In this document: positions 1-39,721 of the stretch, piece after piece
How positions within the stretch are numbered: the first letter of the stretch is position 1
Layout: the number at the start of each line of letters is the position of its first letter
Assembly: GCA_964429285.1 (NCBI GenBank)
Contig: CAYSBO010000004.1
Span: 1-39,721 of the forward strand
Source of the DNA: an uncultured Dehalococcoidales bacterium
GTDB taxonomy: Bacteria > Chloroflexota > Dehalococcoidia > GIF9 > AB-539-J10
Length of the DNA: 39,721 nucleotides
Reading direction: 5' to 3'
The notes under the pieces: generated by a model
Databases searched by the model: none
What the model was told of the DNA's origin: nothing
Seen by the model: the letters and a program-made list of their open reading frames with translations, nothing else
Translations under genes and position numbers: made by a program

Positions 1-2
1 AA

Positions 3-1190
3 GACCTATACATTGAGTTTGGTGGGCCAAAAGTAACACATAAGTTTGAACTGGCGGCAGTCAAAAGTGCTGACGAAATAGAAAACGAAAAAGTGGAGAT
101 TATCGGCCCGGACATAGGTGATTTGCAACCTTACGATGAGGCGACGGGTAAAGGGGGAAGCTACCCTATAGCTGTCTTGGTTGATGTTGCCGGAGGGGAA
201 CTGGACAAGGATGCCGAAGCAATCATTGAGAGAAGGATTCACATGTTCACCAATATGGTTGAGGGGTGGTACCATATGAACCAGAGGCAGGATACATGGA
301 TGAGAATGAACAAGGACTGCTATAAGAAAGGATTTACTTCCCTCCGGGAGCTGGGAGAAATATATGTATTGCTTTATACGTCAGAGATGCCAATCATCGA
401 AGCCATCCAGGTAACTATTATCACGGACGAAAAGAAGATAGAGGAGCTCCTCCCTCATGCTTTGGAGGTTTACGCTGCCAGGGATGAACGGGCGAGGACC
501 TTGAATGACGAGGATGTAGATACTTTCTACGGCTGCGTCCTATGTCAGAGCTTCGCTCCAACTCATGTCTCTATTATAACCCCCAATAGAATCGCCAACT
601 GTGGAGCGATAAACTGGTTCGACGGCAGAGCTGCTGCCAAGATTGACCCTGACGGACCTATATTTGCCATACCAAAAGGAGAGCTCGTGGACCCGGTAAG
701 GGGTGAATATACAGGAGCGAATGAGATAGAAGCGGAAAAATCTCTGGGAACTTATGACAGAGTCTATCTCTACAGTGCATTCGAGCACCCTCACACGTCT
801 TGTGGCTGCTTCGAAGCAATTGTTTACTACATTCCTGAAACGGACGCCTTTGGGGTGGTGCATAGAGAATATAAGGGCGAAACTGTACTTGGCGAAACAT
901 TTTCGCACATGGCCGGTGAAACTTCTGGAGGAAAGCAGATAGAAGGAAGATTGGGGACCGGACTGGAGCAATTGAGGTCTCCTAAGTTCATCCAGGCAGA
1001 TGGTGGTCTGGCCAGAATTGTGTGGATGCCCAAAGAGTTAAGAGAAAGGTTCAAGGATGTCCTGGAAGCGAAAGGGCTCTACGATAAGATAGCCAGCGAG
1101 GAGGATGTCAAGAACGTGGACGAGCTGCTGGAGTTTCTGGACAAAGTCAAGCATCCCTGGTTGCAGGGGGAAGTGGAGCTTCCGACATAG
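3..1190 (+). CDS. acsB: CO-methylating acetyl-CoA synthase (ACS catalytic subunit, AcsB/CdhC type), C-terminal part; the 5' end lies outside the window
   Basis: The frame is open from the window edge, with no stop between nt 3 and the first listed Met at 93. The translation carries the A-cluster Cys-Gly-Cys signature (HTSCGCFEA) and a CVLCQSFAPTH segment typical of ACS. It is immediately followed by acsC. Confidence 0.88.
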   Translation, partial: DLYIEFGGPKVTHKFELAAVKSADEIENEKVEIIGPDIGDLQPYDEATGKGGSYPIAVLVDVAGGELDKDAEAIIERRIHMFTNMVEGWYHMNQRQDTWMRMNKDCYKKGFTSLRELGEIYVLLYTSEMPIIEAIQVTIITDEKKIEELLPHALEVYAARDERARTLNDEDVDTFYGCVLCQSFAPTHVSIITPNRIANCGAINWFDGRAAAKIDPDGPIFAIPKGELVDPVRGEYTGANEIEAEKSLGTYDRVYLYSAFEHPHTSCGCFEAIVYYIPETDAFGVVHREYKGETVLGETFSHMAGETSGGKQIEGRLGTGLEQLRSPKFIQADGGLARIVWMPKELRERFKDVLEAKGLYDKIASEEDVKNVDELLEFLDKVKHPWLQGEVELPT

Positions 1191-1258
1191 TTACAGGAAT
1201 AGTCAGCGGTCAGCAAAACTGAAAGCTGACAGCTATTGACCTTAGAAGGAGGTTTGTT

Positions 1259-2623
1259 ATGCCAGTTGCGGGTTCTGAAATCGTAAAGATGCTTCCCGGC
1301 AGAAAACCCTGTAGGGACTGTGGCTTCCCTACTTGTTTTGCCTTCGCTATGAAACTGGCCTCGGGCGGAACTACTGTGGACAAATGCCCCTACCTTTCGG
1401 ACGAGACGAAAGAGAAGTTGCTGGACCTTCTTGCGCCGCCGATAAAGCTTGTCACCGTAGGTGCTGGTGACAAGGCGGTACAAATTGGAAACGAAGAAGT
1501 GATATACCGGCATGAGAAGACCTTTGTCCATTCGCCAGGGATCGCTCTCCTCATCTCAGACAAAGATGACGATGCTAAGATCGAGGAGAAGATCAAGAAG
1601 ATAGAGGATTTGCAGTATCCGTGGGTCGGTGTAGACCTGGAGGCAGACTTGTTAGCACTGCGTTTCGAATCCGGGAGTAAGAACAAGTTTCTGGCTCTGG
1701 TGAAGAAGGTTTATGATTCAACAGACCTAGGCATGATCTTAATCTCCGAAGATATGGATGTCTTATTCGCTGCACGGGATATTTGCGCAGATAGGCACCC
1801 ACTCGTTTATCCCATAACCAAGGAAAACATTGATGAGGCCATTCCCAAGATCAAGGAGAATCTGACTCCGGTTGGCCTTCATGGGCATAGCGTTGAGGAA
1901 CTTGTTCCTCTGACTACCAAGCTGAAGGATGCGGGCATCGAGGAATTGGTTTTGGATCCGGGTTCAGACAATTTACTGGACGCGATAAGAGATCAGACTT
2001 TTGTCAGGAAGGCGGCACTAAAACAAGGTTTCAAGCCACTTGGGTATCCCACTATTGGTTTTCCTTGTTTCATGGCCAAGGATGGGTTGAAGGAAATGCT
2101 GGTGGGCGCTGCCTTCATAAACAAATGGGCTAGCCTCATTGTATTCTCTGATTTTGACCAGTATTCCCTGCTTCCTATTCTAGTTCAACGGCTTAACATC
2201 TACACCGATCCTCGTTTCCCCATGGCGGTAGAGGAGAAGTATTACGAAGTAGGAGAACCTGACGAATACTCTCCGGTTCTTGTCACGTCGAATTGGGCTT
2301 TGACCTACTTCCTGGTCTCTTCAGCAGTGGAGGCTACCAAGGTTCCTGCCTACGTTTGTGTTAAGGATGCGGAAGGGCTGGGTGTCCTGACTGCCTGGGC
2401 AGCGGGCAAGTTCAGTGGCGATTCCGTAGGAACATTCATCAAGAAGTCCGGCGTTGGGGACAGGGTGAAACATCGAAAGCTAGTTATCCCGGGGAAAGTA
2501 GCCAGGATCAAAGGTGAACTTGAAGACGCTCTCAATCTTGAGTGGGAGATAACGATCGGTCCCCGGGAGACGACCGGAATAGGAGCTTTTCTGCCTGGAT
2601 TTGCTAAGCAACTGAAGGGATAG
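1259..2623 (+). CDS. acsC: Corrinoid iron-sulfur protein large subunit (CFeSP gamma, AcsC/CdhE)
   Basis: 454 aa. The N-terminal C-x2-C-x4-C-x16-C [4Fe-4S] motif (CRDCGFPTCFAFAMKLASGGTTVDKCPY) is followed by a large barrel-sized domain. AGGAGG lies 6 nt upstream of the ATG. The gene is adjacent to acsB. Confidence 0.85.
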   Translation: MPVAGSEIVKMLPGRKPCRDCGFPTCFAFAMKLASGGTTVDKCPYLSDETKEKLLDLLAPPIKLVTVGAGDKAVQIGNEEVIYRHEKTFVHSPGIALLISDKDDDAKIEEKIKKIEDLQYPWVGVDLEADLLALRFESGSKNKFLALVKKVYDSTDLGMILISEDMDVLFAARDICADRHPLVYPITKENIDEAIPKIKENLTPVGLHGHSVEELVPLTTKLKDAGIEELVLDPGSDNLLDAIRDQTFVRKAALKQGFKPLGYPTIGFPCFMAKDGLKEMLVGAAFINKWASLIVFSDFDQYSLLPILVQRLNIYTDPRFPMAVEEKYYEVGEPDEYSPVLVTSNWALTYFLVSSAVEATKVPAYVCVKDAEGLGVLTAWAAGKFSGDSVGTFIKKSGVGDRVKHRKLVIPGKVARIKGELEDALNLEWEITIGPRETTGIGAFLPGFAKQLKG

Positions 2624-2642
2624 CTTTCAGACTGGCGCAGGA

Positions 2643-3146
2643 ATGGTTACAGAGGAACAAGTTGGCCAGGTAACAACTGAAATCTTAGGCTCCTATAGAA
2701 AAGATAGGAAAAACTTACTCCCCTTATTGCAGGAAGTCCAGACAAAGCTGGGGTATCTCCCCAAGGAAGCGATGAAAGGGATTGCCAGCTTCCTGGAGAT
2801 GCCGGAAGTCGAGGTCTGGGGGGTTGCCACCTTCTACAACCAGTTTCGCTTTGCCCCGTTAGGAAAATACCATATTGTGGTCTGTATGGGGACTGCCTGC
2901 CACCTAGCGGGAGGTAAGCTCATTATGGATGCCCTGGAGCGCGAGTTAGATATCAAAGTAGGCGAGACCACCGCGGATGGCTTCTTCAGCATGGAAAGAG
3001 TAGCCTGTATTGGATGCTGCATGCTGGCTCCCGTCATAGTAATAAAGGACAAAATCTATCCTAAGATGACGCCCTTCAAGGTGGAAGAAGTCTTGATACC
3101 GTATAAGCACGAAGCCGAAGGCGAGGGCGAAGATGAGGGGAGTTGA
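2643..3146 (+). CDS. NuoE/HydC/HoxE-like thioredoxin-fold [2Fe-2S] subunit (copy 1)
   Basis: 167 aa. The Cys pattern CMGTACHLAGG ... CIGCCMLAP is typical of NuoE-type 2Fe-2S proteins. The protein has an acidic C-terminal tail. It precedes a NuoF-like gene and has a paralog at 18882-19394. Confidence 0.85.
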   Translation: MVTEEQVGQVTTEILGSYRKDRKNLLPLLQEVQTKLGYLPKEAMKGIASFLEMPEVEVWGVATFYNQFRFAPLGKYHIVVCMGTACHLAGGKLIMDALERELDIKVGETTADGFFSMERVACIGCCMLAPVIVIKDKIYPKMTPFKVEEVLIPYKHEAEGEGEDEGS

Positions 3147-3182
3147 GGGAGGGCCCGCCCCCTTTTCCATTTTGTGTTTGAC

Positions 3183-5087
3183 ATGACTTTCAAGGAAATT
3201 AGCAGTAAGGCGAAGTCGGAATGGGAAGCTCTGCAGCAAGGCACTTATATTCTGGTGGGCGCCGCCACTTGTGGGCGGGCAGCCGGTGCTTTGGATGTAG
3301 TTGATGCTTTCAGGAAAGAGCTAACGAGAAGAAACCTGGAAGCACCAGTTATACAGGTGGGCTGCATGGGGTTGTGCCATGCTGAACCCCTAGTTGTCAT
3401 ATCCAAACCTGAATCTTTTCGTGTTGTCTACGCGAATGTAAGTCCGGAGGCTACGCAGCGCCTGGTGGAAGGTTACATTATGAGAGATGACCCTTGCTTT
3501 GAGCTTGCTTTGGGCACTCTTGAAGGAGGTGGAGGGGAAGCGATCTACGTTCCAGAACTGCCCAGGTTTGAGAAAGAACTTCACCTCATACTGGGCCGCT
3601 GTGGCCATATTGATCCTGAGAAAATAGATGATTATATTGCCAACGGGGGCTACACCGGTCTGGAGAGGGCGTTAGAGATGTCGCCCGAGGAAATAGTGGA
3701 AGAATTGAAGAAATCGGGGCTGCGTGGTAGGGGAGGAGCCGGGTTTCCTACTAGTCGGAAGTGGGATCAATGCCGTAACGCCAAAAGCAGGCCAAAATAT
3801 GTCATATGTAACGCTGATGAGGGCGACCCCGGTGCTTTTATGGATCGTGTGGTTTTGGAAAGCGACCCGAATCAAGTTATCGAGGGTATGATTATCGCTG
3901 GATATGCTGTAGGCGCTGAACAAGGTTACATCTATGTCCGTGCGGAATACCCGTTAGCTATTGAGCGTATCAGGATTGCCTTAAGGCAAGCGAAGGAACT
4001 GGGTCTTCTGGGAGAAGACATATTAGGGAGTGATTTTGGGTTCCACATCGAAATAGCAGCTGGGGCTGGCGCCTTCGTTTCGGGCGAAGCGACGGCGTTA
4101 GTTGCGGCTATGGAGGGTAGAAGAAGCGAACCCAGAGTCAAGCCTCCTCACCTTGTGGAGGCTGGCTTACGGAATAAGCCTACTTTGCTGAATAACGTTA
4201 AGACGTTTGCTTATGTCCCCTTGATAATTGAGCGTGGAGCGGATTGGTTCACCTCCATCGGCACCGAGGGAAGCAAAGGCACAGCGGTGTTTACCCTGGC
4301 GGGCAAGGTGGTTAACTCGGGGTTGACAGAAGTACCTATGGGGACCACTCTTCGGGAGCTTATCTATGATATCGGTGGCGGAATTACTGGCGATAAGCAG
4401 TTCAAAGCGGTACAGATAGGAGGGCCCTCAGGGGGTTGCCTTCCTGAGAGTTTGCTCGATAGCCCTATCGATTACGATTCGCTTCGAGAGGCCGGCTCTA
4501 TGATGGGTTCAGGGGGCATGATCGCCATGGATGAGGATAACTGTATGGTCGATGCTGCCAAGTTTTTTCTTGATTTCTCTACGAAGGAATCATGTGGGAA
4601 ATGCACTACGTGTCGCTTAGGGACTTTGCAGATGCTACAGATTTTGGAGGACATTACAGCAGGGCGAGGCACAATGGAGGATATAGACCTTCTTATCTCG
4701 CTAGCGGAGGATGTTAAGGCAGGGTCGCTTTGTGGCTTGGGCAAGACAGCTCCCAATCCTGTCCTCACGACGCTCCGCTATTTCCGGGATGAGTATGAGG
4801 CTCACGTCCTAGAGAAGCGTTGCCCTGCCAAAGTATGTCCTGAACTGATCGTGTACTACATACTCCCGGACAAGTGTGATAGGGCCTGTGAACACTGTGT
4901 TTTAACCTGTCCGACGGAAGCCATCAAGGGAGGAAAGGGCGAAGTCAAGGTTATAGATCAGGAAAAGTGTACTAAGTGCGGCACATGTTTGGAAGTGTGT
5001 CCGCCTGAGTACGATGCGGTGGTGAAACTATCGCCTGTTAGTTCGTTGCCCTCTACAAATTCAGCTGAGAAGAAAGCAGGGAAATGA
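3183..5087 (+). CDS. NuoF/HydB-like FMN and NAD(P)H-binding iron-sulfur flavoprotein (copy 1), with an N-terminal Trx-like 2Fe-2S domain and a C-terminal 2x[4Fe-4S] ferredoxin domain
   Basis: Motifs seen: GLRGRGGAGFPTSRKW, NADEGDPGAF, the N3-type cluster ESCGKCTTCR...SLCGLG, and C-terminal CDRACEHCVLTCP and CTKCGTCLEVCP. The ORF track starts at GTG 3174. I prefer ATG 3183 because MTFKEISSK aligns with the paralog N-terminus MNFEEIRSQ. The stop overlaps the cooC start (ATGA). Confidence 0.85.
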   Translation: MTFKEISSKAKSEWEALQQGTYILVGAATCGRAAGALDVVDAFRKELTRRNLEAPVIQVGCMGLCHAEPLVVISKPESFRVVYANVSPEATQRLVEGYIMRDDPCFELALGTLEGGGGEAIYVPELPRFEKELHLILGRCGHIDPEKIDDYIANGGYTGLERALEMSPEEIVEELKKSGLRGRGGAGFPTSRKWDQCRNAKSRPKYVICNADEGDPGAFMDRVVLESDPNQVIEGMIIAGYAVGAEQGYIYVRAEYPLAIERIRIALRQAKELGLLGEDILGSDFGFHIEIAAGAGAFVSGEATALVAAMEGRRSEPRVKPPHLVEAGLRNKPTLLNNVKTFAYVPLIIERGADWFTSIGTEGSKGTAVFTLAGKVVNSGLTEVPMGTTLRELIYDIGGGITGDKQFKAVQIGGPSGGCLPESLLDSPIDYDSLREAGSMMGSGGMIAMDEDNCMVDAAKFFLDFSTKESCGKCTTCRLGTLQMLQILEDITAGRGTMEDIDLLISLAEDVKAGSLCGLGKTAPNPVLTTLRYFRDEYEAHVLEKRCPAKVCPELIVYYILPDKCDRACEHCVLTCPTEAIKGGKGEVKVIDQEKCTKCGTCLEVCPPEYDAVVKLSPVSSLPSTNSAEKKAGK

Positions 5088-5851
5088 CCAAGACGATTGC
5101 TATCGCAGGGAAAGGCGGGACGGGCAAGACCACCGTTGCCGCCTTAGTGGTCAAGCTCCTTTCACAAAAGGGATTGGTACTGGCTGTAGATGCTGATCCG
5201 AGCACCAATCTTAACCAGGCGCTGGGACTACCTCTGGATGATGGTAGAACTGTGGGCAAAATACGCGAACAGATGACCGAGGATGTTTCCAAGGGTCGCT
5301 TCAATCCTACCATTGCCAAGCAGGAATATTTGTTCAGTAGGATAATGGAATCATTGGTAGAGTCCAAAGGTTTCGACCTCTTAGCTATGGGTCGCCCCGA
5401 AGGCCCCGGATGTTATTGTGCTTCTAATGAGTTTCTGCGTGTCTCCCTGGATAAGTTGGTCAAAGATTACAAATACGACTATATTGTTATGGATTGTGAG
5501 GCGGGCATGGAACATATTAGTCGCCAAACAACGAGGGATGTGGATGTTTTGCTTATTATGTCTGATCCCACGATGAGAGGCATCGGCACGGCGCGCCGAA
5601 TGAAGGACCTTATTGGGGAGCTAAGGACGAAGATTGGCGAAATGGGGCTCGTAGTCAATCGTGTTCAAGGAGAGTTATCTGCAGAAATGAAAACGGCAAT
5701 CGATGAATCAGGCCTTCAGATTGTTGCGTTGATCCCCGAGGACCCCGACATAGCCGGTCTTGAAATGCAGGGTAGGCCCGTAACTGAACTTGCCCAGGAA
5801 TCTCCTATTCGGCTAAAGGTCAAAGAGATAATCGAAGGCTTACATTTATGA
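5084..5851 (+). CDS. cooC: CooC/AcsF-type nickel-insertion ATPase (MinD/ParA-like P-loop NTPase)
   Basis: 255 aa. It has the deviant Walker A IAGKGGTGKTT and a CxC metal-binding motif (GPGCYCASNE), as in CODH/ACS maturation factor CooC. The start overlaps the nuoF-like stop by 4 nt. Confidence 0.8.
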   Translation: MTKTIAIAGKGGTGKTTVAALVVKLLSQKGLVLAVDADPSTNLNQALGLPLDDGRTVGKIREQMTEDVSKGRFNPTIAKQEYLFSRIMESLVESKGFDLLAMGRPEGPGCYCASNEFLRVSLDKLVKDYKYDYIVMDCEAGMEHISRQTTRDVDVLLIMSDPTMRGIGTARRMKDLIGELRTKIGEMGLVVNRVQGELSAEMKTAIDESGLQIVALIPEDPDIAGLEMQGRPVTELAQESPIRLKVKEIIEGLHL

Positions 5852-5916
5852 CTGAATGAACGTCCTCCCAGCGGAGGATTTAGAGAACAAGTCTGTAGAA
5901 AGGCAGGTAAGGACTT

Positions 5917-6780
5917 ATGGATACGAAAGAATACCCGGCAATATGGTTGCAGACTGCTGGATGTACCGGCTGCTCGGTTTCCCTGCTGAACGTGATAAAT
6001 CCCTCCATCAAGAACCTTCTAGTTGATGAAGTACTCCCGGGGAGTCACATAAATTTGAGGTTTCATCCTACTGTAATGGCTGGTTCGGGATCCCCTATAA
6101 TCGAAGCTATGGTGGATACCTCCCAGACGAAGAAAAAAGGTTACATCCTCATTGTAGAGGGAGCTATACCGACAGCGAAAGGTGGCATCCACGGAGTGGT
6201 AGGTGAAAAGGATGGTGGGCCAATGACCATGAAATCGTGGGTAGAAACACTGGCTGTGGATGCTTTGGCGGTGATTGCTCTGGGTAGCTGTGCCGCTTAT
6301 GGGGGCATTCCGGCTGCTTATCCCAATCCTACCCAGTGTCGCAGCGTCGGTGAGGTTCTTCAAGCCAAAGGCATCGATACCCCATTGGTAAATATCCCTG
6401 GCTGTCCACCGCACCCCGACTGGTTTGTAGGTACGGTGGCCACAATCTTGCTTTCCGGTCTGCCCAGTCCGGAGGATCTGGACGAGCTCGGGCGTCCCAA
6501 GGCTTTCTACGGACAAACGATCCACGAGAACTGCCCACGGCGTGCTTACTACGACGAGAATAAGTTTGCCAAAAAGTTTGGAGATCCTGGGTGCAACTAC
6601 GAACTGGGCTGCAGGGGCCCTGTAACCCATGCCGATTGTCCTGTAAGGTTGTGGAACAACAAGATGAACTGGTGTGTCGGCTGTGGTGCTACCTGCATAG
6701 GCTGTACCGAGCCTGAGTTCTTCGACATATCCCCACTCTATGAAAAAGTCAGCGAAGTTGCTCTGCCAGAGGAGGTTTGA
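5917..6780 (+). CDS. [NiFe] hydrogenase small subunit, three-cluster type, with no Tat signal and no C-terminal membrane anchor
   Basis: 287 aa. The proximal-cluster Cys are CTGCSVS, GSCAAYGG and GCPPHPD. The medial/distal region HENCPRR...GCRGPVTHADCP...CVGCGATCIGCTEPEFFD is collinear with mature group-1 small subunits such as E. coli HyaA (from memory). The N-terminus MDTKEYPAIWLQ lacks an RRxFxK twin-arginine motif. Confidence 0.9.
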   Translation: MDTKEYPAIWLQTAGCTGCSVSLLNVINPSIKNLLVDEVLPGSHINLRFHPTVMAGSGSPIIEAMVDTSQTKKKGYILIVEGAIPTAKGGIHGVVGEKDGGPMTMKSWVETLAVDALAVIALGSCAAYGGIPAAYPNPTQCRSVGEVLQAKGIDTPLVNIPGCPPHPDWFVGTVATILLSGLPSPEDLDELGRPKAFYGQTIHENCPRRAYYDENKFAKKFGDPGCNYELGCRGPVTHADCPVRLWNNKMNWCVGCGATCIGCTEPEFFDISPLYEKVSEVALPEEV

Positions 6781-6784
6781 ATCA

Positions 6785-8344
6785 ATGGGCAAGATAGTAA
6801 TCGATCCGGTAAGTCGTATTGAGGGGCATCTCAAAGTTGAGGCGGTGGTCGAGGATGGAAAAGTAAAGGAGGCCAAGAGTTCAGGGACCCTGTTCCGGGG
6901 CCTGGAGCTAATTATGAGAGGCAGAGACCCGCGCGATGCCCAGCGTATAACGCAGCGTATTTGTGGAGTCTGCCCTACAAGTCATTCTACCGCCGCGGCT
7001 TTGAACCTGGATAGCGCCTTTGGCATCGCTGACAAGATTCCCGATAACGGTAGAATCATACGCAACCTGATTTTGGGGGCAGCGCATATTGCTGACCATA
7101 TCCTTCACTTCTATCACCTAGTGGCTCTCGACTATGTAGATGTGGCTAGATTAGCGATATATGATGGCAACAACACCACACTAAATTCCATAAAGGACTT
7201 CATTGGGCGAGGGGAACTAGGTCCTTTTGTACCTCGGTACGAAGGTGATTATCGTCTACCGGATGAAGCTAACGAACAGGCGATAGCTCATTATGTCTCG
7301 GCGTTCGACATGCGTCGCAAGGCTCAGGAGATGCTCGCGCTGTTCGGTGGCAAGATGCCCCATAATATGGGTGTGATGCCGGGGGGAGTTGCTTCTGTGC
7401 CAACAGTGGACAATATGACATCCTTCCTGTGGAAATTGAAGGAGCTTCAAGAATTCATTGACAACGTGTACCTCCCCGACGTAGTGGCCATCGCCAAGGT
7501 GTACTCGGACCATTTTGAGATTGGGCGTGGTTGTGAGAATCTACTTGCTTATGGCTCTTATGAGCTGGACGGGAAGGAAGCCGACCTCACCAGTAGGAAA
7601 AGATTCTTCAAGCCGGGGACCACCTCTACCAGCCTCAAATTCAGTGAATTAGATCCGAGTAAGATCACAGAAGAGGTGAAGCATTCCTGGTATGTTGATT
7701 CTATCAGCGGGAGACATCCTTCGGAAGGAGATGTTATTCTTGATGAGGAGAAAAAGGGAGCTTATTCCTGGCTGAAATCACCTCGTTATGGTAAGGCAGT
7801 TTTTGAAGTTGGACCACTGGCTCGAATCATGGTCAACTATGTCAGCGGCGAGTCTGGAACCAAGAGCTTGGTTGATTCCGCCTTGTCGCAGGCAAATATA
7901 GGCGCCGACAAAATGTTTTCTGTCATGGGGCGCAATCTAGCTCGAGCCTTGGAAACGAAATTGATAGCCGACGCTATGTCGGGTTGGGTTCTAGAACTGA
8001 AGCCCGGACAGCCGGCTTATATAGACTATGAGCTGCCCGAAGAGTCTAGTGGAATGGGTCTGGTTGGTGCAGCGAGGGGTGCTCTGGGACACTGGATAGA
8101 CATAAAGGAAGGCAGGATTGCCAACTATCAAGTCATCACTCCTTCGACCTGGAATATTTCCCCAGAGGATGACCAGGACCAACCGGGTGCGCTGGAGCAG
8201 GCTATCGTGGGGACAACAATCAAGGATGAAGCTAATCCATTTGAGATAGTGCGCATCGTGAGGTCTTTTGATCCTTGTCTCGCTTGTTCTGTACATTTGG
8301 TCAATCTTAGAGGGCATGAGCTGACAAGGTTCAGAGTGTGCTAA
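6785..8344 (+). CDS. [NiFe] hydrogenase large (catalytic) subunit, uptake-type (group 1/2-like) sequence
   Basis: It carries the L1 motif RICGVCPTSHS and the L2 motif DPCLACSVH, followed by a 15-aa C-terminal extension. RIEGH, RGLELIMRGRDPRDA, YSWLKSPRY..EVGPLAR and ARGALGHW are collinear with E. coli HyaB (from memory). I chose ATG 6785, with GGAGG 9 nt upstream, over the ORF-track start 6740, which would overlap the small-subunit gene. Confidence 0.92.
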   Translation: MGKIVIDPVSRIEGHLKVEAVVEDGKVKEAKSSGTLFRGLELIMRGRDPRDAQRITQRICGVCPTSHSTAAALNLDSAFGIADKIPDNGRIIRNLILGAAHIADHILHFYHLVALDYVDVARLAIYDGNNTTLNSIKDFIGRGELGPFVPRYEGDYRLPDEANEQAIAHYVSAFDMRRKAQEMLALFGGKMPHNMGVMPGGVASVPTVDNMTSFLWKLKELQEFIDNVYLPDVVAIAKVYSDHFEIGRGCENLLAYGSYELDGKEADLTSRKRFFKPGTTSTSLKFSELDPSKITEEVKHSWYVDSISGRHPSEGDVILDEEKKGAYSWLKSPRYGKAVFEVGPLARIMVNYVSGESGTKSLVDSALSQANIGADKMFSVMGRNLARALETKLIADAMSGWVLELKPGQPAYIDYELPEESSGMGLVGAARGALGHWIDIKEGRIANYQVITPSTWNISPEDDQDQPGALEQAIVGTTIKDEANPFEIVRIVRSFDPCLACSVHLVNLRGHELTRFRVC

Positions 8345-8369
8345 TAGAAAACCGGAGGAAAAGTCGAGA

Positions 8370-8831
8370 GTGGGAAAAGTCGTTCTGGGAATAGGAAACA
8401 TCTTGTTTAGAGATGAAGGGATTGGTTGTCACGTGGTACGTGCTCTTGAGGGTATGGCTCTGGCCGATGCAAGAATAATAGATGGGGGCACATGTCCCGA
8501 TGTAGTTGCGCTGATTGAGGACACTGATAAACTTGTCATAGTGGATGCCGTCAAAGGAGGGGGGACGCCAGGCCAAATCTATCACTTTCGCCTTGAAGAC
8601 ATAGACCTACAAGAGAAGGCGTTTCTGTCCATTCACGACTTGAGCTTACTGGATAATCTAATGTTGATGAAGGTTTGGCGTAAGGTAGGGGAGGATGTCG
8701 TTATTGGGATTGAGCCGAAAGAAGTAGAGTGGGGCTTGGAATTGACGACGGAGCTTCGAGAGAAAATACCGGAGATAATAGAGGTCGTTATGGCAGAAGT
8801 CAATAATTCTGAAGGAGAGAGGAAATGCTGA
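8370..8831 (+). CDS. Hydrogenase maturation endopeptidase (HybD/HycI/HoxW family)
   Basis: 153 aa. The N-terminus VLGIGNILFRDEGIGCHV, then IDGGTCP and LVIVDAV, are typical of the family. It uses a GTG start with GGAGG about 11 nt upstream. It sits directly after a large subunit that retains a cleavable C-terminal extension. Confidence 0.8.
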   Translation: MGKVVLGIGNILFRDEGIGCHVVRALEGMALADARIIDGGTCPDVVALIEDTDKLVIVDAVKGGGTPGQIYHFRLEDIDLQEKAFLSIHDLSLLDNLMLMKVWRKVGEDVVIGIEPKEVEWGLELTTELREKIPEIIEVVMAEVNNSEGERKC

Positions 8832-9475
8832 TTTCAGAGCAAAAGCCACTAGAGGAAATCCTAAGTTATCTTGATGGAGATGAAAGCGTCTTTCTCATTG
8901 GCTGTAAGGGTTGTGCTGAGGGTTGGGGAAGTGGAGGGGAGCAGCAGGTAGCAGATATGGGAAACACTTTGCAGGAACAGGGTAAAGCCGTTTCGGGTTC
9001 AGTAGTTGTTGATATGCTGTGTGACCGTGCACTGATTAAATTGAAACTCAGGGCTTACAAGAAGGAAGTTGCTGCTGCCGATTCTATCCTGGTCTTGACC
9101 GATGGAGCTGGAGTGCAGACTGTGGCAGAAGTGGTGGATAAGGTGGTACATCCTGGCTGTAATACCCTGTCCGCAGGTGGGGCTCATGCCGAATGGAAAG
9201 AAGCAGAGCGCTGCCTTGAGTGCGGTGATTGTATGCTGGATTACACCGGCGGACTCTGTCCGATTGCCCGCTGTTCGAAGCATCTGCTTAATGGTCCGTG
9301 TGGCGGCTCACAAGACGGCAAATGTGAAGTTGATCCGGACATACCCTGTGTATGGCAACAGATTGTCGATCGTCTTGCCAGGATAGGGCAGCTTGACAAA
9401 TTGGAAGGGCTGGTGGCACCGAAGAACTGGAGCGTGAGTCTTACGTCAGGGCCACCGGTGAAGAGGCTTTCTTGA
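8825..9475 (+). CDS. metV: MetV-like protein (MTHFR C-terminal-domain / zinc-ribbon Fe-S protein), copy 1
   Basis: 216 aa. It has a Cys-rich C-terminal half, CLECGDCMLDYTGGLCPIARCSKHLLNGPCGGSQDGKCEV..PCVW, including the NGPCGG signature of MTHFR_C-type proteins. It lies upstream of metF, and its start overlaps the protease stop. Confidence 0.75.
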   Translation: MLISEQKPLEEILSYLDGDESVFLIGCKGCAEGWGSGGEQQVADMGNTLQEQGKAVSGSVVVDMLCDRALIKLKLRAYKKEVAAADSILVLTDGAGVQTVAEVVDKVVHPGCNTLSAGGAHAEWKEAERCLECGDCMLDYTGGLCPIARCSKHLLNGPCGGSQDGKCEVDPDIPCVWQQIVDRLARIGQLDKLEGLVAPKNWSVSLTSGPPVKRLS

Positions 9476-9560
9476 ATGTCAATGTGCGTGAGAGAGGCAG
9501 TCTTAGATGGACACCCATAAGCCACACGTGTCAAATAAACAAATCATCTAGGAGGCAAAA

Positions 9561-10292
9561 ATGAATGCACAAGTCCGAAAACCTTTTGAGGAAGTTCTAG
9601 GATACCTTGAAGGTAGAAAGAAGATATTCCTTATGGGTTGTGGGGGGTGCGCTACAATCTTTCATACGGGTGGCATAAGGGAAGTAGATGAAATGGCAGA
9701 GAAACTAACGAAAGAAGGGAAGGAGATAGTAGGTAAAATCGGATTGCCTTTTGCGGTATTCGCCTGCTACCTCCCTATGTCCTCCATGTTTCTGAAGGAA
9801 CACAGGGACGAGATAGAGCAGTGTGATGCCATCTTAATGCAGAGTTGTGGGGACGGTGCGCAAGCAGTGCGTGGATATCTGGAGGAGGAAATGGGCATTG
9901 TAAAGCCCATATATCCATCAAACAATGCTCTCGGGTTTTCAAGCGGAGGACCAAGCACGTTCAAGGAGGAATGCCAGGCCTGCGGGGAATGTGAGCTTGG
10001 GCGAACTGCTGGGATTTGTCCGCTGGTACAATGTCCCAAAGGGTTGTTGAACGGTCCCTGTGGAGGGACAACTACGGATGGAAAATGTGAAGTAGAACCT
10101 ACCCGAGATTGTGCTTGGGTTATGATATACAGAAGATTGCAGGCACTTGGGGAACTAGGCGACCTGTCGACAATACAGGAGCCGCATGATTGGAGCAAAG
10201 CGGTGAGGCCACGCAGTCTGGAAGTTGAAGCCATCGACCTACTACAGGAGCTGAAGGGAACAAAGAAGGTATTAGAGGCACTAGGCGTGTAG
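9561..10292 (+). CDS. metV: MetV-like protein, copy 2 (paralog of 8825-9475)
   Basis: 243 aa. It has the same architecture: N-terminal F(L/M)xGCxGCA domain, then CQACGECELGRTAGICPLVQCPKGLLNGPCGGTTTDGKCEV..DCAW. AGGAGG lies upstream of the ATG. Confidence 0.75.
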   Translation: MNAQVRKPFEEVLGYLEGRKKIFLMGCGGCATIFHTGGIREVDEMAEKLTKEGKEIVGKIGLPFAVFACYLPMSSMFLKEHRDEIEQCDAILMQSCGDGAQAVRGYLEEEMGIVKPIYPSNNALGFSSGGPSTFKEECQACGECELGRTAGICPLVQCPKGLLNGPCGGTTTDGKCEVEPTRDCAWVMIYRRLQALGELGDLSTIQEPHDWSKAVRPRSLEVEAIDLLQELKGTKKVLEALGV

Positions 10293-10317
10293 CAAATAGC
10301 AAGACCAGGAGGAACAC

Positions 10318-11247
10318 ATGAAAACGAAAGGCAATCTGGAGCGGGTGCTAGAGGCAGGACAATTTGCAGTCACAGGCGAACTAGGTCCACCACAGAGTGC
10401 TGACCCGGAGGTAATAAGGAGAAAGGCGAGAATCCTCAAGGGTAATATTGACGCTGCCAATGTCACCGATGGGCAGACCGCAGTGGTGCGGATGGCGTCA
10501 TGGGCAGCTTGCCTCATAGCCAAGGATGAAGGGCTGGATCCTATCGTGCAAATGACCTGCCGTGACCGCAATCGCATTGCTCTTCAGATGGACGTGCTAG
10601 GCATAGCAGCACTGGGCATGAGTAATATGCTGTGTCTGACTGGCGACCACCAGAAGTTCGGGAATCACCCTATGGCCAAAGGCGTCTATGACCTTGATTC
10701 TATTCAGTTTGTTAAGATGGTGAAGGATATGCGGGACGAGAGAAAGTTTCAGTGTGGTGAAGAGATGGAAGTTGGGCCGCGTCTCTTCATCGGGGCTGCT
10801 GCCAATCCCTTTGCCGACCCTGCTGAGTTCAGGGCGGTGCGTCTGGGCAAGAAAGTGGCAGCGGGCGTAGATTTCATCCAGACCCAGCTTGTTTATAATG
10901 TGGATAAATTTGCGGAATGGATGAAAAAGGTACGCGACCAAGGATTACATGAGAGGGTCAAGATATTGGCCGGTGTCGGCCCCATAAAGTCGGTTGGTGC
11001 TGCCAAGTATATGAAAACTAGAGTTCCTGGGATGGATGTGCCTGACGGCGTCGTTGCGCGGCTTCAAGGAGTACCTAAGGAGGAGGTACCTAGGGAAGGT
11101 ATCAAGCTTTGCGTTGACATTATTGAGCAGGTGCGCGAAATTGAGGGGGTGACTGGCATCCACGTCATGGCTATTGAGTGGGAGGAAGCTGTGCCTGAGA
11201 TACTAAAAGCGGCTGGTCTTCTGCCGCGCCCTAGGTTTGGCACATAA
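10318..11247 (+). CDS. metF: 5,10-methylenetetrahydrofolate reductase (MetF, acetogen/anaerobe type)
   Basis: 309 aa. FAVTGELGPP, ANVTDGQTA, MTCRDRN and CLTGDH are typical of MetF TIM-barrel flavoproteins. AGGAGG lies upstream. It sits in a Wood-Ljungdahl context. Confidence 0.9.
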   Translation: MKTKGNLERVLEAGQFAVTGELGPPQSADPEVIRRKARILKGNIDAANVTDGQTAVVRMASWAACLIAKDEGLDPIVQMTCRDRNRIALQMDVLGIAALGMSNMLCLTGDHQKFGNHPMAKGVYDLDSIQFVKMVKDMRDERKFQCGEEMEVGPRLFIGAAANPFADPAEFRAVRLGKKVAAGVDFIQTQLVYNVDKFAEWMKKVRDQGLHERVKILAGVGPIKSVGAAKYMKTRVPGMDVPDGVVARLQGVPKEEVPREGIKLCVDIIEQVREIEGVTGIHVMAIEWEEAVPEILKAAGLLPRPRFGT

Positions 11248-11894
11248 TGAAGGAGCATAGTTCTTCGTCAGCTAGTCCGTGGGAACGGAGTTTTGACCTC
11301 TCCTATAAACTTGCTCGTGAGCAATTAGTCAGAATCAATGACATGGAGGAACAGTGTCGCAAAAGCGGAGCCAGATACCTGGCACCTAACGAGGTAGTTC
11401 TGGATTATCTCAGCCAGCCGTACCATATTCTGCTTCCCGATGCCAAGATTGTGTCGGAAGGTGAGGGCGTGGAAGTTCCATTGAAAGACAAAATCCTGAT
11501 ATTACACTATTTTACTTCGGCGAAAGGGACACCGGCTAGTGGCATATTGATTACCTATAAACAAGTGCCCGGTGGTGTCAGCTATTTCTCGGCGTTTTAC
11601 AAGAGGACGATAATGCCTTTGGTGAAACACTTCGGCACGAAGCCTGAGTTGCTGAAAGTTATATCGGCGAAGTTCGGTGGCTACGAGACAGACCGTGGAG
11701 ATGAATCTGTGACGGTCAACGCCTTCCCTCATGTGCCTATAACGTTAGTGCTCTGGAAAGGCGATGACGAGGTGGCTCCCAATGGGACCATTCTGTTCGA
11801 TGCTAACGTTTCGGATTATCTTTCCACCGAGGATGTGGCTGTCCTTAGCGAAACTATCACCTGGAAGCTCGTCAAGAGTATTCCACCTGCCTAA
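11247..11894 (+). CDS. Conserved protein of unknown function, DUF3786-like (family often found in Wood-Ljungdahl clusters)
   Basis: 215 aa. I recognised the pattern by eye (LDYLSQPYHILLP, VNAFPHVPITLVLWKGDDEV..ILFDANVSDYLSTEDV). The start codon shares a base with the metF stop (TAATG), which suggests translational coupling. The family assignment is from memory only. Confidence 0.5.
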   Translation: MKEHSSSSASPWERSFDLSYKLAREQLVRINDMEEQCRKSGARYLAPNEVVLDYLSQPYHILLPDAKIVSEGEGVEVPLKDKILILHYFTSAKGTPASGILITYKQVPGGVSYFSAFYKRTIMPLVKHFGTKPELLKVISAKFGGYETDRGDESVTVNAFPHVPITLVLWKGDDEVAPNGTILFDANVSDYLSTEDVAVLSETITWKLVKSIPPA

Positions 11895-12117
11895 GGCCAA
11901 CAATTGCATTATTATCTCTTAACGGGGACCAGTTACTCTCAAAATGTCTGGTTGTGCTAAGGGCCGTATCTATGATATAGTCCAACCCTTGGAGTTGCTC
12001 TCTGGAACTTGATTGACCTGATGTTTTGGAGCCAACTATCTCTAGTGCCAGATTCTGTCGGTTTGCCTACCCGGATCAAGGTGGCATAACTATCGTTGTT
12101 CAAGGAAGGAACGGACA

Positions 12118-15100
12118 ATGGCTGAAGACGACACAATCACAATAAGCATGGACGGCAGGGACGCACAGGCCAGGCAGGGACAGACAATACTGGAAGCTGC
12201 CAGAAGCACAGGAATCTATATTCCCAGCCTGTGCTACTATCCCGGCCTTAAACCTCTACCCCAGGTAATCCCTGACGAAGCTTGTCAGCTTTGTGTAGTG
12301 GAAGCAAATGGTAAGCTTGTCCTCTCCTGTACCACTCCCATCTCTGACAAAATGGTGGTCAAGACAAACACGCCAAGGGTTAGAGAGGTACAGCAGAAGA
12401 ATCTACTTGCCATTCTGGCTAGACAACCTGCGGATGTCTGCTCGGGGAGGGATGATTGTGAACTCCAGCAAGCCATCGACCATATTGGTTTAGAGCAGCT
12501 ACCTGTCCATGTTCCCAGGTCTTTAGCCCCTTCAGAGGATAATCCCTTCTTTGCCCGCGATTCCAGTTTCTGCATTCTATGCAATCGGTGCCTTCGGGTG
12601 TGTGATGAGATAAGGGGACTTGGTGTAATTGAGACTGCCTTTCCTTGCCAGGTAGCTTGTCCTGCCGGCATAGATGTTCCTCGCTATATTCGTCTTGTTG
12701 CAAGGGGCAAACCGAGCGCAGCCCTGGCAGTAATAAGAGAAAAAGTCCCTTTCCCTGCCGTATTGGGTAGGGTATGCGCTGCGCCATGCCAGGAGGAATG
12801 CCGACGTGGCCGTGACGTAGATAAGGCTTTACACATAAGGATGCTTAAGCGTTTCGCCGCTGATAAAGGTGATGATAGCTGGAAGCATCAAGCCGAGTTT
12901 CTTCCAGCGACCGGGAAGAGCGTAGCAATAGTGGGGGCGGGCCCGGCTGGGCTCACCTGTGCTTACTATCTGGCCAAGCTGGGACACAAAGTAACCTTGT
13001 TGGAAGCTCTCTCGGAGCCCGGTGGAATGATGAGAGTAGGAATCCCTGAATATCGCCTCCCGCGGAACATACTCCGCGACGAAATTCGAGAAATCGAGGG
13101 TGTAGGCGTGGAAATCAAATTGAACACCCGAATTGAATCGCTGGATTCCCTTTTTGAACATGGATACCAGGCCATATTCCTTGCTATAGGTGCCCACGAG
13201 GAGATGGCTCTGAATATTGAAGGGGAGGATTTGCCCGGGGTAATTGGTTGTGTGGAATTCTTACGACGGTTCAACCTTGGAGAGAGGATGGAGATAGGAG
13301 ACAGAGTAGGAGTGATTGGTGGGGGGAACGTTGCCATTGATTCTGCCCGTGCCGCCTTGCGGCTAGGTGCCAAAACGGTAGCCATTTTCTACCGCAGGAC
13401 AAAGAACGAGATGCCGGCTCAAGCGGAAGAGGTAGACCAGGCTTTGGAGGAAGGAATCGAGGTGATCTTCCTGGTCGCCCCTTCAAGAATTCGGAAGCAA
13501 AACAGTGACTTAGAATTGGAGCTGGTGCGCATGGAACTAGGGGAGCCAGATCCTAGTGGGAGACGCCGTCCCATCCCCATCGAAGGGAGTGAGTTTGTTG
13601 CCGGACTCGATACTTTGATTGCTGCCATCGGCGAACGACCTGATGTCCCAGCAGAGTTTCAGGTTCAGTTGGGACGAGGAAACGTATTGCAGGTCAACCA
13701 AGACCTCAGCACTAGTCGAGACGGCGTTTTTGCTGGTGGCGACTGCGTGACCGGGCCGGGCTTGGTTATCGATGCTATTGCGGCAGGAAGAAGGGCGGCC
13801 CAGTCTATAGATCGCTACCTGGGAGGCAACGGAGATATCACAGAGCACCTTGTGCCTGCTGAAGAAGGAATAACCTGGTCGAAAGATGTTACCCAAGGGG
13901 AGAGGCTGGCCAAGGTATCCTACGTTCCGCCTGAAGCGCGGATAAAGGGTCTCGCCGAGGTGGAGTACGGCTTGAACTGGGAGATGGCGATTGCCGAGGC
14001 TCAACGTTGCCTTCAGTGTCATGTTATCGCACCAGTGGAAGGGCGAACGCTTCGCGAGGCTGGCTGCAAGTTCTGCGGTGCCTGTGTTGATTCCTGTCCT
14101 ACGGGCGCTCTCACCGATGTGGCTACACGAGGAGTTGCCAAGCCCGACCGCACGATTGCCACGATTTGCCCGTATTGTGGTGTTGGCTGTCAACTGAAAT
14201 TGGAGGTCAAGGATGAGAAGATAATAGCGTCTATTCCAGATCCGAATGGCCTAGCTAACCGTGGGCAGGCATGTGTCAAAGGCCGTTTTGGCATCGCGGA
14301 GTTCGTTCACCATTCTGAGAGATTGACCACCCCGCTGATAAGGAAGAACGGCGAGTTCAAAGAAGCATCCTGGGACCAGGCACTGGAGTTAGTGGCAGAG
14401 AGACTGAGAAGCTACAAAAGCGACGAAATCGGGTTCATCACCTCGGCCAAGTGCACAAATGAAGAGAACTATGTAATGCAGAAATTGGCCCGGGCGGTAT
14501 TGGGCACCAACAACGTTGACCACTGTGCGCGTCTGTGTCATGCCCCTACTGTGGCTGGCCTGGTACAGAGCTTCGGCAGCGGGGCCATGACCAATTCCAT
14601 TAACGAAATCGGCGATGCAGCTTGCATTCTGGCTATTGGTACCAACACTACGGAAGACCATCCTGTGATTGCACTTGAAATGAAAAGGGCAGTGAACAAT
14701 GGAGGAAAGCTAATAGTGGCTAACCCCCGAGAAATTGAGCTCTGTCGCTTCGCCAGCCTCTGGTTGCAGCATAGACCTGGCACAGATGTGGCTCTCCTCA
14801 TGGGGATGATGCGGGTCATAGTAGATGAGGGATTATTGGACTCGGGGTTTATCAAGGAGAGATGTGAAGACTTCGAGGCTTTCAAGGAATCACTAAAGGA
14901 CTTTGATCTTGATTTTGTTGAGAGGGTCACTAACGTACCCCGTGACAAGATAGCGGAAGGTGCTCGTATGTTTGCCAGCAATAGTCCTGCCAGCATCCTG
15001 TATTCCATGGGGATTACGCAACATTCTCACGGCACGGACAATGTCCTGGCTACCGCCAACCTGGCCATGCTAACTGGAAACATGGGCAAGCGATCAACGG

Positions 15101-16215
15101 GGGTTAATCCACTGAGGGGCCAGAACAACGTGCAGGGCGCGTGCGATATGGGTGCCTTGCCTAATGTCTACCCCGGCTATCAGGCAGTGAGCAACCCAGA
15201 TATCAGAGAGAAGTTCGAAGCTGCCTGGGGGTGTTCATTGCCCCCGTCTTTCAAAGACAAATTTGGAATCACCTATGGATCCCCGTTGCCGTCATCTCCA
15301 GGGCTGACCCTGGTTGAAATGCTTGAAGCTGCGTACCGCAAAGAGATCAAAGCGTTATATCTGGTTGGTGAGAATCCAGCCTTAAGCGACCCTGATAGCC
15401 AGCATGTCCAGGAAGCGCTGAGTCGTCTTGATTTCCTGGTGGTTCAGGATATATTCCTTTCTGAGACGGCGAAGCTTGCGCATGTCGTGCTGCCAGCAGC
15501 AAGTTTTGCCGAAAAAGATGGCACCTTCACTAACACTGACCGCAGGGTGCAACGAGTAAGAAAGGTCATCGAGCCCATCGGCAATTCAAAGCCTGATTGG
15601 TGGATCGTTTGTCAGGTGGCTCAAAGACTAGAGGCGAAGGGCTTTGACTTCGGCCATCCATCTGAGATAATGGAAGAAATCCGGAATCTCACTCCCAGCT
15701 ATGCTGGGATTAGTTACCAAAGACTGGAGAATGGCGGACTCCAGTGGCCTTGCCCCTTAGATGATCATCCAGGCACGCCGATACTGCATACAAATGTTTT
15801 CGTGAGGGGGAAGGGGAGATTCGTTCCTCTAAAATACATTCCTCCGGGCGAAATGCCGGATGAAGAGTATCCTCTCGTTCTAACCACAGGGCGCAGTTTG
15901 TATCATTTCCACACTGGTACGATGACCCGGAAGGTAGCCGGACTCAATACTATGGAGCCTGAAGGCGTGTTGGAAATCAGCCCCCAGGATGCTTCGCACC
16001 TTGGCATAGCTGAAGGTGACAAGGTCGAAATCAGCTCCCGACGCGGTGCACTAGTCACCAAAGCCAGAGTAACCGAGGAATTGCCACCCGGGCTGGTGTT
16101 TATGGCCTTCCATTTCGCAGAAAGTGCGGCTAATATCCTCACCAACCCCAAACTCGACCCTGTGTCCAAGATTCCTGAGCTCAAAGTGTCGGCGGTTAGG
16201 GTGAAGAAAGTATGA
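12118..16215 (+). CDS. fdhA: Fusion protein: NuoG-like [2Fe-2S]/[4Fe-4S] N-terminus + GltD/NfnB-like FAD/NAD(P)H oxidoreductase module + molybdo/tungstopterin formate dehydrogenase alpha subunit (Cys type)
   Basis: It is a single uninterrupted 1365-codon ORF. The domains, in order:
- 2Fe-2S: SLCYY...CQLCVVE...SC.
- A CILCNRCLRVC motif.
- GltD-type CPAGIDVPRYI...GRVCAAPCQEECRRG.
- Rossmann motifs VAIVGAGPAGL and VGVIGGGNVAIDSAR, and the flavin motif GVFAGGDCVTGP.
- A ferredoxin motif CKFCGACVDSCPTGAL.
- MopB 4Fe-4S ICPYCGVGC.
- Active-site DHCARLCHAP, with Cys codon TGT at 14536-14538.
- RGQNNVQGACD. Confidence 0.85.
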   Translation: MAEDDTITISMDGRDAQARQGQTILEAARSTGIYIPSLCYYPGLKPLPQVIPDEACQLCVVEANGKLVLSCTTPISDKMVVKTNTPRVREVQQKNLLAILARQPADVCSGRDDCELQQAIDHIGLEQLPVHVPRSLAPSEDNPFFARDSSFCILCNRCLRVCDEIRGLGVIETAFPCQVACPAGIDVPRYIRLVARGKPSAALAVIREKVPFPAVLGRVCAAPCQEECRRGRDVDKALHIRMLKRFAADKGDDSWKHQAEFLPATGKSVAIVGAGPAGLTCAYYLAKLGHKVTLLEALSEPGGMMRVGIPEYRLPRNILRDEIREIEGVGVEIKLNTRIESLDSLFEHGYQAIFLAIGAHEEMALNIEGEDLPGVIGCVEFLRRFNLGERMEIGDRVGVIGGGNVAIDSARAALRLGAKTVAIFYRRTKNEMPAQAEEVDQALEEGIEVIFLVAPSRIRKQNSDLELELVRMELGEPDPSGRRRPIPIEGSEFVAGLDTLIAAIGERPDVPAEFQVQLGRGNVLQVNQDLSTSRDGVFAGGDCVTGPGLVIDAIAAGRRAAQSIDRYLGGNGDITEHLVPAEEGITWSKDVTQGERLAKVSYVPPEARIKGLAEVEYGLNWEMAIAEAQRCLQCHVIAPVEGRTLREAGCKFCGACVDSCPTGALTDVATRGVAKPDRTIATICPYCGVGCQLKLEVKDEKIIASIPDPNGLANRGQACVKGRFGIAEFVHHSERLTTPLIRKNGEFKEASWDQALELVAERLRSYKSDEIGFITSAKCTNEENYVMQKLARAVLGTNNVDHCARLCHAPTVAGLVQSFGSGAMTNSINEIGDAACILAIGTNTTEDHPVIALEMKRAVNNGGKLIVANPREIELCRFASLWLQHRPGTDVALLMGMMRVIVDEGLLDSGFIKERCEDFEAFKESLKDFDLDFVERVTNVPRDKIAEGARMFASNSPASILYSMGITQHSHGTDNVLATANLAMLTGNMGKRSTGVNPLRGQNNVQGACDMGALPNVYPGYQAVSNPDIREKFEAAWGCSLPPSFKDKFGITYGSPLPSSPGLTLVEMLEAAYRKEIKALYLVGENPALSDPDSQHVQEALSRLDFLVVQDIFLSETAKLAHVVLPAASFAEKDGTFTNTDRRVQRVRKVIEPIGNSKPDWWIVCQVAQRLEAKGFDFGHPSEIMEEIRNLTPSYAGISYQRLENGGLQWPCPLDDHPGTPILHTNVFVRGKGRFVPLKYIPPGEMPDEEYPLVLTTGRSLYHFHTGTMTRKVAGLNTMEPEGVLEISPQDASHLGIAEGDKVEISSRRGALVTKARVTEELPPGLVFMAFHFAESAANILTNPKLDPVSKIPELKVSAVRVKKV

Positions 16216-16288
16216 GCACGTTGCCAGTAATGAGACGAGGCTCGGCAGTGGTACAAGCGCGGGAGTAGGCAGAAGCGGCGCTACCTGG

Positions 16289-17776
16289 CTAGCTACTACC
16301 CTGATCGTACAGTTTTGTTGGCGCCCTCACTACTATTTTGGTTCCCTTTCCCATTTGGGAGCTGACTTGGAGTTCACCACCTATCAACCTCACCCGTTCT
16401 GCCATACCGGCCAGCCCCAACTTTCCCTGACCGGCAAAATCGCTTAGCTGCTGGGGCAGCTCGAAACCCTTGCCGTTATCGCTAATAGTGATGACGAGTT
16501 CGTCGTCTTGGCACTCCATAGTGACGGTGGCTTCAGATGCTCCGGAATGCCGCTGCACATTGTTTAGAGCCTCTTGAGCAATGCGGAATAAAACCAGTTG
16601 CGTTTCCGGGGCCAGTGAGGGCATGGCACCAATTGTAACCTTGACTTCGATACCTGCAATGTTTTCTACCTCCTGGGCCAGCCACTTGATGGCTGGATCG
16701 AGACCTAAGTCATCCAGGATGCCTGGCCTCAATGCCTGGGCATAACGCTTGATACCCTGGTATGTTTGTTTGGATACGTCATACAGTCTCTCGAACTCGT
16801 CTCTTAACTCTTGAGGCAAATAGCTGTCAGCTTTGGAGGCAAGATTGTCCACACCATGCGTCAGAAGCAATATCTGCTGAGAGGTGTCGTCGTGCAGCTC
16901 ACGGGCAAGGCGCTTACGCTCCTCTTCCTGAGCCTGGAGAACTTGCCTGCAATAGAATTGGAGATTGTCCTGCAATTTCCTTTCTTGGGTTATGTCGCGA
17001 GCCATATTTTGAAAAGTCTGAGGCTTGCCGTCACTGATAATAACACGTGTGGCTAGTTGCACTATTGCTTCAGAACCATCTTTCTTGGTTAACCGCTGCT
17101 CATAGCGGTGTTCCATATCTTCGCCTCTGAGTATCCCATCCCTCACTCTTCTTGCCACAGTCAGAGCCTCTGGGCTGAGAAAATCCCGCACATTCTTGCC
17201 GATTAACTCGGAAGCTGAATAGCCAGTGAGTTTCTCAGAAGCCTTGTTGGCTAGTGTAATACGGCCGTCTACATCATGGACCCAGATGGCATCGCTGGCG
17301 TTGGTAAATAACTCTTCATAGCTTCGTCGGGATGATTCCAGGTCCTTCCTGACCTTTTCGAATCCCTCTTGGCGCCGCTTGTTCTGATGGTAGGCTTCCA
17401 TAAGTGCAATGGCCAAAGCTCCAATGACAATGGAAGACAGGCTTTCCAGGAGTGCGTCATTGAAGTTGGGGGAAATCGAAAAGGTGCGAACCAACATTGC
17501 CGCAGCACTGGCTAGCCATAGCGCGGCACCGCCTATTATCCCCAGGGTCCAGCCAGAATATAGCACCAGGAGGAGATAGAGAAAACGCTCAAAACCGTGC
17601 CGTGAAAGACCTAGAGCCGGGGACAAAGAGTCCGACCCCCAGGGAGGTATTTGAGTCGGCAACTGGGTGAAGTGGGACAGCGTCAAAACTGCGAACAAGA
17701 TAATTGCAGCCCAGAGGTGGGGGTTGCTTAGTCTCGGGGTTTGTGTTCGGCATTTTCTAAAGTAACTAATCCCCAT
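16289..17776 (-). CDS. Sensor histidine kinase (N-terminal membrane domain, PAS, HisKA_3, HATPase_c), partner of a NarL-type regulator
   Basis: 495 aa. It has hydrophobic N-terminal segments, a PAS-like region (FTNASDAIWVHDVDGRITLANKASEKLTGY), the H-box RELHDDTSQQI, and an ATPase G-boxes region (DNGKGF...GLAGMAERV). The annotated start overlaps the regulator gene by 49 nt and there is no in-frame ATG nearby, so the start is uncertain. Confidence 0.82.
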   Translation of the reverse strand: MGISYFRKCRTQTPRLSNPHLWAAIILFAVLTLSHFTQLPTQIPPWGSDSLSPALGLSRHGFERFLYLLLVLYSGWTLGIIGGAALWLASAAAMLVRTFSISPNFNDALLESLSSIVIGALAIALMEAYHQNKRRQEGFEKVRKDLESSRRSYEELFTNASDAIWVHDVDGRITLANKASEKLTGYSASELIGKNVRDFLSPEALTVARRVRDGILRGEDMEHRYEQRLTKKDGSEAIVQLATRVIISDGKPQTFQNMARDITQERKLQDNLQFYCRQVLQAQEEERKRLARELHDDTSQQILLLTHGVDNLASKADSYLPQELRDEFERLYDVSKQTYQGIKRYAQALRPGILDDLGLDPAIKWLAQEVENIAGIEVKVTIGAMPSLAPETQLVLFRIAQEALNNVQRHSGASEATVTMECQDDELVITISDNGKGFELPQQLSDFAGQGKLGLAGMAERVRLIGGELQVSSQMGKGTKIVVRAPTKLYDQGSS

Positions 17777-18411
17777 TGTAATCCCTTGACTATGGCTTCG
17801 CTGCGTGAGGCAACATTCAATTTATTGAAAACACTGGTCAGGTGAGCTTTGACGGTGCGCTGGCTCAGAAACAATTCTTCTGCCACTTCTTTATTGCTCA
17901 TCCCCAGTGCAACCAGTCTGAGCACCTCTGCCTCTCGTTCACTCAGCAATCCTGGGGCGCTATTGTCCTTGACTGGTGTCACTGTGGCCCGCTTCAGCAA
18001 CCTGGCAATGATATTGGGGTGGAGTACCGACTCACCTGCCTTTATGGCTCTAATAGCGCCGACCAAGTCGCGCCCCCTGGCGCTCTTCAGTAAGTACCCC
18101 GCAGCTCCAGCGTCAAGCAGTCCCAGCACATACTCTTCATCATCGTAGGCGGTGAGAATAAGGATGGCTGTGTCAGGAGCAACCTCTTTAATCTTTCTGG
18201 TTGCTTCGATTCCGTTGACCTTGGGCATGACAATGTCCATTACTACCACATTAGGTTTTAGTTCTGAGGCGAGTTTCACTGCCTCTTCACCGTCGCTGGC
18301 CTCGCCCACGAGCTTCATGTCTTCCTCGACCTCCAGTGCTCGGTGTAAAGCTTCGCGCACCAAAGGATGGTCGTCGGCAATCAGGACGGTCAGTTGATCT
18401 TTGTTTGTCAA
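17728..18411 (-). CDS. Two-component response regulator, NarL/FixJ (LuxR-type HTH) family
   Basis: 227 aa. The receiver domain shows VLIADDHPLVREAL, VVVMDIVMP and LTAYDD. The C-terminal HTH shows LSEREAEVLRLVALGMSNKEVAEELFLSQRTVKAHL. It uses a TTG start in the ORF track. Confidence 0.9.
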   Translation of the reverse strand: MTNKDQLTVLIADDHPLVREALHRALEVEEDMKLVGEASDGEEAVKLASELKPNVVVMDIVMPKVNGIEATRKIKEVAPDTAILILTAYDDEEYVLGLLDAGAAGYLLKSARGRDLVGAIRAIKAGESVLHPNIIARLLKRATVTPVKDNSAPGLLSEREAEVLRLVALGMSNKEVAEELFLSQRTVKAHLTSVFNKLNVASRSEAIVKGLQWGLVTLENAEHKPRD

Positions 18412-18580
18412 TTTCCCAGATTTCTGAAGCCATTATAAGACCTCTATGCCCTTTAGGGCAAGTTGGCTGTGTTTCAAAATATCACCAAAGTGCTAGGGCA
18501 GATTGCAACCTAAGGACGATGGCAGGCAATTGGGGGGTTGCTAGAATTACACTGCAATGAAGTCAAAAGGAGAGACGGCA

Positions 18581-18865
18581 ATGGGAAAAAGTTATCCAGT
18601 AACCAGAGAGAATGTTGATGTGCGTGAGGTAGAGGGGAGAACAGAGCTGCTCGGTGTCTTGAAGAGAGCGGCGAGCGAATCGGAGTTTCTGGCCCGATTA
18701 GCGGACGACCCGCACGAAGCTCTCAAGGAGTACTACTCTTTGACCAGCGAAGAAAGAGCGGCATTGGCGAGCGGCGACATCAAGACGATAGAGTCCTGGG
18801 TGGGCAAGCTAGACACAGAGCTGGCTACCTGGCTATGGTGTCGCTTGTCACAAGAAAAATACTGA
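18581..18865 (+). CDS. Small helical protein of unknown function, homologous to the C-terminal tail of FdhA-2 (24079-24297)
   Basis: The ORF track starts at 18557. ATG 18581 has AAGGAG upstream and gives 94 aa. The C-terminal 59 columns align by hand with the last residues of the 987-aa FdhA, with 39 identical positions. It is the first gene of the nuoE-nuoF-fdhA operon. Confidence 0.6.
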   Translation: MGKSYPVTRENVDVREVEGRTELLGVLKRAASESEFLARLADDPHEALKEYYSLTSEERAALASGDIKTIESWVGKLDTELATWLWCRLSQEKY

Positions 18866-18881
18866 TTAGCGAGGCACAGAA

Positions 18882-19394
18882 ATGGTGAATCCTACAACAG
18901 CGCAAGACACTCAGGTGCTCTCAGAGGACAAAGAGAAGGCAAATGAGAAGCGCCTGGATGAGATTCTATCGACCTATCAGGGTGAGAGAGAGGAGCTTAT
19001 TCCTATCCTGCAACAGGTCCAGCAGGCTTTTGGTTATCTGCCAGAGGCAGTGATGAAGAAGATAGCCAAATTCCTTCGGTTGCCGGAAAGCACCGTCTTT
19101 GGGGTGGGGACATTCTATGCCCAGTTCAAACTCGTCCCTTCAGGACGGAATATCATCAGGGTTTGTCGGGGTACTGCCTGTCATGTGCGCGGTAGTGGAC
19201 AAATCCTCGGCGAAATAGAGAAACAGTTGGGCATTACTGCCGGTGAGACTACACCGGATCTGGAATACTCGTTAGAGACGATAGCCTGCTTTGGTTCTTG
19301 TGCATTGGCACCAGTTGTGGTTACTAACAACAAGGTGTATGGGAGGATGGCGACGACAAAGGTGGAGGAGATATTGAAAAAGGAGACGCAGTGA
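18882..19394 (+). CDS. NuoE/HydC-like [2Fe-2S] subunit (copy 2)
   Basis: 170 aa. It has CRGTACHVRGS ... CFGSCALAP. The stop overlaps the next gene's GTG start. Confidence 0.87.
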   Translation: MVNPTTAQDTQVLSEDKEKANEKRLDEILSTYQGEREELIPILQQVQQAFGYLPEAVMKKIAKFLRLPESTVFGVGTFYAQFKLVPSGRNIIRVCRGTACHVRGSGQILGEIEKQLGITAGETTPDLEYSLETIACFGSCALAPVVVTNNKVYGRMATTKVEEILKKETQ

Positions 19395-21304
19395 ATTTCG
19401 AAGAAATCAGAAGTCAAGCTATACGGCAATGGAACGCCATGCAGCAGAGCGAAAACGTCCGTATTCTAATCGGTATGGGTACTTGCGGGCGAGCAGCTGG
19501 TGCCGAGGATATACTCGAAGTTCTTAACCAAGAGTTGAACCAGGAGAATATTCGAGCTGATATTCTTCCAGTCGGATGTATTGGTCTTTGTTATGCTGAG
19601 CCCTTGATCGAAGTAATCAAACCGGGTATGCCTAGTGTCTTTTATGGCAACTTGACCCCGGAGACAATACCCGAGATAGTCAAGGACTACCTGGTTGACG
19701 GCAATCCTCGTCCTGACCTAGCCCTGGGCATTCGCGGCGAAGGGGAACTGGTGGGTATTCCCAATCTCTTTGACCTGCCTGTGCTCAAGCCTCAAGTGCG
19801 CATCTCCTTGCGCAATTGTGGAAATATCGACCCTGAGAATATGGACCATTATGTTGCTAATGGTGGATATGAAGGTCTGGCCAGGGCATTGAGAATGAAA
19901 CCCCAGGAAGTGATAGACGAGATAAAGAAATCGGGGCTGAGAGGTCGTGGTGGGGCCGGGTTTCCCACCGGGGTTAAATGGCAGTTCTGCCACGATGCAC
20001 CCGGTGATCTAAAATATGTGATATGTAATGCTGATGAGGGTGATCCCGGGGCGTTCATGGATCGAGCGCTTCTGGAAGGGGATCCGCATGCTGTGATGGA
20101 AGGAATACTCATTGGGGCTTATGCTATCGGTGCGACCGAAGGCTACATCTATATCCGAGCCGAATACCCGTTGGCCATCCAGAGGCTACGTGCTGCTATT
20201 GAACAAATGGAACAATATGGCTTGATAGGTGAAGATATTATGGGTTCGGGCTTTGGCTTCCATATCAAAATAAAGGAAGGAGCTGGGGCTTTCGTATGTG
20301 GAGAGGAGACAGCTTTGCTGGCTTCTATCGAAGGTGGGCGTGGGATGCCCCGCTCGCGACCTCCGTTTCCTGCCCAGTCCGGCCTGTGGGGAAAACCAAC
20401 AAACATCAATAACGTGGAGACTTGGAGCAATGTCTCAGCTATTCTTGCTAAGGGTGCCGACTGGTATGCTGGCTTTGGCACTGAGAAGAGCAAGGGCACC
20501 AAGAACTTTTCCCTGGCAGGCAAAGTTGTTCGCACTGGGCTCATAGAGGTCCCAATGGGAATCAGCTTGAGGGAGATTGTGTATGATATAGGTGGGGGAA
20601 TTCCGGAAGGCAAAAGCCTGAAGGCAGTTCAAACTGGGGGACCATCAGGTGGTTTCATCCCCGAGAGCCTGATCGACCTGCCTGTTGACTACGAGTCCCT
20701 TGCCCAGGCAGGATCTATTATGGGCTCGGGTGGGATGGTGGTCGTTGATGAGGATACCTGCATGGTCGATATTACCAAGTTCTTCCTCACCTTCACCCAA
20801 GCTGAATCTTGTGGTAAGTGCGTACCCTGTCGTTGGGGCACCAAGCAGATGCTGGATATCCTGGTGGACATCACTGAAGGGAGAGGAAGGCCAGGAGATA
20901 TCGAGCTACTGCAAGAATTGGCGGAAGCGGTCAAAGATGATTCGTTGTGTGGTCTGGGCCAGACAGCTCCTAATCCAGTGCTTAGCAGCATTCGCTACTT
21001 TCGCGAGGAATATGAGAAGCACATATCGGAGAAATACTGCTCTGCGATGCAATGCCAAGCTCTAATATCTTACTATATACTTCCTGAGAAATGTCAGGGA
21101 TGTATGATTTGCGCTAGGAATTGCCCGGTCCAGGCTATTGAAGGTAACAAGCGAATGGTGCATGTTATCGACCAAGATAAGTGCATCAGGTGTGGGACCT
21201 GCTTAGATGTCTGCCCGCCCAAGTTCAACGCAGTGGTTAAGGTCAGCGGCACAGAAGGATTGGATGTTCCTGAGAAGCCTGTCCCAGTAGCCGCCGAGCC
21301 CTAG
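19391..21304 (+). CDS. NuoF/HydB-like FMN/NADH-binding Fe-S flavoprotein (copy 2) with canonical NADH-site motifs
   Basis: 637 aa with a GTG start. Motifs seen: GLRGRGGAGFPTGVKW, NADEGDPGAF, GAGAFVCGEETALL, RPPFPAQSGLWGKPT, NNVET, ESCGKCVPCR...SLCGLG, and C-terminal CQGCMICARNCP and CIRCGTCLDVCP. Confidence 0.9.
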   Translation: MNFEEIRSQAIRQWNAMQQSENVRILIGMGTCGRAAGAEDILEVLNQELNQENIRADILPVGCIGLCYAEPLIEVIKPGMPSVFYGNLTPETIPEIVKDYLVDGNPRPDLALGIRGEGELVGIPNLFDLPVLKPQVRISLRNCGNIDPENMDHYVANGGYEGLARALRMKPQEVIDEIKKSGLRGRGGAGFPTGVKWQFCHDAPGDLKYVICNADEGDPGAFMDRALLEGDPHAVMEGILIGAYAIGATEGYIYIRAEYPLAIQRLRAAIEQMEQYGLIGEDIMGSGFGFHIKIKEGAGAFVCGEETALLASIEGGRGMPRSRPPFPAQSGLWGKPTNINNVETWSNVSAILAKGADWYAGFGTEKSKGTKNFSLAGKVVRTGLIEVPMGISLREIVYDIGGGIPEGKSLKAVQTGGPSGGFIPESLIDLPVDYESLAQAGSIMGSGGMVVVDEDTCMVDITKFFLTFTQAESCGKCVPCRWGTKQMLDILVDITEGRGRPGDIELLQELAEAVKDDSLCGLGQTAPNPVLSSIRYFREEYEKHISEKYCSAMQCQALISYYILPEKCQGCMICARNCPVQAIEGNKRMVHVIDQDKCIRCGTCLDVCPPKFNAVVKVSGTEGLDVPEKPVPVAAEP

Positions 21305-21336
21305 GTATCGTATTAGCATGTAAGGAAGGTGCCAAG

Positions 21337-24300
21337 ATGTCTGTAACTGCTACAACCAAGATGGAAGAAAAGAGTACAACCACTATAAAGCTCACTATTA
21401 ACGGAGAGCAAGTTGAAGTAGAGAAGGGAGCTACCGTACTTGAAGCGGCACTTGGTGCCGGCATTTATATCCCGACACTGTGTTATGCCCCCGACCTTAA
21501 ACCTTATGGAGGTTGTCGCCTCTGTGTGGTTGAGATTGAAGGAATGCGGGGTCTGGTTAGTTCGTGTACTACGCCAGCAACAGACGGTATGGTGGTTCGC
21601 ACGGAAACAGAACGGGTCAATAGAGCACGTCGCATAACCATGGAGCTTATCATCGCCAATCACCATGGCGATTGTCTTACCTGTGCAAAAAACCAGAACT
21701 GTGAGCTGCTCAGGATTGCGCGATATTTGGGCATAGAACAGCCCGAAATTGACCGTTTGAGAAAAAGCACCGAAGTGCTTCCTATGGATGAGAGTCATCC
21801 GGCATTTCTCCGCGACCCAAACAAGTGCATTCTGTGTGGCCAGTGCGTACGTGCTTGCCATGAAATAGCTGTGGTCGGAGCCATTGACTTGGCTTTCCGA
21901 GGTAACTCAGCAAAAGTAGCCACCTTTGGTGATAAACCGATTGTTGAGTCCATCTGCAAGTCTTGTGGCGAATGTGTTGCCCGGTGTCCTACGGGAGCGT
22001 TGATCCCCAAATGGGAGAAACCACCTACCAAAGAGGTTCAAACCATTTGCCCCTACTGCGGAGTCGGTTGCTCTATCTATTTGGGTGTTCGTGACAACAA
22101 GATTGTTTCCGTGCGTGGGGATCCAGAGAGTCCGGCTAACAAGGGCAGTCTATGTGTCAAAGGACGCTGGGGATACGACTTCGTCGACCATCCCGAGAGG
22201 TTGACTACGCCACTGGTGCGAATCCCGGGCGTTGTCCGACAGGCAAGTCACAACGGAAAGGTGCAGGAAATCTTTCGCGAAGCCACCTGGGATGAGGCCC
22301 TTGAGCTGGTGGCAAACAAGCTAATTGAACTGAAGCAGAATTATGGAGCAGATAGTATTGCTGCCTTAAGTTCAGCCAAGTGCACAAATGAAGACAATTA
22401 CGTTATGCAAGAATTCGTTCGTGCTGTCATAGGAACCAACAATATTGACCATTGCGCCCGACTATGCCACGCCTCTACGGTGGTTGGAGGTATCGCCGCT
22501 TTTGGTCAAGGGGCGATGAGCAACTCTTATTCCGATTTTGAGAAGACCGAACTCTTCTTTGTCATCGGTTCTAATACTACGGAATGTCATCCCATTATTG
22601 GTGCAATGATCAAGAGGAGAGTCAAGTTCAACGGCGCTAAGCTTATTGTGGCTGATCCCCGCTCTACGGAACTTGGCGAATATGCCACTGCCAAGCTTGT
22701 TCACAAGCCGGGGACAGACGTTGCCCTCATCAATGGTCTGATGCACGTCATAATCAGGGACGGCCTTGAGAACAAGGAGTTCATCCAAGAACGCACTGAA
22801 GGTTTTGAGGATATGCGTCGGCTTGTGGAAAAGTTTACTCCTGAGGTAGTCGAGGCGATAACCGGGGTTCCAAAGGCTGATCTAGAGGCAGCTGCCCGCT
22901 TGTTCGGGGAGGCAAAAAGCGCCTGTATCCTCTATGGAATGGGGATAACCCAGCATACTACAGGCACAGACAATGTGAAAAGTGTGGCAAACCTGCTGCT
23001 GTTGACCGGGAATATAGGGAGGGAAGGCACGGGCTTTAGCCCCCTTCGGGGTCAGAACAACGTCCAGGGCGCTTGTGACCTGGGTGCATTACCTAATGTC
23101 TATCCCGGCTATCAAAAAGTTGATGATCCTGCTGTAAGAATGAAATTTGAAACTGCCTGGGACTGCAAATTGAGTAGCCAACCGGGGCTGACGGTTACCG
23201 AGATAGCCAATGCTATACTGAAGGAAGATATCAGAGGACTCTATGTTATGGGTGAGAACCCCATGCTAAGTGAACCTCACCTTGAACATACCCGGCATGC
23301 AATGGAAAAACTCGAGTTTCTGGTAGTTCAGGATATCTTTCTCTCCGAGACGGCCTGGTTAGCCGATGTGGTTCTGCCCGGTGCTGCGTTCGCAGAAAAG
23401 AACGGCACTTTCACCAATACTGAGAGGCGAGTTCAGAGAGTGAGGCAAGCGGTCGTGCCACCCGGGGAGGCGAAGCCTGACTGGGAGATCATCTGTGCTC
23501 TAGCAGACAAGATGGGGCATCCATTGCCTCATCAGAGCGCTGCCCAGATCATGGAAGAAATAGCCTCCCTGACTCCTATCTATGGCGGTATCCTTTTCGA
23601 CCGGCTAGACCAGGGTGGTCTGCAATGGCCCTGTCCTGATGCCTCGCACCCCGGAACTGTCTTCCTTTACCAGGACGGCTTCGCGCGGGGGCAAGGCAAA
23701 TTTCATGCCGTAGACCACATGCCACCGGCAGAAGCAATATCCAAAGGTTACCCGCTGGTGCTCACTACGGGGCGGGTGCTGGAGCACTGGCATACTGGCA
23801 CCATGAGTCGGCGCTCTAGTGTACTGAGTGAACTTAACCCTAATGGTGTAGTTGAGATGAGTCCCAGTGATGCGCTGAAGCTCGGGTTTATTGAGGGCGA
23901 TTCAATAGTACTTGCCTCAGAAAGAGGACGAGTGGAAGTGCCGTTACATATTACGGACGAATTGCCTCCTGGCGTTGTGTTCATGCCCTTTCACTGGCAC
24001 GAGGCAGCAGCAAATATCCTCACCAACGATGCTCTTGACCCGATCGCCAAGATTCCCGAGTTCAAAGTTGCGGCAGTTAACGCCGTGTTGGCGGTACTTG
24101 ATAGAGCTGCTCGTGATAATGCCTTTCTGGCTCGACTGGCGGAAAACCCTGCTGAGGCTCTGAAAGACTACGAACTGACAACGGAAGAAAAATCTGCCCT
24201 GATGAGCGGTGATATACGCAAGATAGAAGCATGGCTGGGTAAGCTAGATGAGCGCCTTAAGACCTGGCTTATGTTGCGGTTATCCCAGGAGAAATGGTAG
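21337..24300 (+). CDS. fdhA: Formate dehydrogenase alpha subunit (Cys type) with a NuoG-like N-terminal Fe-S domain and an extra C-terminal helical tail of about 73 aa
   Basis: 987 aa. The domains, in order:
- 2Fe-2S: TLCYAPDL..GGCRLCVVE..SSC.
- His-ligated cluster motif HHGDCLTCAKNQNC.
- CILCGQCVRAC and CKSCGECVARCP.
- MopB ICPYCGVGC.
- Active-site DHCARLCHAS, with Cys codon TGC at 22465-22467.
- RGQNNVQGACD.
The canonical end ...KIPEFKVAAV is followed by the tail. Confidence 0.9.
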   Translation: MSVTATTKMEEKSTTTIKLTINGEQVEVEKGATVLEAALGAGIYIPTLCYAPDLKPYGGCRLCVVEIEGMRGLVSSCTTPATDGMVVRTETERVNRARRITMELIIANHHGDCLTCAKNQNCELLRIARYLGIEQPEIDRLRKSTEVLPMDESHPAFLRDPNKCILCGQCVRACHEIAVVGAIDLAFRGNSAKVATFGDKPIVESICKSCGECVARCPTGALIPKWEKPPTKEVQTICPYCGVGCSIYLGVRDNKIVSVRGDPESPANKGSLCVKGRWGYDFVDHPERLTTPLVRIPGVVRQASHNGKVQEIFREATWDEALELVANKLIELKQNYGADSIAALSSAKCTNEDNYVMQEFVRAVIGTNNIDHCARLCHASTVVGGIAAFGQGAMSNSYSDFEKTELFFVIGSNTTECHPIIGAMIKRRVKFNGAKLIVADPRSTELGEYATAKLVHKPGTDVALINGLMHVIIRDGLENKEFIQERTEGFEDMRRLVEKFTPEVVEAITGVPKADLEAAARLFGEAKSACILYGMGITQHTTGTDNVKSVANLLLLTGNIGREGTGFSPLRGQNNVQGACDLGALPNVYPGYQKVDDPAVRMKFETAWDCKLSSQPGLTVTEIANAILKEDIRGLYVMGENPMLSEPHLEHTRHAMEKLEFLVVQDIFLSETAWLADVVLPGAAFAEKNGTFTNTERRVQRVRQAVVPPGEAKPDWEIICALADKMGHPLPHQSAAQIMEEIASLTPIYGGILFDRLDQGGLQWPCPDASHPGTVFLYQDGFARGQGKFHAVDHMPPAEAISKGYPLVLTTGRVLEHWHTGTMSRRSSVLSELNPNGVVEMSPSDALKLGFIEGDSIVLASERGRVEVPLHITDELPPGVVFMPFHWHEAAANILTNDALDPIAKIPEFKVAAVNAVLAVLDRAARDNAFLARLAENPAEALKDYELTTEEKSALMSGDIRKIEAWLGKLDERLKTWLMLRLSQEKW

Positions 24301-24337
24301 GTGATTGGTCAGGACAGGCCTTGAGAGCTAGCTGAAG

Positions 24338-24946
24338 CTAGTGGAGAAGCCCTGGCTTCTGGGCTACCAGTGCCCTTGCTTTCTCGAGATCATCTCGGCT
24401 ATTTACGTTGAAAAAACTCAGATGCTCGGGGTCGAATGTGTCTACCTCTTCCTTTCCAACATACTTCACCTTTACCGTGCTAAGGAGTCTACTAATCTTG
24501 AGTTCATTTTGCTCCAGCAATTCCTTGATGGGAGCTAGACAAATCTTGGAATACAGTGCGCACAGGGGTTCCAATTTGTCCCTTATCCGCGGAATGACAA
24601 CATCAAACGTAGAACTGACTTGGGTCATATAGTCGAGCAACCCGATGCTTAGAAATGGCATATCGCAGCCGACGACAATAGCGCGGGCGCTTGATGACGC
24701 TACCAGACCTGAGTAAATGCCCACCAGGGATCCCTTTCCAGGATGGATATCAGCTACTGTTTTTATGCGTACGGTTGAGGAGCAAGGGATTGCTTCGCCG
24801 TGTGCGGTCACTATGATGATTTCCCTGCTGAGAGTAGTAAGGCGGTCAGCCACCCACTGGATCAGACTCTTCCCCTGGATGACTTGAAGAGCCTTGTTCT
24901 GTCCAAGTCTTAGACTTTTGCCACCGGCGAGAATGATAGAAGTCAT
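24338..24946 (-). CDS. mobA: Molybdenum cofactor guanylyltransferase (MobA)
   Basis: 202 aa. The N-terminus is MTSIILAGGKSLRLGQNKAL, and a VVGCDMPF motif is present. It is convergent with the FDH operon, which needs a bis-MGD cofactor. Confidence 0.8.
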   Translation of the reverse strand: MTSIILAGGKSLRLGQNKALQVIQGKSLIQWVADRLTTLSREIIIVTAHGEAIPCSSTVRIKTVADIHPGKGSLVGIYSGLVASSSARAIVVGCDMPFLSIGLLDYMTQVSSTFDVVIPRIRDKLEPLCALYSKICLAPIKELLEQNELKISRLLSTVKVKYVGKEEVDTFDPEHLSFFNVNSRDDLEKARALVAQKPGLLH

Positions 24947-25010
24947 GTTCAGAGCACCAAAAAGTGGGCTACATTACCGCCCTGGACAGCACTGGACAAT
25001 GCGTTATTGC

Positions 25011-25039
25011 TTGCCTAATGTCTGTTTCTCTATTAGAAT
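25011..25039 (+). promoter_or_regulatory. Candidate sigma70-type promoter for the CBS/antiporter operon
   Basis: TTGCCT (25011-25016), 17 nt spacer, TAGAAT (25034-25039), about 45 nt upstream of ATG 25084. This rests on a pattern match only. Confidence 0.3.
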
Positions 25040-25083
25040 AGTGACGTAAGCATGTTGCGACTGTCTGGTGCAAGTTTCGCGCG

Positions 25084-25545
25084 ATGGAAGAATTATACAA
25101 GATAGAAGTAAGAAACGTAATGATACCCGTGGACGACACCCCCTTCATGGAAGAGAATGCGGGCTGCGCGGAATTCCTCAACAAGCTTTCCGTCAGGGCA
25201 CATGCCTGGGTGGTTAATAATGCTGTGGAAATGAAGGTTGTGGGGGTAGTAACGGAACATGATATGTTACATTCCATGATTCCTCCCAGGCAGAAGAAGG
25301 AAAGGATGTTTGGGACTCCTAGGACTGAGATATTTTGCCTGAAGGACAGCGTCGTCCGGGACATGATGACGCATAATCCCGTTGTATGCTCGGCGGAAGA
25401 AACCGTAGCTGACGCCTTGAAGAAGTTTTCCTCGTTCGACATCCGTAGATTGGCGGTTGTTGATGAGAAGGGAAGGCTTCTTGGGGAAATAACCATCCAG
25501 CGGTTGGCAAGACACCTCAGACACAAGTTCGCAAACACCGTATGA
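25084..25545 (+). CDS. CBS-domain pair protein
   Basis: 153 aa with two CBS-like repeats (VRNVMIP...VVGVVTEHDML and VRDMMTHNPVVC...RRLAVVDEKGRLLGEITIQRL). The stop overlaps the next gene's start by 4 nt. Confidence 0.8.
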   Translation: MEELYKIEVRNVMIPVDDTPFMEENAGCAEFLNKLSVRAHAWVVNNAVEMKVVGVVTEHDMLHSMIPPRQKKERMFGTPRTEIFCLKDSVVRDMMTHNPVVCSAEETVADALKKFSSFDIRRLAVVDEKGRLLGEITIQRLARHLRHKFANTV

Positions 25546-26708
25546 GTATCTACGTACTGGTTGCCCTAATTCTCATCCTTGGGTTCATACTGGGAAAAGT
25601 ACTACGCAGGCTACGTTTGACGGAAATCCTCGCATATATTCTCGCGGGTATTGTTATCAAACAGGTCTTGAATTTCAGCCCACCCGAACAATTCAGCGCC
25701 ATGATCACCGGCATTACGGTTGCTCTCGTCGCTTACATAATAGGACTGAGCTTCTCCTTTTCATTTCTAAGGAGAATGGGTAAGCAGATGGTCATCATAT
25801 TGATCGTGCAGGTTTTGATGACTTTTGTTGCCACATGGGGTTTCGTATATCTAATTACTGGAGATATGCCGCTTTCCATAATTATGGGTTCGCTGGCTGG
25901 GGCTACCGACCCGGCAGGAACGATGGCGGTTCTGAGGGACCTGAGGGCAAAGGGAACGCTTACAGAGTTGACTATGGCTCTGGTGGGATTGGATGACGCA
26001 GTCGTGATAGTTGTCTATTCGGTGGGGATTGTGTGGGCCAAGATGTTGCTGGAGGGAGAAGCGGGTATTTCGGTCGCCTTGACTTACCCATTATGGGAGA
26101 TTTTTGGTGGTCTGGCATTGGGAGGGGCAGTTGGAGCTGCTACCTCTTATCTGAGCAAGAAGATACATCTCTCTTCTGACAATATTTTCGTTGTGTCTTT
26201 GGCGGTGGCTATCCTGTGTTGGGGTGTGGCAGGAACAATTGGAGTTTCGGCAATTCTGGCATGTATGGCTTTGGGAACGGCAGTAATTAACCTTAATGTC
26301 CAAATCGGCAATCGCTCAAACGAGTTGCTAGACAACATCATGACGCCCATATTTGTTTTGTTTTTCGCCGCCATTGGTATGGAGATGGACTTCTCACTTT
26401 TCCACATCATGTGGCCGGTAGTAGTTATGTATTGTGTCGGGAGAAGCATTGGCAAGGTAACCGGGTGCAGCTTTGGAGCTGTCATATCAAGGTCGGAGCC
26501 AAGAATCAAGAAGTATCTTGGCCTGGGCATGCTACCTCAAGCAGGCGTTGCCATGGGTCTGGCTTTTCTGGCGGCTCAAGCATTGTCTGGGCATGAACTC
26601 GGAGGCACAATAATCACAATTACGACAATCACGACAGTAGTTTTTGGACTACTTTCGCCGCCTCTGGTGCAATACGCTGTCAAGAAGGCAGGAGAAGCAC
26701 GCACGTAA
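25542..26708 (+). CDS. Cation:proton antiporter (Na+/H+ exchanger superfamily, CPA-type) membrane protein
   Basis: 388 aa. It is highly hydrophobic, with about 10-12 predicted helices by eye, and has a Gly/Ala-rich exchanger-like composition. It has no fused soluble regulatory domain. Confidence 0.65.
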   Translation: MSIYVLVALILILGFILGKVLRRLRLTEILAYILAGIVIKQVLNFSPPEQFSAMITGITVALVAYIIGLSFSFSFLRRMGKQMVIILIVQVLMTFVATWGFVYLITGDMPLSIIMGSLAGATDPAGTMAVLRDLRAKGTLTELTMALVGLDDAVVIVVYSVGIVWAKMLLEGEAGISVALTYPLWEIFGGLALGGAVGAATSYLSKKIHLSSDNIFVVSLAVAILCWGVAGTIGVSAILACMALGTAVINLNVQIGNRSNELLDNIMTPIFVLFFAAIGMEMDFSLFHIMWPVVVMYCVGRSIGKVTGCSFGAVISRSEPRIKKYLGLGMLPQAGVAMGLAFLAAQALSGHELGGTIITITTITTVVFGLLSPPLVQYAVKKAGEART

Positions 26709-26857
26709 TACTTGCGTGAAGGCGTGTCCTTGTAGATAGGGTAACCAAGGAAACCAGGCAGGGGGGCAAATGTAACGTGCTTGAGCAGGTTTTTTTTTGT
26801 TCTTCTCCTACGGATCAGCTAGTGTCCACACCTGTTTCAGGATAAGGATAAACATCC

Positions 26858-27847
26858 ATGGGAACGAAAATTCTCGGTATTGAGACTTCCTGTGATGAAA
26901 CTGCTGCCGCTATAGTAGAGGACGGCACCAGAATTATCTCTAATGTTGTGGCCTCACAAATAGACATTCATGCTCGGTATGGCGGTGTAGTCCCCGAGGT
27001 CGCCTCAAGGCAACATCTTCTCACTGTTATTCCGGTTATCAGTCAGGCAATTGCCGGAGTGGCCTGGCAGGACATCCATGGCATAGCTGTGACTTTTGGC
27101 CCGGGGCTGGCCGGATCACTTCTGGTTGGCGTTAACTTGGCCAAGGCTATCGCCTTAGTTAAGGAATTGCCTCTTGTCGGGGTCAACCATCTAGAGGCAC
27201 ATATCTACGCCAATTGGCTAGACTTCGCCAAAGGGGGGCCCAGCAGGGTGCAATTCCCTTGCCTTTGTCTCGTGGTCTCCGGTGGACATAGCGATCTGGT
27301 TTTGATGAATGGGCATGGCCAGTACCAGAAATTGGGACAAACCCGTGATGATGCTGCCGGCGAAGCCTTCGACAAAGCCGCCAGGATCTTGGGCTTGGGT
27401 TACCCCGGGGGTCCGGCTATTGAAAAAGCAGCCGGGTCCGGAATTCCTCGCTTACCCCTACCCCGAGCCTGGCTCAAGGAAACCCACGATTTCAGCTTCA
27501 GCGGGCTGAAAACTGCTTTGTGGCACCTTGTCTATAGGGGAGAGGTGTCGGTGGCCGATGTTGCAGCCAGCTTCCAGTTAGCTGTAACGGATGTCTTGGC
27601 TACCAAGACAATTGAAGCAGCCAGGCAGTTGAAGGTGGAGCAGATCTTGCTCAGCGGTGGTGTGGCAGCCAATAAAACATTGACCCAGAGTTTCCTTGCC
27701 AGCTCGCCCGTCCCGGTTCTTGTCCCCCCTCCTCATTTATGTACGGATAACGCCGCTATGGTGGCTGCCTGTGGTTATTATCATTTGCGATGCGGAAGGA
27801 CAAGCGGTTATGACCTGGATGTAGTGCCCAGCCTCGGTTTTGGCTAA
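26858..27847 (+). CDS. tsaD: tRNA N6-adenosine threonylcarbamoyltransferase TsaD (Kae1/Gcp family)
   Basis: 329 aa. Motifs seen: [29 protein letters not shown] and [10 protein letters not shown]. Confidence 0.93.
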
Positions 27848-27959
27848 TCCAGTCCACGGTTCCCACAGAACTGCGCCCTAACAGGTCAAATGGTTGAAGT
27901 ATGCTTTTGAAAAGACTGGGCGGGTAGGGCTAATGCTTCCCTGAACTGGGAGCTTACTC

Positions 27960-29330
27960 TCAGTAATGCTCAAATGATAAGGGTGATAAGGGGCACTGTG
28001 AGCACGCGCCCTCTCGACAGTAGTTCTTGAAGATATGAATCAGCCCTTGCTGGTGACAGGCGGTGAACCCGGAGGTCCCTTCAAGGCAAAGCTGCTTTGC
28101 CATATGACGAGTTATCTGGTTCTGTGCTAATTTGGGATAAGTATTATAGAGCTCCATGGCCTTTTTCATTGATTCTGGTTTGCCGGCCATTCTCCCCCAG
28201 GCAAAAACGAAGGGCAATAGCACATTCACCGCAATCTCGCCTGCTTTGCCATTTCCCAAGAGAGCCGACATCTTTGTTCTGGTTCTGACATCAAAATCGA
28301 AATGGTTGCGCCAGTACTCGTCGCCGACCACAACTAGGCTGTTGTCCAGCAAATGGTGTCCCTTGGGTGGATCTGCCTCTTCTGCCAACTGCAGTAGCGA
28401 TGATAACAAACTTCCCTGGAGATGACGGTTTCCTTCACTGTAGCGCTCAAGAAGATAGCTCAAGGCGATGATGCGCCGCACGGGAGAATTGTTGGGGTAT
28501 ACGTGGGACAGGTTCCAATCGTTTTCCTTCATGGTCCTGGGTTCTCTCTCTGCTGACCGCCATGTTCGCTCCAATTCCAGGATTTGTCGCTCCGACGCAA
28601 TATTATTCATGGATCTTTGAGAAGGCAGTAGCCCGGCTGTGCCTAACAATAGAGCCTGCTTGACGACCAATCCCTTTGTGTGTTTGATGGAACTGATGGG
28701 TAGTCTATGTGCGAGTTCTTCAAAAGGCTCGGTGTTTTTGGCGTAACCGAGGGCTCTCGTCATACCACGAAAAAGCACCTGCTCTGCCTCTTCCTCTTGG
28801 GCGAGGTGAACGATCTCGTCCAGAAAATGCATCGCCTTCTGCTTGAATCTGTGTTCACCGGCGATGTTGAGCAACCTGACCAAAGTCTGTTTGTCGAGAC
28901 GATCCATGATCCGGAAGCACGGGAGTTGGTAAGGCAGCAAGTAAGCTTGATACTGCAAAGCTTGGGCCAGACACAGGATGGGAACTGTTTTGCCGCTTTG
29001 TAGCAGTGTAGTCGGGTCACAATCGTGGTGCATCACTACGTGAAGGATCACGGTGTTGTATCCAGCATCACAATGATGCCGATGGCGATACCAATCGCTG
29101 GATTTGCTGTGGACCTCGATATCTCCCTGCGTCAGACGATGTCCATTTGTAATAACCGCGTCGCGGAAATCTGGACCCCTGTCACCATTCCTCATCCCAG
29201 GATAGAGCACCGCGATTCGCTCTCCCTCGACGGTGGCCAGTTCCTTTCCCACCATTTGCTGCCATGCTAGAGCTACCTGCGTCTCTGGCAGTGTTATCCG
29301 GTTACGTGTAACCATGGCGAAAAAAAGCAC
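27960..29330 (-). CDS. DUF2851-like protein of unknown function
   Basis: 456 aa. The N-terminal segment NGDRGPDFRDAVI...GDIEVHSKSSDWYRHRHHCDAGYNTVILHVVMHHD matches my memory of the DUF2851 signature. The start may instead be the Met at 29315. Confidence 0.5.
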   Translation of the reverse strand: MLFFAMVTRNRITLPETQVALAWQQMVGKELATVEGERIAVLYPGMRNGDRGPDFRDAVITNGHRLTQGDIEVHSKSSDWYRHRHHCDAGYNTVILHVVMHHDCDPTTLLQSGKTVPILCLAQALQYQAYLLPYQLPCFRIMDRLDKQTLVRLLNIAGEHRFKQKAMHFLDEIVHLAQEEEAEQVLFRGMTRALGYAKNTEPFEELAHRLPISSIKHTKGLVVKQALLLGTAGLLPSQRSMNNIASERQILELERTWRSAEREPRTMKENDWNLSHVYPNNSPVRRIIALSYLLERYSEGNRHLQGSLLSSLLQLAEEADPPKGHHLLDNSLVVVGDEYWRNHFDFDVRTRTKMSALLGNGKAGEIAVNVLLPFVFAWGRMAGKPESMKKAMELYNTYPKLAQNQITRHMAKQLCLEGTSGFTACHQQGLIHIFKNYCREGACSQCPLSPLSFEHY

Positions 29331-29465
29331 TTCTCGTTTCTTGTTGATTGCTTAGTGCTCCATTGTTAAGCGACCTGCGCATGATGCGGGTATGATAAGC
29401 GTATTTTATTGCTAGCATCCGGAATTACTGAACGATTGCGTCGTACCGAATAGTGGCTGTGGGTC

Positions 29466-29705
29466 CTAGCCTGATTCATCGCGCTCCCCTTGAGCTGTGT
29501 AGGTGAAGCCGCTCCGCTCTGCAATGATGCTGAGTAAGGTAGCTGATGCACCACGAGGTCGGTACATCCCATTTTCCCATTCGCTGACCGTTTGCTGTCG
29601 GGTGCCCAGTTCCTCCGCCAGTTTCATCTGAGTCAGTTTCAGATGTTGCCTCAGCAACTTGATCTCCTCTCTAGTCCACTGCTTCCTCTTTATTTTTGGT
29701 TCCAT
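29466..29705 (-). CDS. XRE-family helix-turn-helix transcriptional regulator (small)
   Basis: 79 aa. The HTH is LTQMKLAEELGTRQQTVSEWENG. It runs in the same direction as, and upstream of, the DUF2851-like gene, and is divergent from groES. Confidence 0.7.
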   Translation of the reverse strand: MEPKIKRKQWTREEIKLLRQHLKLTQMKLAEELGTRQQTVSEWENGMYRPRGASATLLSIIAERSGFTYTAQGERDESG

Positions 29706-29771
29706 CTAGGAGATTATACACGTTTCAGTGTAGAAATACAAGGGAAATTGCCTGATTCTCGACAAATCCTC

Positions 29772-29799
29772 TTGCATTTTTGGTTCTTCTTGATATAAT
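29772..29799 (+). promoter_or_regulatory. Candidate groESL promoter (extended -10)
   Basis: TTGCAT (29772-29777), 16 nt spacer ending in TGa, TATAAT (29794-29799). It sits immediately upstream of the CIRCE element. Confidence 0.5.
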
Positions 29800-29806
29800 A
29801 GGGAGG

Positions 29807-29833
29807 TTAGCAATCGCAAGCACAGAGTGCTAA
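29807..29833 (+). promoter_or_regulatory. CIRCE operator (HrcA binding site)
   Basis: TTAGCAATC-N9-GAGTGCTAA compared with the consensus TTAGCACTC-N9-GAGTGCTAA. The right arm is perfect and the left arm has 2 mismatches. It lies 25 nt upstream of the groES ATG. Confidence 0.75.
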
Positions 29834-29857
29834 AATCAATTGAGGAAAGGAGGAAAT

Positions 29858-30160
29858 ATGGCCAGAATGGCGAAGATTGAACCTTTGGGAGACAGAGTGG
29901 TGATAAAGCCCACACCGAAGGAAGAAGTAAGCAAAGGGGGAATAGTGCTGCCAGATACGGCCCAGGAAAGGCCCCAGGAGGGGAAAATTATTGCTGTGGG
30001 TCCGGGTAGATTGACGGAGGAGGGCAAACGAATCGCTATGGAAGTGAAGAAGGGCGACAAAGTCATCTATTCCAAATACGCTGGGACCGAGTTCAAGGTG
30101 GATGATGAAGAACTGGTGATCATGCGCGAAGCCGATATCTTGGCCAAGAGAGGTCAATAA
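29858..30160 (+). CDS. groES: Co-chaperonin GroES
   Basis: I chose ATG 29858, with AGGAGG upstream, over the TTG at 29840 in the ORF track. Motifs seen: IEPLGDRVVIKP, GGIVLPDTAQE and GKIIAVGPG. Confidence 0.95.
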   Translation: MARMAKIEPLGDRVVIKPTPKEEVSKGGIVLPDTAQERPQEGKIIAVGPGRLTEEGKRIAMEVKKGDKVIYSKYAGTEFKVDDEELVIMREADILAKRGQ

Positions 30161-30174
30161 AAGGAGGTAATTGA

Positions 30175-31797
<1,623 letters not shown>

Positions 31798-31823
31798 CCA
31801 GCCGTTGAACAACCTAGCAACTG

Positions 31824-31855
31824 GAAGGAACCGTCCACAGGGCGGTTCCTTCTTT
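31824..31855 (+). terminator. Intrinsic terminator hairpin downstream of groEL, between convergent genes
   Basis: A perfect 10-bp stem, GAAGGAACCG (31824-31833) / CGGTTCCTTC (31843-31852), has a 9-nt loop and is followed by TTT. Confidence 0.6.
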
Positions 31856-31861
31856 GCAGTG

Positions 31862-33130
31862 TCAGATTCTAAGCCTTTGCCTGAGAGGTTCTTCTTCCTT
31901 GACAGGTCCGGTTACGGCCAGATTAAGCCCGTTTCCGACCAGAATCTGCTCGGCTACTTCTCTCAGCTGGTCTAAGGCAATGGCATCTACAATTCTAACA
32001 ACGTCGTCTACGGTGAGGATCCTTTGGGTCAAGATTTCCTGGCCACCGTGCCATAGTGCTACATTTCGGCTGTCCTCAAGTCGCAGCTGTAATCTTCCTT
32101 TTGACAGTTCCTTCGCTCTGGTAAGCTCACCCGCAGTGATTCCCTGCTTCACCCGGGATAGCTGTTCGAGGATGGCGGCCACGGCGATTTCTATCTTTTT
32201 GGGATCAACGCCGGCGTAGATGGTGAATGAGCCCCCACTCATGAAGTGCTCAGTGTAGCTGTGTATATCATAGGCCAGCCCTCTCTGTTCCCGGATTTCT
32301 TCAAACAGGCGGCTGCTCATGCCACCACCAAGCGCTGTGTTAAGCAAGTCGAGGACGAAGCGGTGTTGGTGGGAGTGAGAAAAGCCGTGAACAGCAAGGC
32401 AAAGATGCGCTTGCTCGATGTCCCTGGGCTCGGTATGCAACCTTGCTTCCGTTTGCTTATCATCGGTCACGTAGCCAGTGGTTAGCTCCCGGGCAGCCCA
32501 TTTGTCAAGTAAGGGCTGGATTTGAGCCATTGCCTCTTGATGGTTTATGTCACCAGCGATACTGACGACCGTATTATTAGGCATGTATCTGCGCTCAACG
32601 TAGTCTAATAGTTGCTTCCTAGTAATGGAAGACACAGTCTCCTGGTAACCGATGACCTCTCGCCCAAGAGGCTGCCTTGGCCACAGCAACTCATCTATCA
32701 GCGCATTTACCCGCTGCTGGGGAAGGTCGAGACCCATCTTGATTTCCTCCCCGATAACCTGACGCTCTCGCTCTATTTCTCTATTATCGAAGCGAGAGTT
32801 GAGCAGCAGATCAGATAGCACATCCACAGCAATTGGGAAGTGAGAACTGGCAACCTTACACCAGAACATAGTGAGTTCCTTATCTGTGCCGCCGTTGATT
32901 ATGCCGCCAACTCCTTCAATATCCTGGCTGAGCTGCTTAGATGTTGGTCGTCGCTGGGTGCCTTTGAAGAACAAATGCTCGGCGAAGTGGGATATGCCCG
33001 ATTCTTGTACGGTTTCGTAGCAAGAGCCAGCGCCTACAAGAATGGCAAGAGATACCGAGTGACTATGGGGCATACTACTGGTGATAACTCTCAAGCCATT
33101 ATCGAACGTGACCCTGGTGTACATCATCAC
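31862..33130 (-). CDS. M16-family (pitrilysin/insulinase-like) zinc peptidase
   Basis: 422 aa with the inverted zinc motif HxxEH (HFAEHLFFKG) near the N-terminus and a typical two-domain length. Confidence 0.85.
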   Translation of the reverse strand: MMMYTRVTFDNGLRVITSSMPHSHSVSLAILVGAGSCYETVQESGISHFAEHLFFKGTQRRPTSKQLSQDIEGVGGIINGGTDKELTMFWCKVASSHFPIAVDVLSDLLLNSRFDNREIERERQVIGEEIKMGLDLPQQRVNALIDELLWPRQPLGREVIGYQETVSSITRKQLLDYVERRYMPNNTVVSIAGDINHQEAMAQIQPLLDKWAARELTTGYVTDDKQTEARLHTEPRDIEQAHLCLAVHGFSHSHQHRFVLDLLNTALGGGMSSRLFEEIREQRGLAYDIHSYTEHFMSGGSFTIYAGVDPKKIEIAVAAILEQLSRVKQGITAGELTRAKELSKGRLQLRLEDSRNVALWHGGQEILTQRILTVDDVVRIVDAIALDQLREVAEQILVGNGLNLAVTGPVKEEEPLRQRLRI

Positions 33131-33309
33131 GAATTGTAATGTGCCTACTGTTTCCCGTCAACAAGAGTGGCCAGCACATGCGATGGTCTTTTTCCGATGG
33201 TGTCATCCCAACTATGGGCTGCCTCATGGCTGATCTGGGCCTTTAGGCTGCTCGCAGGGCAAGAAAATGGAGGTCACGGGTGCCCGACGTAGTTGATGAG
33301 GACGCAGGT

Positions 33310-33338
33310 TTGACAAACTTGCAAGGACAGGCTATTAT
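33310..33338 (+). promoter_or_regulatory. Candidate sigma70-type promoter of the BCR-like operon
   Basis: TTGACA (33310-33315), 17 nt spacer, TATTAT (33333-33338). This implies a leader of about 200 nt before ATG 33542. Confidence 0.4.
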
Positions 33339-33541
33339 GGAACGCGGACATGACTCGGTGGCAGGGAGAAATCCCAGAGCAATGCGAGTTACCTGACGTG
33401 TTGCCCAAATTCCATTCCTATCGCAGCAAAGCCGATGACTTCAGACGCCTGCTCACCATCGTGAACAATGGGATTGTCGCCGCCAGCTGACGTGGGTGGG
33501 TAAAGAAAACGGCTGAGGCTAAGTCCAGAACGGGTAGGTAA

Positions 33542-34684
33542 ATGATGAAGGACGTAGATAGATATTATCAGAATTACGGTGCAAGAGCTCGGGAATTGAA
33601 GAGGGAAGGTGGGAAGGTTATGGGCTATATGTGCGCTCTGACTCCTGTTGAGATCATAACTGCTGCCGGCTTCGTGCCGTTCCGAATAAAGGGCGACGTT
33701 AGCGAGCCAATTACGAAGGCTGACACTCAGATGGAAACCATTGTTTGTCCCTTGGTACGTAGCGGTTTTGATATGGCGCTCAAGGGGAAATATGAGTTTC
33801 TTGACGGTATAGTAATCCCCCATGCTTGTGACAGTATTGCCCGTAGCTATAGTACAATAAGTTATAGCCTTGATTTGCCTTACTCCCACTTCGTCCATAT
33901 TCCGCATACCACCAAGGACATATCTAAGGAATTCTTTGAGTCTGAGCTTGACACATTTAGGAAGAGTTTAGGCGCATTTGCTGGTAAGGAGATTTCCGAC
34001 GAGAGTCTGGTCCGGGCAATTGACCTTCACAACGAAATCAAGGCTAAGGTAAGGGAGCTATATCAGTTGAGGAAATCAGATCCGCCCCTGATCTCGGGCA
34101 CAGAGGTAACCAAGGTGCTGGTAGCTGCTATGGGCATTCCGGCGGTTGAAGCTAGTCAGTTGCTGGATGTGGTTATTGATGAAGTCAAGAACAGAGCCAG
34201 TCCTGCGGCTAGGAAGTCACCTAGGATAATGGTGGTTGGTGCTGAAGTCAATGACATTGCTTTCATCAAGTTGATTGAAGATAGTGGAGCAGACGTAGTG
34301 GTCGATAGCATGTGTGTTGGTACCAGAGATTACTTCTACGATGCGGACACTGCGAGAGGGCCGCTTGATGGCATGGCCGACTACTACTTGAGGAGGTTGA
34401 ATTGTCCTCGTACCTACAGAGAGTGGACCGGAAAGACATATGAAGACGACTTGGAAGCGAGGTTTGGCCATATTGGGAGTTTTGCTAAGGAATTCAATGT
34501 CGACGGTGTGATACTTTACCTCCTTAAGTACTGCGATCCATTTGGCTTCGAAGTGCCGGCAAGAATGCAGTATATACAATCGCTAGGTACCCCAGTGCTT
34601 TATATTGAAGATGAGTATTCAATGTCAACAATTGCCAGACTGCGAACCAGGGTTCAAGCCTTTCTTGAGACCCTTGCTGGATAG
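33542..34684 (+). CDS. Benzoyl-CoA reductase / 2-hydroxyacyl-CoA dehydratase family subunit (BcrC/BadD/BzdN-like)
   Basis: 380 aa. The N-terminus YYQNYGARARELKREGGKVMGYMCALTPVEIITAAGFVPFRI is typical of the HgdB/BcrC family, and conserved Cys residues are scattered (CPLV, HACDS, YCDPF). It is the first gene of a four-gene set. Confidence 0.75.
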   Translation: MMKDVDRYYQNYGARARELKREGGKVMGYMCALTPVEIITAAGFVPFRIKGDVSEPITKADTQMETIVCPLVRSGFDMALKGKYEFLDGIVIPHACDSIARSYSTISYSLDLPYSHFVHIPHTTKDISKEFFESELDTFRKSLGAFAGKEISDESLVRAIDLHNEIKAKVRELYQLRKSDPPLISGTEVTKVLVAAMGIPAVEASQLLDVVIDEVKNRASPAARKSPRIMVVGAEVNDIAFIKLIEDSGADVVVDSMCVGTRDYFYDADTARGPLDGMADYYLRRLNCPRTYREWTGKTYEDDLEARFGHIGSFAKEFNVDGVILYLLKYCDPFGFEVPARMQYIQSLGTPVLYIEDEYSMSTIARLRTRVQAFLETLAG

Positions 34685-34700
34685 CCTGGAGGGAGAATAA

Positions 34701-36110
34701 ATGGAAGAACAAAAATGGCCGGAGAAGTACCCCGTAGAGGGTAAAAGGGGAAGGAAATACGGAACCGTAGCGGCGATGAAGGTCGGCCCGATGGTCAAGG
34801 CAGCTATTGGAAGCTCGGTAGAGGCGCAACAGGAAGGTAAGGATATAGCTTACACCTTTATTGAGTGCAATTATGACGAAATTATACGGGCTATGGATAT
34901 CGTACCAGTGTGGACAGAAAACTACGCTGGCATATGCGGGGCAAAGCGTGACGCTCAGCGCTTCCTGGAGAGGGCAGAATCGTTGAACTTTTCCCGTTCT
35001 CTCTGCACCTATGCCTTGTGCGGCCTGGGATTCGACGAGTGGCGTGAAGAGTTGGGCGAGATGCCTCCCGATGCTCCATGGGGTGGGCAGGCAAGGCCCA
35101 GGGTTATGCTATCCAGCGGCCAGATAATCTGTGACCCGCGGAATAAGTGGTATCAGGCAGCGCAGCAATTTCAGCCGGATGTCCCTATTTATGATCTTAC
35201 CGGTCTTTACCCTATGTATGAACGTGATGTCGATCACCATGAGACTGAGGGCTATTATGCTAAGTATATGACCGAAGACCTCAGGGGTCTGGTGAAATTT
35301 CTGGAAGAGCATTTTCACAAGAAGATGGACTGGGACAGATTGTGGGAAACACTCAAGCTGGCTGATGATACTACAGATTTACATGTGGAATGCCGTGGGT
35401 TGCGCAAGGCTATTCCTACCCCAATGGATACAGGGGATGCTATGAACTGCATGGTGCCCCAGGCTTTTATGATGGGAACGCAGGAAGCTTATGACTTTTA
35501 CAAAGACCTGCGCGATGAACTGAAGCACAAGGTGGAACATAAGCTAGGTGTAATTGAAGATGAGAGGTATAGGCTGGTTTGGGCTGGAGGACTGCCGTCA
35601 TGGTTTGCTTTGTCTGATTTTAACTACTTCTGGAGTAAAGGCGCAGTATTCCCGGTAGAAAGCACATATAATGAGCAGGTGTATTCCGCAAAAGAACTTG
35701 ATTTACCGAAGACAGATGACCCTTTGGAATATATGGCCTGGAGGTGTATAAGACGATGGACCTACTGGTACGATAAGGCAAAAAAACGCACTGGGTCTGA
35801 ACCTGATGTGGAGCGTACCATTAATTACATTGAGCAGTATAACATAGACGGTATCGTAGTGCATGAGGCCTTCTCTTGCCGCAGTTGGCATGTGGGACTG
35901 ATCTGGATGCTGAATCAAATAGCCAAGATATACAAGCCCATCCCTGTATTGATATTGGGCAGGGGTGAAAAAAAGGAAAAAATGTATAGGGAAGTTCCAT
36001 CGCTGATTCTGGAGAGCGACATTATTGATATTAGCTCCTATAATGAGGCCGACACCAGAGCCAGGATAGATGCCTTTGTCGAGACATTGGAGGCAGTCAA
36101 GAGCCGGTGA
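34701..36110 (+). CDS. Benzoyl-CoA reductase / 2-hydroxyacyl-CoA dehydratase family subunit (BcrB/BadE/BzdO-like)
   Basis: 469 aa. It is a family-like second large subunit (IAYTFIECNYDEIIRAMDIVPVW, LCTYALCG, HEAFSCRSW). Its position and size parallel bcrB/bzdO. Confidence 0.7.
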   Translation: MEEQKWPEKYPVEGKRGRKYGTVAAMKVGPMVKAAIGSSVEAQQEGKDIAYTFIECNYDEIIRAMDIVPVWTENYAGICGAKRDAQRFLERAESLNFSRSLCTYALCGLGFDEWREELGEMPPDAPWGGQARPRVMLSSGQIICDPRNKWYQAAQQFQPDVPIYDLTGLYPMYERDVDHHETEGYYAKYMTEDLRGLVKFLEEHFHKKMDWDRLWETLKLADDTTDLHVECRGLRKAIPTPMDTGDAMNCMVPQAFMMGTQEAYDFYKDLRDELKHKVEHKLGVIEDERYRLVWAGGLPSWFALSDFNYFWSKGAVFPVESTYNEQVYSAKELDLPKTDDPLEYMAWRCIRRWTYWYDKAKKRTGSEPDVERTINYIEQYNIDGIVVHEAFSCRSWHVGLIWMLNQIAKIYKPIPVLILGRGEKKEKMYREVPSLILESDIIDISSYNEADTRARIDAFVETLEAVKSR

Positions 36111-36955
36111 GTAGGCAGTATTTTGCTGGAGTGGACATCGGTTCCACTATGACCAAGGTAGTGATCATGGATGGCGGGCTTGTGGCCTCGGTCATCGGCC
36201 CCACTGGCCCCGAGCACAGAAAGCTGGCCAATCGGGTGATGGAGGAAGCCCTAGCCAAGGCACAGTTGTCCTTTAATGACATCAGCTATGTGGTGGCCAC
36301 TGGCTATGGAAGAATCAACGTCCCCTTTGCCGATAAGCAAATAACTGAGATAACCTGTCATGCCCGGGGGGTTGGTTACCTGCTGCCTGAGGTAAGGACG
36401 GTGATTGATATTGGCGGTCAGGACTGTAAGGGGATTAAGTTGAATGATAATGGTAAGGTCGTGGACTTTGTCATGAATGACAAGTGTGCTGCTGGGACAG
36501 GGAGGTTTCTTGAGGTGACGGCTGAGGAATTGGGTGTCAGCCTAGAAGACATGGGAAGATTGTCGTTGGAGGCAAAGAATAGGGTTGAGATAAGCAGCAC
36601 CTGTACCGTGTTTGCCGCCCAGGAGGTGGTGGCTAGACTCTCAGAAGGAGTGCCTCTGGCCGATATTATCGCTGGTCTACACGAGGCGATTGCCACCAGG
36701 ATATACGGAATGGTGAGACGGCTGAAGGTAGAAAGGGAAGTGGCCTTGACTGGTGGTGGGGCCAAGAATATCGGGCTAGTCAAGGCTTTAGAGGCTAAGC
36801 TAGGGTTTCCAGCACTGGTGCCTGCTGAGCCTTTGCTAACCGGAGCTATGGGTGCTGCTCTGCTGGGCAGTGATCTGGTCAAACAGGCTGCCGAGAGCGG
36901 CACAGCTTTGTCCAGGAGCGAACGCCGCTTGGAAGAAGCGACTTTGTTTACATAA
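36107..36955 (+). CDS. BcrA/BadF/HgdC-type ATPase (ASKHA-fold electron-activating subunit), copy A
   Basis: 282 aa with a GTG start overlapping the upstream stop. Motifs seen: FAGVDIGSTMTKVVIMD, DIGGQDCKGI, and the cluster-bridging Cys pair in NDKCAAGTGRFLE and SSTCTVFAAQE. Confidence 0.85.
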   Translation: MSRQYFAGVDIGSTMTKVVIMDGGLVASVIGPTGPEHRKLANRVMEEALAKAQLSFNDISYVVATGYGRINVPFADKQITEITCHARGVGYLLPEVRTVIDIGGQDCKGIKLNDNGKVVDFVMNDKCAAGTGRFLEVTAEELGVSLEDMGRLSLEAKNRVEISSTCTVFAAQEVVARLSEGVPLADIIAGLHEAIATRIYGMVRRLKVEREVALTGGGAKNIGLVKALEAKLGFPALVPAEPLLTGAMGAALLGSDLVKQAAESGTALSRSERRLEEATLFT

Positions 36956-37006
36956 TACATGGGTAAGCCTAGCACCTGGTGAGGTTCCTGCAAACCGGAA
37001 AACCAT

Positions 37007-37843
37007 GTGAGCCGTGTTAGAAGGCTCGTCCGGAGGATTCCAACGATAGTGGTGTATGTTGCCGGCGTTGATATTGGCTCTGCTTTTTCCAAAGCAGTCA
37101 TAATGGTCAATAACGAGATTGTATCCTACAGCGTAATACCTTCGGGGGGAAATTACAGGCACGCTGCTGAAGATGTAACCGGGAAGGCTTTGACCAAGGC
37201 AAACCTATCTTGGCAGGACATAGGTTATACAGTAGCCACCGGGTATGGTGCTGCCAATGTCTCCTTCTCCCATTCGATGGTTTCCGACATATCCTGTTTG
37301 GCCAGGGGTGCACACTATCTGTTCCCCGCTGCCCGAACTGCAATCGATATTGGTGGGCAGTATACTAGGGTGTTGAGGCTGGATGACCGGGGAAAAGCGA
37401 CTGCCTTCCTACTGAGTGAGAAATGCGCTGCCGGGAGTGGGCGGTTCCTTCAGATCATTGCTAAGGTGCTGCAAATTGACCTGAGGGACATCGGGAAGTT
37501 ATCCCTGGAATCTCGAAAGAGAGTCGACTTCAATACCGGTTGTGCCGTATTCGCTGAATCAGAGGCAGTATCCCGTGTTGCTGAAGGTGCTGCCAAGGAG
37601 GATATTTTGGCCGGTCTTCATAGGACCCTGGCAGCTAAAGTCCAGGCCTTGGTGGAGAGGCTTGGGATGGAGCCTGATTGTACCCTGGTTGGTGGGGGAG
37701 CCAAGGACATCGGACTGGTCAAGAGCATAGAAAAGAGCTTGGGGTGTGGTCTTCTGGTTCCTGAGGAGCCTCAGGTTGTAGCTGCTCTGGGTGCGGCTTT
37801 GATAGCTGGGGAAAAAGCCACTGCGAACAAGGCTGCCCATTGA
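37007..37843 (+). CDS. BcrD/BadG/HgdC-type ATPase, copy B (distinct paralog)
   Basis: 278 aa from GTG 37007. An alternative GTG at 37049 has GGAGG 12 nt upstream. Motifs seen: VAGVDIGSAFSKAVIM, DIGGQYTRVL, and the Cys pair in SEKCAAGSGRFLQ and NTGCAVFAESE. Confidence 0.82.
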   Translation: MSRVRRLVRRIPTIVVYVAGVDIGSAFSKAVIMVNNEIVSYSVIPSGGNYRHAAEDVTGKALTKANLSWQDIGYTVATGYGAANVSFSHSMVSDISCLARGAHYLFPAARTAIDIGGQYTRVLRLDDRGKATAFLLSEKCAAGSGRFLQIIAKVLQIDLRDIGKLSLESRKRVDFNTGCAVFAESEAVSRVAEGAAKEDILAGLHRTLAAKVQALVERLGMEPDCTLVGGGAKDIGLVKSIEKSLGCGLLVPEEPQVVAALGAALIAGEKATANKAAH

Positions 37844-37891
37844 TTTCGGGGTGAGCGGAGCTCGAGAGCAGATTGAGGATGCGAGCCCGGG

Positions 37892-39097
37892 CTATGGCAT
37901 GTTTGAGGTGCTCTTGCTTACAAACCTGCCCATTCTTCTCAGTGCTTCCTCGATGTTAGGCAGTGAAGTAGCGTAGCAACAACGGACAAAACCTTCACCG
38001 CAGGCTCCGAAAGCGGTGCCCGGGACCACAGCGACTTTTTCTTCCCTCAGTAGCTTTTCAGCGAACTCCTCTGAACTCATTCCAGTGGCTCTTATGGAAG
38101 GAAAGGCATAGAAGGCACCCTTCGGCTCGAAACAGGATAAACCAATGTCATTAAGTCTCTTCACCATTAGGCGGCGGCGTCTGTTATACTCTTGAACCAT
38201 CTTTTCCACTTCAGCTTCGCCGTTTCGTAAGGCTTCGATGGCCGCCATCTGTGCCATCGTTGGTGCGGAGAGCATAGTATACTGATGGATTTTTGTCAGG
38301 GCCTCGACAAAACGGCGGTCGGCTGCCACATAGCCAATGCGCCAGCCAGTCATGGCGTGAGATTTGGAAAATCCACTCACCAGGATGGTGCGCTCCTTCG
38401 CGTTGCGAAGGGTGGGAAAACAAATATGATCCACTCCGTAGATCAGTCGGGCGTATATCTCATCGGATACCACCACTAAGTTGTGCTTTACGGCCACCTG
38501 GACGATAATATTGGCCTCTGCTGTAGACATAACTGCACCCGTGGGATTAGCTGGGTAGCCTAATAGAATAGCCTTGGTCTGTTTCGTGATACGGGCTTCC
38601 ACGTCGGTTGCCCTGACCACAAAACTGTTTTCTTCGTTTGTGGGAACCGGAACGGGCACACCGCCGGCCAGAATGATATTGGCTGGGTAGGCTACATAGC
38701 AAGGGTCAGGAATTATGACCTCGTCACCAGGGTTGATAATCGCTCTCATAGCAAGGTCTAATCCTTCACTACTGCCCGTAGTAATGAGAATTTCATGCTC
38801 AGGATGATAGCTCAGTCCGTAGCGACGCTCTAGATAATTGCCCAGTTCCTGGCGCAGTTCCGGCATGCCGGAGTTTGAGGTATACATGGTATAACCTTTG
38901 TCCAGAGAATAAGTGCCTGCCTCTCTGATGTGCCAGGGGGTAACAAAGTCGGGCTCTCCTATACCAAGTGAGATGACATCCTCCATGGAGGAAAGGAGAT
39001 CGAAGAACTTCCTGATGCCCGATGGTGGGAGGCCATTCACTTTTCGAGCCAGCAAATAGTCTCGCGCTTGAAATGTAACCGACTTTGTGTTCAGCAT
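37892..39097 (-). CDS. Class I/II PLP-dependent aminotransferase (aspartate/aromatic/alanine aminotransferase-like)
   Basis: 401 aa. Motifs seen: LGIGEPDF, GYPANPTG, and the PLP-lysine region SGFSKSHAMTGWRIGY. Its start lies 1 nt after the lrp stop. Confidence 0.88.
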   Translation of the reverse strand: MLNTKSVTFQARDYLLARKVNGLPPSGIRKFFDLLSSMEDVISLGIGEPDFVTPWHIREAGTYSLDKGYTMYTSNSGMPELRQELGNYLERRYGLSYHPEHEILITTGSSEGLDLAMRAIINPGDEVIIPDPCYVAYPANIILAGGVPVPVPTNEENSFVVRATDVEARITKQTKAILLGYPANPTGAVMSTAEANIIVQVAVKHNLVVVSDEIYARLIYGVDHICFPTLRNAKERTILVSGFSKSHAMTGWRIGYVAADRRFVEALTKIHQYTMLSAPTMAQMAAIEALRNGEAEVEKMVQEYNRRRRLMVKRLNDIGLSCFEPKGAFYAFPSIRATGMSSEEFAEKLLREEKVAVVPGTAFGACGEGFVRCCYATSLPNIEEALRRMGRFVSKSTSNMP

Positions 39098-39098
39098 G

Positions 39099-39581
39099 TC
39101 ACGGTGTTATGGGTAACCGTCTGTTTGTTTCTTTGGGAAGGTGGAAAGTCTCCCCAGTCTCTTTATATCGTTTGAGGAGGAAGTGAGTTACGGTACTTTG
39201 TACCCTGTCCAAAGTAGCCAGCTTCTCTGTGACAAAAGTGGAAATGTCCTGCATGGTCTTGCCCTTTACTAGTATGGCCAGATCATAGGTGCCGGAAACT
39301 AGATAAGCGGAATACACTTCAGGGAACTGGTAAATGCGCTCAGCTATGGCATCGAAGCCAATACCGCGTTGCGGCGTTATCCTGACTTCAATTAAGGCGC
39401 ATATATCTTCCTTGCCCAGTTGGGGCCAGTTTATTATAGCTTTGTATTTCAGAATGGTACCGTCTTTTTCAGCTTGCTTGATCGTTCTCTCTACCTCGCT
39501 GACAGGTTTGTCCACCATGGTGGAAATCTGTTCAGGAGTTGCCCGGGCATTCTGTTCCAGAATATCAAAAATCTCTTTCAC
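39099..39581 (-). CDS. Lrp/AsnC-family transcriptional regulator
   Basis: 160 aa with an N-terminal wHTH (ILEQNARATPEQISTMVDKPVSEVERTIKQAEKDG) and a C-terminal RAM/ACT-like domain (VYSAYLVSGTYDLAILV). Confidence 0.85.
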   Translation of the reverse strand: MKEIFDILEQNARATPEQISTMVDKPVSEVERTIKQAEKDGTILKYKAIINWPQLGKEDICALIEVRITPQRGIGFDAIAERIYQFPEVYSAYLVSGTYDLAILVKGKTMQDISTFVTEKLATLDRVQSTVTHFLLKRYKETGETFHLPKETNRRLPITP

Positions 39582-39632
39582 GAGTTCTCCTCACGAGCTT
39601 AATTCGACGGCAACCTGGGTATTGCTCAGTTC

Positions 39633-39691
39633 ATTGTAACATAGCTGAAATTATTGTAACACACTGCGAATTGAGTCATAATTATTGTTAC
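39633..39691. promoter_or_regulatory. Repeated ATTGTAAC(A)/ATTGTTAC motif upstream of lrp (candidate operator sites)
   Basis: ATTGTAACA occurs at 39633-39641 and again at 39653-39661, a 20-nt register. The related ATTGTTAC occurs at 39684-39691. All lie in the AT-rich region just upstream of the Lrp-family gene. Confidence 0.3.
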
Positions 39692-39721
39692 CGAAAAGGG
39701 TATCGATGCGTCAAAATTAGT

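What the first reader, a model, noticed from the sequence alone, without database searches (positions are those of the whole stretch)
2643..11894. Wood-Ljungdahl operon joins a HydBC/NuoEF-type flavoprotein and a cytoplasmic uptake-type [NiFe] hydrogenase to MetF-MetV-MetV: candidate new class of methylene-THF reductase complex
Seen in the sequence:
- Twelve + strand genes from acsB to the DUF3786-like gene are separated by at most 85 nt.
- Three start/stop overlaps occur (5084/5087, 8825/8831, 11247), so a single transcription unit is likely.
- After acsB-acsC the order is nuoE-like, nuoF-like, cooC, hydrogenase small and large subunits, protease, metV, metV, metF.
- The nuoF-like protein has the extra N-terminal 2Fe-2S and C-terminal 2x[4Fe-4S] domains of the B subunit of Bfu-type electron-bifurcating enzymes.
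- I found no hdrABC, mvhD, rnfC-like or HoxU/NuoG-like gene in this operon.

Established knowledge: the described anaerobic MTHFR architectures are MetF alone, MetFV, MetFV+HdrCBA+MvhD, and MetFV+RnfC2. The physiological electron donor and the energetic coupling of this step are a long-standing open issue.

Inference: this locus may encode a MetF/MetV2 reductase fed directly by H2 and/or NAD(P)H through the hydrogenase and flavoprotein. Such a complex could be confurcating or bifurcating, and I do not recall that composition being described.

Alternatives: the NuoEF pair plus hydrogenase could form a stand-alone NAD-linked hydrogenase that is merely co-transcribed. The NuoEF pair could also serve the FdhA fusion at 12118.
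Basis: partly seen in the sequence, partly recalled or inferred. Interest (0 to 1): 0.85.

Follow-up and report, generated by a model that had tools for sequence, protein, structure and literature searches.

The report
Hydrogenase wired to methylene-THF reductase (MetVF)
In this uncultured Dehalococcoidia bacterium, and in about a hundred other uncultured species, a cytoplasmic nickel-iron hydrogenase is always encoded right next to the MetV/MetF methylene-tetrahydrofolate reductase, which suggests an undescribed enzyme that uses H2 directly for the CO2-fixation step whose natural electron donor is still debated.

Summary
Twelve tightly packed + strand genes run acsB, acsC, nuoE, nuoF, cooC, [NiFe] small subunit, large subunit, protease, metV, metV, metF, DUF3786.

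- **Hydrogenase and MetVF belong together.** In 104 distinct species-level genomes (Dehalococcoidia, several Desulfobacterota lineages, one Actinomycetota MAG), metV follows the large subunit in 95 of 95 loci. metF lies within 5 kb in 78 of 78.
- **The hydrogenase is a cytoplasmic version of a periplasmic type.** It is group-1a/[NiFeSe]-like, catalytically intact and has no Tat signal.
- **The linked MetVs form their own clade.**
- **A module swap supports the role.** In five near-orthologous operons, an RnfC2-like NADH module sits exactly where hydrogenase+MetV1 sits here.
- **The hydrogenase is therefore most likely an electron-input module for MetVF**, giving a fifth reductase architecture. 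I found no description of it in the searchable literature.
- **NuoEF is not part of this unit.** A nuoF gene lies upstream of the hydrogenase in only 16 of 65 loci. NuoF1 orthologues always sit between acsC and cooC, even where no hydrogenase or metVF is nearby.
- **A NuoG-like gene does exist close by.** The next gene (12118) encodes an NfnA/StnA-like subunit fused to FdhA, a possible NuoEF partner.

All evidence is genomic. No cultured carrier was found.

The parts
5917..6780 (+). [NiFe] hydrogenase small subunit. Group-1a/[NiFeSe]-like with the C-terminal domain of three-cluster small subunits, no Tat signal peptide, so cytoplasmic.
   Evidence: Pfam Oxidored_q6 plus NiFe_hyd_SSU_C. Roughly half of aligned residues identical over its full length to the Desulfomicrobium baculatum [NiFeSe] small subunit, starting at the mature N-terminus. 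NCBIfam NiFeSe small-subunit model matched from position 38 of 314. None of 78 family members has an RRxF/L motif, even when read from the most upstream start.
6785..8344 (+). [NiFe] hydrogenase large subunit (519 aa) with all four Ni-Fe cysteine ligands and a 15-residue C-terminal extension.
   Evidence: Pfam NiFeSe_Hases 3.4e-153. NCBIfam NF033181 at 696.8 bits, above the cut-off of 600. Best solved relatives are periplasmic [NiFeSe]/[NiFe] group-1 enzymes at 1e-133. Motifs RIEGH, RxCGVCxxxH and DPCxxCxxH are intact in all or nearly all of 80 family members, and all 80 have the 15-residue extension.
8370..8831 (+). HycI/HybD-type maturation endopeptidase for the large subunit. Overlaps metV1 by 7 nt.
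   Evidence: Pfam HycI 1.6e-21. NCBIfam hydrogenase maturation protease. Present in 86 of 101 related loci.
8825..9475 (+). MetV1, the Fe-S subunit that always follows the hydrogenase. Proposed electron bridge from the small subunit's distal cluster to MetF.
   Evidence: Pfam DUF5981/MTHFR_C 9.5e-34. Follows the large subunit or protease in 95/95 loci. Forms a clade of its own in the MetV tree. Eleven cysteines are invariant in 76 sequences. All homologues of at least 59% identity whose contig shows the upstream genes follow a hydrogenase.
9561..10292 (+). MetV2, a second and optional MetV paralogue (37% identical to MetV1), found only in a subclade.
   Evidence: Pfam DUF5981 6.9e-32. Pairwise comparison. 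Forms a separate clade. Present in only a dozen or so loci (8 in the tree; also L250, L262). In L262 it sits upstream of the hydrogenase: cooC-cooC-metV2-SSU-LSU-hycI-metV1-metF.
10318..11247 (+). MetF, the flavin-containing catalytic subunit of methylene-THF reductase (MetVF type).
   Evidence: Pfam MTHFR 1.5e-42. Only weak similarity to NAD(P)H-dependent MTHFR structures, about 1e-11. Found within 5 kb of the hydrogenase in 78/78 loci.
11247..11894 (+). DUF3786 protein. Travels with metF in Wood-Ljungdahl operons of close relatives, not specifically with the hydrogenase.
   Evidence: Pfam DUF3786 1.8e-50. Follows metF in both the hydrogenase and the RnfC2 variants. Absent from the Desulfobacterota loci.
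2643..3146 (+). NuoE-like [2Fe-2S] subunit (Bfu C subunit). Belongs with the cdh/acs genes, not with the hydrogenase-MetVF unit.
   Evidence: Pfam 2Fe-2S_thioredx 1.7e-50. Context of orthologues.
3174..5087 (+). NuoF-like Bfu B subunit (FMN, NAD(P)H site, extra N-terminal 2Fe-2S and C-terminal 2x[4Fe-4S] domains). The likely start is ATG 3183.
   Evidence: Pfam. PDB 7t2r_B at 1e-218, plus 9bov_B, 8oh5_B and 7q4v_B. Orthologues lie between acsC and cooC, with or without a hydrogenase nearby. An independent gene call gives 634 aa.
5084..5851 (+). CooC/AcsF-type P-loop ATPase (nickel insertion into CODH/ACS). Last gene of the cdh/acs part.
   Evidence: Pfam CbiA, AAA_31 and ArsA_ATPase. Conserved after nuoF1 in relatives.
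1259..2623 (+). AcsC/CdhE-type large subunit of the corrinoid iron-sulfur protein (context).
   Evidence: Pfam CdhD plus FeS.
12118..16215 (+). 1365-aa fusion: NuoG-like N-terminal Fe-S region, GltD-like NAD(P)H module (NfnA/StnA-type BfuA), and a complete FdhA. Candidate partner of NuoEF1. Lies outside the finding's coordinates.
   Evidence: Pfam. PDB 9bov_A NfnA at 618 bits, 8oh5_C at 569 bits, and the FdhA domain at about 740 bits to 9t1s_L and 7qv7_S.

Best explanation
The region holds two functional units that happen to be fused into one operon in this lineage.

**Unit 1 (5917-11247): a hydrogen-dependent methylene-tetrahydrofolate reductase.**
- A group-1a-like [NiFe] hydrogenase has lost its export signal and stays in the cytoplasm.
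- It oxidises H2 and passes electrons down the three Fe-S clusters of its small subunit.
- The electrons go to the Fe-S protein MetV1 (here also MetV2), then to the flavin of MetF, which reduces methylene-THF to methyl-THF for the Wood-Ljungdahl pathway.
- The hydrogenase would then do the job that RnfC2 does with NADH in Acetobacterium woodii, and that HdrABC-MvhD does in Moorella.
- From standard textbook potentials (about -414 mV for H2, about -200 mV for methylene-THF), the reaction runs only in the reductive direction. It stays favourable at a few pascal of H2, roughly -13 kJ/mol at 1 Pa. That suits sediment and aquifer organisms.

**Unit 2 (2643-5851): nuoE-nuoF-cooC, part of the CODH/ACS gene set.** Its redox partner is unresolved. 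The NfnA/StnA-like FdhA fusion at 12118 and CODH/ACS itself are the leading candidates.

**What is shown:** gene content, intact catalytic motifs, absence of a Tat signal, universal hydrogenase-metV-metF linkage, and the module swap.

**What is inferred:** a physical complex, the electron path, the direction of the reaction, and the lack of energy coupling.
For: 1. **Linkage.** Among 104 distinct large-subunit loci (60-88% identity), metV follows in 95/95, metF lies within 5 kb in 78/78, and the small subunit is present in 93/94.
2. **Taxonomic spread.** Carriers are Dehalococcoidia, Syntrophobacteraceae, Syntrophaceae, Desulfobacteraceae and other Desulfobacterota MAGs, and one Actinomycetota MAG. 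In both the large-subunit tree and the MetV tree, the Desulfobacterota loci branch next to the same Dehalococcoidia subgroup, so the module moved as a unit.
3. **Reciprocal test.** Every MetV1 homologue of at least 59% identity whose contig shows the upstream genes follows a hydrogenase. The 75 hydrogenase-linked MetVs form one clade, apart from MetV2, from Hdr/MvhD-linked and RnfC2-linked MetVs, and from the RnfC2 N-terminal MetV domains.
4. **Module swap.** In L086, L112 and L274 the order is acsC-nuoE1-nuoF1-cooC-[675-aa MetV-domain + RnfC_N + Complex1_51K + 2x4Fe4S protein]-metV-metF(78-86%)-DUF3786. L275 and L276 are shorter contigs that show the same RnfC2-like-metV-metF-DUF3786 part. 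The RnfC2-like gene occupies exactly the slot of SSU-LSU-hycI-metV1.
5. **A working, cytoplasmic enzyme.** All Ni-Fe ligand motifs, the 15-residue C-terminal extension and a dedicated protease are present, and none of 78 small subunits has a Tat motif. The closest solved and curated relatives are periplasmic [NiFeSe]/[NiFe] enzymes.
6. **Pathway context.** The module sits inside Wood-Ljungdahl gene clusters in several lineages, next to acsE/acsD, acsB/acsC or DUF3786.
7. **MetVF accepts different input modules.** The published types are in PMC8760232. Further HoxEFU-like and NuoEF-HdrA-MvhD variants were seen here.
8. **NuoEF is independent of the hydrogenase**.
Against: - All evidence is genomic. 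No expression, co-purification or activity data exist, and every carrier found is an uncultured MAG.
- No SSU::MetV or LSU::MetV fusion protein appeared among the best 150 representatives of MetV relatives. Direct contact is therefore unproven. Co-transcription could instead reflect co-regulation through a soluble carrier.
- An uncoupled H2-to-methylene-THF reaction dissipates 13-40 kJ/mol. By my own bookkeeping it would leave little or no surplus reduced ferredoxin for chemiosmotic ATP synthesis during growth on H2 + CO2. That argues either for a hidden coupling or for a role as an electron sink or in carbon assimilation.
- The MetF partner is not one orthologue across the clade. Two MetF types, about 40% identical to each other, are used.
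- Many loci carry a histidine kinase and a response regulator inside the module, which leaves room for a regulatory element.
Confidence: 0.62

Rival explanations
1. NuoEF (a Bfu-type flavoprotein), the hydrogenase and MetV2F form one complex that confurcates or bifurcates electrons among H2, NAD(P)H, ferredoxin and methylene-THF.
For: - The genes are in one operon in the window and in about 16-18 close relatives.
- NuoF1 is a true Bfu B subunit.
- In other Chloroflexota, NuoEF-type modules are encoded directly beside metVF: L221 (HoxU-like + NuoE + NuoF + MetV + MetF) and L122/L124 (NuoEF + NuoG::HdrA-like + MvhD + MetV). Flavoprotein input to MetVF therefore does occur.
- My own energetic bookkeeping favours some coupling.
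Against: - A nuoF gene lies upstream of the hydrogenase in only 16 of 65 loci.
- NuoF1 orthologues stay with acsC/cooC when the hydrogenase and metVF are absent, replaced by RnfC2, or placed elsewhere in the genome.
- cooC always separates nuoF from the hydrogenase. In L022 and L031 two further genes do so as well.
- The connector subunits seen in the genuine NuoEF-MetVF loci (HoxU-like, NuoG::HdrA, MvhD) are missing here.
Confidence: 0.1
2. The hydrogenase and MetVF are co-expressed but are not a complex. The cytoplasmic hydrogenase reduces a soluble carrier such as ferredoxin, flavodoxin or MetV acting as a free shuttle. MetVF, a type II reductase, then uses that carrier.
For: - Purified type II MetVF enzymes accept reduced ferredoxin in vitro (PMC8760232).
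- No hydrogenase::MetV fusion was found.
- MetF types are exchanged within the clade, while MetV tracks the hydrogenase.
Against: - H2 at environmental pressures is too weak a reductant to reduce ferredoxin without coupling (standard potentials, my own knowledge).
- No carrier gene is conserved in the module.
- A 95/95 immediate adjacency, including a start/stop overlap of hycI and metV1 in the window, is typical of subunits of one enzyme.
- A dedicated MetV clade co-transferred with the hydrogenase.
Confidence: 0.15
3. The hydrogenase is an H2 sensor, or the MetV-hydrogenase pair is a redox sensor, that controls expression of Wood-Ljungdahl genes rather than supplying electrons.
For: - A histidine kinase (cNMP-binding or GAF domain, plus HisKA and HATPase) lies between metV and metF, and a response regulator lies after metF, in 22-25 loci.
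- A MetV::histidine-kinase fusion protein exists (P0130).
- The hydrogenase is cytoplasmic and has no Tat signal, like the known sensory enzymes.
Against: - Known sensory (group 2b) hydrogenases lack the C-terminal extension and need no endopeptidase (my own knowledge). Here 80/80 large subunits carry the extension, and 86/101 loci encode the protease.
- By sequence the enzyme is group-1a-like, far from group 2.
- The window and its close relatives have no kinase inside the module.
Confidence: 0.04
4. The enzyme runs in reverse. It oxidises methyl-THF and releases H2 during acetate or methyl-group oxidation through a reversed Wood-Ljungdahl pathway.
For: - Dehalococcoidia and Syntrophobacteraceae-type organisms are often proposed to be syntrophs or fermenters.
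- [NiFe] hydrogenases are reversible in principle.
Against: A gap of about 214 mV means H2 would have to stay near 1e-7 bar for the reaction to proceed without energy input (standard potentials, my own calculation). Syntrophic acetate oxidisers are thought to need reverse electron transport for this step (PMC10689502). No membrane or coupling subunit is encoded in the module.
Confidence: 0.05

Closest known systems
Type III MTHFR, RnfC2-MetV-MetF of Acetobacterium woodii (as summarised in PMC8760232)
   Same: - It has a MetV/MetF core plus a dedicated, co-encoded electron-input module.
- RnfC2 carries an extra N-terminal MetV-like domain, which parallels the two MetV proteins in the window.
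- In five close relatives an RnfC2-like gene occupies the very slot that the hydrogenase plus MetV1 occupies here.
   Different: The input module here is a two-subunit [NiFe] hydrogenase with its own maturation protease, not an NADH-oxidising flavoprotein. The donor would be H2, not NADH.
Type IV MTHFR, HdrCBA-MvhD-MetVF of Moorella thermoacetica and Sporomusa ovata (PMC8760232, PMC9430772)
   Same: - It has a MetVF core with Fe-S/flavin input subunits borrowed from hydrogenase-associated systems.
- S. ovata membranes show H2-dependent methylene-THF reduction.
- In Desulfobacterota MAGs an HdrA-MvhD-metV-metF set lies immediately upstream of the hydrogenase-metV-metF set.
   Different: - No hdr or mvhD genes lie in the window's operon.
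- The S. ovata route runs through a periplasmic, cytochrome-b-linked hydrogenase and quinone. Here the hydrogenase is cytoplasmic and encoded directly beside metV.
- No bifurcating flavoprotein is present in the module.
Periplasmic group 1a [NiFe]/[NiFeSe] hydrogenases (Desulfovibrio vulgaris Hys, Desulfomicrobium baculatum)
   Same: - Roughly half the residues are identical over the full length of both subunits.
- The small-subunit architecture, the Ni-Fe ligand motifs, the C-terminal processing site and the HybD/HynC-type protease are the same.
   Different: - No Tat signal peptide in any of 78 family members.
- Cysteine instead of selenocysteine.
- No cytochrome c3 or cytochrome b partner gene. 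The invariant neighbour is MetV instead.
- An insertion of about 22 residues in the large subunit.
MvhAGD-HdrABC of methanogens and NiFe-HydABCSL of Acetomicrobium mobile (PMC8880783)
   Same: In each, a cytoplasmic [NiFe] hydrogenase is plugged as an H2-input module into a larger oxidoreductase. HydABCSL shows that Bfu NuoEF-type subunits can partner a [NiFe] enzyme.
   Different: Those hydrogenases are group 3, with a small ferredoxin-like partner and a bifurcating flavoprotein (HdrA, or HydB together with HydA). Here the enzyme is group-1-like, there is no HydA/HoxU connector, and NuoEF is not linked to it across genomes.
StnABC / NfnABC Bfu-type transhydrogenases (PMC7483475; PDB 8oh5, 9bov)
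   Same: NuoE1 and NuoF1 match their C and B subunits. The 12118 protein matches their A subunit (NuoG-like Fe-S region plus GltD-like module).
   Different: - In the window the A-type subunit is fused to what looks like a complete, active-type FdhA.
- It is separated from nuoEF1 by eight genes.
- This concerns the NuoEF part of the finding, not the hydrogenase-MetVF unit.

Membership tests
[NiFe] hydrogenase, group 1 (1a / [NiFeSe]-like) | Large subunit has the N-terminal RxCGxCxxxH and C-terminal DPCxxCxxH Ni-Fe ligand motifs | tested here: met
   RICGVCPTSH and DPCLACSVH in the window. Intact in 80/80 family members. NCBIfam NF033181 at 696.8 bits, above the cut-off of 600.
[NiFe] hydrogenase, group 1 (1a / [NiFeSe]-like) | Small subunit has the C-terminal domain that carries the medial and distal Fe-S clusters | tested here: met
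   Pfam NiFe_hyd_SSU_C 4.6e-31. Full-length alignment to 1cc1_S and 4kl8_S with the cluster cysteines and the histidine conserved.
[NiFe] hydrogenase, group 1 (1a / [NiFeSe]-like) | Twin-arginine signal peptide on the small subunit and periplasmic location | tested here: not met
   The ORF begins at the mature N-terminus and leaves no room upstream. 0 of 78 family members has an RRxF/L motif.
[NiFe] hydrogenase, group 1 (1a / [NiFeSe]-like) | Cytochrome c3 or cytochrome b encoded as electron acceptor | tested here: not met
   No cytochrome gene lies in the operon or in the conserved neighbourhood. MetV is the invariant neighbour.
[NiFe] hydrogenase, group 1 (1a / [NiFeSe]-like) | Formal HydDB or phylogenetic placement | not testable with these tools
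   Only similarity ranking is available: group 1a 1e-133, Hyd-2 1e-98, Hyd-1/MBH about 1e-90, group 2a 1e-63, group 3 about 1e-26.
MetVF-type methylene-THF reductase core (type II) | MetF (PF02219) with an adjacent MetV (PF12225) that carries conserved Fe-S cysteines | tested here: met
   Pfam. Eleven cysteines are invariant in MetV1 and thirteen in MetV2.
MetVF-type methylene-THF reductase core (type II) | Methylene-THF reduction with reduced viologen or ferredoxin, and none with NAD(P)H | not testable with these tools
   Biochemical property, defined in PMC8760232.
Type III MTHFR (RnfC2-MetV-MetF) | rnfC2 gene (MetV domain + RnfC_N + FMN/NADH domain) next to metVF | tested here: not met
   Absent from the window. 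Present in the orthologous slot of L086, L112, L274, L275 and L276.
Type IV MTHFR (HdrCBA-MvhD-MetVF) | hdrA, hdrB, hdrC and mvhD encoded with metVF | tested here: not met
   None anywhere in the 39.7-kb window. HdrA-MvhD-metVF occurs as a separate neighbouring set in Desulfobacterota loci.
Bfu family (HydABC / NfnABC / StnABC) | B subunit: NuoF core plus an N-terminal 2Fe-2S domain and a C-terminal 2x[4Fe-4S] domain. C subunit: NuoE-like. | tested here: met
   PDB matches over residues 25-610 at 1e-218 to 1e-182. Pfam.
Bfu family (HydABC / NfnABC / StnABC) | A subunit (NuoG-like Fe-S N-terminus plus catalytic or GltD module) encoded with B and C | tested here: inconclusive
   None within 2643-11894. 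An NfnA/StnA-like::FdhA gene lies at 12118, eight genes from nuoF1. NuoF1 orthologues in other genomes have no adjacent A-type gene.
NAD-linked soluble [NiFe] hydrogenase (group 3d Hox/SH) or NiFe-HydABCSL | Group 3 large and small subunits plus a HoxU/HydA connector encoded with NuoEF-like subunits | tested here: not met
   The large subunit is group-1-like (group 3 matches reach only about 1e-26). No HoxU/HydA gene lies in the operon. NuoEF and the hydrogenase occur independently of each other.
Regulatory H2-sensing hydrogenase (group 2b) | No C-terminal extension on the large subunit, no dedicated endopeptidase, and a partner histidine kinase | tested here: not met
   A 15-residue extension in 80/80 large subunits and a protease gene in 86/101 loci. 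A kinase is present in only a subset of loci, and not in the window.

The most novel reading that the evidence does not exclude
The hydrogenase-MetV(-MetV2)-MetF assembly is energy-coupled rather than a simple downhill H2:methylene-THF oxidoreductase. In this reading it uses the large drop from H2 to methylene-THF to co-reduce ferredoxin, formally like Mvh-Hdr in methanogens. It would do so either on its own, through an unrecognised bifurcating centre, or in this lineage together with the co-transcribed Bfu-type NuoEF pair. That would make methylene-THF reduction the long-sought energy-conserving step of the Wood-Ljungdahl pathway in these organisms.
Probability: 0.1. Interest if true: 0.95.

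Novelty: new variant of a known kind. Interest (0 to 1): 0.8.

Why it matters
- **It addresses a long-standing open question.** Which electron donor feeds MetVF-type methylene-THF reductases, and whether that step conserves energy, is unresolved in acetogen bioenergetics. The 2021 review (PMC8760232) lists four architectures and argues that the in-vitro donor, ferredoxin, cannot be the physiological one.
- **It offers a concrete, testable fifth answer.** A dedicated cytoplasmic hydrogenase is encoded immediately beside MetV in about a hundred uncultured species from at least three phyla. The proposal is that H2 itself is the donor.
- **It assigns a partner to an orphan hydrogenase.** A 'group 1 uptake hydrogenase' in Dehalococcoidia had no identifiable electron acceptor (Hug et al. 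2013, PMC3971608).
- **It may explain an ecological adaptation.** Abundant sediment and aquifer Chloroflexota could draw in H2 at very low partial pressure by coupling it to the most electropositive step of the pathway.
- **It shows MetVF as a modular acceptor.** Hydrogenase, RnfC2, Hdr-MvhD, HoxEFU-like and NuoEF-HdrA modules all appear as interchangeable inputs. This is useful for engineering H2-driven C1 reduction.

Tried and rejected
- **Literature.** Nine full-text searches and ten papers yielded no description of a hydrogenase-metVF cluster. The library holds only Creative Commons PMC papers and bioRxiv, so a subscription paper could have been missed.
- **Rosetta-stone fusions.** A search of 1.84 billion representatives with MetV1 found MetV::MetF, MetV::RnfC, MetV::histidine kinase and MetV::Rieske fusions. 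It found no hydrogenase::MetV fusion.
- **Solved structures.** There is no MetV homologue in the PDB by sequence, so no structural template exists for the interface. The tools have no multimer prediction, so pairwise interface screening was not possible and I ran no monomer models.
- **RNA elements and signals.**
  - Rfam search of the window and tRNA scan: nothing.
  - The 223-nt spacer before 12118 and the hairpin between nuoE and nuoF fold no better than shuffled sequence.
  - Promoter- and terminator-like sites occur at chance frequency.
- **Source lookup.** An exact-sequence lookup of the window's large subunit found nothing on record. The 100%-identical database entry P0001 led to three short Logan contigs.
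- **Rejected readings.**
  - A Hox-like NAD-linked hydrogenase made of NuoEF plus this hydrogenase. The modules occur independently and the enzyme is of the wrong group.
  - An H2-sensor hydrogenase. The processing extension and the protease are present.
  - Reverse operation producing H2. The thermodynamics do not allow it.
- **Cultured carrier.** None appeared among the listed hits of the three relevant scans of 185,579 species genomes. Each scan lists at most its 80 best hits.

Full report

Yes. ORF listing and Pfam give twelve + strand genes:
- acsB/CdhC (93-1190)
- acsC (1259-2623)
- nuoE-like (2643-3146)
- nuoF-like (3174-5087)
- cooC-type ATPase (5084-5851)
- [NiFe] small subunit (5917-6780)
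- large subunit (true start 6785, end 8344)
- HycI-type protease (8370-8831)
- MetV1 (8825-9475)
- MetV2 (9561-10292; 37% identical to MetV1)
- MetF (10318-11247)
- DUF3786 (11247-11894)

Promoter- and terminator-like matches occur at chance frequency. The single intergenic hairpin, between nuoE and nuoF, is no more stable than shuffled sequence. The same order nuoE-nuoF-cooC-SSU-LSU-hycI-metV is found in an independent assembly.

The NuoF-like protein is a true Bfu B subunit. It matches 7t2r_B at 1e-218, and also NfnB, Stn and HydB, over residues 25-610.

One correction is needed. A NuoG-like module does exist nearby. The gene 223 nt downstream (12118-16215) encodes a protein whose first 640 residues match NfnA/StnA (9bov_A at 618 bits, 8oh5_C at 569 bits). 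The rest is a complete FdhA.

**2. What kind of hydrogenase is it?**

Both subunits align end to end with periplasmic group-1a [NiFeSe]/[NiFe] enzymes, with roughly half the residues identical. The large subunit passes NCBI's NiFeSe-type equivalog model, at 696.8 bits against a cut-off of 600.

The small subunit starts at the mature N-terminus. Among 78 family members read from the most upstream possible start, none has a twin-arginine motif. The ligand motifs RxEGH, RxCGVCxxxH and DPCxxCxxH are intact in all or nearly all of 80 large subunits, and all 80 carry the 15-residue C-terminal extension. A maturation protease is encoded in 86 of 101 loci.

It is therefore a catalytically competent, cytoplasmic derivative of a normally periplasmic enzyme. 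The usual cytochrome partner is missing.

**3. Comparative genomics of the hydrogenase-MetVF unit**

Two scans of one-genome-per-species collections were run. One used the window's large subunit and the other used a distant Desulfobacterota homologue. Together they gave 104 distinct loci at 60-88% identity:
- metV follows the large subunit or protease within 1.5 kb in 95 of 95 loci with enough sequence
- metF lies within 5 kb in 78 of 78
- the small subunit precedes in 93 of 94

Carriers are mostly Dehalococcoidia. They also include Syntrophobacteraceae, Syntrophaceae, Desulfobacteraceae and other Desulfobacterota MAGs, and one Actinomycetota MAG. All are uncultured.

The reciprocal scan with MetV1 found a hydrogenase upstream of every homologue of at least 59% identity whose contig reaches that far. 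In a neighbour-joining tree, the 75 hydrogenase-linked MetVs form a single clade. That clade is distinct from MetV2, from Hdr/MvhD-linked MetVs, from RnfC2-linked MetVs and from the MetV-like domain of RnfC2. This is a distance tree without support values.

The Desulfobacterota loci branch beside the same Dehalococcoidia subgroup in both the large-subunit tree and the MetV tree, so the module was transferred as a unit. MetV tracks the hydrogenase more closely than MetF does: the distance correlations with the large subunit are 0.70 and 0.59. Two MetF types about 40% identical to each other are used across the clade.

MetV1 has eleven invariant cysteines, enough for two [4Fe-4S] clusters plus a further site.

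**4. The module swap**

Five Dehalococcoidia genomes are otherwise near-orthologous to the window. In L274, for example, acsC is 91% identical, nuoF1 82%, cooC 85%, metF 86% and the FdhA fusion 85%. In the slot between cooC and metV these genomes carry a 675-aa protein with a MetV domain, RnfC_N, the NuoF-type FMN domain and two [4Fe-4S] motifs. That slot holds SSU-LSU-hycI-metV1 in the window. L275 and L276 are shorter contigs that show only the RnfC2-like-metV-metF-DUF3786 part.

This is the architecture of A. woodii RnfC2, the NADH-input subunit of the type III reductase (PMC8760232). Replacement of one module by the other at the same position, in front of the same metF, is the strongest indication here that the hydrogenase is an electron-input module for MetVF.

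Other lineages add further inputs:
- HdrA-MvhD-metVF lies directly upstream of the hydrogenase set in Desulfobacterota
- HoxU-like + NuoE + NuoF + MetV + MetF occurs in L221
- NuoEF + NuoG::HdrA-like + MvhD + MetV occurs in L122 and L124

**5. NuoEF does not belong to that unit**

- A nuoF gene lies within 6 kb upstream of the hydrogenase in only 16 of 65 loci.
- A scan with NuoF1 shows its orthologues (64-83% identity) in acsB-acsC-nuoE-nuoF-...-cooC in nearly every locus where the flanking genes are visible.
- That includes genomes where no hydrogenase or metVF lies within 10 kb (L089-L096) and the RnfC2 variants.
- In SPRUCE 309 the two units are about 18 kb apart on opposite strands (L063 and L092).
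- In L022 and L031 two unrelated genes, a cNMP-binding protein and an acyl-CoA synthetase-like gene, separate cooC from the hydrogenase.

NuoEF1 is thus a fixture of the cdh/acs cluster, which in relatives includes archaeal-type CdhA and CdhB upstream. Its partner is open. The NfnA/StnA-like FdhA fusion at 12118 has no nuoEF pair directly beside it, whereas homologous GltD-type A subunits elsewhere usually follow nuoEF directly. However, NuoF1 orthologues also occur without such a gene nearby. I rate NuoEF1 working with the FdhA fusion and NuoEF1 working with CODH/ACS as about equally likely. Both are more likely than NuoEF1 working with the hydrogenase-MetVF unit.

**6. Mechanism proposed**

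The proposed electron path is:
- H2 is oxidised at the Ni-Fe site
- electrons pass through the proximal, medial and distal clusters of the small subunit
- they move to the clusters of MetV1 (and MetV2 where present), then to the flavin of MetF
- MetF reduces methylene-THF to methyl-THF, which is handed to AcsE and the corrinoid protein

Gene content, motifs and linkage are shown. The complex and the electron path are inferred.

With standard potentials (about -414 mV for H2 and about -200 mV for methylene-THF, from my own knowledge), the reaction releases about 41 kJ/mol under standard conditions. It still releases about 13 kJ/mol at 1 Pa H2. The reverse reaction would need roughly 1e-7 bar H2. 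The enzyme should therefore work reductively, and it would allow H2 uptake at very low partial pressures.

There is a caveat. An uncoupled reaction leaves little or no surplus reduced ferredoxin for chemiosmotic ATP synthesis on H2 + CO2 alone. Either these organisms use the pathway as an electron sink or for carbon assimilation, as Hug et al. proposed for GIF9 Chloroflexi (PMC3971608), or some coupling exists that the sequences do not reveal.

**7. Comparison with what is known**

The review by Oppinger et al. (PMC8760232) lists four reductase types: MetF alone, MetVF, RnfC2-MetVF and HdrCBA-MvhD-MetVF. None contains a hydrogenase.

Sporomusa ovata membranes show H2-dependent methylene-THF reduction. 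That route runs through a periplasmic, cytochrome-b-linked hydrogenase, quinone and the Hdr-type reductase (PMC9430772).

Genome papers on Wood-Ljungdahl Chloroflexi, Actinobacteria and Acetothermia describe Hdr/MvhD or RnfC links only. Nine full-text searches found no description of this cluster, within the limits of the library.

I therefore file it as a new variant of a known kind: a fifth input module for MetVF, built from a relocated group-1a-like hydrogenase.

**8. Verdict**

The hydrogenase link to MetVF holds. The inclusion of NuoEF does not.
- Confidence in functional coupling of the hydrogenase to MetVF is about 0.6.
- Interest is high. The finding makes an old question directly testable and applies to a widespread group of uncultured organisms.

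Noticed in passing
window 12118-16215 (+): A 1365-aa fusion. It has a NuoG-like N-terminal Fe-S region and a GltD-like NAD(P)H module, both homologous to the A subunit of NfnABC/StnABC. These are followed by what looks like a complete, cysteine-type FdhA (about 740 bits to F420-dependent FDH and HDCR FdhF). It may be a Bfu-type NAD(P)H/ferredoxin-linked formate dehydrogenase that borrows NuoEF1.
   Followed up: partly
window 18882-24300 (+): A second nuoE-nuoF pair (50% and 57% identical to the first) is followed directly by a NuoG::FdhA fusion of 987 aa. This is a separate Bfu-type formate dehydrogenase. In some relatives this set follows DUF3786 directly, in place of the GltD::FdhA fusion.
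   Followed up: partly
window 2643-5851; loci L081-L097, L102, L110, L112, L274: A Bfu-type NuoE/NuoF pair with no adjacent A subunit is conserved between acsC and cooC in the archaeal-type cdh/acs clusters of many Dehalococcoidia. It is present whether or not a hydrogenase or metVF lies nearby. Its redox partner is unknown.
   Followed up: partly
L221 11657-17442; L122 9094-17740; L124 636-8390: Further apparently undescribed input modules sit beside metVF in Chloroflexota. One is HoxU-like (223 aa) + NuoE + short NuoF + MetV + GAF histidine kinase + MetF + response regulator. The other is a NuoE fusion + Bfu-type NuoF + a 1084-aa NuoG-N::HdrA-like protein + MvhD + MetV, with MetF and an HdrC-like protein following.
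   Followed up: partly
L064 12729-13910 and about 22 other loci; protein P0130: In Desulfobacterota and some Dehalococcoidia loci a histidine kinase (cNMP-binding domain + HisKA + HATPase) lies between metV and metF, and a receiver-only response regulator follows metF. A natural MetV::histidine-kinase fusion (527 aa) also exists. This hints that a MetV domain can act as a redox-sensing input.
   Followed up: no
proteins P0121, P0125, P0251, P0158: MetV::MetF single-chain fusions (about 541-548 aa) and a MetV::Rieske fusion (385 aa) appear among the closest database representatives of MetV1. No hydrogenase::MetV fusion was seen.
   Followed up: partly
L059, L060, L064-L066, L070, L071, L077 (about 6-8 kb before the hydrogenase): The Syntrophobacteraceae-type MAGs carry HdrA-MvhD-metV-metF immediately upstream of hydrogenase-hycI-metV-kinase-metF-regulator. 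They therefore have two differently fed MetVF reductases side by side.
   Followed up: partly
window 33542-37843 (+): Four genes encode two HGD-D family subunits and two BcrAD/BadFG-type ATPases. The set resembles an ATP-dependent benzoyl-CoA reductase or a 2-hydroxyacyl-CoA dehydratase with its activators.
   Followed up: no
window 3174-3185 and 6740-6787: Two start-site details. nuoF1 probably starts at ATG 3183, giving 634 aa as in an independent gene call, not at GTG 3174. The large-subunit ORF's first ATG (6740) overlaps the small-subunit gene, and the real start is 6785, behind a GAGGAGG ribosome-binding site.
   Followed up: yes
window 7142-7207 (large-subunit residues about 120-141): The large subunit has an insertion of about 22 residues (VARLAIYDGNNTTLNSIKDFIG) relative to the D. 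vulgaris [NiFeSe] enzyme. Its role is unknown. It could be a surface feature connected with the new partner.
   Followed up: no

What the first reader, a model, noticed from the sequence alone, without database searches (positions are those of the whole stretch)
12118..16215. 1365-aa single-polypeptide formate dehydrogenase with a GltD/NfnB-like NAD(P)H-flavoprotein module inserted inside its NuoG-like ferredoxin domain
Seen, by comparison with the paralog FdhA-2:
- In FdhA-2 the two ferredoxin motifs CILCGQCVRAC and CKSCGECVARCPTGAL are about 30 residues apart.
- In this ORF the first motif (CILCNRCLRVC) is followed at about nt 12634-13821 by a complete GltD/NfnB/SudA-type unit.
- That unit has CPAGIDVPRYI...GRVCAAPCQEECRRG, two Rossmann motifs (VAIVGAGPAGL and VGVIGGGNVAIDSAR) and GVFAGGDCVTGP...AAGRRAAQSIDRYL.
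- Only after it come CKFCGACVDSCPTGAL and the molybdopterin domains.
- The His-ligated cluster motif present in FdhA-2 (HHGDCLTCAKNQNC) is degenerate here (QPADVCSGRDDC).
- The active site is the Cys type (CARLCHAP).

Established knowledge: GltD/NfnB-like proteins usually partner molybdopterin or Fe-S enzymes as separate subunits, for example the SfrAB-type and NADP-dependent FDH beta subunits. NfnB also harbours the bifurcating FAD of NfnAB.

Inference: this would be a self-contained NAD(P)H:CO2 oxidoreductase for the first Wood-Ljungdahl step. It may have a different nucleotide specificity from the NuoEF-linked FdhA-2. A domain insertion, rather than an end-to-end fusion, is unusual.
Basis: partly seen in the sequence, partly recalled or inferred. 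Interest (0 to 1): 0.75.

Follow-up and report, generated by a model that had tools for sequence, protein, structure and literature searches.

The report
One-chain NADPH-linked formate dehydrogenase
This gene encodes a formate dehydrogenase that carries its own NADPH-reading flavoprotein module spliced into its iron-sulfur domain; it is real and common in uncultured Dehalococcoidia, it is a new splice variant of a design already known from the StnC/NfnA proteins (whose formate dehydrogenase part is dead), and nobody seems to have tested such an enzyme.

Summary
ORF 12118-16215 (+) encodes 1365 aa. The order is a [2Fe-2S] domain, a first CxxCxxCxxxC motif, a complete GltD/NfnL-type FAD/NADPH module, a second CxxCxxCxxxCP motif, then a full formate dehydrogenase (FDH) catalytic domain with Cys807-His808-Arg1000. 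It is not an assembly artefact. More than 120 protein clusters and 28 Dehalococcoidia/Chloroflexota MAG loci carry the same full-length gene, and every cofactor ligand is invariant.

The insertion as such is not unprecedented. The solved StnC/NfnA proteins (8OH5, 9BOV, 9N5U) carry the same circularly permuted NADPH module inside a NuoG/FDH-like chain. There it sits about 50 residues earlier and the FDH domain is dead. Fusions with a live FDH site and the StnC-type splice also exist, unstudied, in cultured Vibrio, Deltaproteobacteria MAGs and a eukaryote.

The splice between the two ferredoxin motifs ("type D") is the new part. I found it only in Dehalococcoidia (Cys) and two selenocysteine relatives.

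Best reading: a stand-alone NADPH:CO2/formate oxidoreductase of the Wood-Ljungdahl cluster. At this chromosomal position it replaces the NuoE-NuoF(-GltD)+FdhA system of sister lineages.

Main rival: it docks onto the upstream NuoE/NuoF pair as a Stn-like complex with a live FDH.

Verdict: new variant of a known kind, moderate interest.

The parts
12118..16215 (+). Whole gene: 1365-aa fused FDH / NADPH-flavoprotein ('type D' splice)
12130..12417 (+). N-terminal NuoG-type [2Fe-2S] domain (Fer2_4). Ligands are Cys39, 56, 59 and 71.
   Evidence: Pfam. Cys56, 59 and 71 are invariant in 120/120 listed proteins; Cys39 is present in 119 with one alignment gap. AF2 pLDDT is 65-93 across most of the domain.
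12424..12459 (+). Remnant of the His-ligated [4Fe-4S] motif (QPADVC108SGRDDC114). The His and the first Cys are lost. The last two Cys are kept.
   Evidence: Compared with FdhA-2 HHGDCLTCAKNQNC. Q103 is present in 119/120, C108 in 120/120, C114 in 119/120. No PF10588 hit here, unlike FdhA-2.
12571..12603 (+). Ferredoxin motif 1, C152-x2-C155-x2-C158-x3-C162, lying before the flavoprotein module
   Evidence: Invariant in 120/120. Aligns to the post-GltD motif of 9BOV_A (aa 589-629) and 8OH5_C (aa 600-631).
12643..14025 (+). Circularly permuted GltD/NfnL-type module. It holds two [4Fe-4S] sites (C177, C181, C631, C634; C220, C224, C228, Lys244), FAD and NADPH sites. It starts at PCxxxCP and ends at RCLQC.
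   Evidence: Pfam Fer4_20 and Pyr_redox_2. HMMER alignments to 9N5U_A, 9BOV_A, 8OH5_C, 4YLF_B and 5JCA_L show the permutation. Foldseek gives rmsd 1.9 A to 5JCA_L. Ligands invariant.
12922..12954 (+). FAD-binding Rossmann motif VAIVGAGPAGL
13306..13398 (+). NADPH-binding Rossmann motif VGVIGGGNVAIDSAR (GxGxxA) plus Y425-R426-R427
   Evidence: Identical YRR(T/S) in the NADPH-oxidising StnC and NfnA. GxGxxA was proposed as NADP(H)-specific in PMC7483475.
14065..14100 (+). Ferredoxin motif 2, C650-x2-C653-x2-C656-x3-C660-P, lying after the module
14152..14298 (+). Molybdopterin-enzyme [4Fe-4S] domain (C684, C687, C691, C719)
14320..16188 (+). bis-MGD catalytic domains (Molybdopterin, Molydop_binding). 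Active-site Cys807-His808 lie at nt 14536-14541 and Arg1000 at nt 15115-15117.
   Evidence: Full-length, high-scoring HMMER alignments (E 1e-219 to 1e-224) to F420-FDH 9T1S_L and HDCR FdhF 7QV7_S, with the same HCARL(C/U)H(A/S) motif. Triad invariant.
2643..5087 (+). NuoE-like and BfuB-type NuoF-like pair in the same gene run. It is a possible but unproven partner.
   Evidence: Present in 11 of 12 type D loci with at least 9 kb upstream. Also kept in sister lineages whose FdhA has its own NuoEF.
10318..11894 (+). MetF and DUF3786 genes directly upstream (conserved neighbours)
   Evidence: DUF3786 is directly upstream in 26/28 loci and MetF in 21/22.
18882..24300 (+). Second FDH system, NuoE - NuoF (BfuB type) - FdhA-2 (987 aa, all N-terminal clusters intact). 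This is the comparison paralog.
   Evidence: The FDH domains of the two paralogs are 56.6% identical.

Best explanation
The protein is a single-polypeptide, Cys-type Mo/W formate dehydrogenase (CO2 reductase) that carries its own NADPH port.

Shown from sequence:
- An NfnL/GltD-type module (FAD, an NADPH Rossmann fold, two [4Fe-4S] sites) is circularly permuted. It is spliced into the loop between the two CxxCxxCxxxC motifs of the NuoG-like N-terminal domain of an FdhA.
- The His-ligated cluster of that domain has been lost.

Inferred electron path:
- NADPH gives a hydride to FAD.
- Electrons then pass through the proximal cluster (C220, C224, C228, K244) and the distal cluster (C177, C181, C631, C634).
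- They continue through the two ferredoxin-type clusters (motifs 1 and 2) and the [4Fe-4S] of the molybdopterin domain.
- They end at bis-MGD-Mo/W(Cys807), where CO2 and formate interconvert.
- The linkers between the module and motifs 1 and 2 are only 14 and 15 residues long. This argues that the distal cluster sits next to the ferredoxin clusters.

Inferred role: it supplies or consumes formate for the methyl branch of the Wood-Ljungdahl pathway with NADPH, without a dedicated NuoE/NuoF. It is a one-gene replacement for the NuoE-NuoF(-GltD)+FdhA system found at the same position in sister Dehalococcoidia. The co-resident NuoEF-FdhA-2 would handle NADH/ferredoxin-linked formate chemistry.
For: 1. 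The domain set is complete and passes curated cutoffs.
2. All Fe-S ligands, both dinucleotide motifs, YRR and the C-H-R triad are invariant across the 120 listed proteins.
3. The FDH domain gives full-length, high-scoring alignments to proven FDHs (9T1S_L, E 4e-224; 7QV7_S, E 1e-219) and shares HCARLCHAPTV with the Cys-type HDCR FdhF.
4. The module's closest solved relatives are the NADPH-oxidising NfnA and StnC (E 1e-107 to 1e-122). It shares their Lys ligand and YRR. Foldseek gives rmsd 1.9 A to NfnL 5JCA_L.
5. Fusions of the same kind stand alone elsewhere:
   - Type D with Sec in a Desulfobacteraceae MAG. The gene begins its own unit after an oppositely oriented ammonium transporter gene, and there is no NuoEF within 10 kb upstream.
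   - Type S with an intact triad in Vibrio and in MAG L007, with no NuoEF neighbours.
6. At the same slot (MetF-DUF3786--HK-RR), sister lineages have NuoE-NuoF-FdhA or NuoE-[NuoF-GltD]-FdhA. Their catalytic domain is 71-81% identical to ours.
7. Two of those sisters (L037, L046) also keep the upstream NuoE1/NuoF1 pair, so that pair has another job.
8. NADPH-dependent CO2 reduction is thermodynamically feasible and is used by Moorella thermoacetica, through separate SfrB-like and FdhF subunits (PMC13040438).
Against: - There are no biochemical data for any member, and no paper describing such an enzyme was found.
- The [2Fe-2S] domain is strictly conserved but has no role in the linear path. 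In NuoG-type proteins it faces NuoF.
- NuoE1/NuoF1 (BfuB type) lie in the same gene run in 11/12 type D loci with enough upstream sequence.
- AlphaFold could not place motifs 1 and 2: pLDDT is 32-36 for aa 131-170 and 40-59 for aa 631-670. The cluster-to-cluster geometry is therefore not shown.
- Mo versus W, and the physiological direction, are unknown.
Confidence: 0.6

Rival explanations
1. It is the large (BfuA/StnC-like) subunit of a three-subunit Bfu complex with the NuoE-like and BfuB-type NuoF-like proteins encoded at 2643-5087. That would be a Stn-type NADPH/NADH/ferredoxin transhydrogenase whose normally vestigial FDH branch is alive. CO2 reduction could then draw on NADPH, NADH and reduced ferredoxin in one bifurcating machine.
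For: - The closest solved architectures are StnC and NfnA, which bind StnAB/NfnBC.
- NuoF1 matches BfuB subunits over its full length, including the terminal Fe-S domains (7T2R_B, 9BOV_B, 9N5U_B, 8OH5_B).
- NuoE1/NuoF1 lie in the same co-oriented run in 11/12 loci. They persist where the NiFe hydrogenase is absent (L003, L008, L027).
- No other NuoG-like protein is encoded in that run.
- The [2Fe-2S] domain is conserved.
- In Sporomusa ovata, stnABC also lies just downstream of metVF (PMC7483475).
Against: - Nine ORFs and 7 kb separate NuoF1 from this gene.
- Sister genomes keep NuoE1/NuoF1 although their FdhA has its own adjacent NuoEF (L037, L046).
- Type D and type S live-FDH fusions occur without any NuoEF nearby.
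- The junction cluster that wires GltD towards StnB in StnC (split H-x3-C ... C-x-C-x5-C motif) is missing here.
- The N-terminal 175 aa are only about 40% identical to NuoEF-partnered sister FdhAs, while the catalytic domain is about 71-81% identical.
Confidence: 0.2
2. It is a multi-port hub. The FDH takes electrons mainly from another partner in the cluster, through the [2Fe-2S] domain. Candidates are the group-3-like NiFe hydrogenase at 5917-8344 or a ferredoxin. The NADPH module would be a secondary or overflow port, making an H2- or ferredoxin-dependent CO2 reductase with an NADPH side door.
For: - A NiFe hydrogenase lies in the same run in 8/12 loci.
- A type S live-FDH fusion in a Poribacteria MAG (L053) is directly followed by NiFe small and large subunit genes and metV.
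- The [2Fe-2S] domain is conserved but unexplained.
Against: - The hydrogenase is absent from several type D loci (L003/L022, L008, L027).
- No docking subunit is evident.
- The NADPH module is under strict conservation, with every ligand and motif invariant. That argues for a main role.
Confidence: 0.1
3. The molybdopterin domain does not act on formate/CO2. It could be another Mo-enzyme chemistry such as assimilatory nitrate reduction, or a non-catalytic remnant as in StnC. The protein would then be only an NADPH oxidoreductase.
For: - StnC was annotated as an FDH but has no formate activity (PMC7483475).
- NasC-type models also hit, at 539 bits, but far below their cutoff of 1100.
Against: - The TIGR01591 equivalog score is above its trusted cutoff.
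- The Cys-His and Arg triad is intact and invariant, while StnC-like proteins have lost it.
- The domain aligns over its full length, with very high scores, to proven FDHs.
- Selenocysteine sits at the same position in relatives L029 and L050.
- The neighbours are Wood-Ljungdahl genes, and a FocA gene lies nearby in L004.
Confidence: 0.04

Closest known systems
StnC / NfnA, the large subunit of the Bfu-type NADH-dependent ferredoxin:NADP+ oxidoreductase (S. ovata StnABC 8OH5/8OH9; C. saccharolyticus NfnABC 9BOV; T. sibiricus NfnABC 9N5U)
   Same: - One chain holds an N-terminal [2Fe-2S] domain, the same circularly permuted NfnL/GltD module (starts PCxxxCP, ends RCLxC; Lys ligand; YRR NADPH motif), two ferredoxin motifs and a molybdopterin-type domain.
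- These are the best sequence and fold matches in the PDB.
   Different: - In StnC/NfnA the module is spliced directly after the [2Fe-2S] domain, inside the His-cluster motif. Both ferredoxin motifs follow it. Here it lies between the two motifs, and the His-type site is lost.
- Their FDH-like domain lacks the pterin site and is inactive (PMC10482914, PMC11829005, PMC7483475). Here the triad and a full FdhA score are present.
- Their genes are adjacent to stnAB/nfnBC. Here no NuoEF is adjacent.
Unstudied 'type S' FDH-GltD fusions with an intact active site (e.g. Vibrio splendidus/crassostreae WP_182797120.1-type, 1409 aa; Deltaproteobacteria and Gammaproteobacteria MAGs; MDQ7795099.1; a Stygiella incarcerata transcript)
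   Same: - A single polypeptide carries the [2Fe-2S] domain, a GltD module, two ferredoxin motifs and an FDH domain with the Cys-His-Arg triad.
- They are solitary genes in the loci read, which suggests self-contained NADPH-FDHs.
   Different: - They have the StnC-type splice point with the split H-x3-C / C-x-C-x5-C junction motif.
- Their modules are only 38-48% identical to ours. Our module is closer (52-61%) to GltD modules of non-FDH fusions.
- They are annotation-only, with no characterisation found.
NADP-dependent formate dehydrogenase of Moorella thermoacetica (genes sfrB2, sfrA2, fdhF3) and Geobacter SfrAB
   Same: - NADPH is coupled to a Mo/W-pterin FDH through a GltD/SfrB-type iron-sulfur flavoprotein.
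- It works in CO2 reduction for the Wood-Ljungdahl pathway (PMC13040438; PMC7483475).
   Different: - The subunits are separate there, and that FDH is a tungsten-selenium protein (Yamamoto et al. 1983, title cited in PMC13040438). Here there is one chain and Cys.
- A two-subunit analogue exists in relatives L050/L051: a 749-aa beta subunit with Fer2_4-m1-m2-GltD plus a Sec FdhA.
Type 1 Fdh-Bfu / NuoEF-linked FdhA (window FdhA-2; R. capsulatus FdsABG 6TGA)
   Same: - NuoG-like N-terminus followed by an FdhA catalytic domain.
- The catalytic domain is 56.6% identical to FdhA-2 and 71-81% identical to sister-lineage FdhA at the same locus.
   Different: - Those have all N-terminal clusters, including the His-ligated one, have no flavoprotein insert, and are encoded right after NuoE-NuoF.

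Membership tests
Metal-dependent formate dehydrogenase catalytic subunit (FdhA/FdhF, TIGR01591) | Score above the curated equivalog cutoff over the whole catalytic region | tested here: met
   887.3 bits against a cutoff of 666.25, aa 682-1362 on profile positions 1-672
Metal-dependent formate dehydrogenase catalytic subunit (FdhA/FdhF, TIGR01591) | Active-site Cys/Sec-His pair and conserved Arg; four-Cys [4Fe-4S] of the Molybdop_Fe4S4 domain | tested here: met
   C807-H808, R1000 and C684/687/691/719 are invariant in 120/120. The site aligns with Sec in 9T1S_L and Cys in 7QV7_S.
Metal-dependent formate dehydrogenase catalytic subunit (FdhA/FdhF, TIGR01591) | Formate oxidation / CO2 reduction activity with a bound bis-MGD Mo or W cofactor | not testable with these tools
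   Needs an enzyme assay and metal analysis. A mobA-like gene is nearby (24338-24946).
GltD / NfnL (NfnB) / SudA-type iron-sulfur flavoprotein module | Fer4_20 plus Pyr_redox_2 domains, two dinucleotide motifs, ligands for two [4Fe-4S] clusters | tested here: met
   Foldseek TM (target-normalised) is 0.79 and rmsd 1.9 A to 5JCA_L.
GltD / NfnL (NfnB) / SudA-type iron-sulfur flavoprotein module | Canonical order, with the RCLxC segment at the N-terminus immediately before PCxxxCP | tested here: not met
   The RCLQC segment (aa 593-636) follows the flavin domains. It aligns to residues 11-42 of 4YLF_B and 18-47 of 5JCA_L. The same permutation is seen in StnC/NfnA.
GltD / NfnL (NfnB) / SudA-type iron-sulfur flavoprotein module | NfnSL-type bifurcating FAD: a second, high-potential branch through an NfnS/NfnA subunit, and a Glu-ligated proximal cluster | tested here: not met
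   No NfnS-like domain or gene is present. The proximal cluster has Lys244, as in the non-bifurcating NfnA/StnC FAD site. The Arg equivalent to Pfu R201 is present (R313) but also occurs in StnC, so it is not diagnostic.
StnC / NfnA (BfuA subunit of Nfn-Bfu transhydrogenase) | GltD module spliced straight after the [2Fe-2S] domain, with the HxxxCxxxCxxxCP and CxxCxCxxxxC junction motifs | tested here: not met
   The module starts at aa 176, after motif 1. The junction motifs are absent: Q103 replaces His and V107 replaces Cys.
StnC / NfnA (BfuA subunit of Nfn-Bfu transhydrogenase) | Non-catalytic FDH-like domain (no pterin site, no formate activity) | tested here: not met
   The triad is intact and the TIGR01591 score is above cutoff. 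StnC-like representatives lack the triad.
StnC / NfnA (BfuA subunit of Nfn-Bfu transhydrogenase) | Encoded next to, and complexed with, NuoE-like and BfuB-type NuoF-like subunits | tested here: inconclusive
   A BfuB-type pair lies 7 kb upstream in the same run but is not adjacent. It is retained independently in sister lineages. Complex formation is not testable here.
Type 1 Fdh-Bfu (NuoE-NuoF-FdhA operon) | FdhA with a complete NuoG-type N-terminus (including the His-ligated cluster), directly downstream of NuoE-NuoF | tested here: not met
   There is no PF10588 hit and His is lost. The upstream neighbours are MetF and DUF3786. The description fits FdhA-2 instead.

The most novel reading that the evidence does not exclude
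These live FDH-GltD fusions would be surviving relatives of the ancestor from which the Stn/Nfn-Bfu transhydrogenases derived their dead-end FDH branch. In Dehalococcoidia the 1365-aa protein would dock onto the co-clustered BfuBC pair (NuoE1/NuoF1). The result would be a four-substrate machine that couples CO2/formate to NADPH, NADH and ferredoxin by flavin-based bifurcation. That is a type of Bfu enzyme not described in the literature I could search.
Probability: 0.13. Interest if true: 0.8.

Novelty: new variant of a known kind. Interest (0 to 1): 0.52.

Why it matters
- If the enzyme works alone, it would be a one-gene, NADPH-driven, metal-dependent CO2 reductase. The multi-subunit NAD(P)-linked FDHs now used for CO2-to-formate biocatalysis are much more complex, and this enzyme has Cys rather than Sec, so it is easier to express.
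- It gives a concrete candidate for the first step of the Wood-Ljungdahl pathway in abundant uncultured Dehalococcoidia.
- It supplies the live counterpart to the FDH-like domain that structural papers on StnC/NfnA call an evolutionary remnant.
- The same permuted NADPH module turns up at four places around one FDH scaffold: type S, type D, type U and fused to NuoF. That is a natural experiment in rewiring Fe-S chains.

Tried and rejected
- Assembly or frameshift artefact. Rejected: the 120 listed clusters cover the query at 100% (one at 96%) and come from four data sources, and 29 non-redundant loci carry the splice.
- AlphaFold2 on aa 1-760 with 42 close homologs gave pLDDT 43 and was unusable. 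A second run with 63 diverse sequences gave pLDDT 82.5. The two ferredoxin motifs and their linkers stayed at low confidence, so no wire geometry can be claimed. The tool gives no coordinates, so distances could not be measured.
- Derivation of type D from type S by moving a 70-aa segment. Considered because our C108-x5-C114 aligns with the post-GltD C-x5-C of type S. Not favoured: the divergent type D fragment P0122 keeps a near-complete contiguous His-type motif, and our module is closer to non-FDH GltD fusions than to type S.
- A clean recombination breakpoint against sister FdhA. Identity rises gradually from about 40% (aa 1-175) through 64-77% (aa 640-790) to 80-97%, with no sharp junction.
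- Riboswitch or other RNA upstream (for example Moco). No Rfam hit anywhere in the window.
- Promoter and terminator scans of 11500-16500 gave no more hits than shuffled sequence.
- Literature searches for a characterised fused NADPH-FDH found none. The Desulfobacterium and Pelobacter genome papers were irrelevant.

Full report
**1. What is in the sequence**

ORF 12118..16215 (+) is the longest ORF of the window, at 1365 aa.

Profile searches fix the architecture:
- Fer2_4, aa 5-85
- Fer4_20, aa 176-251
- Pyr_redox_2, aa 268-557
- a Fer4 motif, aa 650-666
- Molybdop_Fe4S4, aa 679-727
- Molybdopterin, aa 735-1169
- Molydop_binding, aa 1253-1357

The C-terminal 680 residues pass the curated equivalog cutoff for FDH alpha: TIGR01591 scores 887 bits against 666. 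They give full-length, high-scoring alignments to proven FDHs: the F420-dependent FdhA 9T1S_L (E 4e-224), and the Cys-type FdhF of the Thermoanaerobacter HDCR, 7QV7_S (E 1e-219). They share the HCARLCHAPTV active-site strand with the latter.

The cofactor inventory read from the sequence is:
- one [2Fe-2S] (C39, C56, C59, C71)
- two ferredoxin-type [4Fe-4S] (motif 1, C152/155/158/162; motif 2, C650/653/656/660)
- two [4Fe-4S] in the flavoprotein module (C177/181/631/634; C220/224/228 plus Lys244)
- one [4Fe-4S] in the molybdopterin domain (C684/687/691/719)
- FAD, an NADPH site (GxGxxA plus Y425-R426-R427), and bis-MGD with Cys807-His808 and Arg1000

The His-ligated cluster of NuoG-type proteins, intact in the paralog FdhA-2, is lost. 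His is replaced by Gln103 and the first Cys by Val107. C108 and C114 remain.

**2. It is real and under selection**

The 120 best-scoring clusters listed by the search (of 7977 hits below 1e-50) include the window's own protein. The other 119 come from JGI, ENA, NCBI and Logan assemblies. All but one cover the query at 100% (the exception covers 96%), at 75-86% identity. Where named, they are called "formate dehydrogenase subunit alpha" of Dehalococcoidia/Chloroflexota MAGs. In an alignment of the 120 listed proteins, every ligand and motif listed above is invariant.

A scan of species-representative genomes gave 29 non-redundant loci with the same splice. An assembly or frameshift artefact is excluded.

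**3. One refinement of the observation**

In canonical NfnB (4YLF_B) and NfnL (5JCA_L), the segment "...EVxLG...EAxRCLQC" comes first and is followed directly by PCxxxCP. Here the module begins with PC177xxxC181P. The RCLQC segment (aa 593-636) comes last, and HMMER aligns it to residues 11-42 of 4YLF_B and 18-47 of 5JCA_L. The chain thus enters and leaves the module at the same Fe-S site, as a true insertion requires. The module spans nt 12643-14025.

**4. The design is known; the splice point is not**

The best PDB matches to the N-terminal half are three solved chains:
- S. ovata StnC (8OH5_C, 1172 aa)
- C. saccharolyticus NfnA (9BOV_A, 1178 aa)
- T. sibiricus NfnA (9N5U_A)

A Foldseek search with an AlphaFold model gives the same three (E 1e-59 to 1e-67). 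It superposes the module on NfnL 5JCA_L at 1.9 A.

These published proteins are described as a GltD/NfnL domain inserted into a NuoG/FDH-like protein. Their FDH domain is catalytically inactive and its two clusters form a dead-end "evolution remnant" branch (PMC10482914; PMC11829005). StnC showed no formate activity (PMC7483475). They share the permutation, the Lys ligand of the FAD-proximal cluster and the YRR motif with our protein.

The order differs. In StnC/NfnA it is Fer2_4 - GltD (aa ~103-568) - motif 1 (~600-630) - motif 2 (~642-672) - FDH-like. In ours, motif 1 (aa 152-162) precedes the module and motif 2 follows it.

A search of 1.84 billion representative proteins, classified, shows three splice positions of the same module:
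- **Type S:** after Fer2_4, splitting the His motif into H-x3-C ... C-x-C-x5-C.
- **Type D:** ours, between the two ferredoxin motifs.
- **Type U:** after both motifs, in ~700-aa beta-type proteins.

A fourth arrangement fuses the module to the C-terminus of NuoF, giving 1026-1046 aa.

Type S proteins with an intact Cys-His-Arg triad exist and are unstudied:
- 1409 aa in cultured Vibrio splendidus, V. crassostreae and relatives (522 cluster members)
- 1362-1387 aa in Delta- and Gammaproteobacteria MAGs
- MDQ7795099.1
- a 1589-aa transcript of the eukaryote Stygiella

Type D was found in the Dehalococcoidia family and in two selenocysteine forms. P0122 was called as 825 aa because it stops just before the active site. 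L029, from a Desulfobacteraceae MAG, has TGA at codon 800 in HCARL*HAP.

**5. Where it came from**

The protein is a mosaic.
- Its catalytic domain is about 71-81% identical (80-97% in many 30-aa windows beyond aa 790) to the 890-915-aa FdhA that sister Dehalococcoidia encode at the same chromosomal position. It is 56.6% identical to the co-resident FdhA-2.
- Its first 175 residues are only about 40% identical to any normal FdhA.
- Its GltD module is closer to modules fused to unrelated enzymes (P0171, 61%) than to type S FDH or StnC modules (47-51%).

P0122 keeps a nearly complete, contiguous His-type motif. This argues that type D arose by its own insertion event, not by rearrangement of type S. 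I regard this as likely but not proven.

**6. Genomic context and what it says about partners**

The window run is co-oriented: CdhC - CdhD - NuoE1 - NuoF1 - CooC - NiFe small subunit - NiFe large subunit - HycI - MetV - MetV - MetF - DUF3786 - this gene. It is followed by a convergent histidine kinase and response regulator. Then comes a second system, NuoE - NuoF - FdhA-2, and mobA.

Across type D loci:
- DUF3786 is directly upstream in 26/28.
- MetF is upstream in 21/22.
- CdhD-NuoE1-NuoF1 is within 10 kb in 11/12.
- The hydrogenase is within 10 kb in 8/12.

Both NuoF proteins are full BfuB-type, with best matches 7T2R_B, 9BOV_B, 9N5U_B and 8OH5_B over the whole length. This raised the rival that the 1365-aa protein is the BfuA of NuoE1/NuoF1, a Stn complex with a live FDH.

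Three findings weigh against it:
1. Sister lineages place NuoE-NuoF-FdhA (L035, L037, L040, L046, L047) or NuoE-[NuoF-GltD]-FdhA (L034, L038) in the same slot. Of these, L035, L037, L040, L046 and L047 show MetF-DUF3786 directly upstream, and L034, L037, L040, L046 and L047 show HK-RR directly downstream. L037 and L046 still keep the upstream NuoE1/NuoF1, so that pair serves something else.
2. Type D in L029, and type S in Vibrio and L007, are solitary genes with unrelated neighbours.
3. The junction cluster that connects the module to the StnB-facing branch in type S is missing here.

The simplest reading is that one polypeptide replaced a NuoE/NuoF(-GltD)/FdhA system.

**7. Mechanism**

Shown: the parts and their conservation.

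Inferred:
- NADPH reduces FAD. The YRR and GxGxxA motifs are as in the NADPH-oxidising StnC/NfnA.
- Electrons pass the Lys-ligated proximal cluster, the distal cluster, the two ferredoxin-type clusters, the molybdopterin-domain cluster, and reach bis-MGD-Mo/W(Cys807).
- The linkers from motif 1 to C177 (14 residues) and from C634 to motif 2 (15 residues) are short. The distal cluster must therefore lie close to the ferredoxin clusters.

AlphaFold left exactly this region at low confidence: pLDDT 32-36 for aa 131-170 and 40-59 for aa 631-670. The wire is therefore not demonstrated.

NADPH-driven CO2 reduction is near equilibrium at cellular NADPH potential. It is used by Moorella thermoacetica with separate SfrB-like and FdhF subunits (PMC13040438). 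The enzyme could run either way. One relative has a FocA formate channel gene nearby.

NfnSL-type bifurcation at the FAD is unlikely. There is no second branch or NfnS-like partner, and the proximal cluster has the Lys of the non-bifurcating class.

Unexplained: why the [2Fe-2S] domain and the two leftover cysteines C108 and C114 are so strictly conserved.

**8. Novelty and verdict**

It overrated how unusual an inserted GltD module is.
- **Known:** the StnC/NfnA architecture with a dead FDH domain, and NADPH-FDHs with separate subunits.
- **In databases but unstudied:** live-FDH fusions, including in culturable Vibrio.
- **New here:**
  - the type D splice between the ferredoxin motifs, with loss of the His-type cluster;
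  - its fixed place at the end of the Dehalococcoidia Wood-Ljungdahl cluster;
  - the comparative evidence that it substitutes for a NuoEF-dependent FDH.

I found no paper describing or testing such an enzyme. I rate it a new variant of a known kind, interest about 0.5. There is a minority chance (about 0.13) of a much more interesting four-substrate Bfu complex.

Noticed in passing
L001 17277-20417; L034 7492-10572; also L012, L021, L038, L086 (relatives of the window): NuoF-GltD fusion proteins of 1026-1046 aa carry Complex1_51K, NADH_4Fe-4S, Fer4_20 and Pyr_redox_2. The GltD module takes the place of the C-terminal ferredoxin domain of BfuB. They are encoded directly upstream of an FdhA. 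The window's own NuoF-2 (19391-21304) is the unfused 637-aa form. This is another way of giving an FDH an NADPH port.
   Followed up: partly
L050 9968-14965 and L051 (MAGs labelled uncultured bacterium / Dehalococcoidaceae): A two-subunit version follows DUF3786. It is a 749-aa beta protein (Fer2_4, His-type motif, both ferredoxin motifs, then GltD at the end) plus an FdhA with in-frame TGA (selenocysteine) at the active site.
   Followed up: partly
L029 9992-13861 (Desulfobacteraceae MAG) and protein P0122: The same type D splice occurs outside Chloroflexota, with selenocysteine at the active site. Gene callers truncate these proteins at the TGA (799 and 825 aa).
   Followed up: yes
window 2643-5087 with 5084-8831 and 8825-11247: A BfuB-type NuoE/NuoF pair sits between the CODH/ACS genes and CooC, a NiFe hydrogenase (HoxH-like large subunit) and MetV/MetF. 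No NuoG-like subunit is encoded beside it. It persists in relatives that lack the hydrogenase. Its real partner (MetF? hydrogenase?) is unknown.
   Followed up: partly
window 33542-37843: [quoted passage not shown]
   Followed up: no
window 18557-18865: A 102-aa ORF is weakly similar to the Frankia-type ribosomal peptide family (PF14407, below cutoff). It is conserved at the same place in L001 and L004, between the response regulator and the next operon.
   Followed up: no
L004/L041 16797-18032: One relative has a FocA-type formate/nitrite channel gene where the window has NuoE-NuoF-FdhA-2. In that genome the fused enzyme is the only FDH in the cluster.
   Followed up: no
window 8825-9475 and 9561-10292: There are two tandem MetV-like genes (MTHFR C-terminal domain, PF12225) ahead of MetF. 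Several relatives have only one.
   Followed up: no
protein P0128 (EukProt, Stygiella incarcerata transcript): A 1589-aa type S FDH-GltD fusion with an intact Cys-His-Arg triad appears in the transcriptome of an anaerobic jakobid eukaryote. It could be lateral transfer or contamination.
   Followed up: no
L036 1933-2451: A short stand-alone gene is 54% identical to aa 1-156 of the fused protein ([2Fe-2S] domain plus motif 1 region). It lies right after DUF3786 and is followed by two NuoE-NuoF pairs and an FdhA. It may be an evolutionary intermediate or a remnant.
   Followed up: no
window 12424-12459 (aa 103-114): Two cysteines (C108, C114) of the otherwise destroyed His-ligated cluster motif are kept in 120/120 and 119/120 of the listed proteins. 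No replacement ligands could be identified, and H635 is not conserved. Their role is unexplained.
   Followed up: partly

What the first reader, a model, noticed from the sequence alone, without database searches (positions are those of the whole stretch)
33542..37843. Orphan four-subunit class-I benzoyl-CoA-reductase-like ATP-dependent enzyme with two different ATPase subunits and no pathway context
Seen:
- There are two HgdA/B- or BcrB/C-family subunits (380 and 469 aa).
- They are followed by two distinct ASKHA ATPases (282 and 278 aa).
- Each ATPase retains the Cys pair (xxKCAAGxGRF and xxxC(T/A)VFA) that in HgdC/BcrAD-type proteins ligates the bridging [4Fe-4S] cluster.
- The gene order and sizes parallel bcrCBAD/bzdNOPQ.
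- No ferredoxin, dienoyl-CoA hydratase, ring-hydrolase, CoA ligase or CoA-transferase gene is in the window.

Established knowledge: heterodimeric ATPase modules are the hallmark of class I BCRs. 2-hydroxyacyl-CoA dehydratases use a separate homodimeric activator.

Inference: this is an ATP-driven low-potential reductase or dehydratase whose substrate cannot be deduced here. BCR-like clusters of unknown function have been noted in uncultured anaerobes.
Basis: partly seen in the sequence, partly recalled or inferred. Interest (0 to 1): 0.65.

Follow-up and report, generated by a model that had tools for sequence, protein, structure and literature searches.

The report
Hybrid BCR/dehydratase-type radical enzyme operon
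A transcribed four-gene operon in a sediment Dehalococcoidia bacterium encodes an uncharacterised but widespread iron-sulfur enzyme that looks like an ATP-driven benzoyl-CoA reductase, yet its gene neighbours in related genomes point to 2-hydroxyacid/acyl-CoA metabolism rather than aromatic-ring reduction.

Summary
Four co-oriented genes (A 380 aa, B 469 aa, C 282 aa, D 278 aa or more likely 264 aa) encode two HGD-D-family subunits and two ASKHA ATPases that keep both cluster cysteines. Every score is far below the Bzd, Bcr, Had and DCCP equivalog cutoffs.

- A keeps all six Cys ligands of the BzdN/DCCP [8Fe-9S] double cubane, which HadC and MbdN lack.
- B keeps the three-Cys open-site [4Fe-4S] and the Glu, but has Arg, Leu and Trp where BzdO has His131, Gln274 and Leu383.
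- B is equidistant from BzdO, MbdO and HadB by sequence and by fold.
- C and D are two ancient orthologous groups. D carries conserved changes in both phosphate motifs, as MbdP does, and stays in the genome even when unlinked.

"Orphan, no context" holds only for this window. In about 140 related loci (Dehalococcoidia, Desulfobacterota) the genes recur with family-III CoA-transferase or acyl-CoA ligase, GlcD/GlcF-type 2-hydroxyacid dehydrogenase, an MBL-fold protein, acyl-CoA dehydrogenase/EtfAB, IorAB and the aminotransferase/AsnC pair seen here. No dch/had/oah-type (crotonase-family) gene turned up among the neighbours I annotated.

Best reading: an ATP-primed 2-hydroxyacyl-CoA (de)hydratase-type enzyme with BCR-like hardware. 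The substrate is unknown. This is a new variant of a known kind.

The parts
33310..33338 (+). Promoter-like site (TTGACA-17-TATTAT, 11 of 12 matches) upstream of gene A
   Evidence: Metatranscriptome contigs begin at 33366 and 33368, and there is no RNA coverage at 32910-33250.
33542..34684 (+). Subunit A (380 aa): BzdN/DCCP-like small subunit, predicted [8Fe-9S] double-cubane carrier
   Evidence: PF06050, 277 bits. Best PDB match is BzdN 8s02_B (177 bits; family profile 221 bits), ahead of HadC, DCCP and MbdN. Six invariant Cys (C31, C69, C96, C258, C288, C331) align with all six BzdN/DCCP ligand positions; R48, R262 and K/R285 match BzdN Arg53, Arg267 and Arg290 (PMC11971306).
34701..36110 (+). 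Subunit B (469 aa): divergent catalytic subunit with an open-site three-Cys [4Fe-4S]
   Evidence: PF06050, 158 bits. Only 40-54 bits to MbdO, BzdO and HadB. C102, C144 and C393 correspond to BzdO C95, C128 and C380; E73 to Glu65; Y104 and Y323 to Tyr97 and Tyr298. R147 stands at His131, L298 at Gln274, R394 at Glu381 and W396 at Leu383. Foldseek TM 0.62-0.64 to MbdO, BzdO and HadB.
36107..36955 (+). C-type ATPase (282 aa): canonical HadI/MbdQ-like electron-activating ASKHA ATPase. Its start overlaps the stop of B by 4 nt
   Evidence: TIGR00241, 280 bits. HadI 259 bits, MbdQ 247 bits. Motifs DIGSTMTK, DIGGQD, KCAAGTGRF and CTVFA are conserved in 51 orthologues. The 4-nt B/C overlap recurs in at least 11 loci.
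37007..37843 (+). D-type ATPase (278-aa ORF; the probable start at GTG 37049 gives 264 aa): paralogue with altered phosphate motifs and retained cluster cysteines
   Evidence: 49% identical to C. It forms a separate orthologous group. Conserved DIGSAFSK and GGQ(F/Y), with KCAAGSGRF and CAVFAE kept. MbdP likewise has GGQT where all homodimeric activators and MbdQ have GGQD. Start site.
37892..39097 (-). Class I/II aminotransferase, convergent with the operon: a tentative pathway partner
   Evidence: PF00155; PRK07682-like, 577 bits against a cutoff of 620. The same gene lies next to A-B-C-D in L001, L032, L035, L038 and L042, and next to the C-D ATPase pair in L109, where A-B were not seen in the fetched stretch.
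39099..39581 (-). AsnC/Lrp-family regulator, co-conserved with the aminotransferase
   Evidence: PF01037. It co-occurs with the aminotransferase in the window-type loci.

Best explanation
The operon encodes a member of a large, uncharacterised clade of the BCR-I/HAD radical-enzyme superfamily that mixes features of both branches.

Proposed mechanism (inferred):
1. Reduced ferredoxin loads the [4Fe-4S] cluster bridging a C/D ATPase heterodimer.
2. ATP hydrolysis drives the electron into the six-Cys double-cubane cluster of A.
3. The electron passes from A to the three-Cys, open-site [4Fe-4S] of B, which binds an acyl-CoA thioester.
4. The most likely chemistry is ketyl-radical, reversible interconversion of an (R)-2-hydroxyacyl-CoA and its 2-enoyl-CoA.

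This step would sit in a pathway acid <-> acyl-CoA (family-III CoA-transferase or ligase) <-> 2-hydroxyacid <-> 2-oxoacid (GlcD/GlcF-type dehydrogenase) <-> amino acid (aminotransferase) or arylacetyl/acyl-CoA (IorAB), with acyl-CoA dehydrogenase/Etf on the enoyl-CoA side.

Shown:
- Gene content, cluster-ligand conservation and two ATPase orthologue groups.
- Conserved gene neighbourhoods.
- Co-transcription in situ.

Inferred:
- Cluster types, the C/D heterodimer, the electron path, the reaction type and its direction.
- The substrate is not identified. Candidates are lactyl-, 2-hydroxyglutaryl- or aryllactyl-CoA.
For: **Architecture**
- Searches give the four genes and their families.
- Six invariant Cys in A match BzdN and DCCP.
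- B keeps the three Cys ligands, the Glu and the thioester Tyr residues.

**ATPases**
- They form two orthologous groups.
- The D-type has conserved motif changes that parallel MbdP.
- The D-type is retained elsewhere in 15 genomes whose A-B locus lacks it, including the complete chromosome CP070673.

**Context in several independent architectures and two phyla**
- Dehalococcoidia: CoA-transferase III, (MBL), A, B, C, D, GlcD, GlcF, with IorBA adjacent.
- Desulfobacterota: D, A, B, C flanked by thiolase, ligase and a GlcD-GlcF fusion. The split version keeps D next to the same three genes.
- L083 keeps CoAT-C-D-GlcD-GlcF while A-B lie on another contig, L036.
- ORM2a: C, GlcF/GlcD, MBL, D, A, B, acyl-CoA dehydrogenase, EtfB, EtfA, FeS oxidoreductase. 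This is the same logic as clostridial hadA-I-B-C-acdB-etfBA.
- L042, a window-type locus: two ligases and an acyl-CoA dehydrogenase, then A-B-C-D, then aminotransferase/AsnC.
- Counts: of 87 distinct B loci, 27 have GlcD/F and 30 have a CoA-transferase or ligase within 8 kb. These are lower bounds because many contigs are short.

**Other points**
- Position 298 is Leu/Ile as in HadB, not the Gln274 of BzdO.
- ORM2a already has a complete class II BCR (PMC13101534).
- RNA contigs span all three gene junctions.
Against: - Canonical HADs have a three-Cys [4Fe-5S] beta subunit and a homodimeric activator (PMC11971306). Here the beta-like subunit keeps an invariant six-Cys double-cubane signature. 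In BzdNO that cluster is thought to store two electrons for a two-electron reduction.
- A conserved ATPase pair is the BCR hallmark.
- A scores higher against BzdN than against HadC (221 vs 171 bits).
- The window itself has no CoA-transferase, ligase or GlcD/F gene.
- Some relatives sit next to aromatic-acid genes: a UbiD/VdcC-like decarboxylase in L112 and L121, also present in L061, and an XDH-family Mo-enzyme in L036. Those genes could fit an aromatic reductase or dehydroxylase.
- Neighbourhood conservation within closely related MAGs partly reflects shared ancestry.
- There is no biochemical evidence for any member.
Confidence: 0.5

Rival explanations
1. It is a genuine ATP-stoichiometric two-electron reductase of the class I BCR type (BzdNOPQ-like heterotetramer). 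It would act on some aromatic, hydroxy-aromatic or otherwise unsaturated acyl-CoA: dearomatisation, or reductive dehydroxylation of a hydroxybenzoyl-CoA-type substrate. Marine Chloroflexi studies have assumed this when annotating such clusters as bzdNOPQ.
For: - The N-O-P-Q gene order and sizes match.
- The six-Cys double-cubane signature is shared only with BzdN and DCCP.
- There are two distinct, co-retained ATPases, with MbdP-like asymmetry in D.
- The B stop and C start overlap, suggesting translational coupling.
- The Glu65 and Tyr97/Tyr298 equivalents are conserved.
- Aromatic-acid genes lie nearby in some loci: a UbiD/VdcC-like decarboxylase, an XDH-family Mo-enzyme, IorAB, and AOR plus a ferredoxin-like gene.
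- The family occurs in aromatic-degrading lineages: Desulfatiglandales, Syntrophus, Syntrophorhabdales, ORM2a.
- There is a literature precedent for the annotation (PMC5736913).
Against: - All Bzd and Bcr equivalog scores are far below cutoff.
- BzdO His131, Gln274, Leu383 and Glu381 are replaced by invariant Arg, Leu, Trp and Arg.
- No dch/had/oah-type crotonase, BzdV or stand-alone ferredoxin recurs next to the family. The proven class-I-type THNCoA reductase of strict anaerobes does sit in an operon with ferredoxin, BzdV and hydratases (PMC6849830).
- The recurrent partners are GlcD/GlcF, CoA-transferase III and Acd/Etf.
- Hosts are energy-limited strict anaerobes, and ORM2a already has a class II BCR.
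Confidence: 0.3
2. C and D are not a heterodimer. They are two alternative or sequential homodimeric activators: C is the working activator of A/B, and D serves another enzyme or condition.
For: - Both keep the two cluster cysteines and most ASKHA motifs.
- In many Desulfobacterota genomes only C is adjacent to A-B, and D lies more than 1 Mb away.
- Both C and D resemble homodimeric HadI more than they resemble MbdP.
Against: - D forms its own orthologous group that tracks the A/B family across two phyla.
- When unlinked, D stays beside the same thiolase, ligase and GlcD/F genes that flank the unsplit clusters.
- D has conserved substitutions in both phosphate motifs, including loss of the GGQD Asp, as in the BCR delta subunit MbdP.
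- C and D are co-transcribed, with an RNA contig spanning the junction.
Confidence: 0.15
3. It is a DCCP-like ATP-dependent reductase of small molecules (acetylene-, azide- or hydrazine-type substrates) rather than a CoA-ester enzyme.
For: The best NCBIfam hit of A is the double-cubane reductase model NF040772 (212 bits), and A keeps the six-Cys signature.
Against: - The NF040772 score is well below the 350-bit cutoff.
- DCCP is a homodimer with six Cys per subunit, whereas B lacks the Cys4 and Cys5 positions and has the BzdO/HadB-type open-site cluster with thioester-binding Tyr residues.
- The neighbours are CoA-transferases, CoA ligases and acyl-CoA dehydrogenases.
Confidence: 0.05

Closest known systems
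Azoarcus/Aromatoleum-type class I benzoyl-CoA reductase BzdNOPQ (PDB 8S02; PMC11971306)
   Same: - Same gene order and subunit sizes.
- A shares all six double-cubane Cys ligands and three of the four basic residues around the distal subcluster.
- B shares the three Cys ligands, the Glu65 equivalent and the Tyr97/Tyr298 equivalents.
- There are two different ATPase subunits.
   Different: - Scores are only 178/454 (bzdN), 73/449 (bzdO) and 196/380 (bzdQ) bits against the equivalog cutoffs.
- His131, Gln274, Leu383 and Glu381 are replaced by Arg, Leu, Trp and Arg.
- No ferredoxin, BzdV, dch/had/oah or benzoate-CoA ligase context.
- Both ATPases are closer to HadI and MbdQ than to a BCR delta subunit, so the pair probably arose by an independent duplication.
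2-Hydroxyacyl-CoA dehydratases with their CoA-transferase and activator: HadA/HadBC/HadI of C. difficile (PDB 3O3M, 4EHT) and FldABC/FldI of C. sporogenes
   Same: - B has the HadB-type open-site three-Cys cluster and a Leu/Ile at the HadB position.
- C and D have HadI as their best PDB hit (259 and 222 bits).
- Related loci carry the same pathway logic: family-III CoA-transferase, 2-hydroxyacid dehydrogenase, acyl-CoA dehydrogenase + EtfBA, aminotransferase.
   Different: - The beta-like subunit A has six invariant Cys (double-cubane type) instead of the three-Cys [4Fe-5S].
- Two paralogous ATPases replace one homodimeric activator.
- The 2-hydroxyacid dehydrogenase partner is a FAD/FeS GlcD-GlcF type. 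By my recollection the clostridial enzymes are NAD-dependent; I did not check this here.
- HadB and HadC equivalog scores are 75/750 and 143/700.
Double-cubane cluster protein DCCP with DCCP-R (PDB 6ENO, 7YYL)
   Same: A has the six-Cys signature, and its best NCBIfam hit is the DCCP model. The ATPases are homologous to DCCP-R.
   Different: DCCP is a homodimer with a double cubane in each subunit and no known CoA substrate. Here only A has the signature, and B is a catalytic HadB/BzdO-type subunit.
Thauera-type 3-methylbenzoyl-CoA reductase MbdONQP (PDB 9G87, 9GAI)
   Same: - It is the only solved heterodimeric ATPase module.
- MbdP, like D, has lost the Asp of GGQD.
- MbdO shares the S-C-R motif at the third Cys ligand.
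   Different: MbdN has only three of the six Cys. B scores only 54 bits to MbdO as a single sequence and 78 bits as a family profile.
[quoted passage not shown]
   Same: It is a Bzd-like ATP-dependent four-subunit enzyme in strictly anaerobic Desulfobacterota, the same lineages that carry this family.
   Different: The thn operon carries ferredoxin, BzdV, enoyl-CoA hydratases, dehydrogenases and hydrolases, and none of these recur here. I could not make a sequence comparison because no reference sequences were at hand.

Membership tests
Class I BCR, Bzd type (BzdNOPQ) | Four genes in the order small subunit, large subunit, two ATPases | tested here: met
Class I BCR, Bzd type (BzdNOPQ) | BzdN: six Cys ligands of the [8Fe-9S] double cubane | tested here: met
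   C31, C69, C96, C258, C288 and C331 are invariant in 30 family members and align to all six BzdN/DCCP positions. The cluster itself has not been observed.
Class I BCR, Bzd type (BzdNOPQ) | BzdO: Cys95/Cys128/Cys380 cluster with an open site, plus the Glu65 proton donor | tested here: met
   C102, C144, C393 and E73 are invariant. These features are also present in HadB, so they do not discriminate.
Class I BCR, Bzd type (BzdNOPQ) | BzdO active-site and benzoyl-pocket residues His131, Gln274, Leu383 and Glu381 | tested here: not met
   They are replaced by invariant R147, L298, W396 and R394. Trp46 and Ser44 could not be aligned. MbdO also differs from BzdO at several of these sites, so this lowers membership in the Bzd type but not reductase chemistry as such.
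Class I BCR, Bzd type (BzdNOPQ) | Reaches the curated equivalog scores (TIGR03190/03191/03192) | tested here: not met
   178/454, 73/449, and 196 and 170/380 bits.
Class I BCR, Bzd type (BzdNOPQ) | Genomic linkage to the benzoyl-CoA pathway (ferredoxin, BzdV/KGOR, dch, had, oah, benzoate-CoA ligase) | tested here: not met
   These genes are absent from the window and from the neighbour clusters I annotated in about 140 related loci. Only recurrent clusters and selected single genes were annotated. The rest of the source genome was not available.
Class I BCR, Bzd type (BzdNOPQ) | ATP-dependent two-electron reduction of benzoyl-CoA | not testable with these tools
   This needs an enzyme assay.
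2-Hydroxyacyl-CoA dehydratase (HadBC, HgdAB, FldBC, LcdAB + activator) | Alpha subunit with a three-Cys open-site [4Fe-4S] | tested here: met
2-Hydroxyacyl-CoA dehydratase (HadBC, HgdAB, FldBC, LcdAB + activator) | Beta subunit with a three-Cys [4Fe-5S] cluster (no double cubane) | tested here: not met
   A keeps three additional invariant Cys. HadC lacks the C31 and C258 equivalents.
2-Hydroxyacyl-CoA dehydratase (HadBC, HgdAB, FldBC, LcdAB + activator) | A single homodimeric activator ATPase | tested here: not met
   Two orthologous ATPase groups are co-retained in each genome examined. The oligomeric state itself was not tested.
2-Hydroxyacyl-CoA dehydratase (HadBC, HgdAB, FldBC, LcdAB + activator) | Operon linkage to a CoA-transferase (family III for Had and Fld), a 2-hydroxyacid dehydrogenase and acyl-CoA dehydrogenase/Etf | tested here: inconclusive
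   Met in related loci. Not met in this window, which has only the aminotransferase/AsnC pair.
2-Hydroxyacyl-CoA dehydratase (HadBC, HgdAB, FldBC, LcdAB + activator) | Reaches the curated HadB and HadC equivalog scores | tested here: not met
   75/750 and 143/700 bits.
Double-cubane cluster protein (DCCP/DCCP-R) | Homodimer whose subunits each carry six Cys; NF040772 cutoff of 350 bits | tested here: not met
   A scores 212 bits. B scores 46 bits and lacks the Cys4 and Cys5 positions.

The most novel reading that the evidence does not exclude
This is a third functional branch of the BCR-I/HAD superfamily. It would be an enzyme with a double-cubane electron reservoir and its own asymmetric ATPase heterodimer, which hydrates or dehydrates (or reductively transforms) alpha-functionalised acyl-CoAs. 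The pathway would be an anaerobic 'alpha-oxidation-like' route (acyl-CoA -> enoyl-CoA -> 2-hydroxyacyl-CoA -> 2-hydroxyacid -> 2-oxoacid -> amino acid or chain-shortened acyl-CoA), widespread and expressed in subsurface Dehalococcoidia and Desulfobacterota. Its routine annotation as 'class I benzoyl-CoA reductase' would then have led to over-calling of anaerobic benzoate degradation in sediment Chloroflexi.
Probability: 0.3. Interest if true: 0.75.

Novelty: new variant of a known kind. Interest (0 to 1): 0.6.

Why it matters
- **Enzymology.** The BCR-I/HAD family is a small set of enzymes that use ATP to push electrons below the normal biological redox range. Only a handful of members have known substrates. 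This clade has at least 766 close homologues, plus about 125 related clusters (at 50% identity), and combines hardware thought to separate reductases (double cubane, two ATPases) from dehydratases. A defined function would show what that hardware is really for.
- **Ecology.** Four-gene clusters of this general kind in marine Chloroflexi have been read as class I BCR and used to infer benzoate degradation in the deep subsurface (PMC5736913). If this family is not a BCR, any such inference that rests on members of this family would need revisiting.
- **Testability.** The operon is transcribed in situ, and the conserved partner genes give a short list of candidate substrates.

Tried and rejected
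- **Fold search.** The AF2 model of B (pLDDT 66, pTM 0.74) was searched against the PDB with Foldseek. It confirms the catalytic-subunit fold but ranks MbdO, BzdO and HadB within TM 0.62-0.64, so it does not discriminate.
- **Sequence and profile searches against the PDB**. B is equidistant from BCR and HAD. No solved HgdAB, FldBC or LcdAB was found to compare with.
- **Rfam scan of the whole window.** No hit, so there is no riboswitch clue to a substrate.
- **Terminator scan.** Nothing convincing after D.
- **Literature searches** for this family in Dehalococcoidia, or for a HAD with a double cubane or heterodimeric activator. No characterised member turned up.
- **ORM2a proteomics paper.** It does not discuss this cluster, but shows a full class II BCR in that organism.
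- **Extra cluster in B?** I considered that B might also bind a second subcluster through C56, C79 and C107. I rejected this as unsupported: Cys4 and Cys5 are absent, and C56 and C107 are specific to this family.
- **DCCP-like small-molecule reductase.** I consider this unlikely, given B's architecture and the CoA-related context.
- **Full four-subunit phylogeny** against Bcr, Bzd, Hgd, Fld and Lcd. Curated HMM scores were used instead.

Full report
**1. The observation**

The four + strand ORFs are exactly where stated: A 33542-34684 (380 aa), B 34701-36110 (469 aa), C 36107-36955 (282 aa) and D 37007-37843 (278 aa).
- A and B are PF06050 (HGD-D). C and D are PF01869 (BcrAD_BadFG).
- Both ATPases pass the generic activase domain model TIGR00241.
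- No subunit comes near any curated equivalog cutoff. A scores double_cubane 212/350, bzdN 178/454, HadC 143/700 and BcrC 131/421. B scores BcrB 80/487, HadB 75/750 and bzdO 73/449. C and D score bzdQ 196 and 170/380.
- The cited Cys motifs are present and align with the bridging-cluster cysteines of HadI and HgdC.
- C and D are 49% identical to each other. A and B are barely alignable.
- D probably starts at GTG 37049, behind a GGAGG box, which gives 264 aa as in its orthologues.

**2. Expression and operon structure**

- A strong promoter-like site (11 of 12 matches) lies at 33310-33338.
- The region occurs in sediment and salt-lake metagenomes and in at least ten metatranscriptomes.
- In four of these RNA data sets, contigs at 95-100% identity start at 33366-33368.
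- Single contigs span the A/B junction (33366-34940), the B/C junction (35402-36918) and the C/D junction (36608-37390).
- Word depth is about 10-30. That is higher than the flanking M16 peptidase and aminotransferase genes and lower than groESL.
- Contig depth is a crude measure and DNA carry-over cannot be excluded, but co-transcription of the four genes is the simplest reading.
- The B stop overlaps the C start by 4 nt, here and in at least 11 related loci.

**3. The organism and the window**

The rest of the window encodes:
- acetyl-CoA synthase/CODH subunits;
- NuoE/F-like proteins, CooC and a NiFe hydrogenase;
- MTHFR with MetV-like partners;
- two formate-dehydrogenase-type molybdoenzymes;
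- a two-component system, TsaD and GroES/EL.

The closest loci are Dehalococcoidia MAGs, at 89% and 79% identity for B. The host is therefore a Wood-Ljungdahl anaerobe of the Dehalococcoidia.

No CoA ligase, CoA-transferase, crotonase or stand-alone ferredoxin is in the window. A convergent aminotransferase/AsnC pair follows D directly.

**4. Cofactor signatures**

The BzdNO crystal structure paper (PMC11971306) gives the diagnostics:
- BzdN and DCCP bind an [8Fe-9S] double cubane through six Cys.
- HadC has a three-Cys [4Fe-5S] remnant.
- BzdO and HadB have a three-Cys [4Fe-4S] with an open, water- or substrate-binding iron.
- BzdO uses Glu65 and His131, and a Trp46/Tyr97/Leu302/Leu383 pocket, with Tyr97, Tyr298 and Gln274 binding the thioester oxygen.

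Subunit A, in a 30-member family alignment:
- It has exactly six invariant Cys: C31, C69, C96, C258, C288 and C331.
- They align to all six positions in BzdN and DCCP.
- HadC lacks the first and fourth positions. MbdN lacks the first, fourth and fifth.
- R48, R262 and K/R285 match three of the four basic residues around the distal subcluster of BzdN.

Subunit B:
- It keeps the three ligands (C102, C144, C393), the Glu (E73) and both Tyr residues (Y104, Y323).
- It has invariant R147, L298, R394 and W396 where BzdO has His131, Gln274, Glu381 and Leu383.
- Position 298 is Ile or Leu, as in HadB, in 83 of 105 more distant relatives. Positions 147, 396 and 397 vary across that wider clade, as expected for specificity determinants.

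By sequence profile, B is equidistant from BzdO (85 bits), MbdO (78) and HadB (75). By fold it is also equidistant, with TM 0.63, 0.64 and 0.62.

**5. The two ATPases**

- Seventy-six ATPases from the related loci fall into two clean groups. The C-type is always directly after B. The D-type is the second gene downstream, or lies upstream of A.
- The C-type has canonical motifs: DIGSTMTK and DIGGQD.
- The D-type has conserved DIGSAFSK and GGQ(F/Y), while both cluster cysteines are kept.
- Among solved structures, all homodimeric activators (HadI, HgdC, DCCP-R) and MbdQ have GGQD. Only MbdP, the second subunit of a BCR ATPase heterodimer, has lost that Asp (GGQT).
- Many Desulfobacterota loci have only the C-type next to A-B. 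Scanning genomes with a D-type profile found a D-type gene elsewhere in 15 such genomes, including the complete chromosome CP070673, where it lies 1.3 Mb away.
- Both paralogues are thus co-retained with the family. This favours an obligate C/D pair but does not prove it.
- Both C and D are closer to HadI and MbdQ than to MbdP, so the pair probably arose by a duplication independent of the BCR one.

**6. Comparative context**

B has 766 close homologues (66-85% identity in the top 120), all without a functional name. About 125 further clusters at 50% identity score E <= 1e-30, far closer than any solved enzyme.

Neighbourhood clustering of about 140 loci gave several architectures:
- **Dehalococcoidia:** family-III CoA-transferase, (MBL-fold protein), A, B, C, D, GlcD-like FAD dehydrogenase, GlcF/LdhH-like CCG iron-sulfur protein. 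IorB/IorA often follow on the other strand.
- **Desulfatiglandales and relatives:** formate-THF ligase, D, A, B, C, convergent with a CxxCxxCC protein, a thiolase, an acyl-CoA ligase and a GlcD-GlcF fusion.
- **Desulfobacteraceae:** a split form. A-B-C sit among housekeeping genes. D sits at a second locus beside the same thiolase, ligase and GlcD-GlcF genes.
- **L083/L036:** CoA-transferase, C, D, GlcD and GlcF lie on one contig, and A-B on another.
- **ORM2a:** C, GlcF/GlcD, MBL, D, A, B, acyl-CoA dehydrogenase, EtfB, EtfA and an FeS oxidoreductase.
- **Window type:** A-B-C-D convergent with aminotransferase/AsnC. L042 adds two acyl-CoA ligases and an acyl-CoA dehydrogenase upstream. L038 adds an aldehyde:ferredoxin oxidoreductase and a ferredoxin-like protein.
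- **Syntrophus (L061):** A-B-C-D, ligase, IorA, IorB, ligase, all on one strand.
- **L112 and L121:** a UbiD/VdcC-like decarboxylase directly downstream of the cluster.

Of 87 distinct B loci, 27 have GlcD/F and 30 have a CoA-transferase or ligase within 8 kb. These are lower bounds, since many contigs are short.

No crotonase-type dch/oah, BzdV or small ferredoxin recurs. By contrast, the proven Bzd-like THNCoA reductase of strict anaerobes sits in an operon with ferredoxin, BzdV, hydratases and hydrolases (PMC6849830). ORM2a also expresses a complete class II BCR (PMC13101534).

**7. Interpretation**

The partner set is CoA activation, a D-2-hydroxyacid dehydrogenase, acyl-CoA dehydrogenase/Etf, an aminotransferase and a 2-oxoacid:ferredoxin oxidoreductase. 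That is the logic of 2-hydroxyacyl-CoA dehydratase pathways such as hadA-I-B-C-acdB-etfBA, or fldA-I-B-C with fldH.

I therefore favour an ATP-primed ketyl-radical (de)hydratase acting on a 2-hydroxyacyl-CoA/enoyl-CoA pair (confidence 0.5). The direction may well be oxidative in these organisms, running from enoyl-CoA to 2-oxoacid. Two observations suggest this:
- GlcD/GlcF enzymes usually oxidise hydroxyacids.
- Acd/Etf/FeS-oxidoreductase modules of Desulfobacterota work in beta-oxidation.

The enzyme's own hardware argues the other way. An invariant double-cubane signature and a conserved asymmetric ATPase pair are BCR traits, so a stoichiometric two-electron reductase remains a serious rival (0.3).

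The substrate is undetermined:
- The invariant Arg147, Arg394, His397 and Trp396 suggest a polar or anionic group near the cluster.
- IorAB, UbiD and the aminotransferase hint at aromatic-amino-acid-derived acids.
- GlcD/F hints at D-lactate-type or 2-hydroxyglutarate-type acids.

**8. Relation to the literature and novelty**

Single-cell genomics of marine Chloroflexi reported 'class I BCR (bzdNOPQ)' with an 'Hdr-IFO' complex directly downstream, and inferred benzoate degradation from it (PMC5736913). That arrangement resembles the A-B-C-D-GlcD-GlcF loci found here. I could not compare the sequences, so identity is unverified.

No characterised member of this clade was found. It fails the defining tests of the Bzd-type BCR, of canonical HAD and of DCCP while sharing features with each. 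I class it as a new variant of a known kind, with interest 0.6.

Noticed in passing
window 93-11894 (+): A long Wood-Ljungdahl/energy gene cluster: ACS beta (CdhC-type), CdhD-like, NuoE-like, NuoF-like with extra 4Fe-4S domains, CooC, NiFe hydrogenase small and large subunits with the HycI protease, two MetV-like (DUF5981) proteins, MTHFR and DUF3786.
   Followed up: partly
window 12118-16215 (+): A 1365-aa fusion protein that combines an N-terminal 2Fe-2S domain, a GltD-like Fer4_20 + FAD/NAD(P) module and a complete formate-dehydrogenase-type molybdopterin subunit. This looks like a single-chain NAD(P)H-linked FDH-type enzyme and is an unusual architecture.
   Followed up: no
window 18882-24300 (+): A second FDH-type module: NuoE-like, NuoF-like and a 987-aa NuoG/FdhA-like molybdoenzyme. 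A MobA-like gene follows on the - strand, and a PAS histidine kinase/LuxR response regulator pair lies upstream.
   Followed up: no
window 24969-25538 (-): A 189-aa ORF with no Pfam match at E <= 1e-5.
   Followed up: no
window 37047: One metatranscriptome contig (run X5) lacks one base here, inside the 5' end of the longest D ORF but upstream of the probable true start at 37049. This is consistent with that stretch being non-coding.
   Followed up: yes
L036 11365-15574: In one Dehalococcoidia MAG, A-B are followed on the same strand by CoxG and the FAD, 2Fe-2S and Mo subunits of a xanthine-dehydrogenase/4-hydroxybenzoyl-CoA-reductase-family enzyme. Its C/D ATPases sit with the CoA-transferase and GlcD/GlcF genes on another contig, L083.
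   Followed up: partly
L112 4294-5700; L121; L061 571-1983: A UbiD-family decarboxylase scores 623 bits against the VdcC (hydroxyarylic acid decarboxylase) model, just under its 650-bit cutoff (L112). It lies directly downstream of A-B-C-D in a Syntrophorhabdales MAG (L112) and a deltaproteobacterial MAG (L121). A member of the same cluster lies about 7 kb upstream of A, on the opposite strand, in a Syntrophus MAG (L061).
   Followed up: partly
L038 6185-8528: A tungsten-type aldehyde:ferredoxin oxidoreductase and a 148-aa 4Fe-4S dicluster protein lie directly upstream of A on the same strand, in a locus with the window-type arrangement. The dicluster protein is a possible electron donor.
   Followed up: no
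window 29840-31797: groES/groEL is by far the most highly represented transcript of this region in the salt-lake metatranscriptomes, with word depth 60-325.
   Followed up: no
subunit B residues C56, C79, C107 (window about 34866-35021): B has three further conserved cysteines beyond the three cluster ligands. C79 is shared by 70 of 105 distant relatives, while C56 and C107 are specific to this family. Their role is unexplained.
   Followed up: partly
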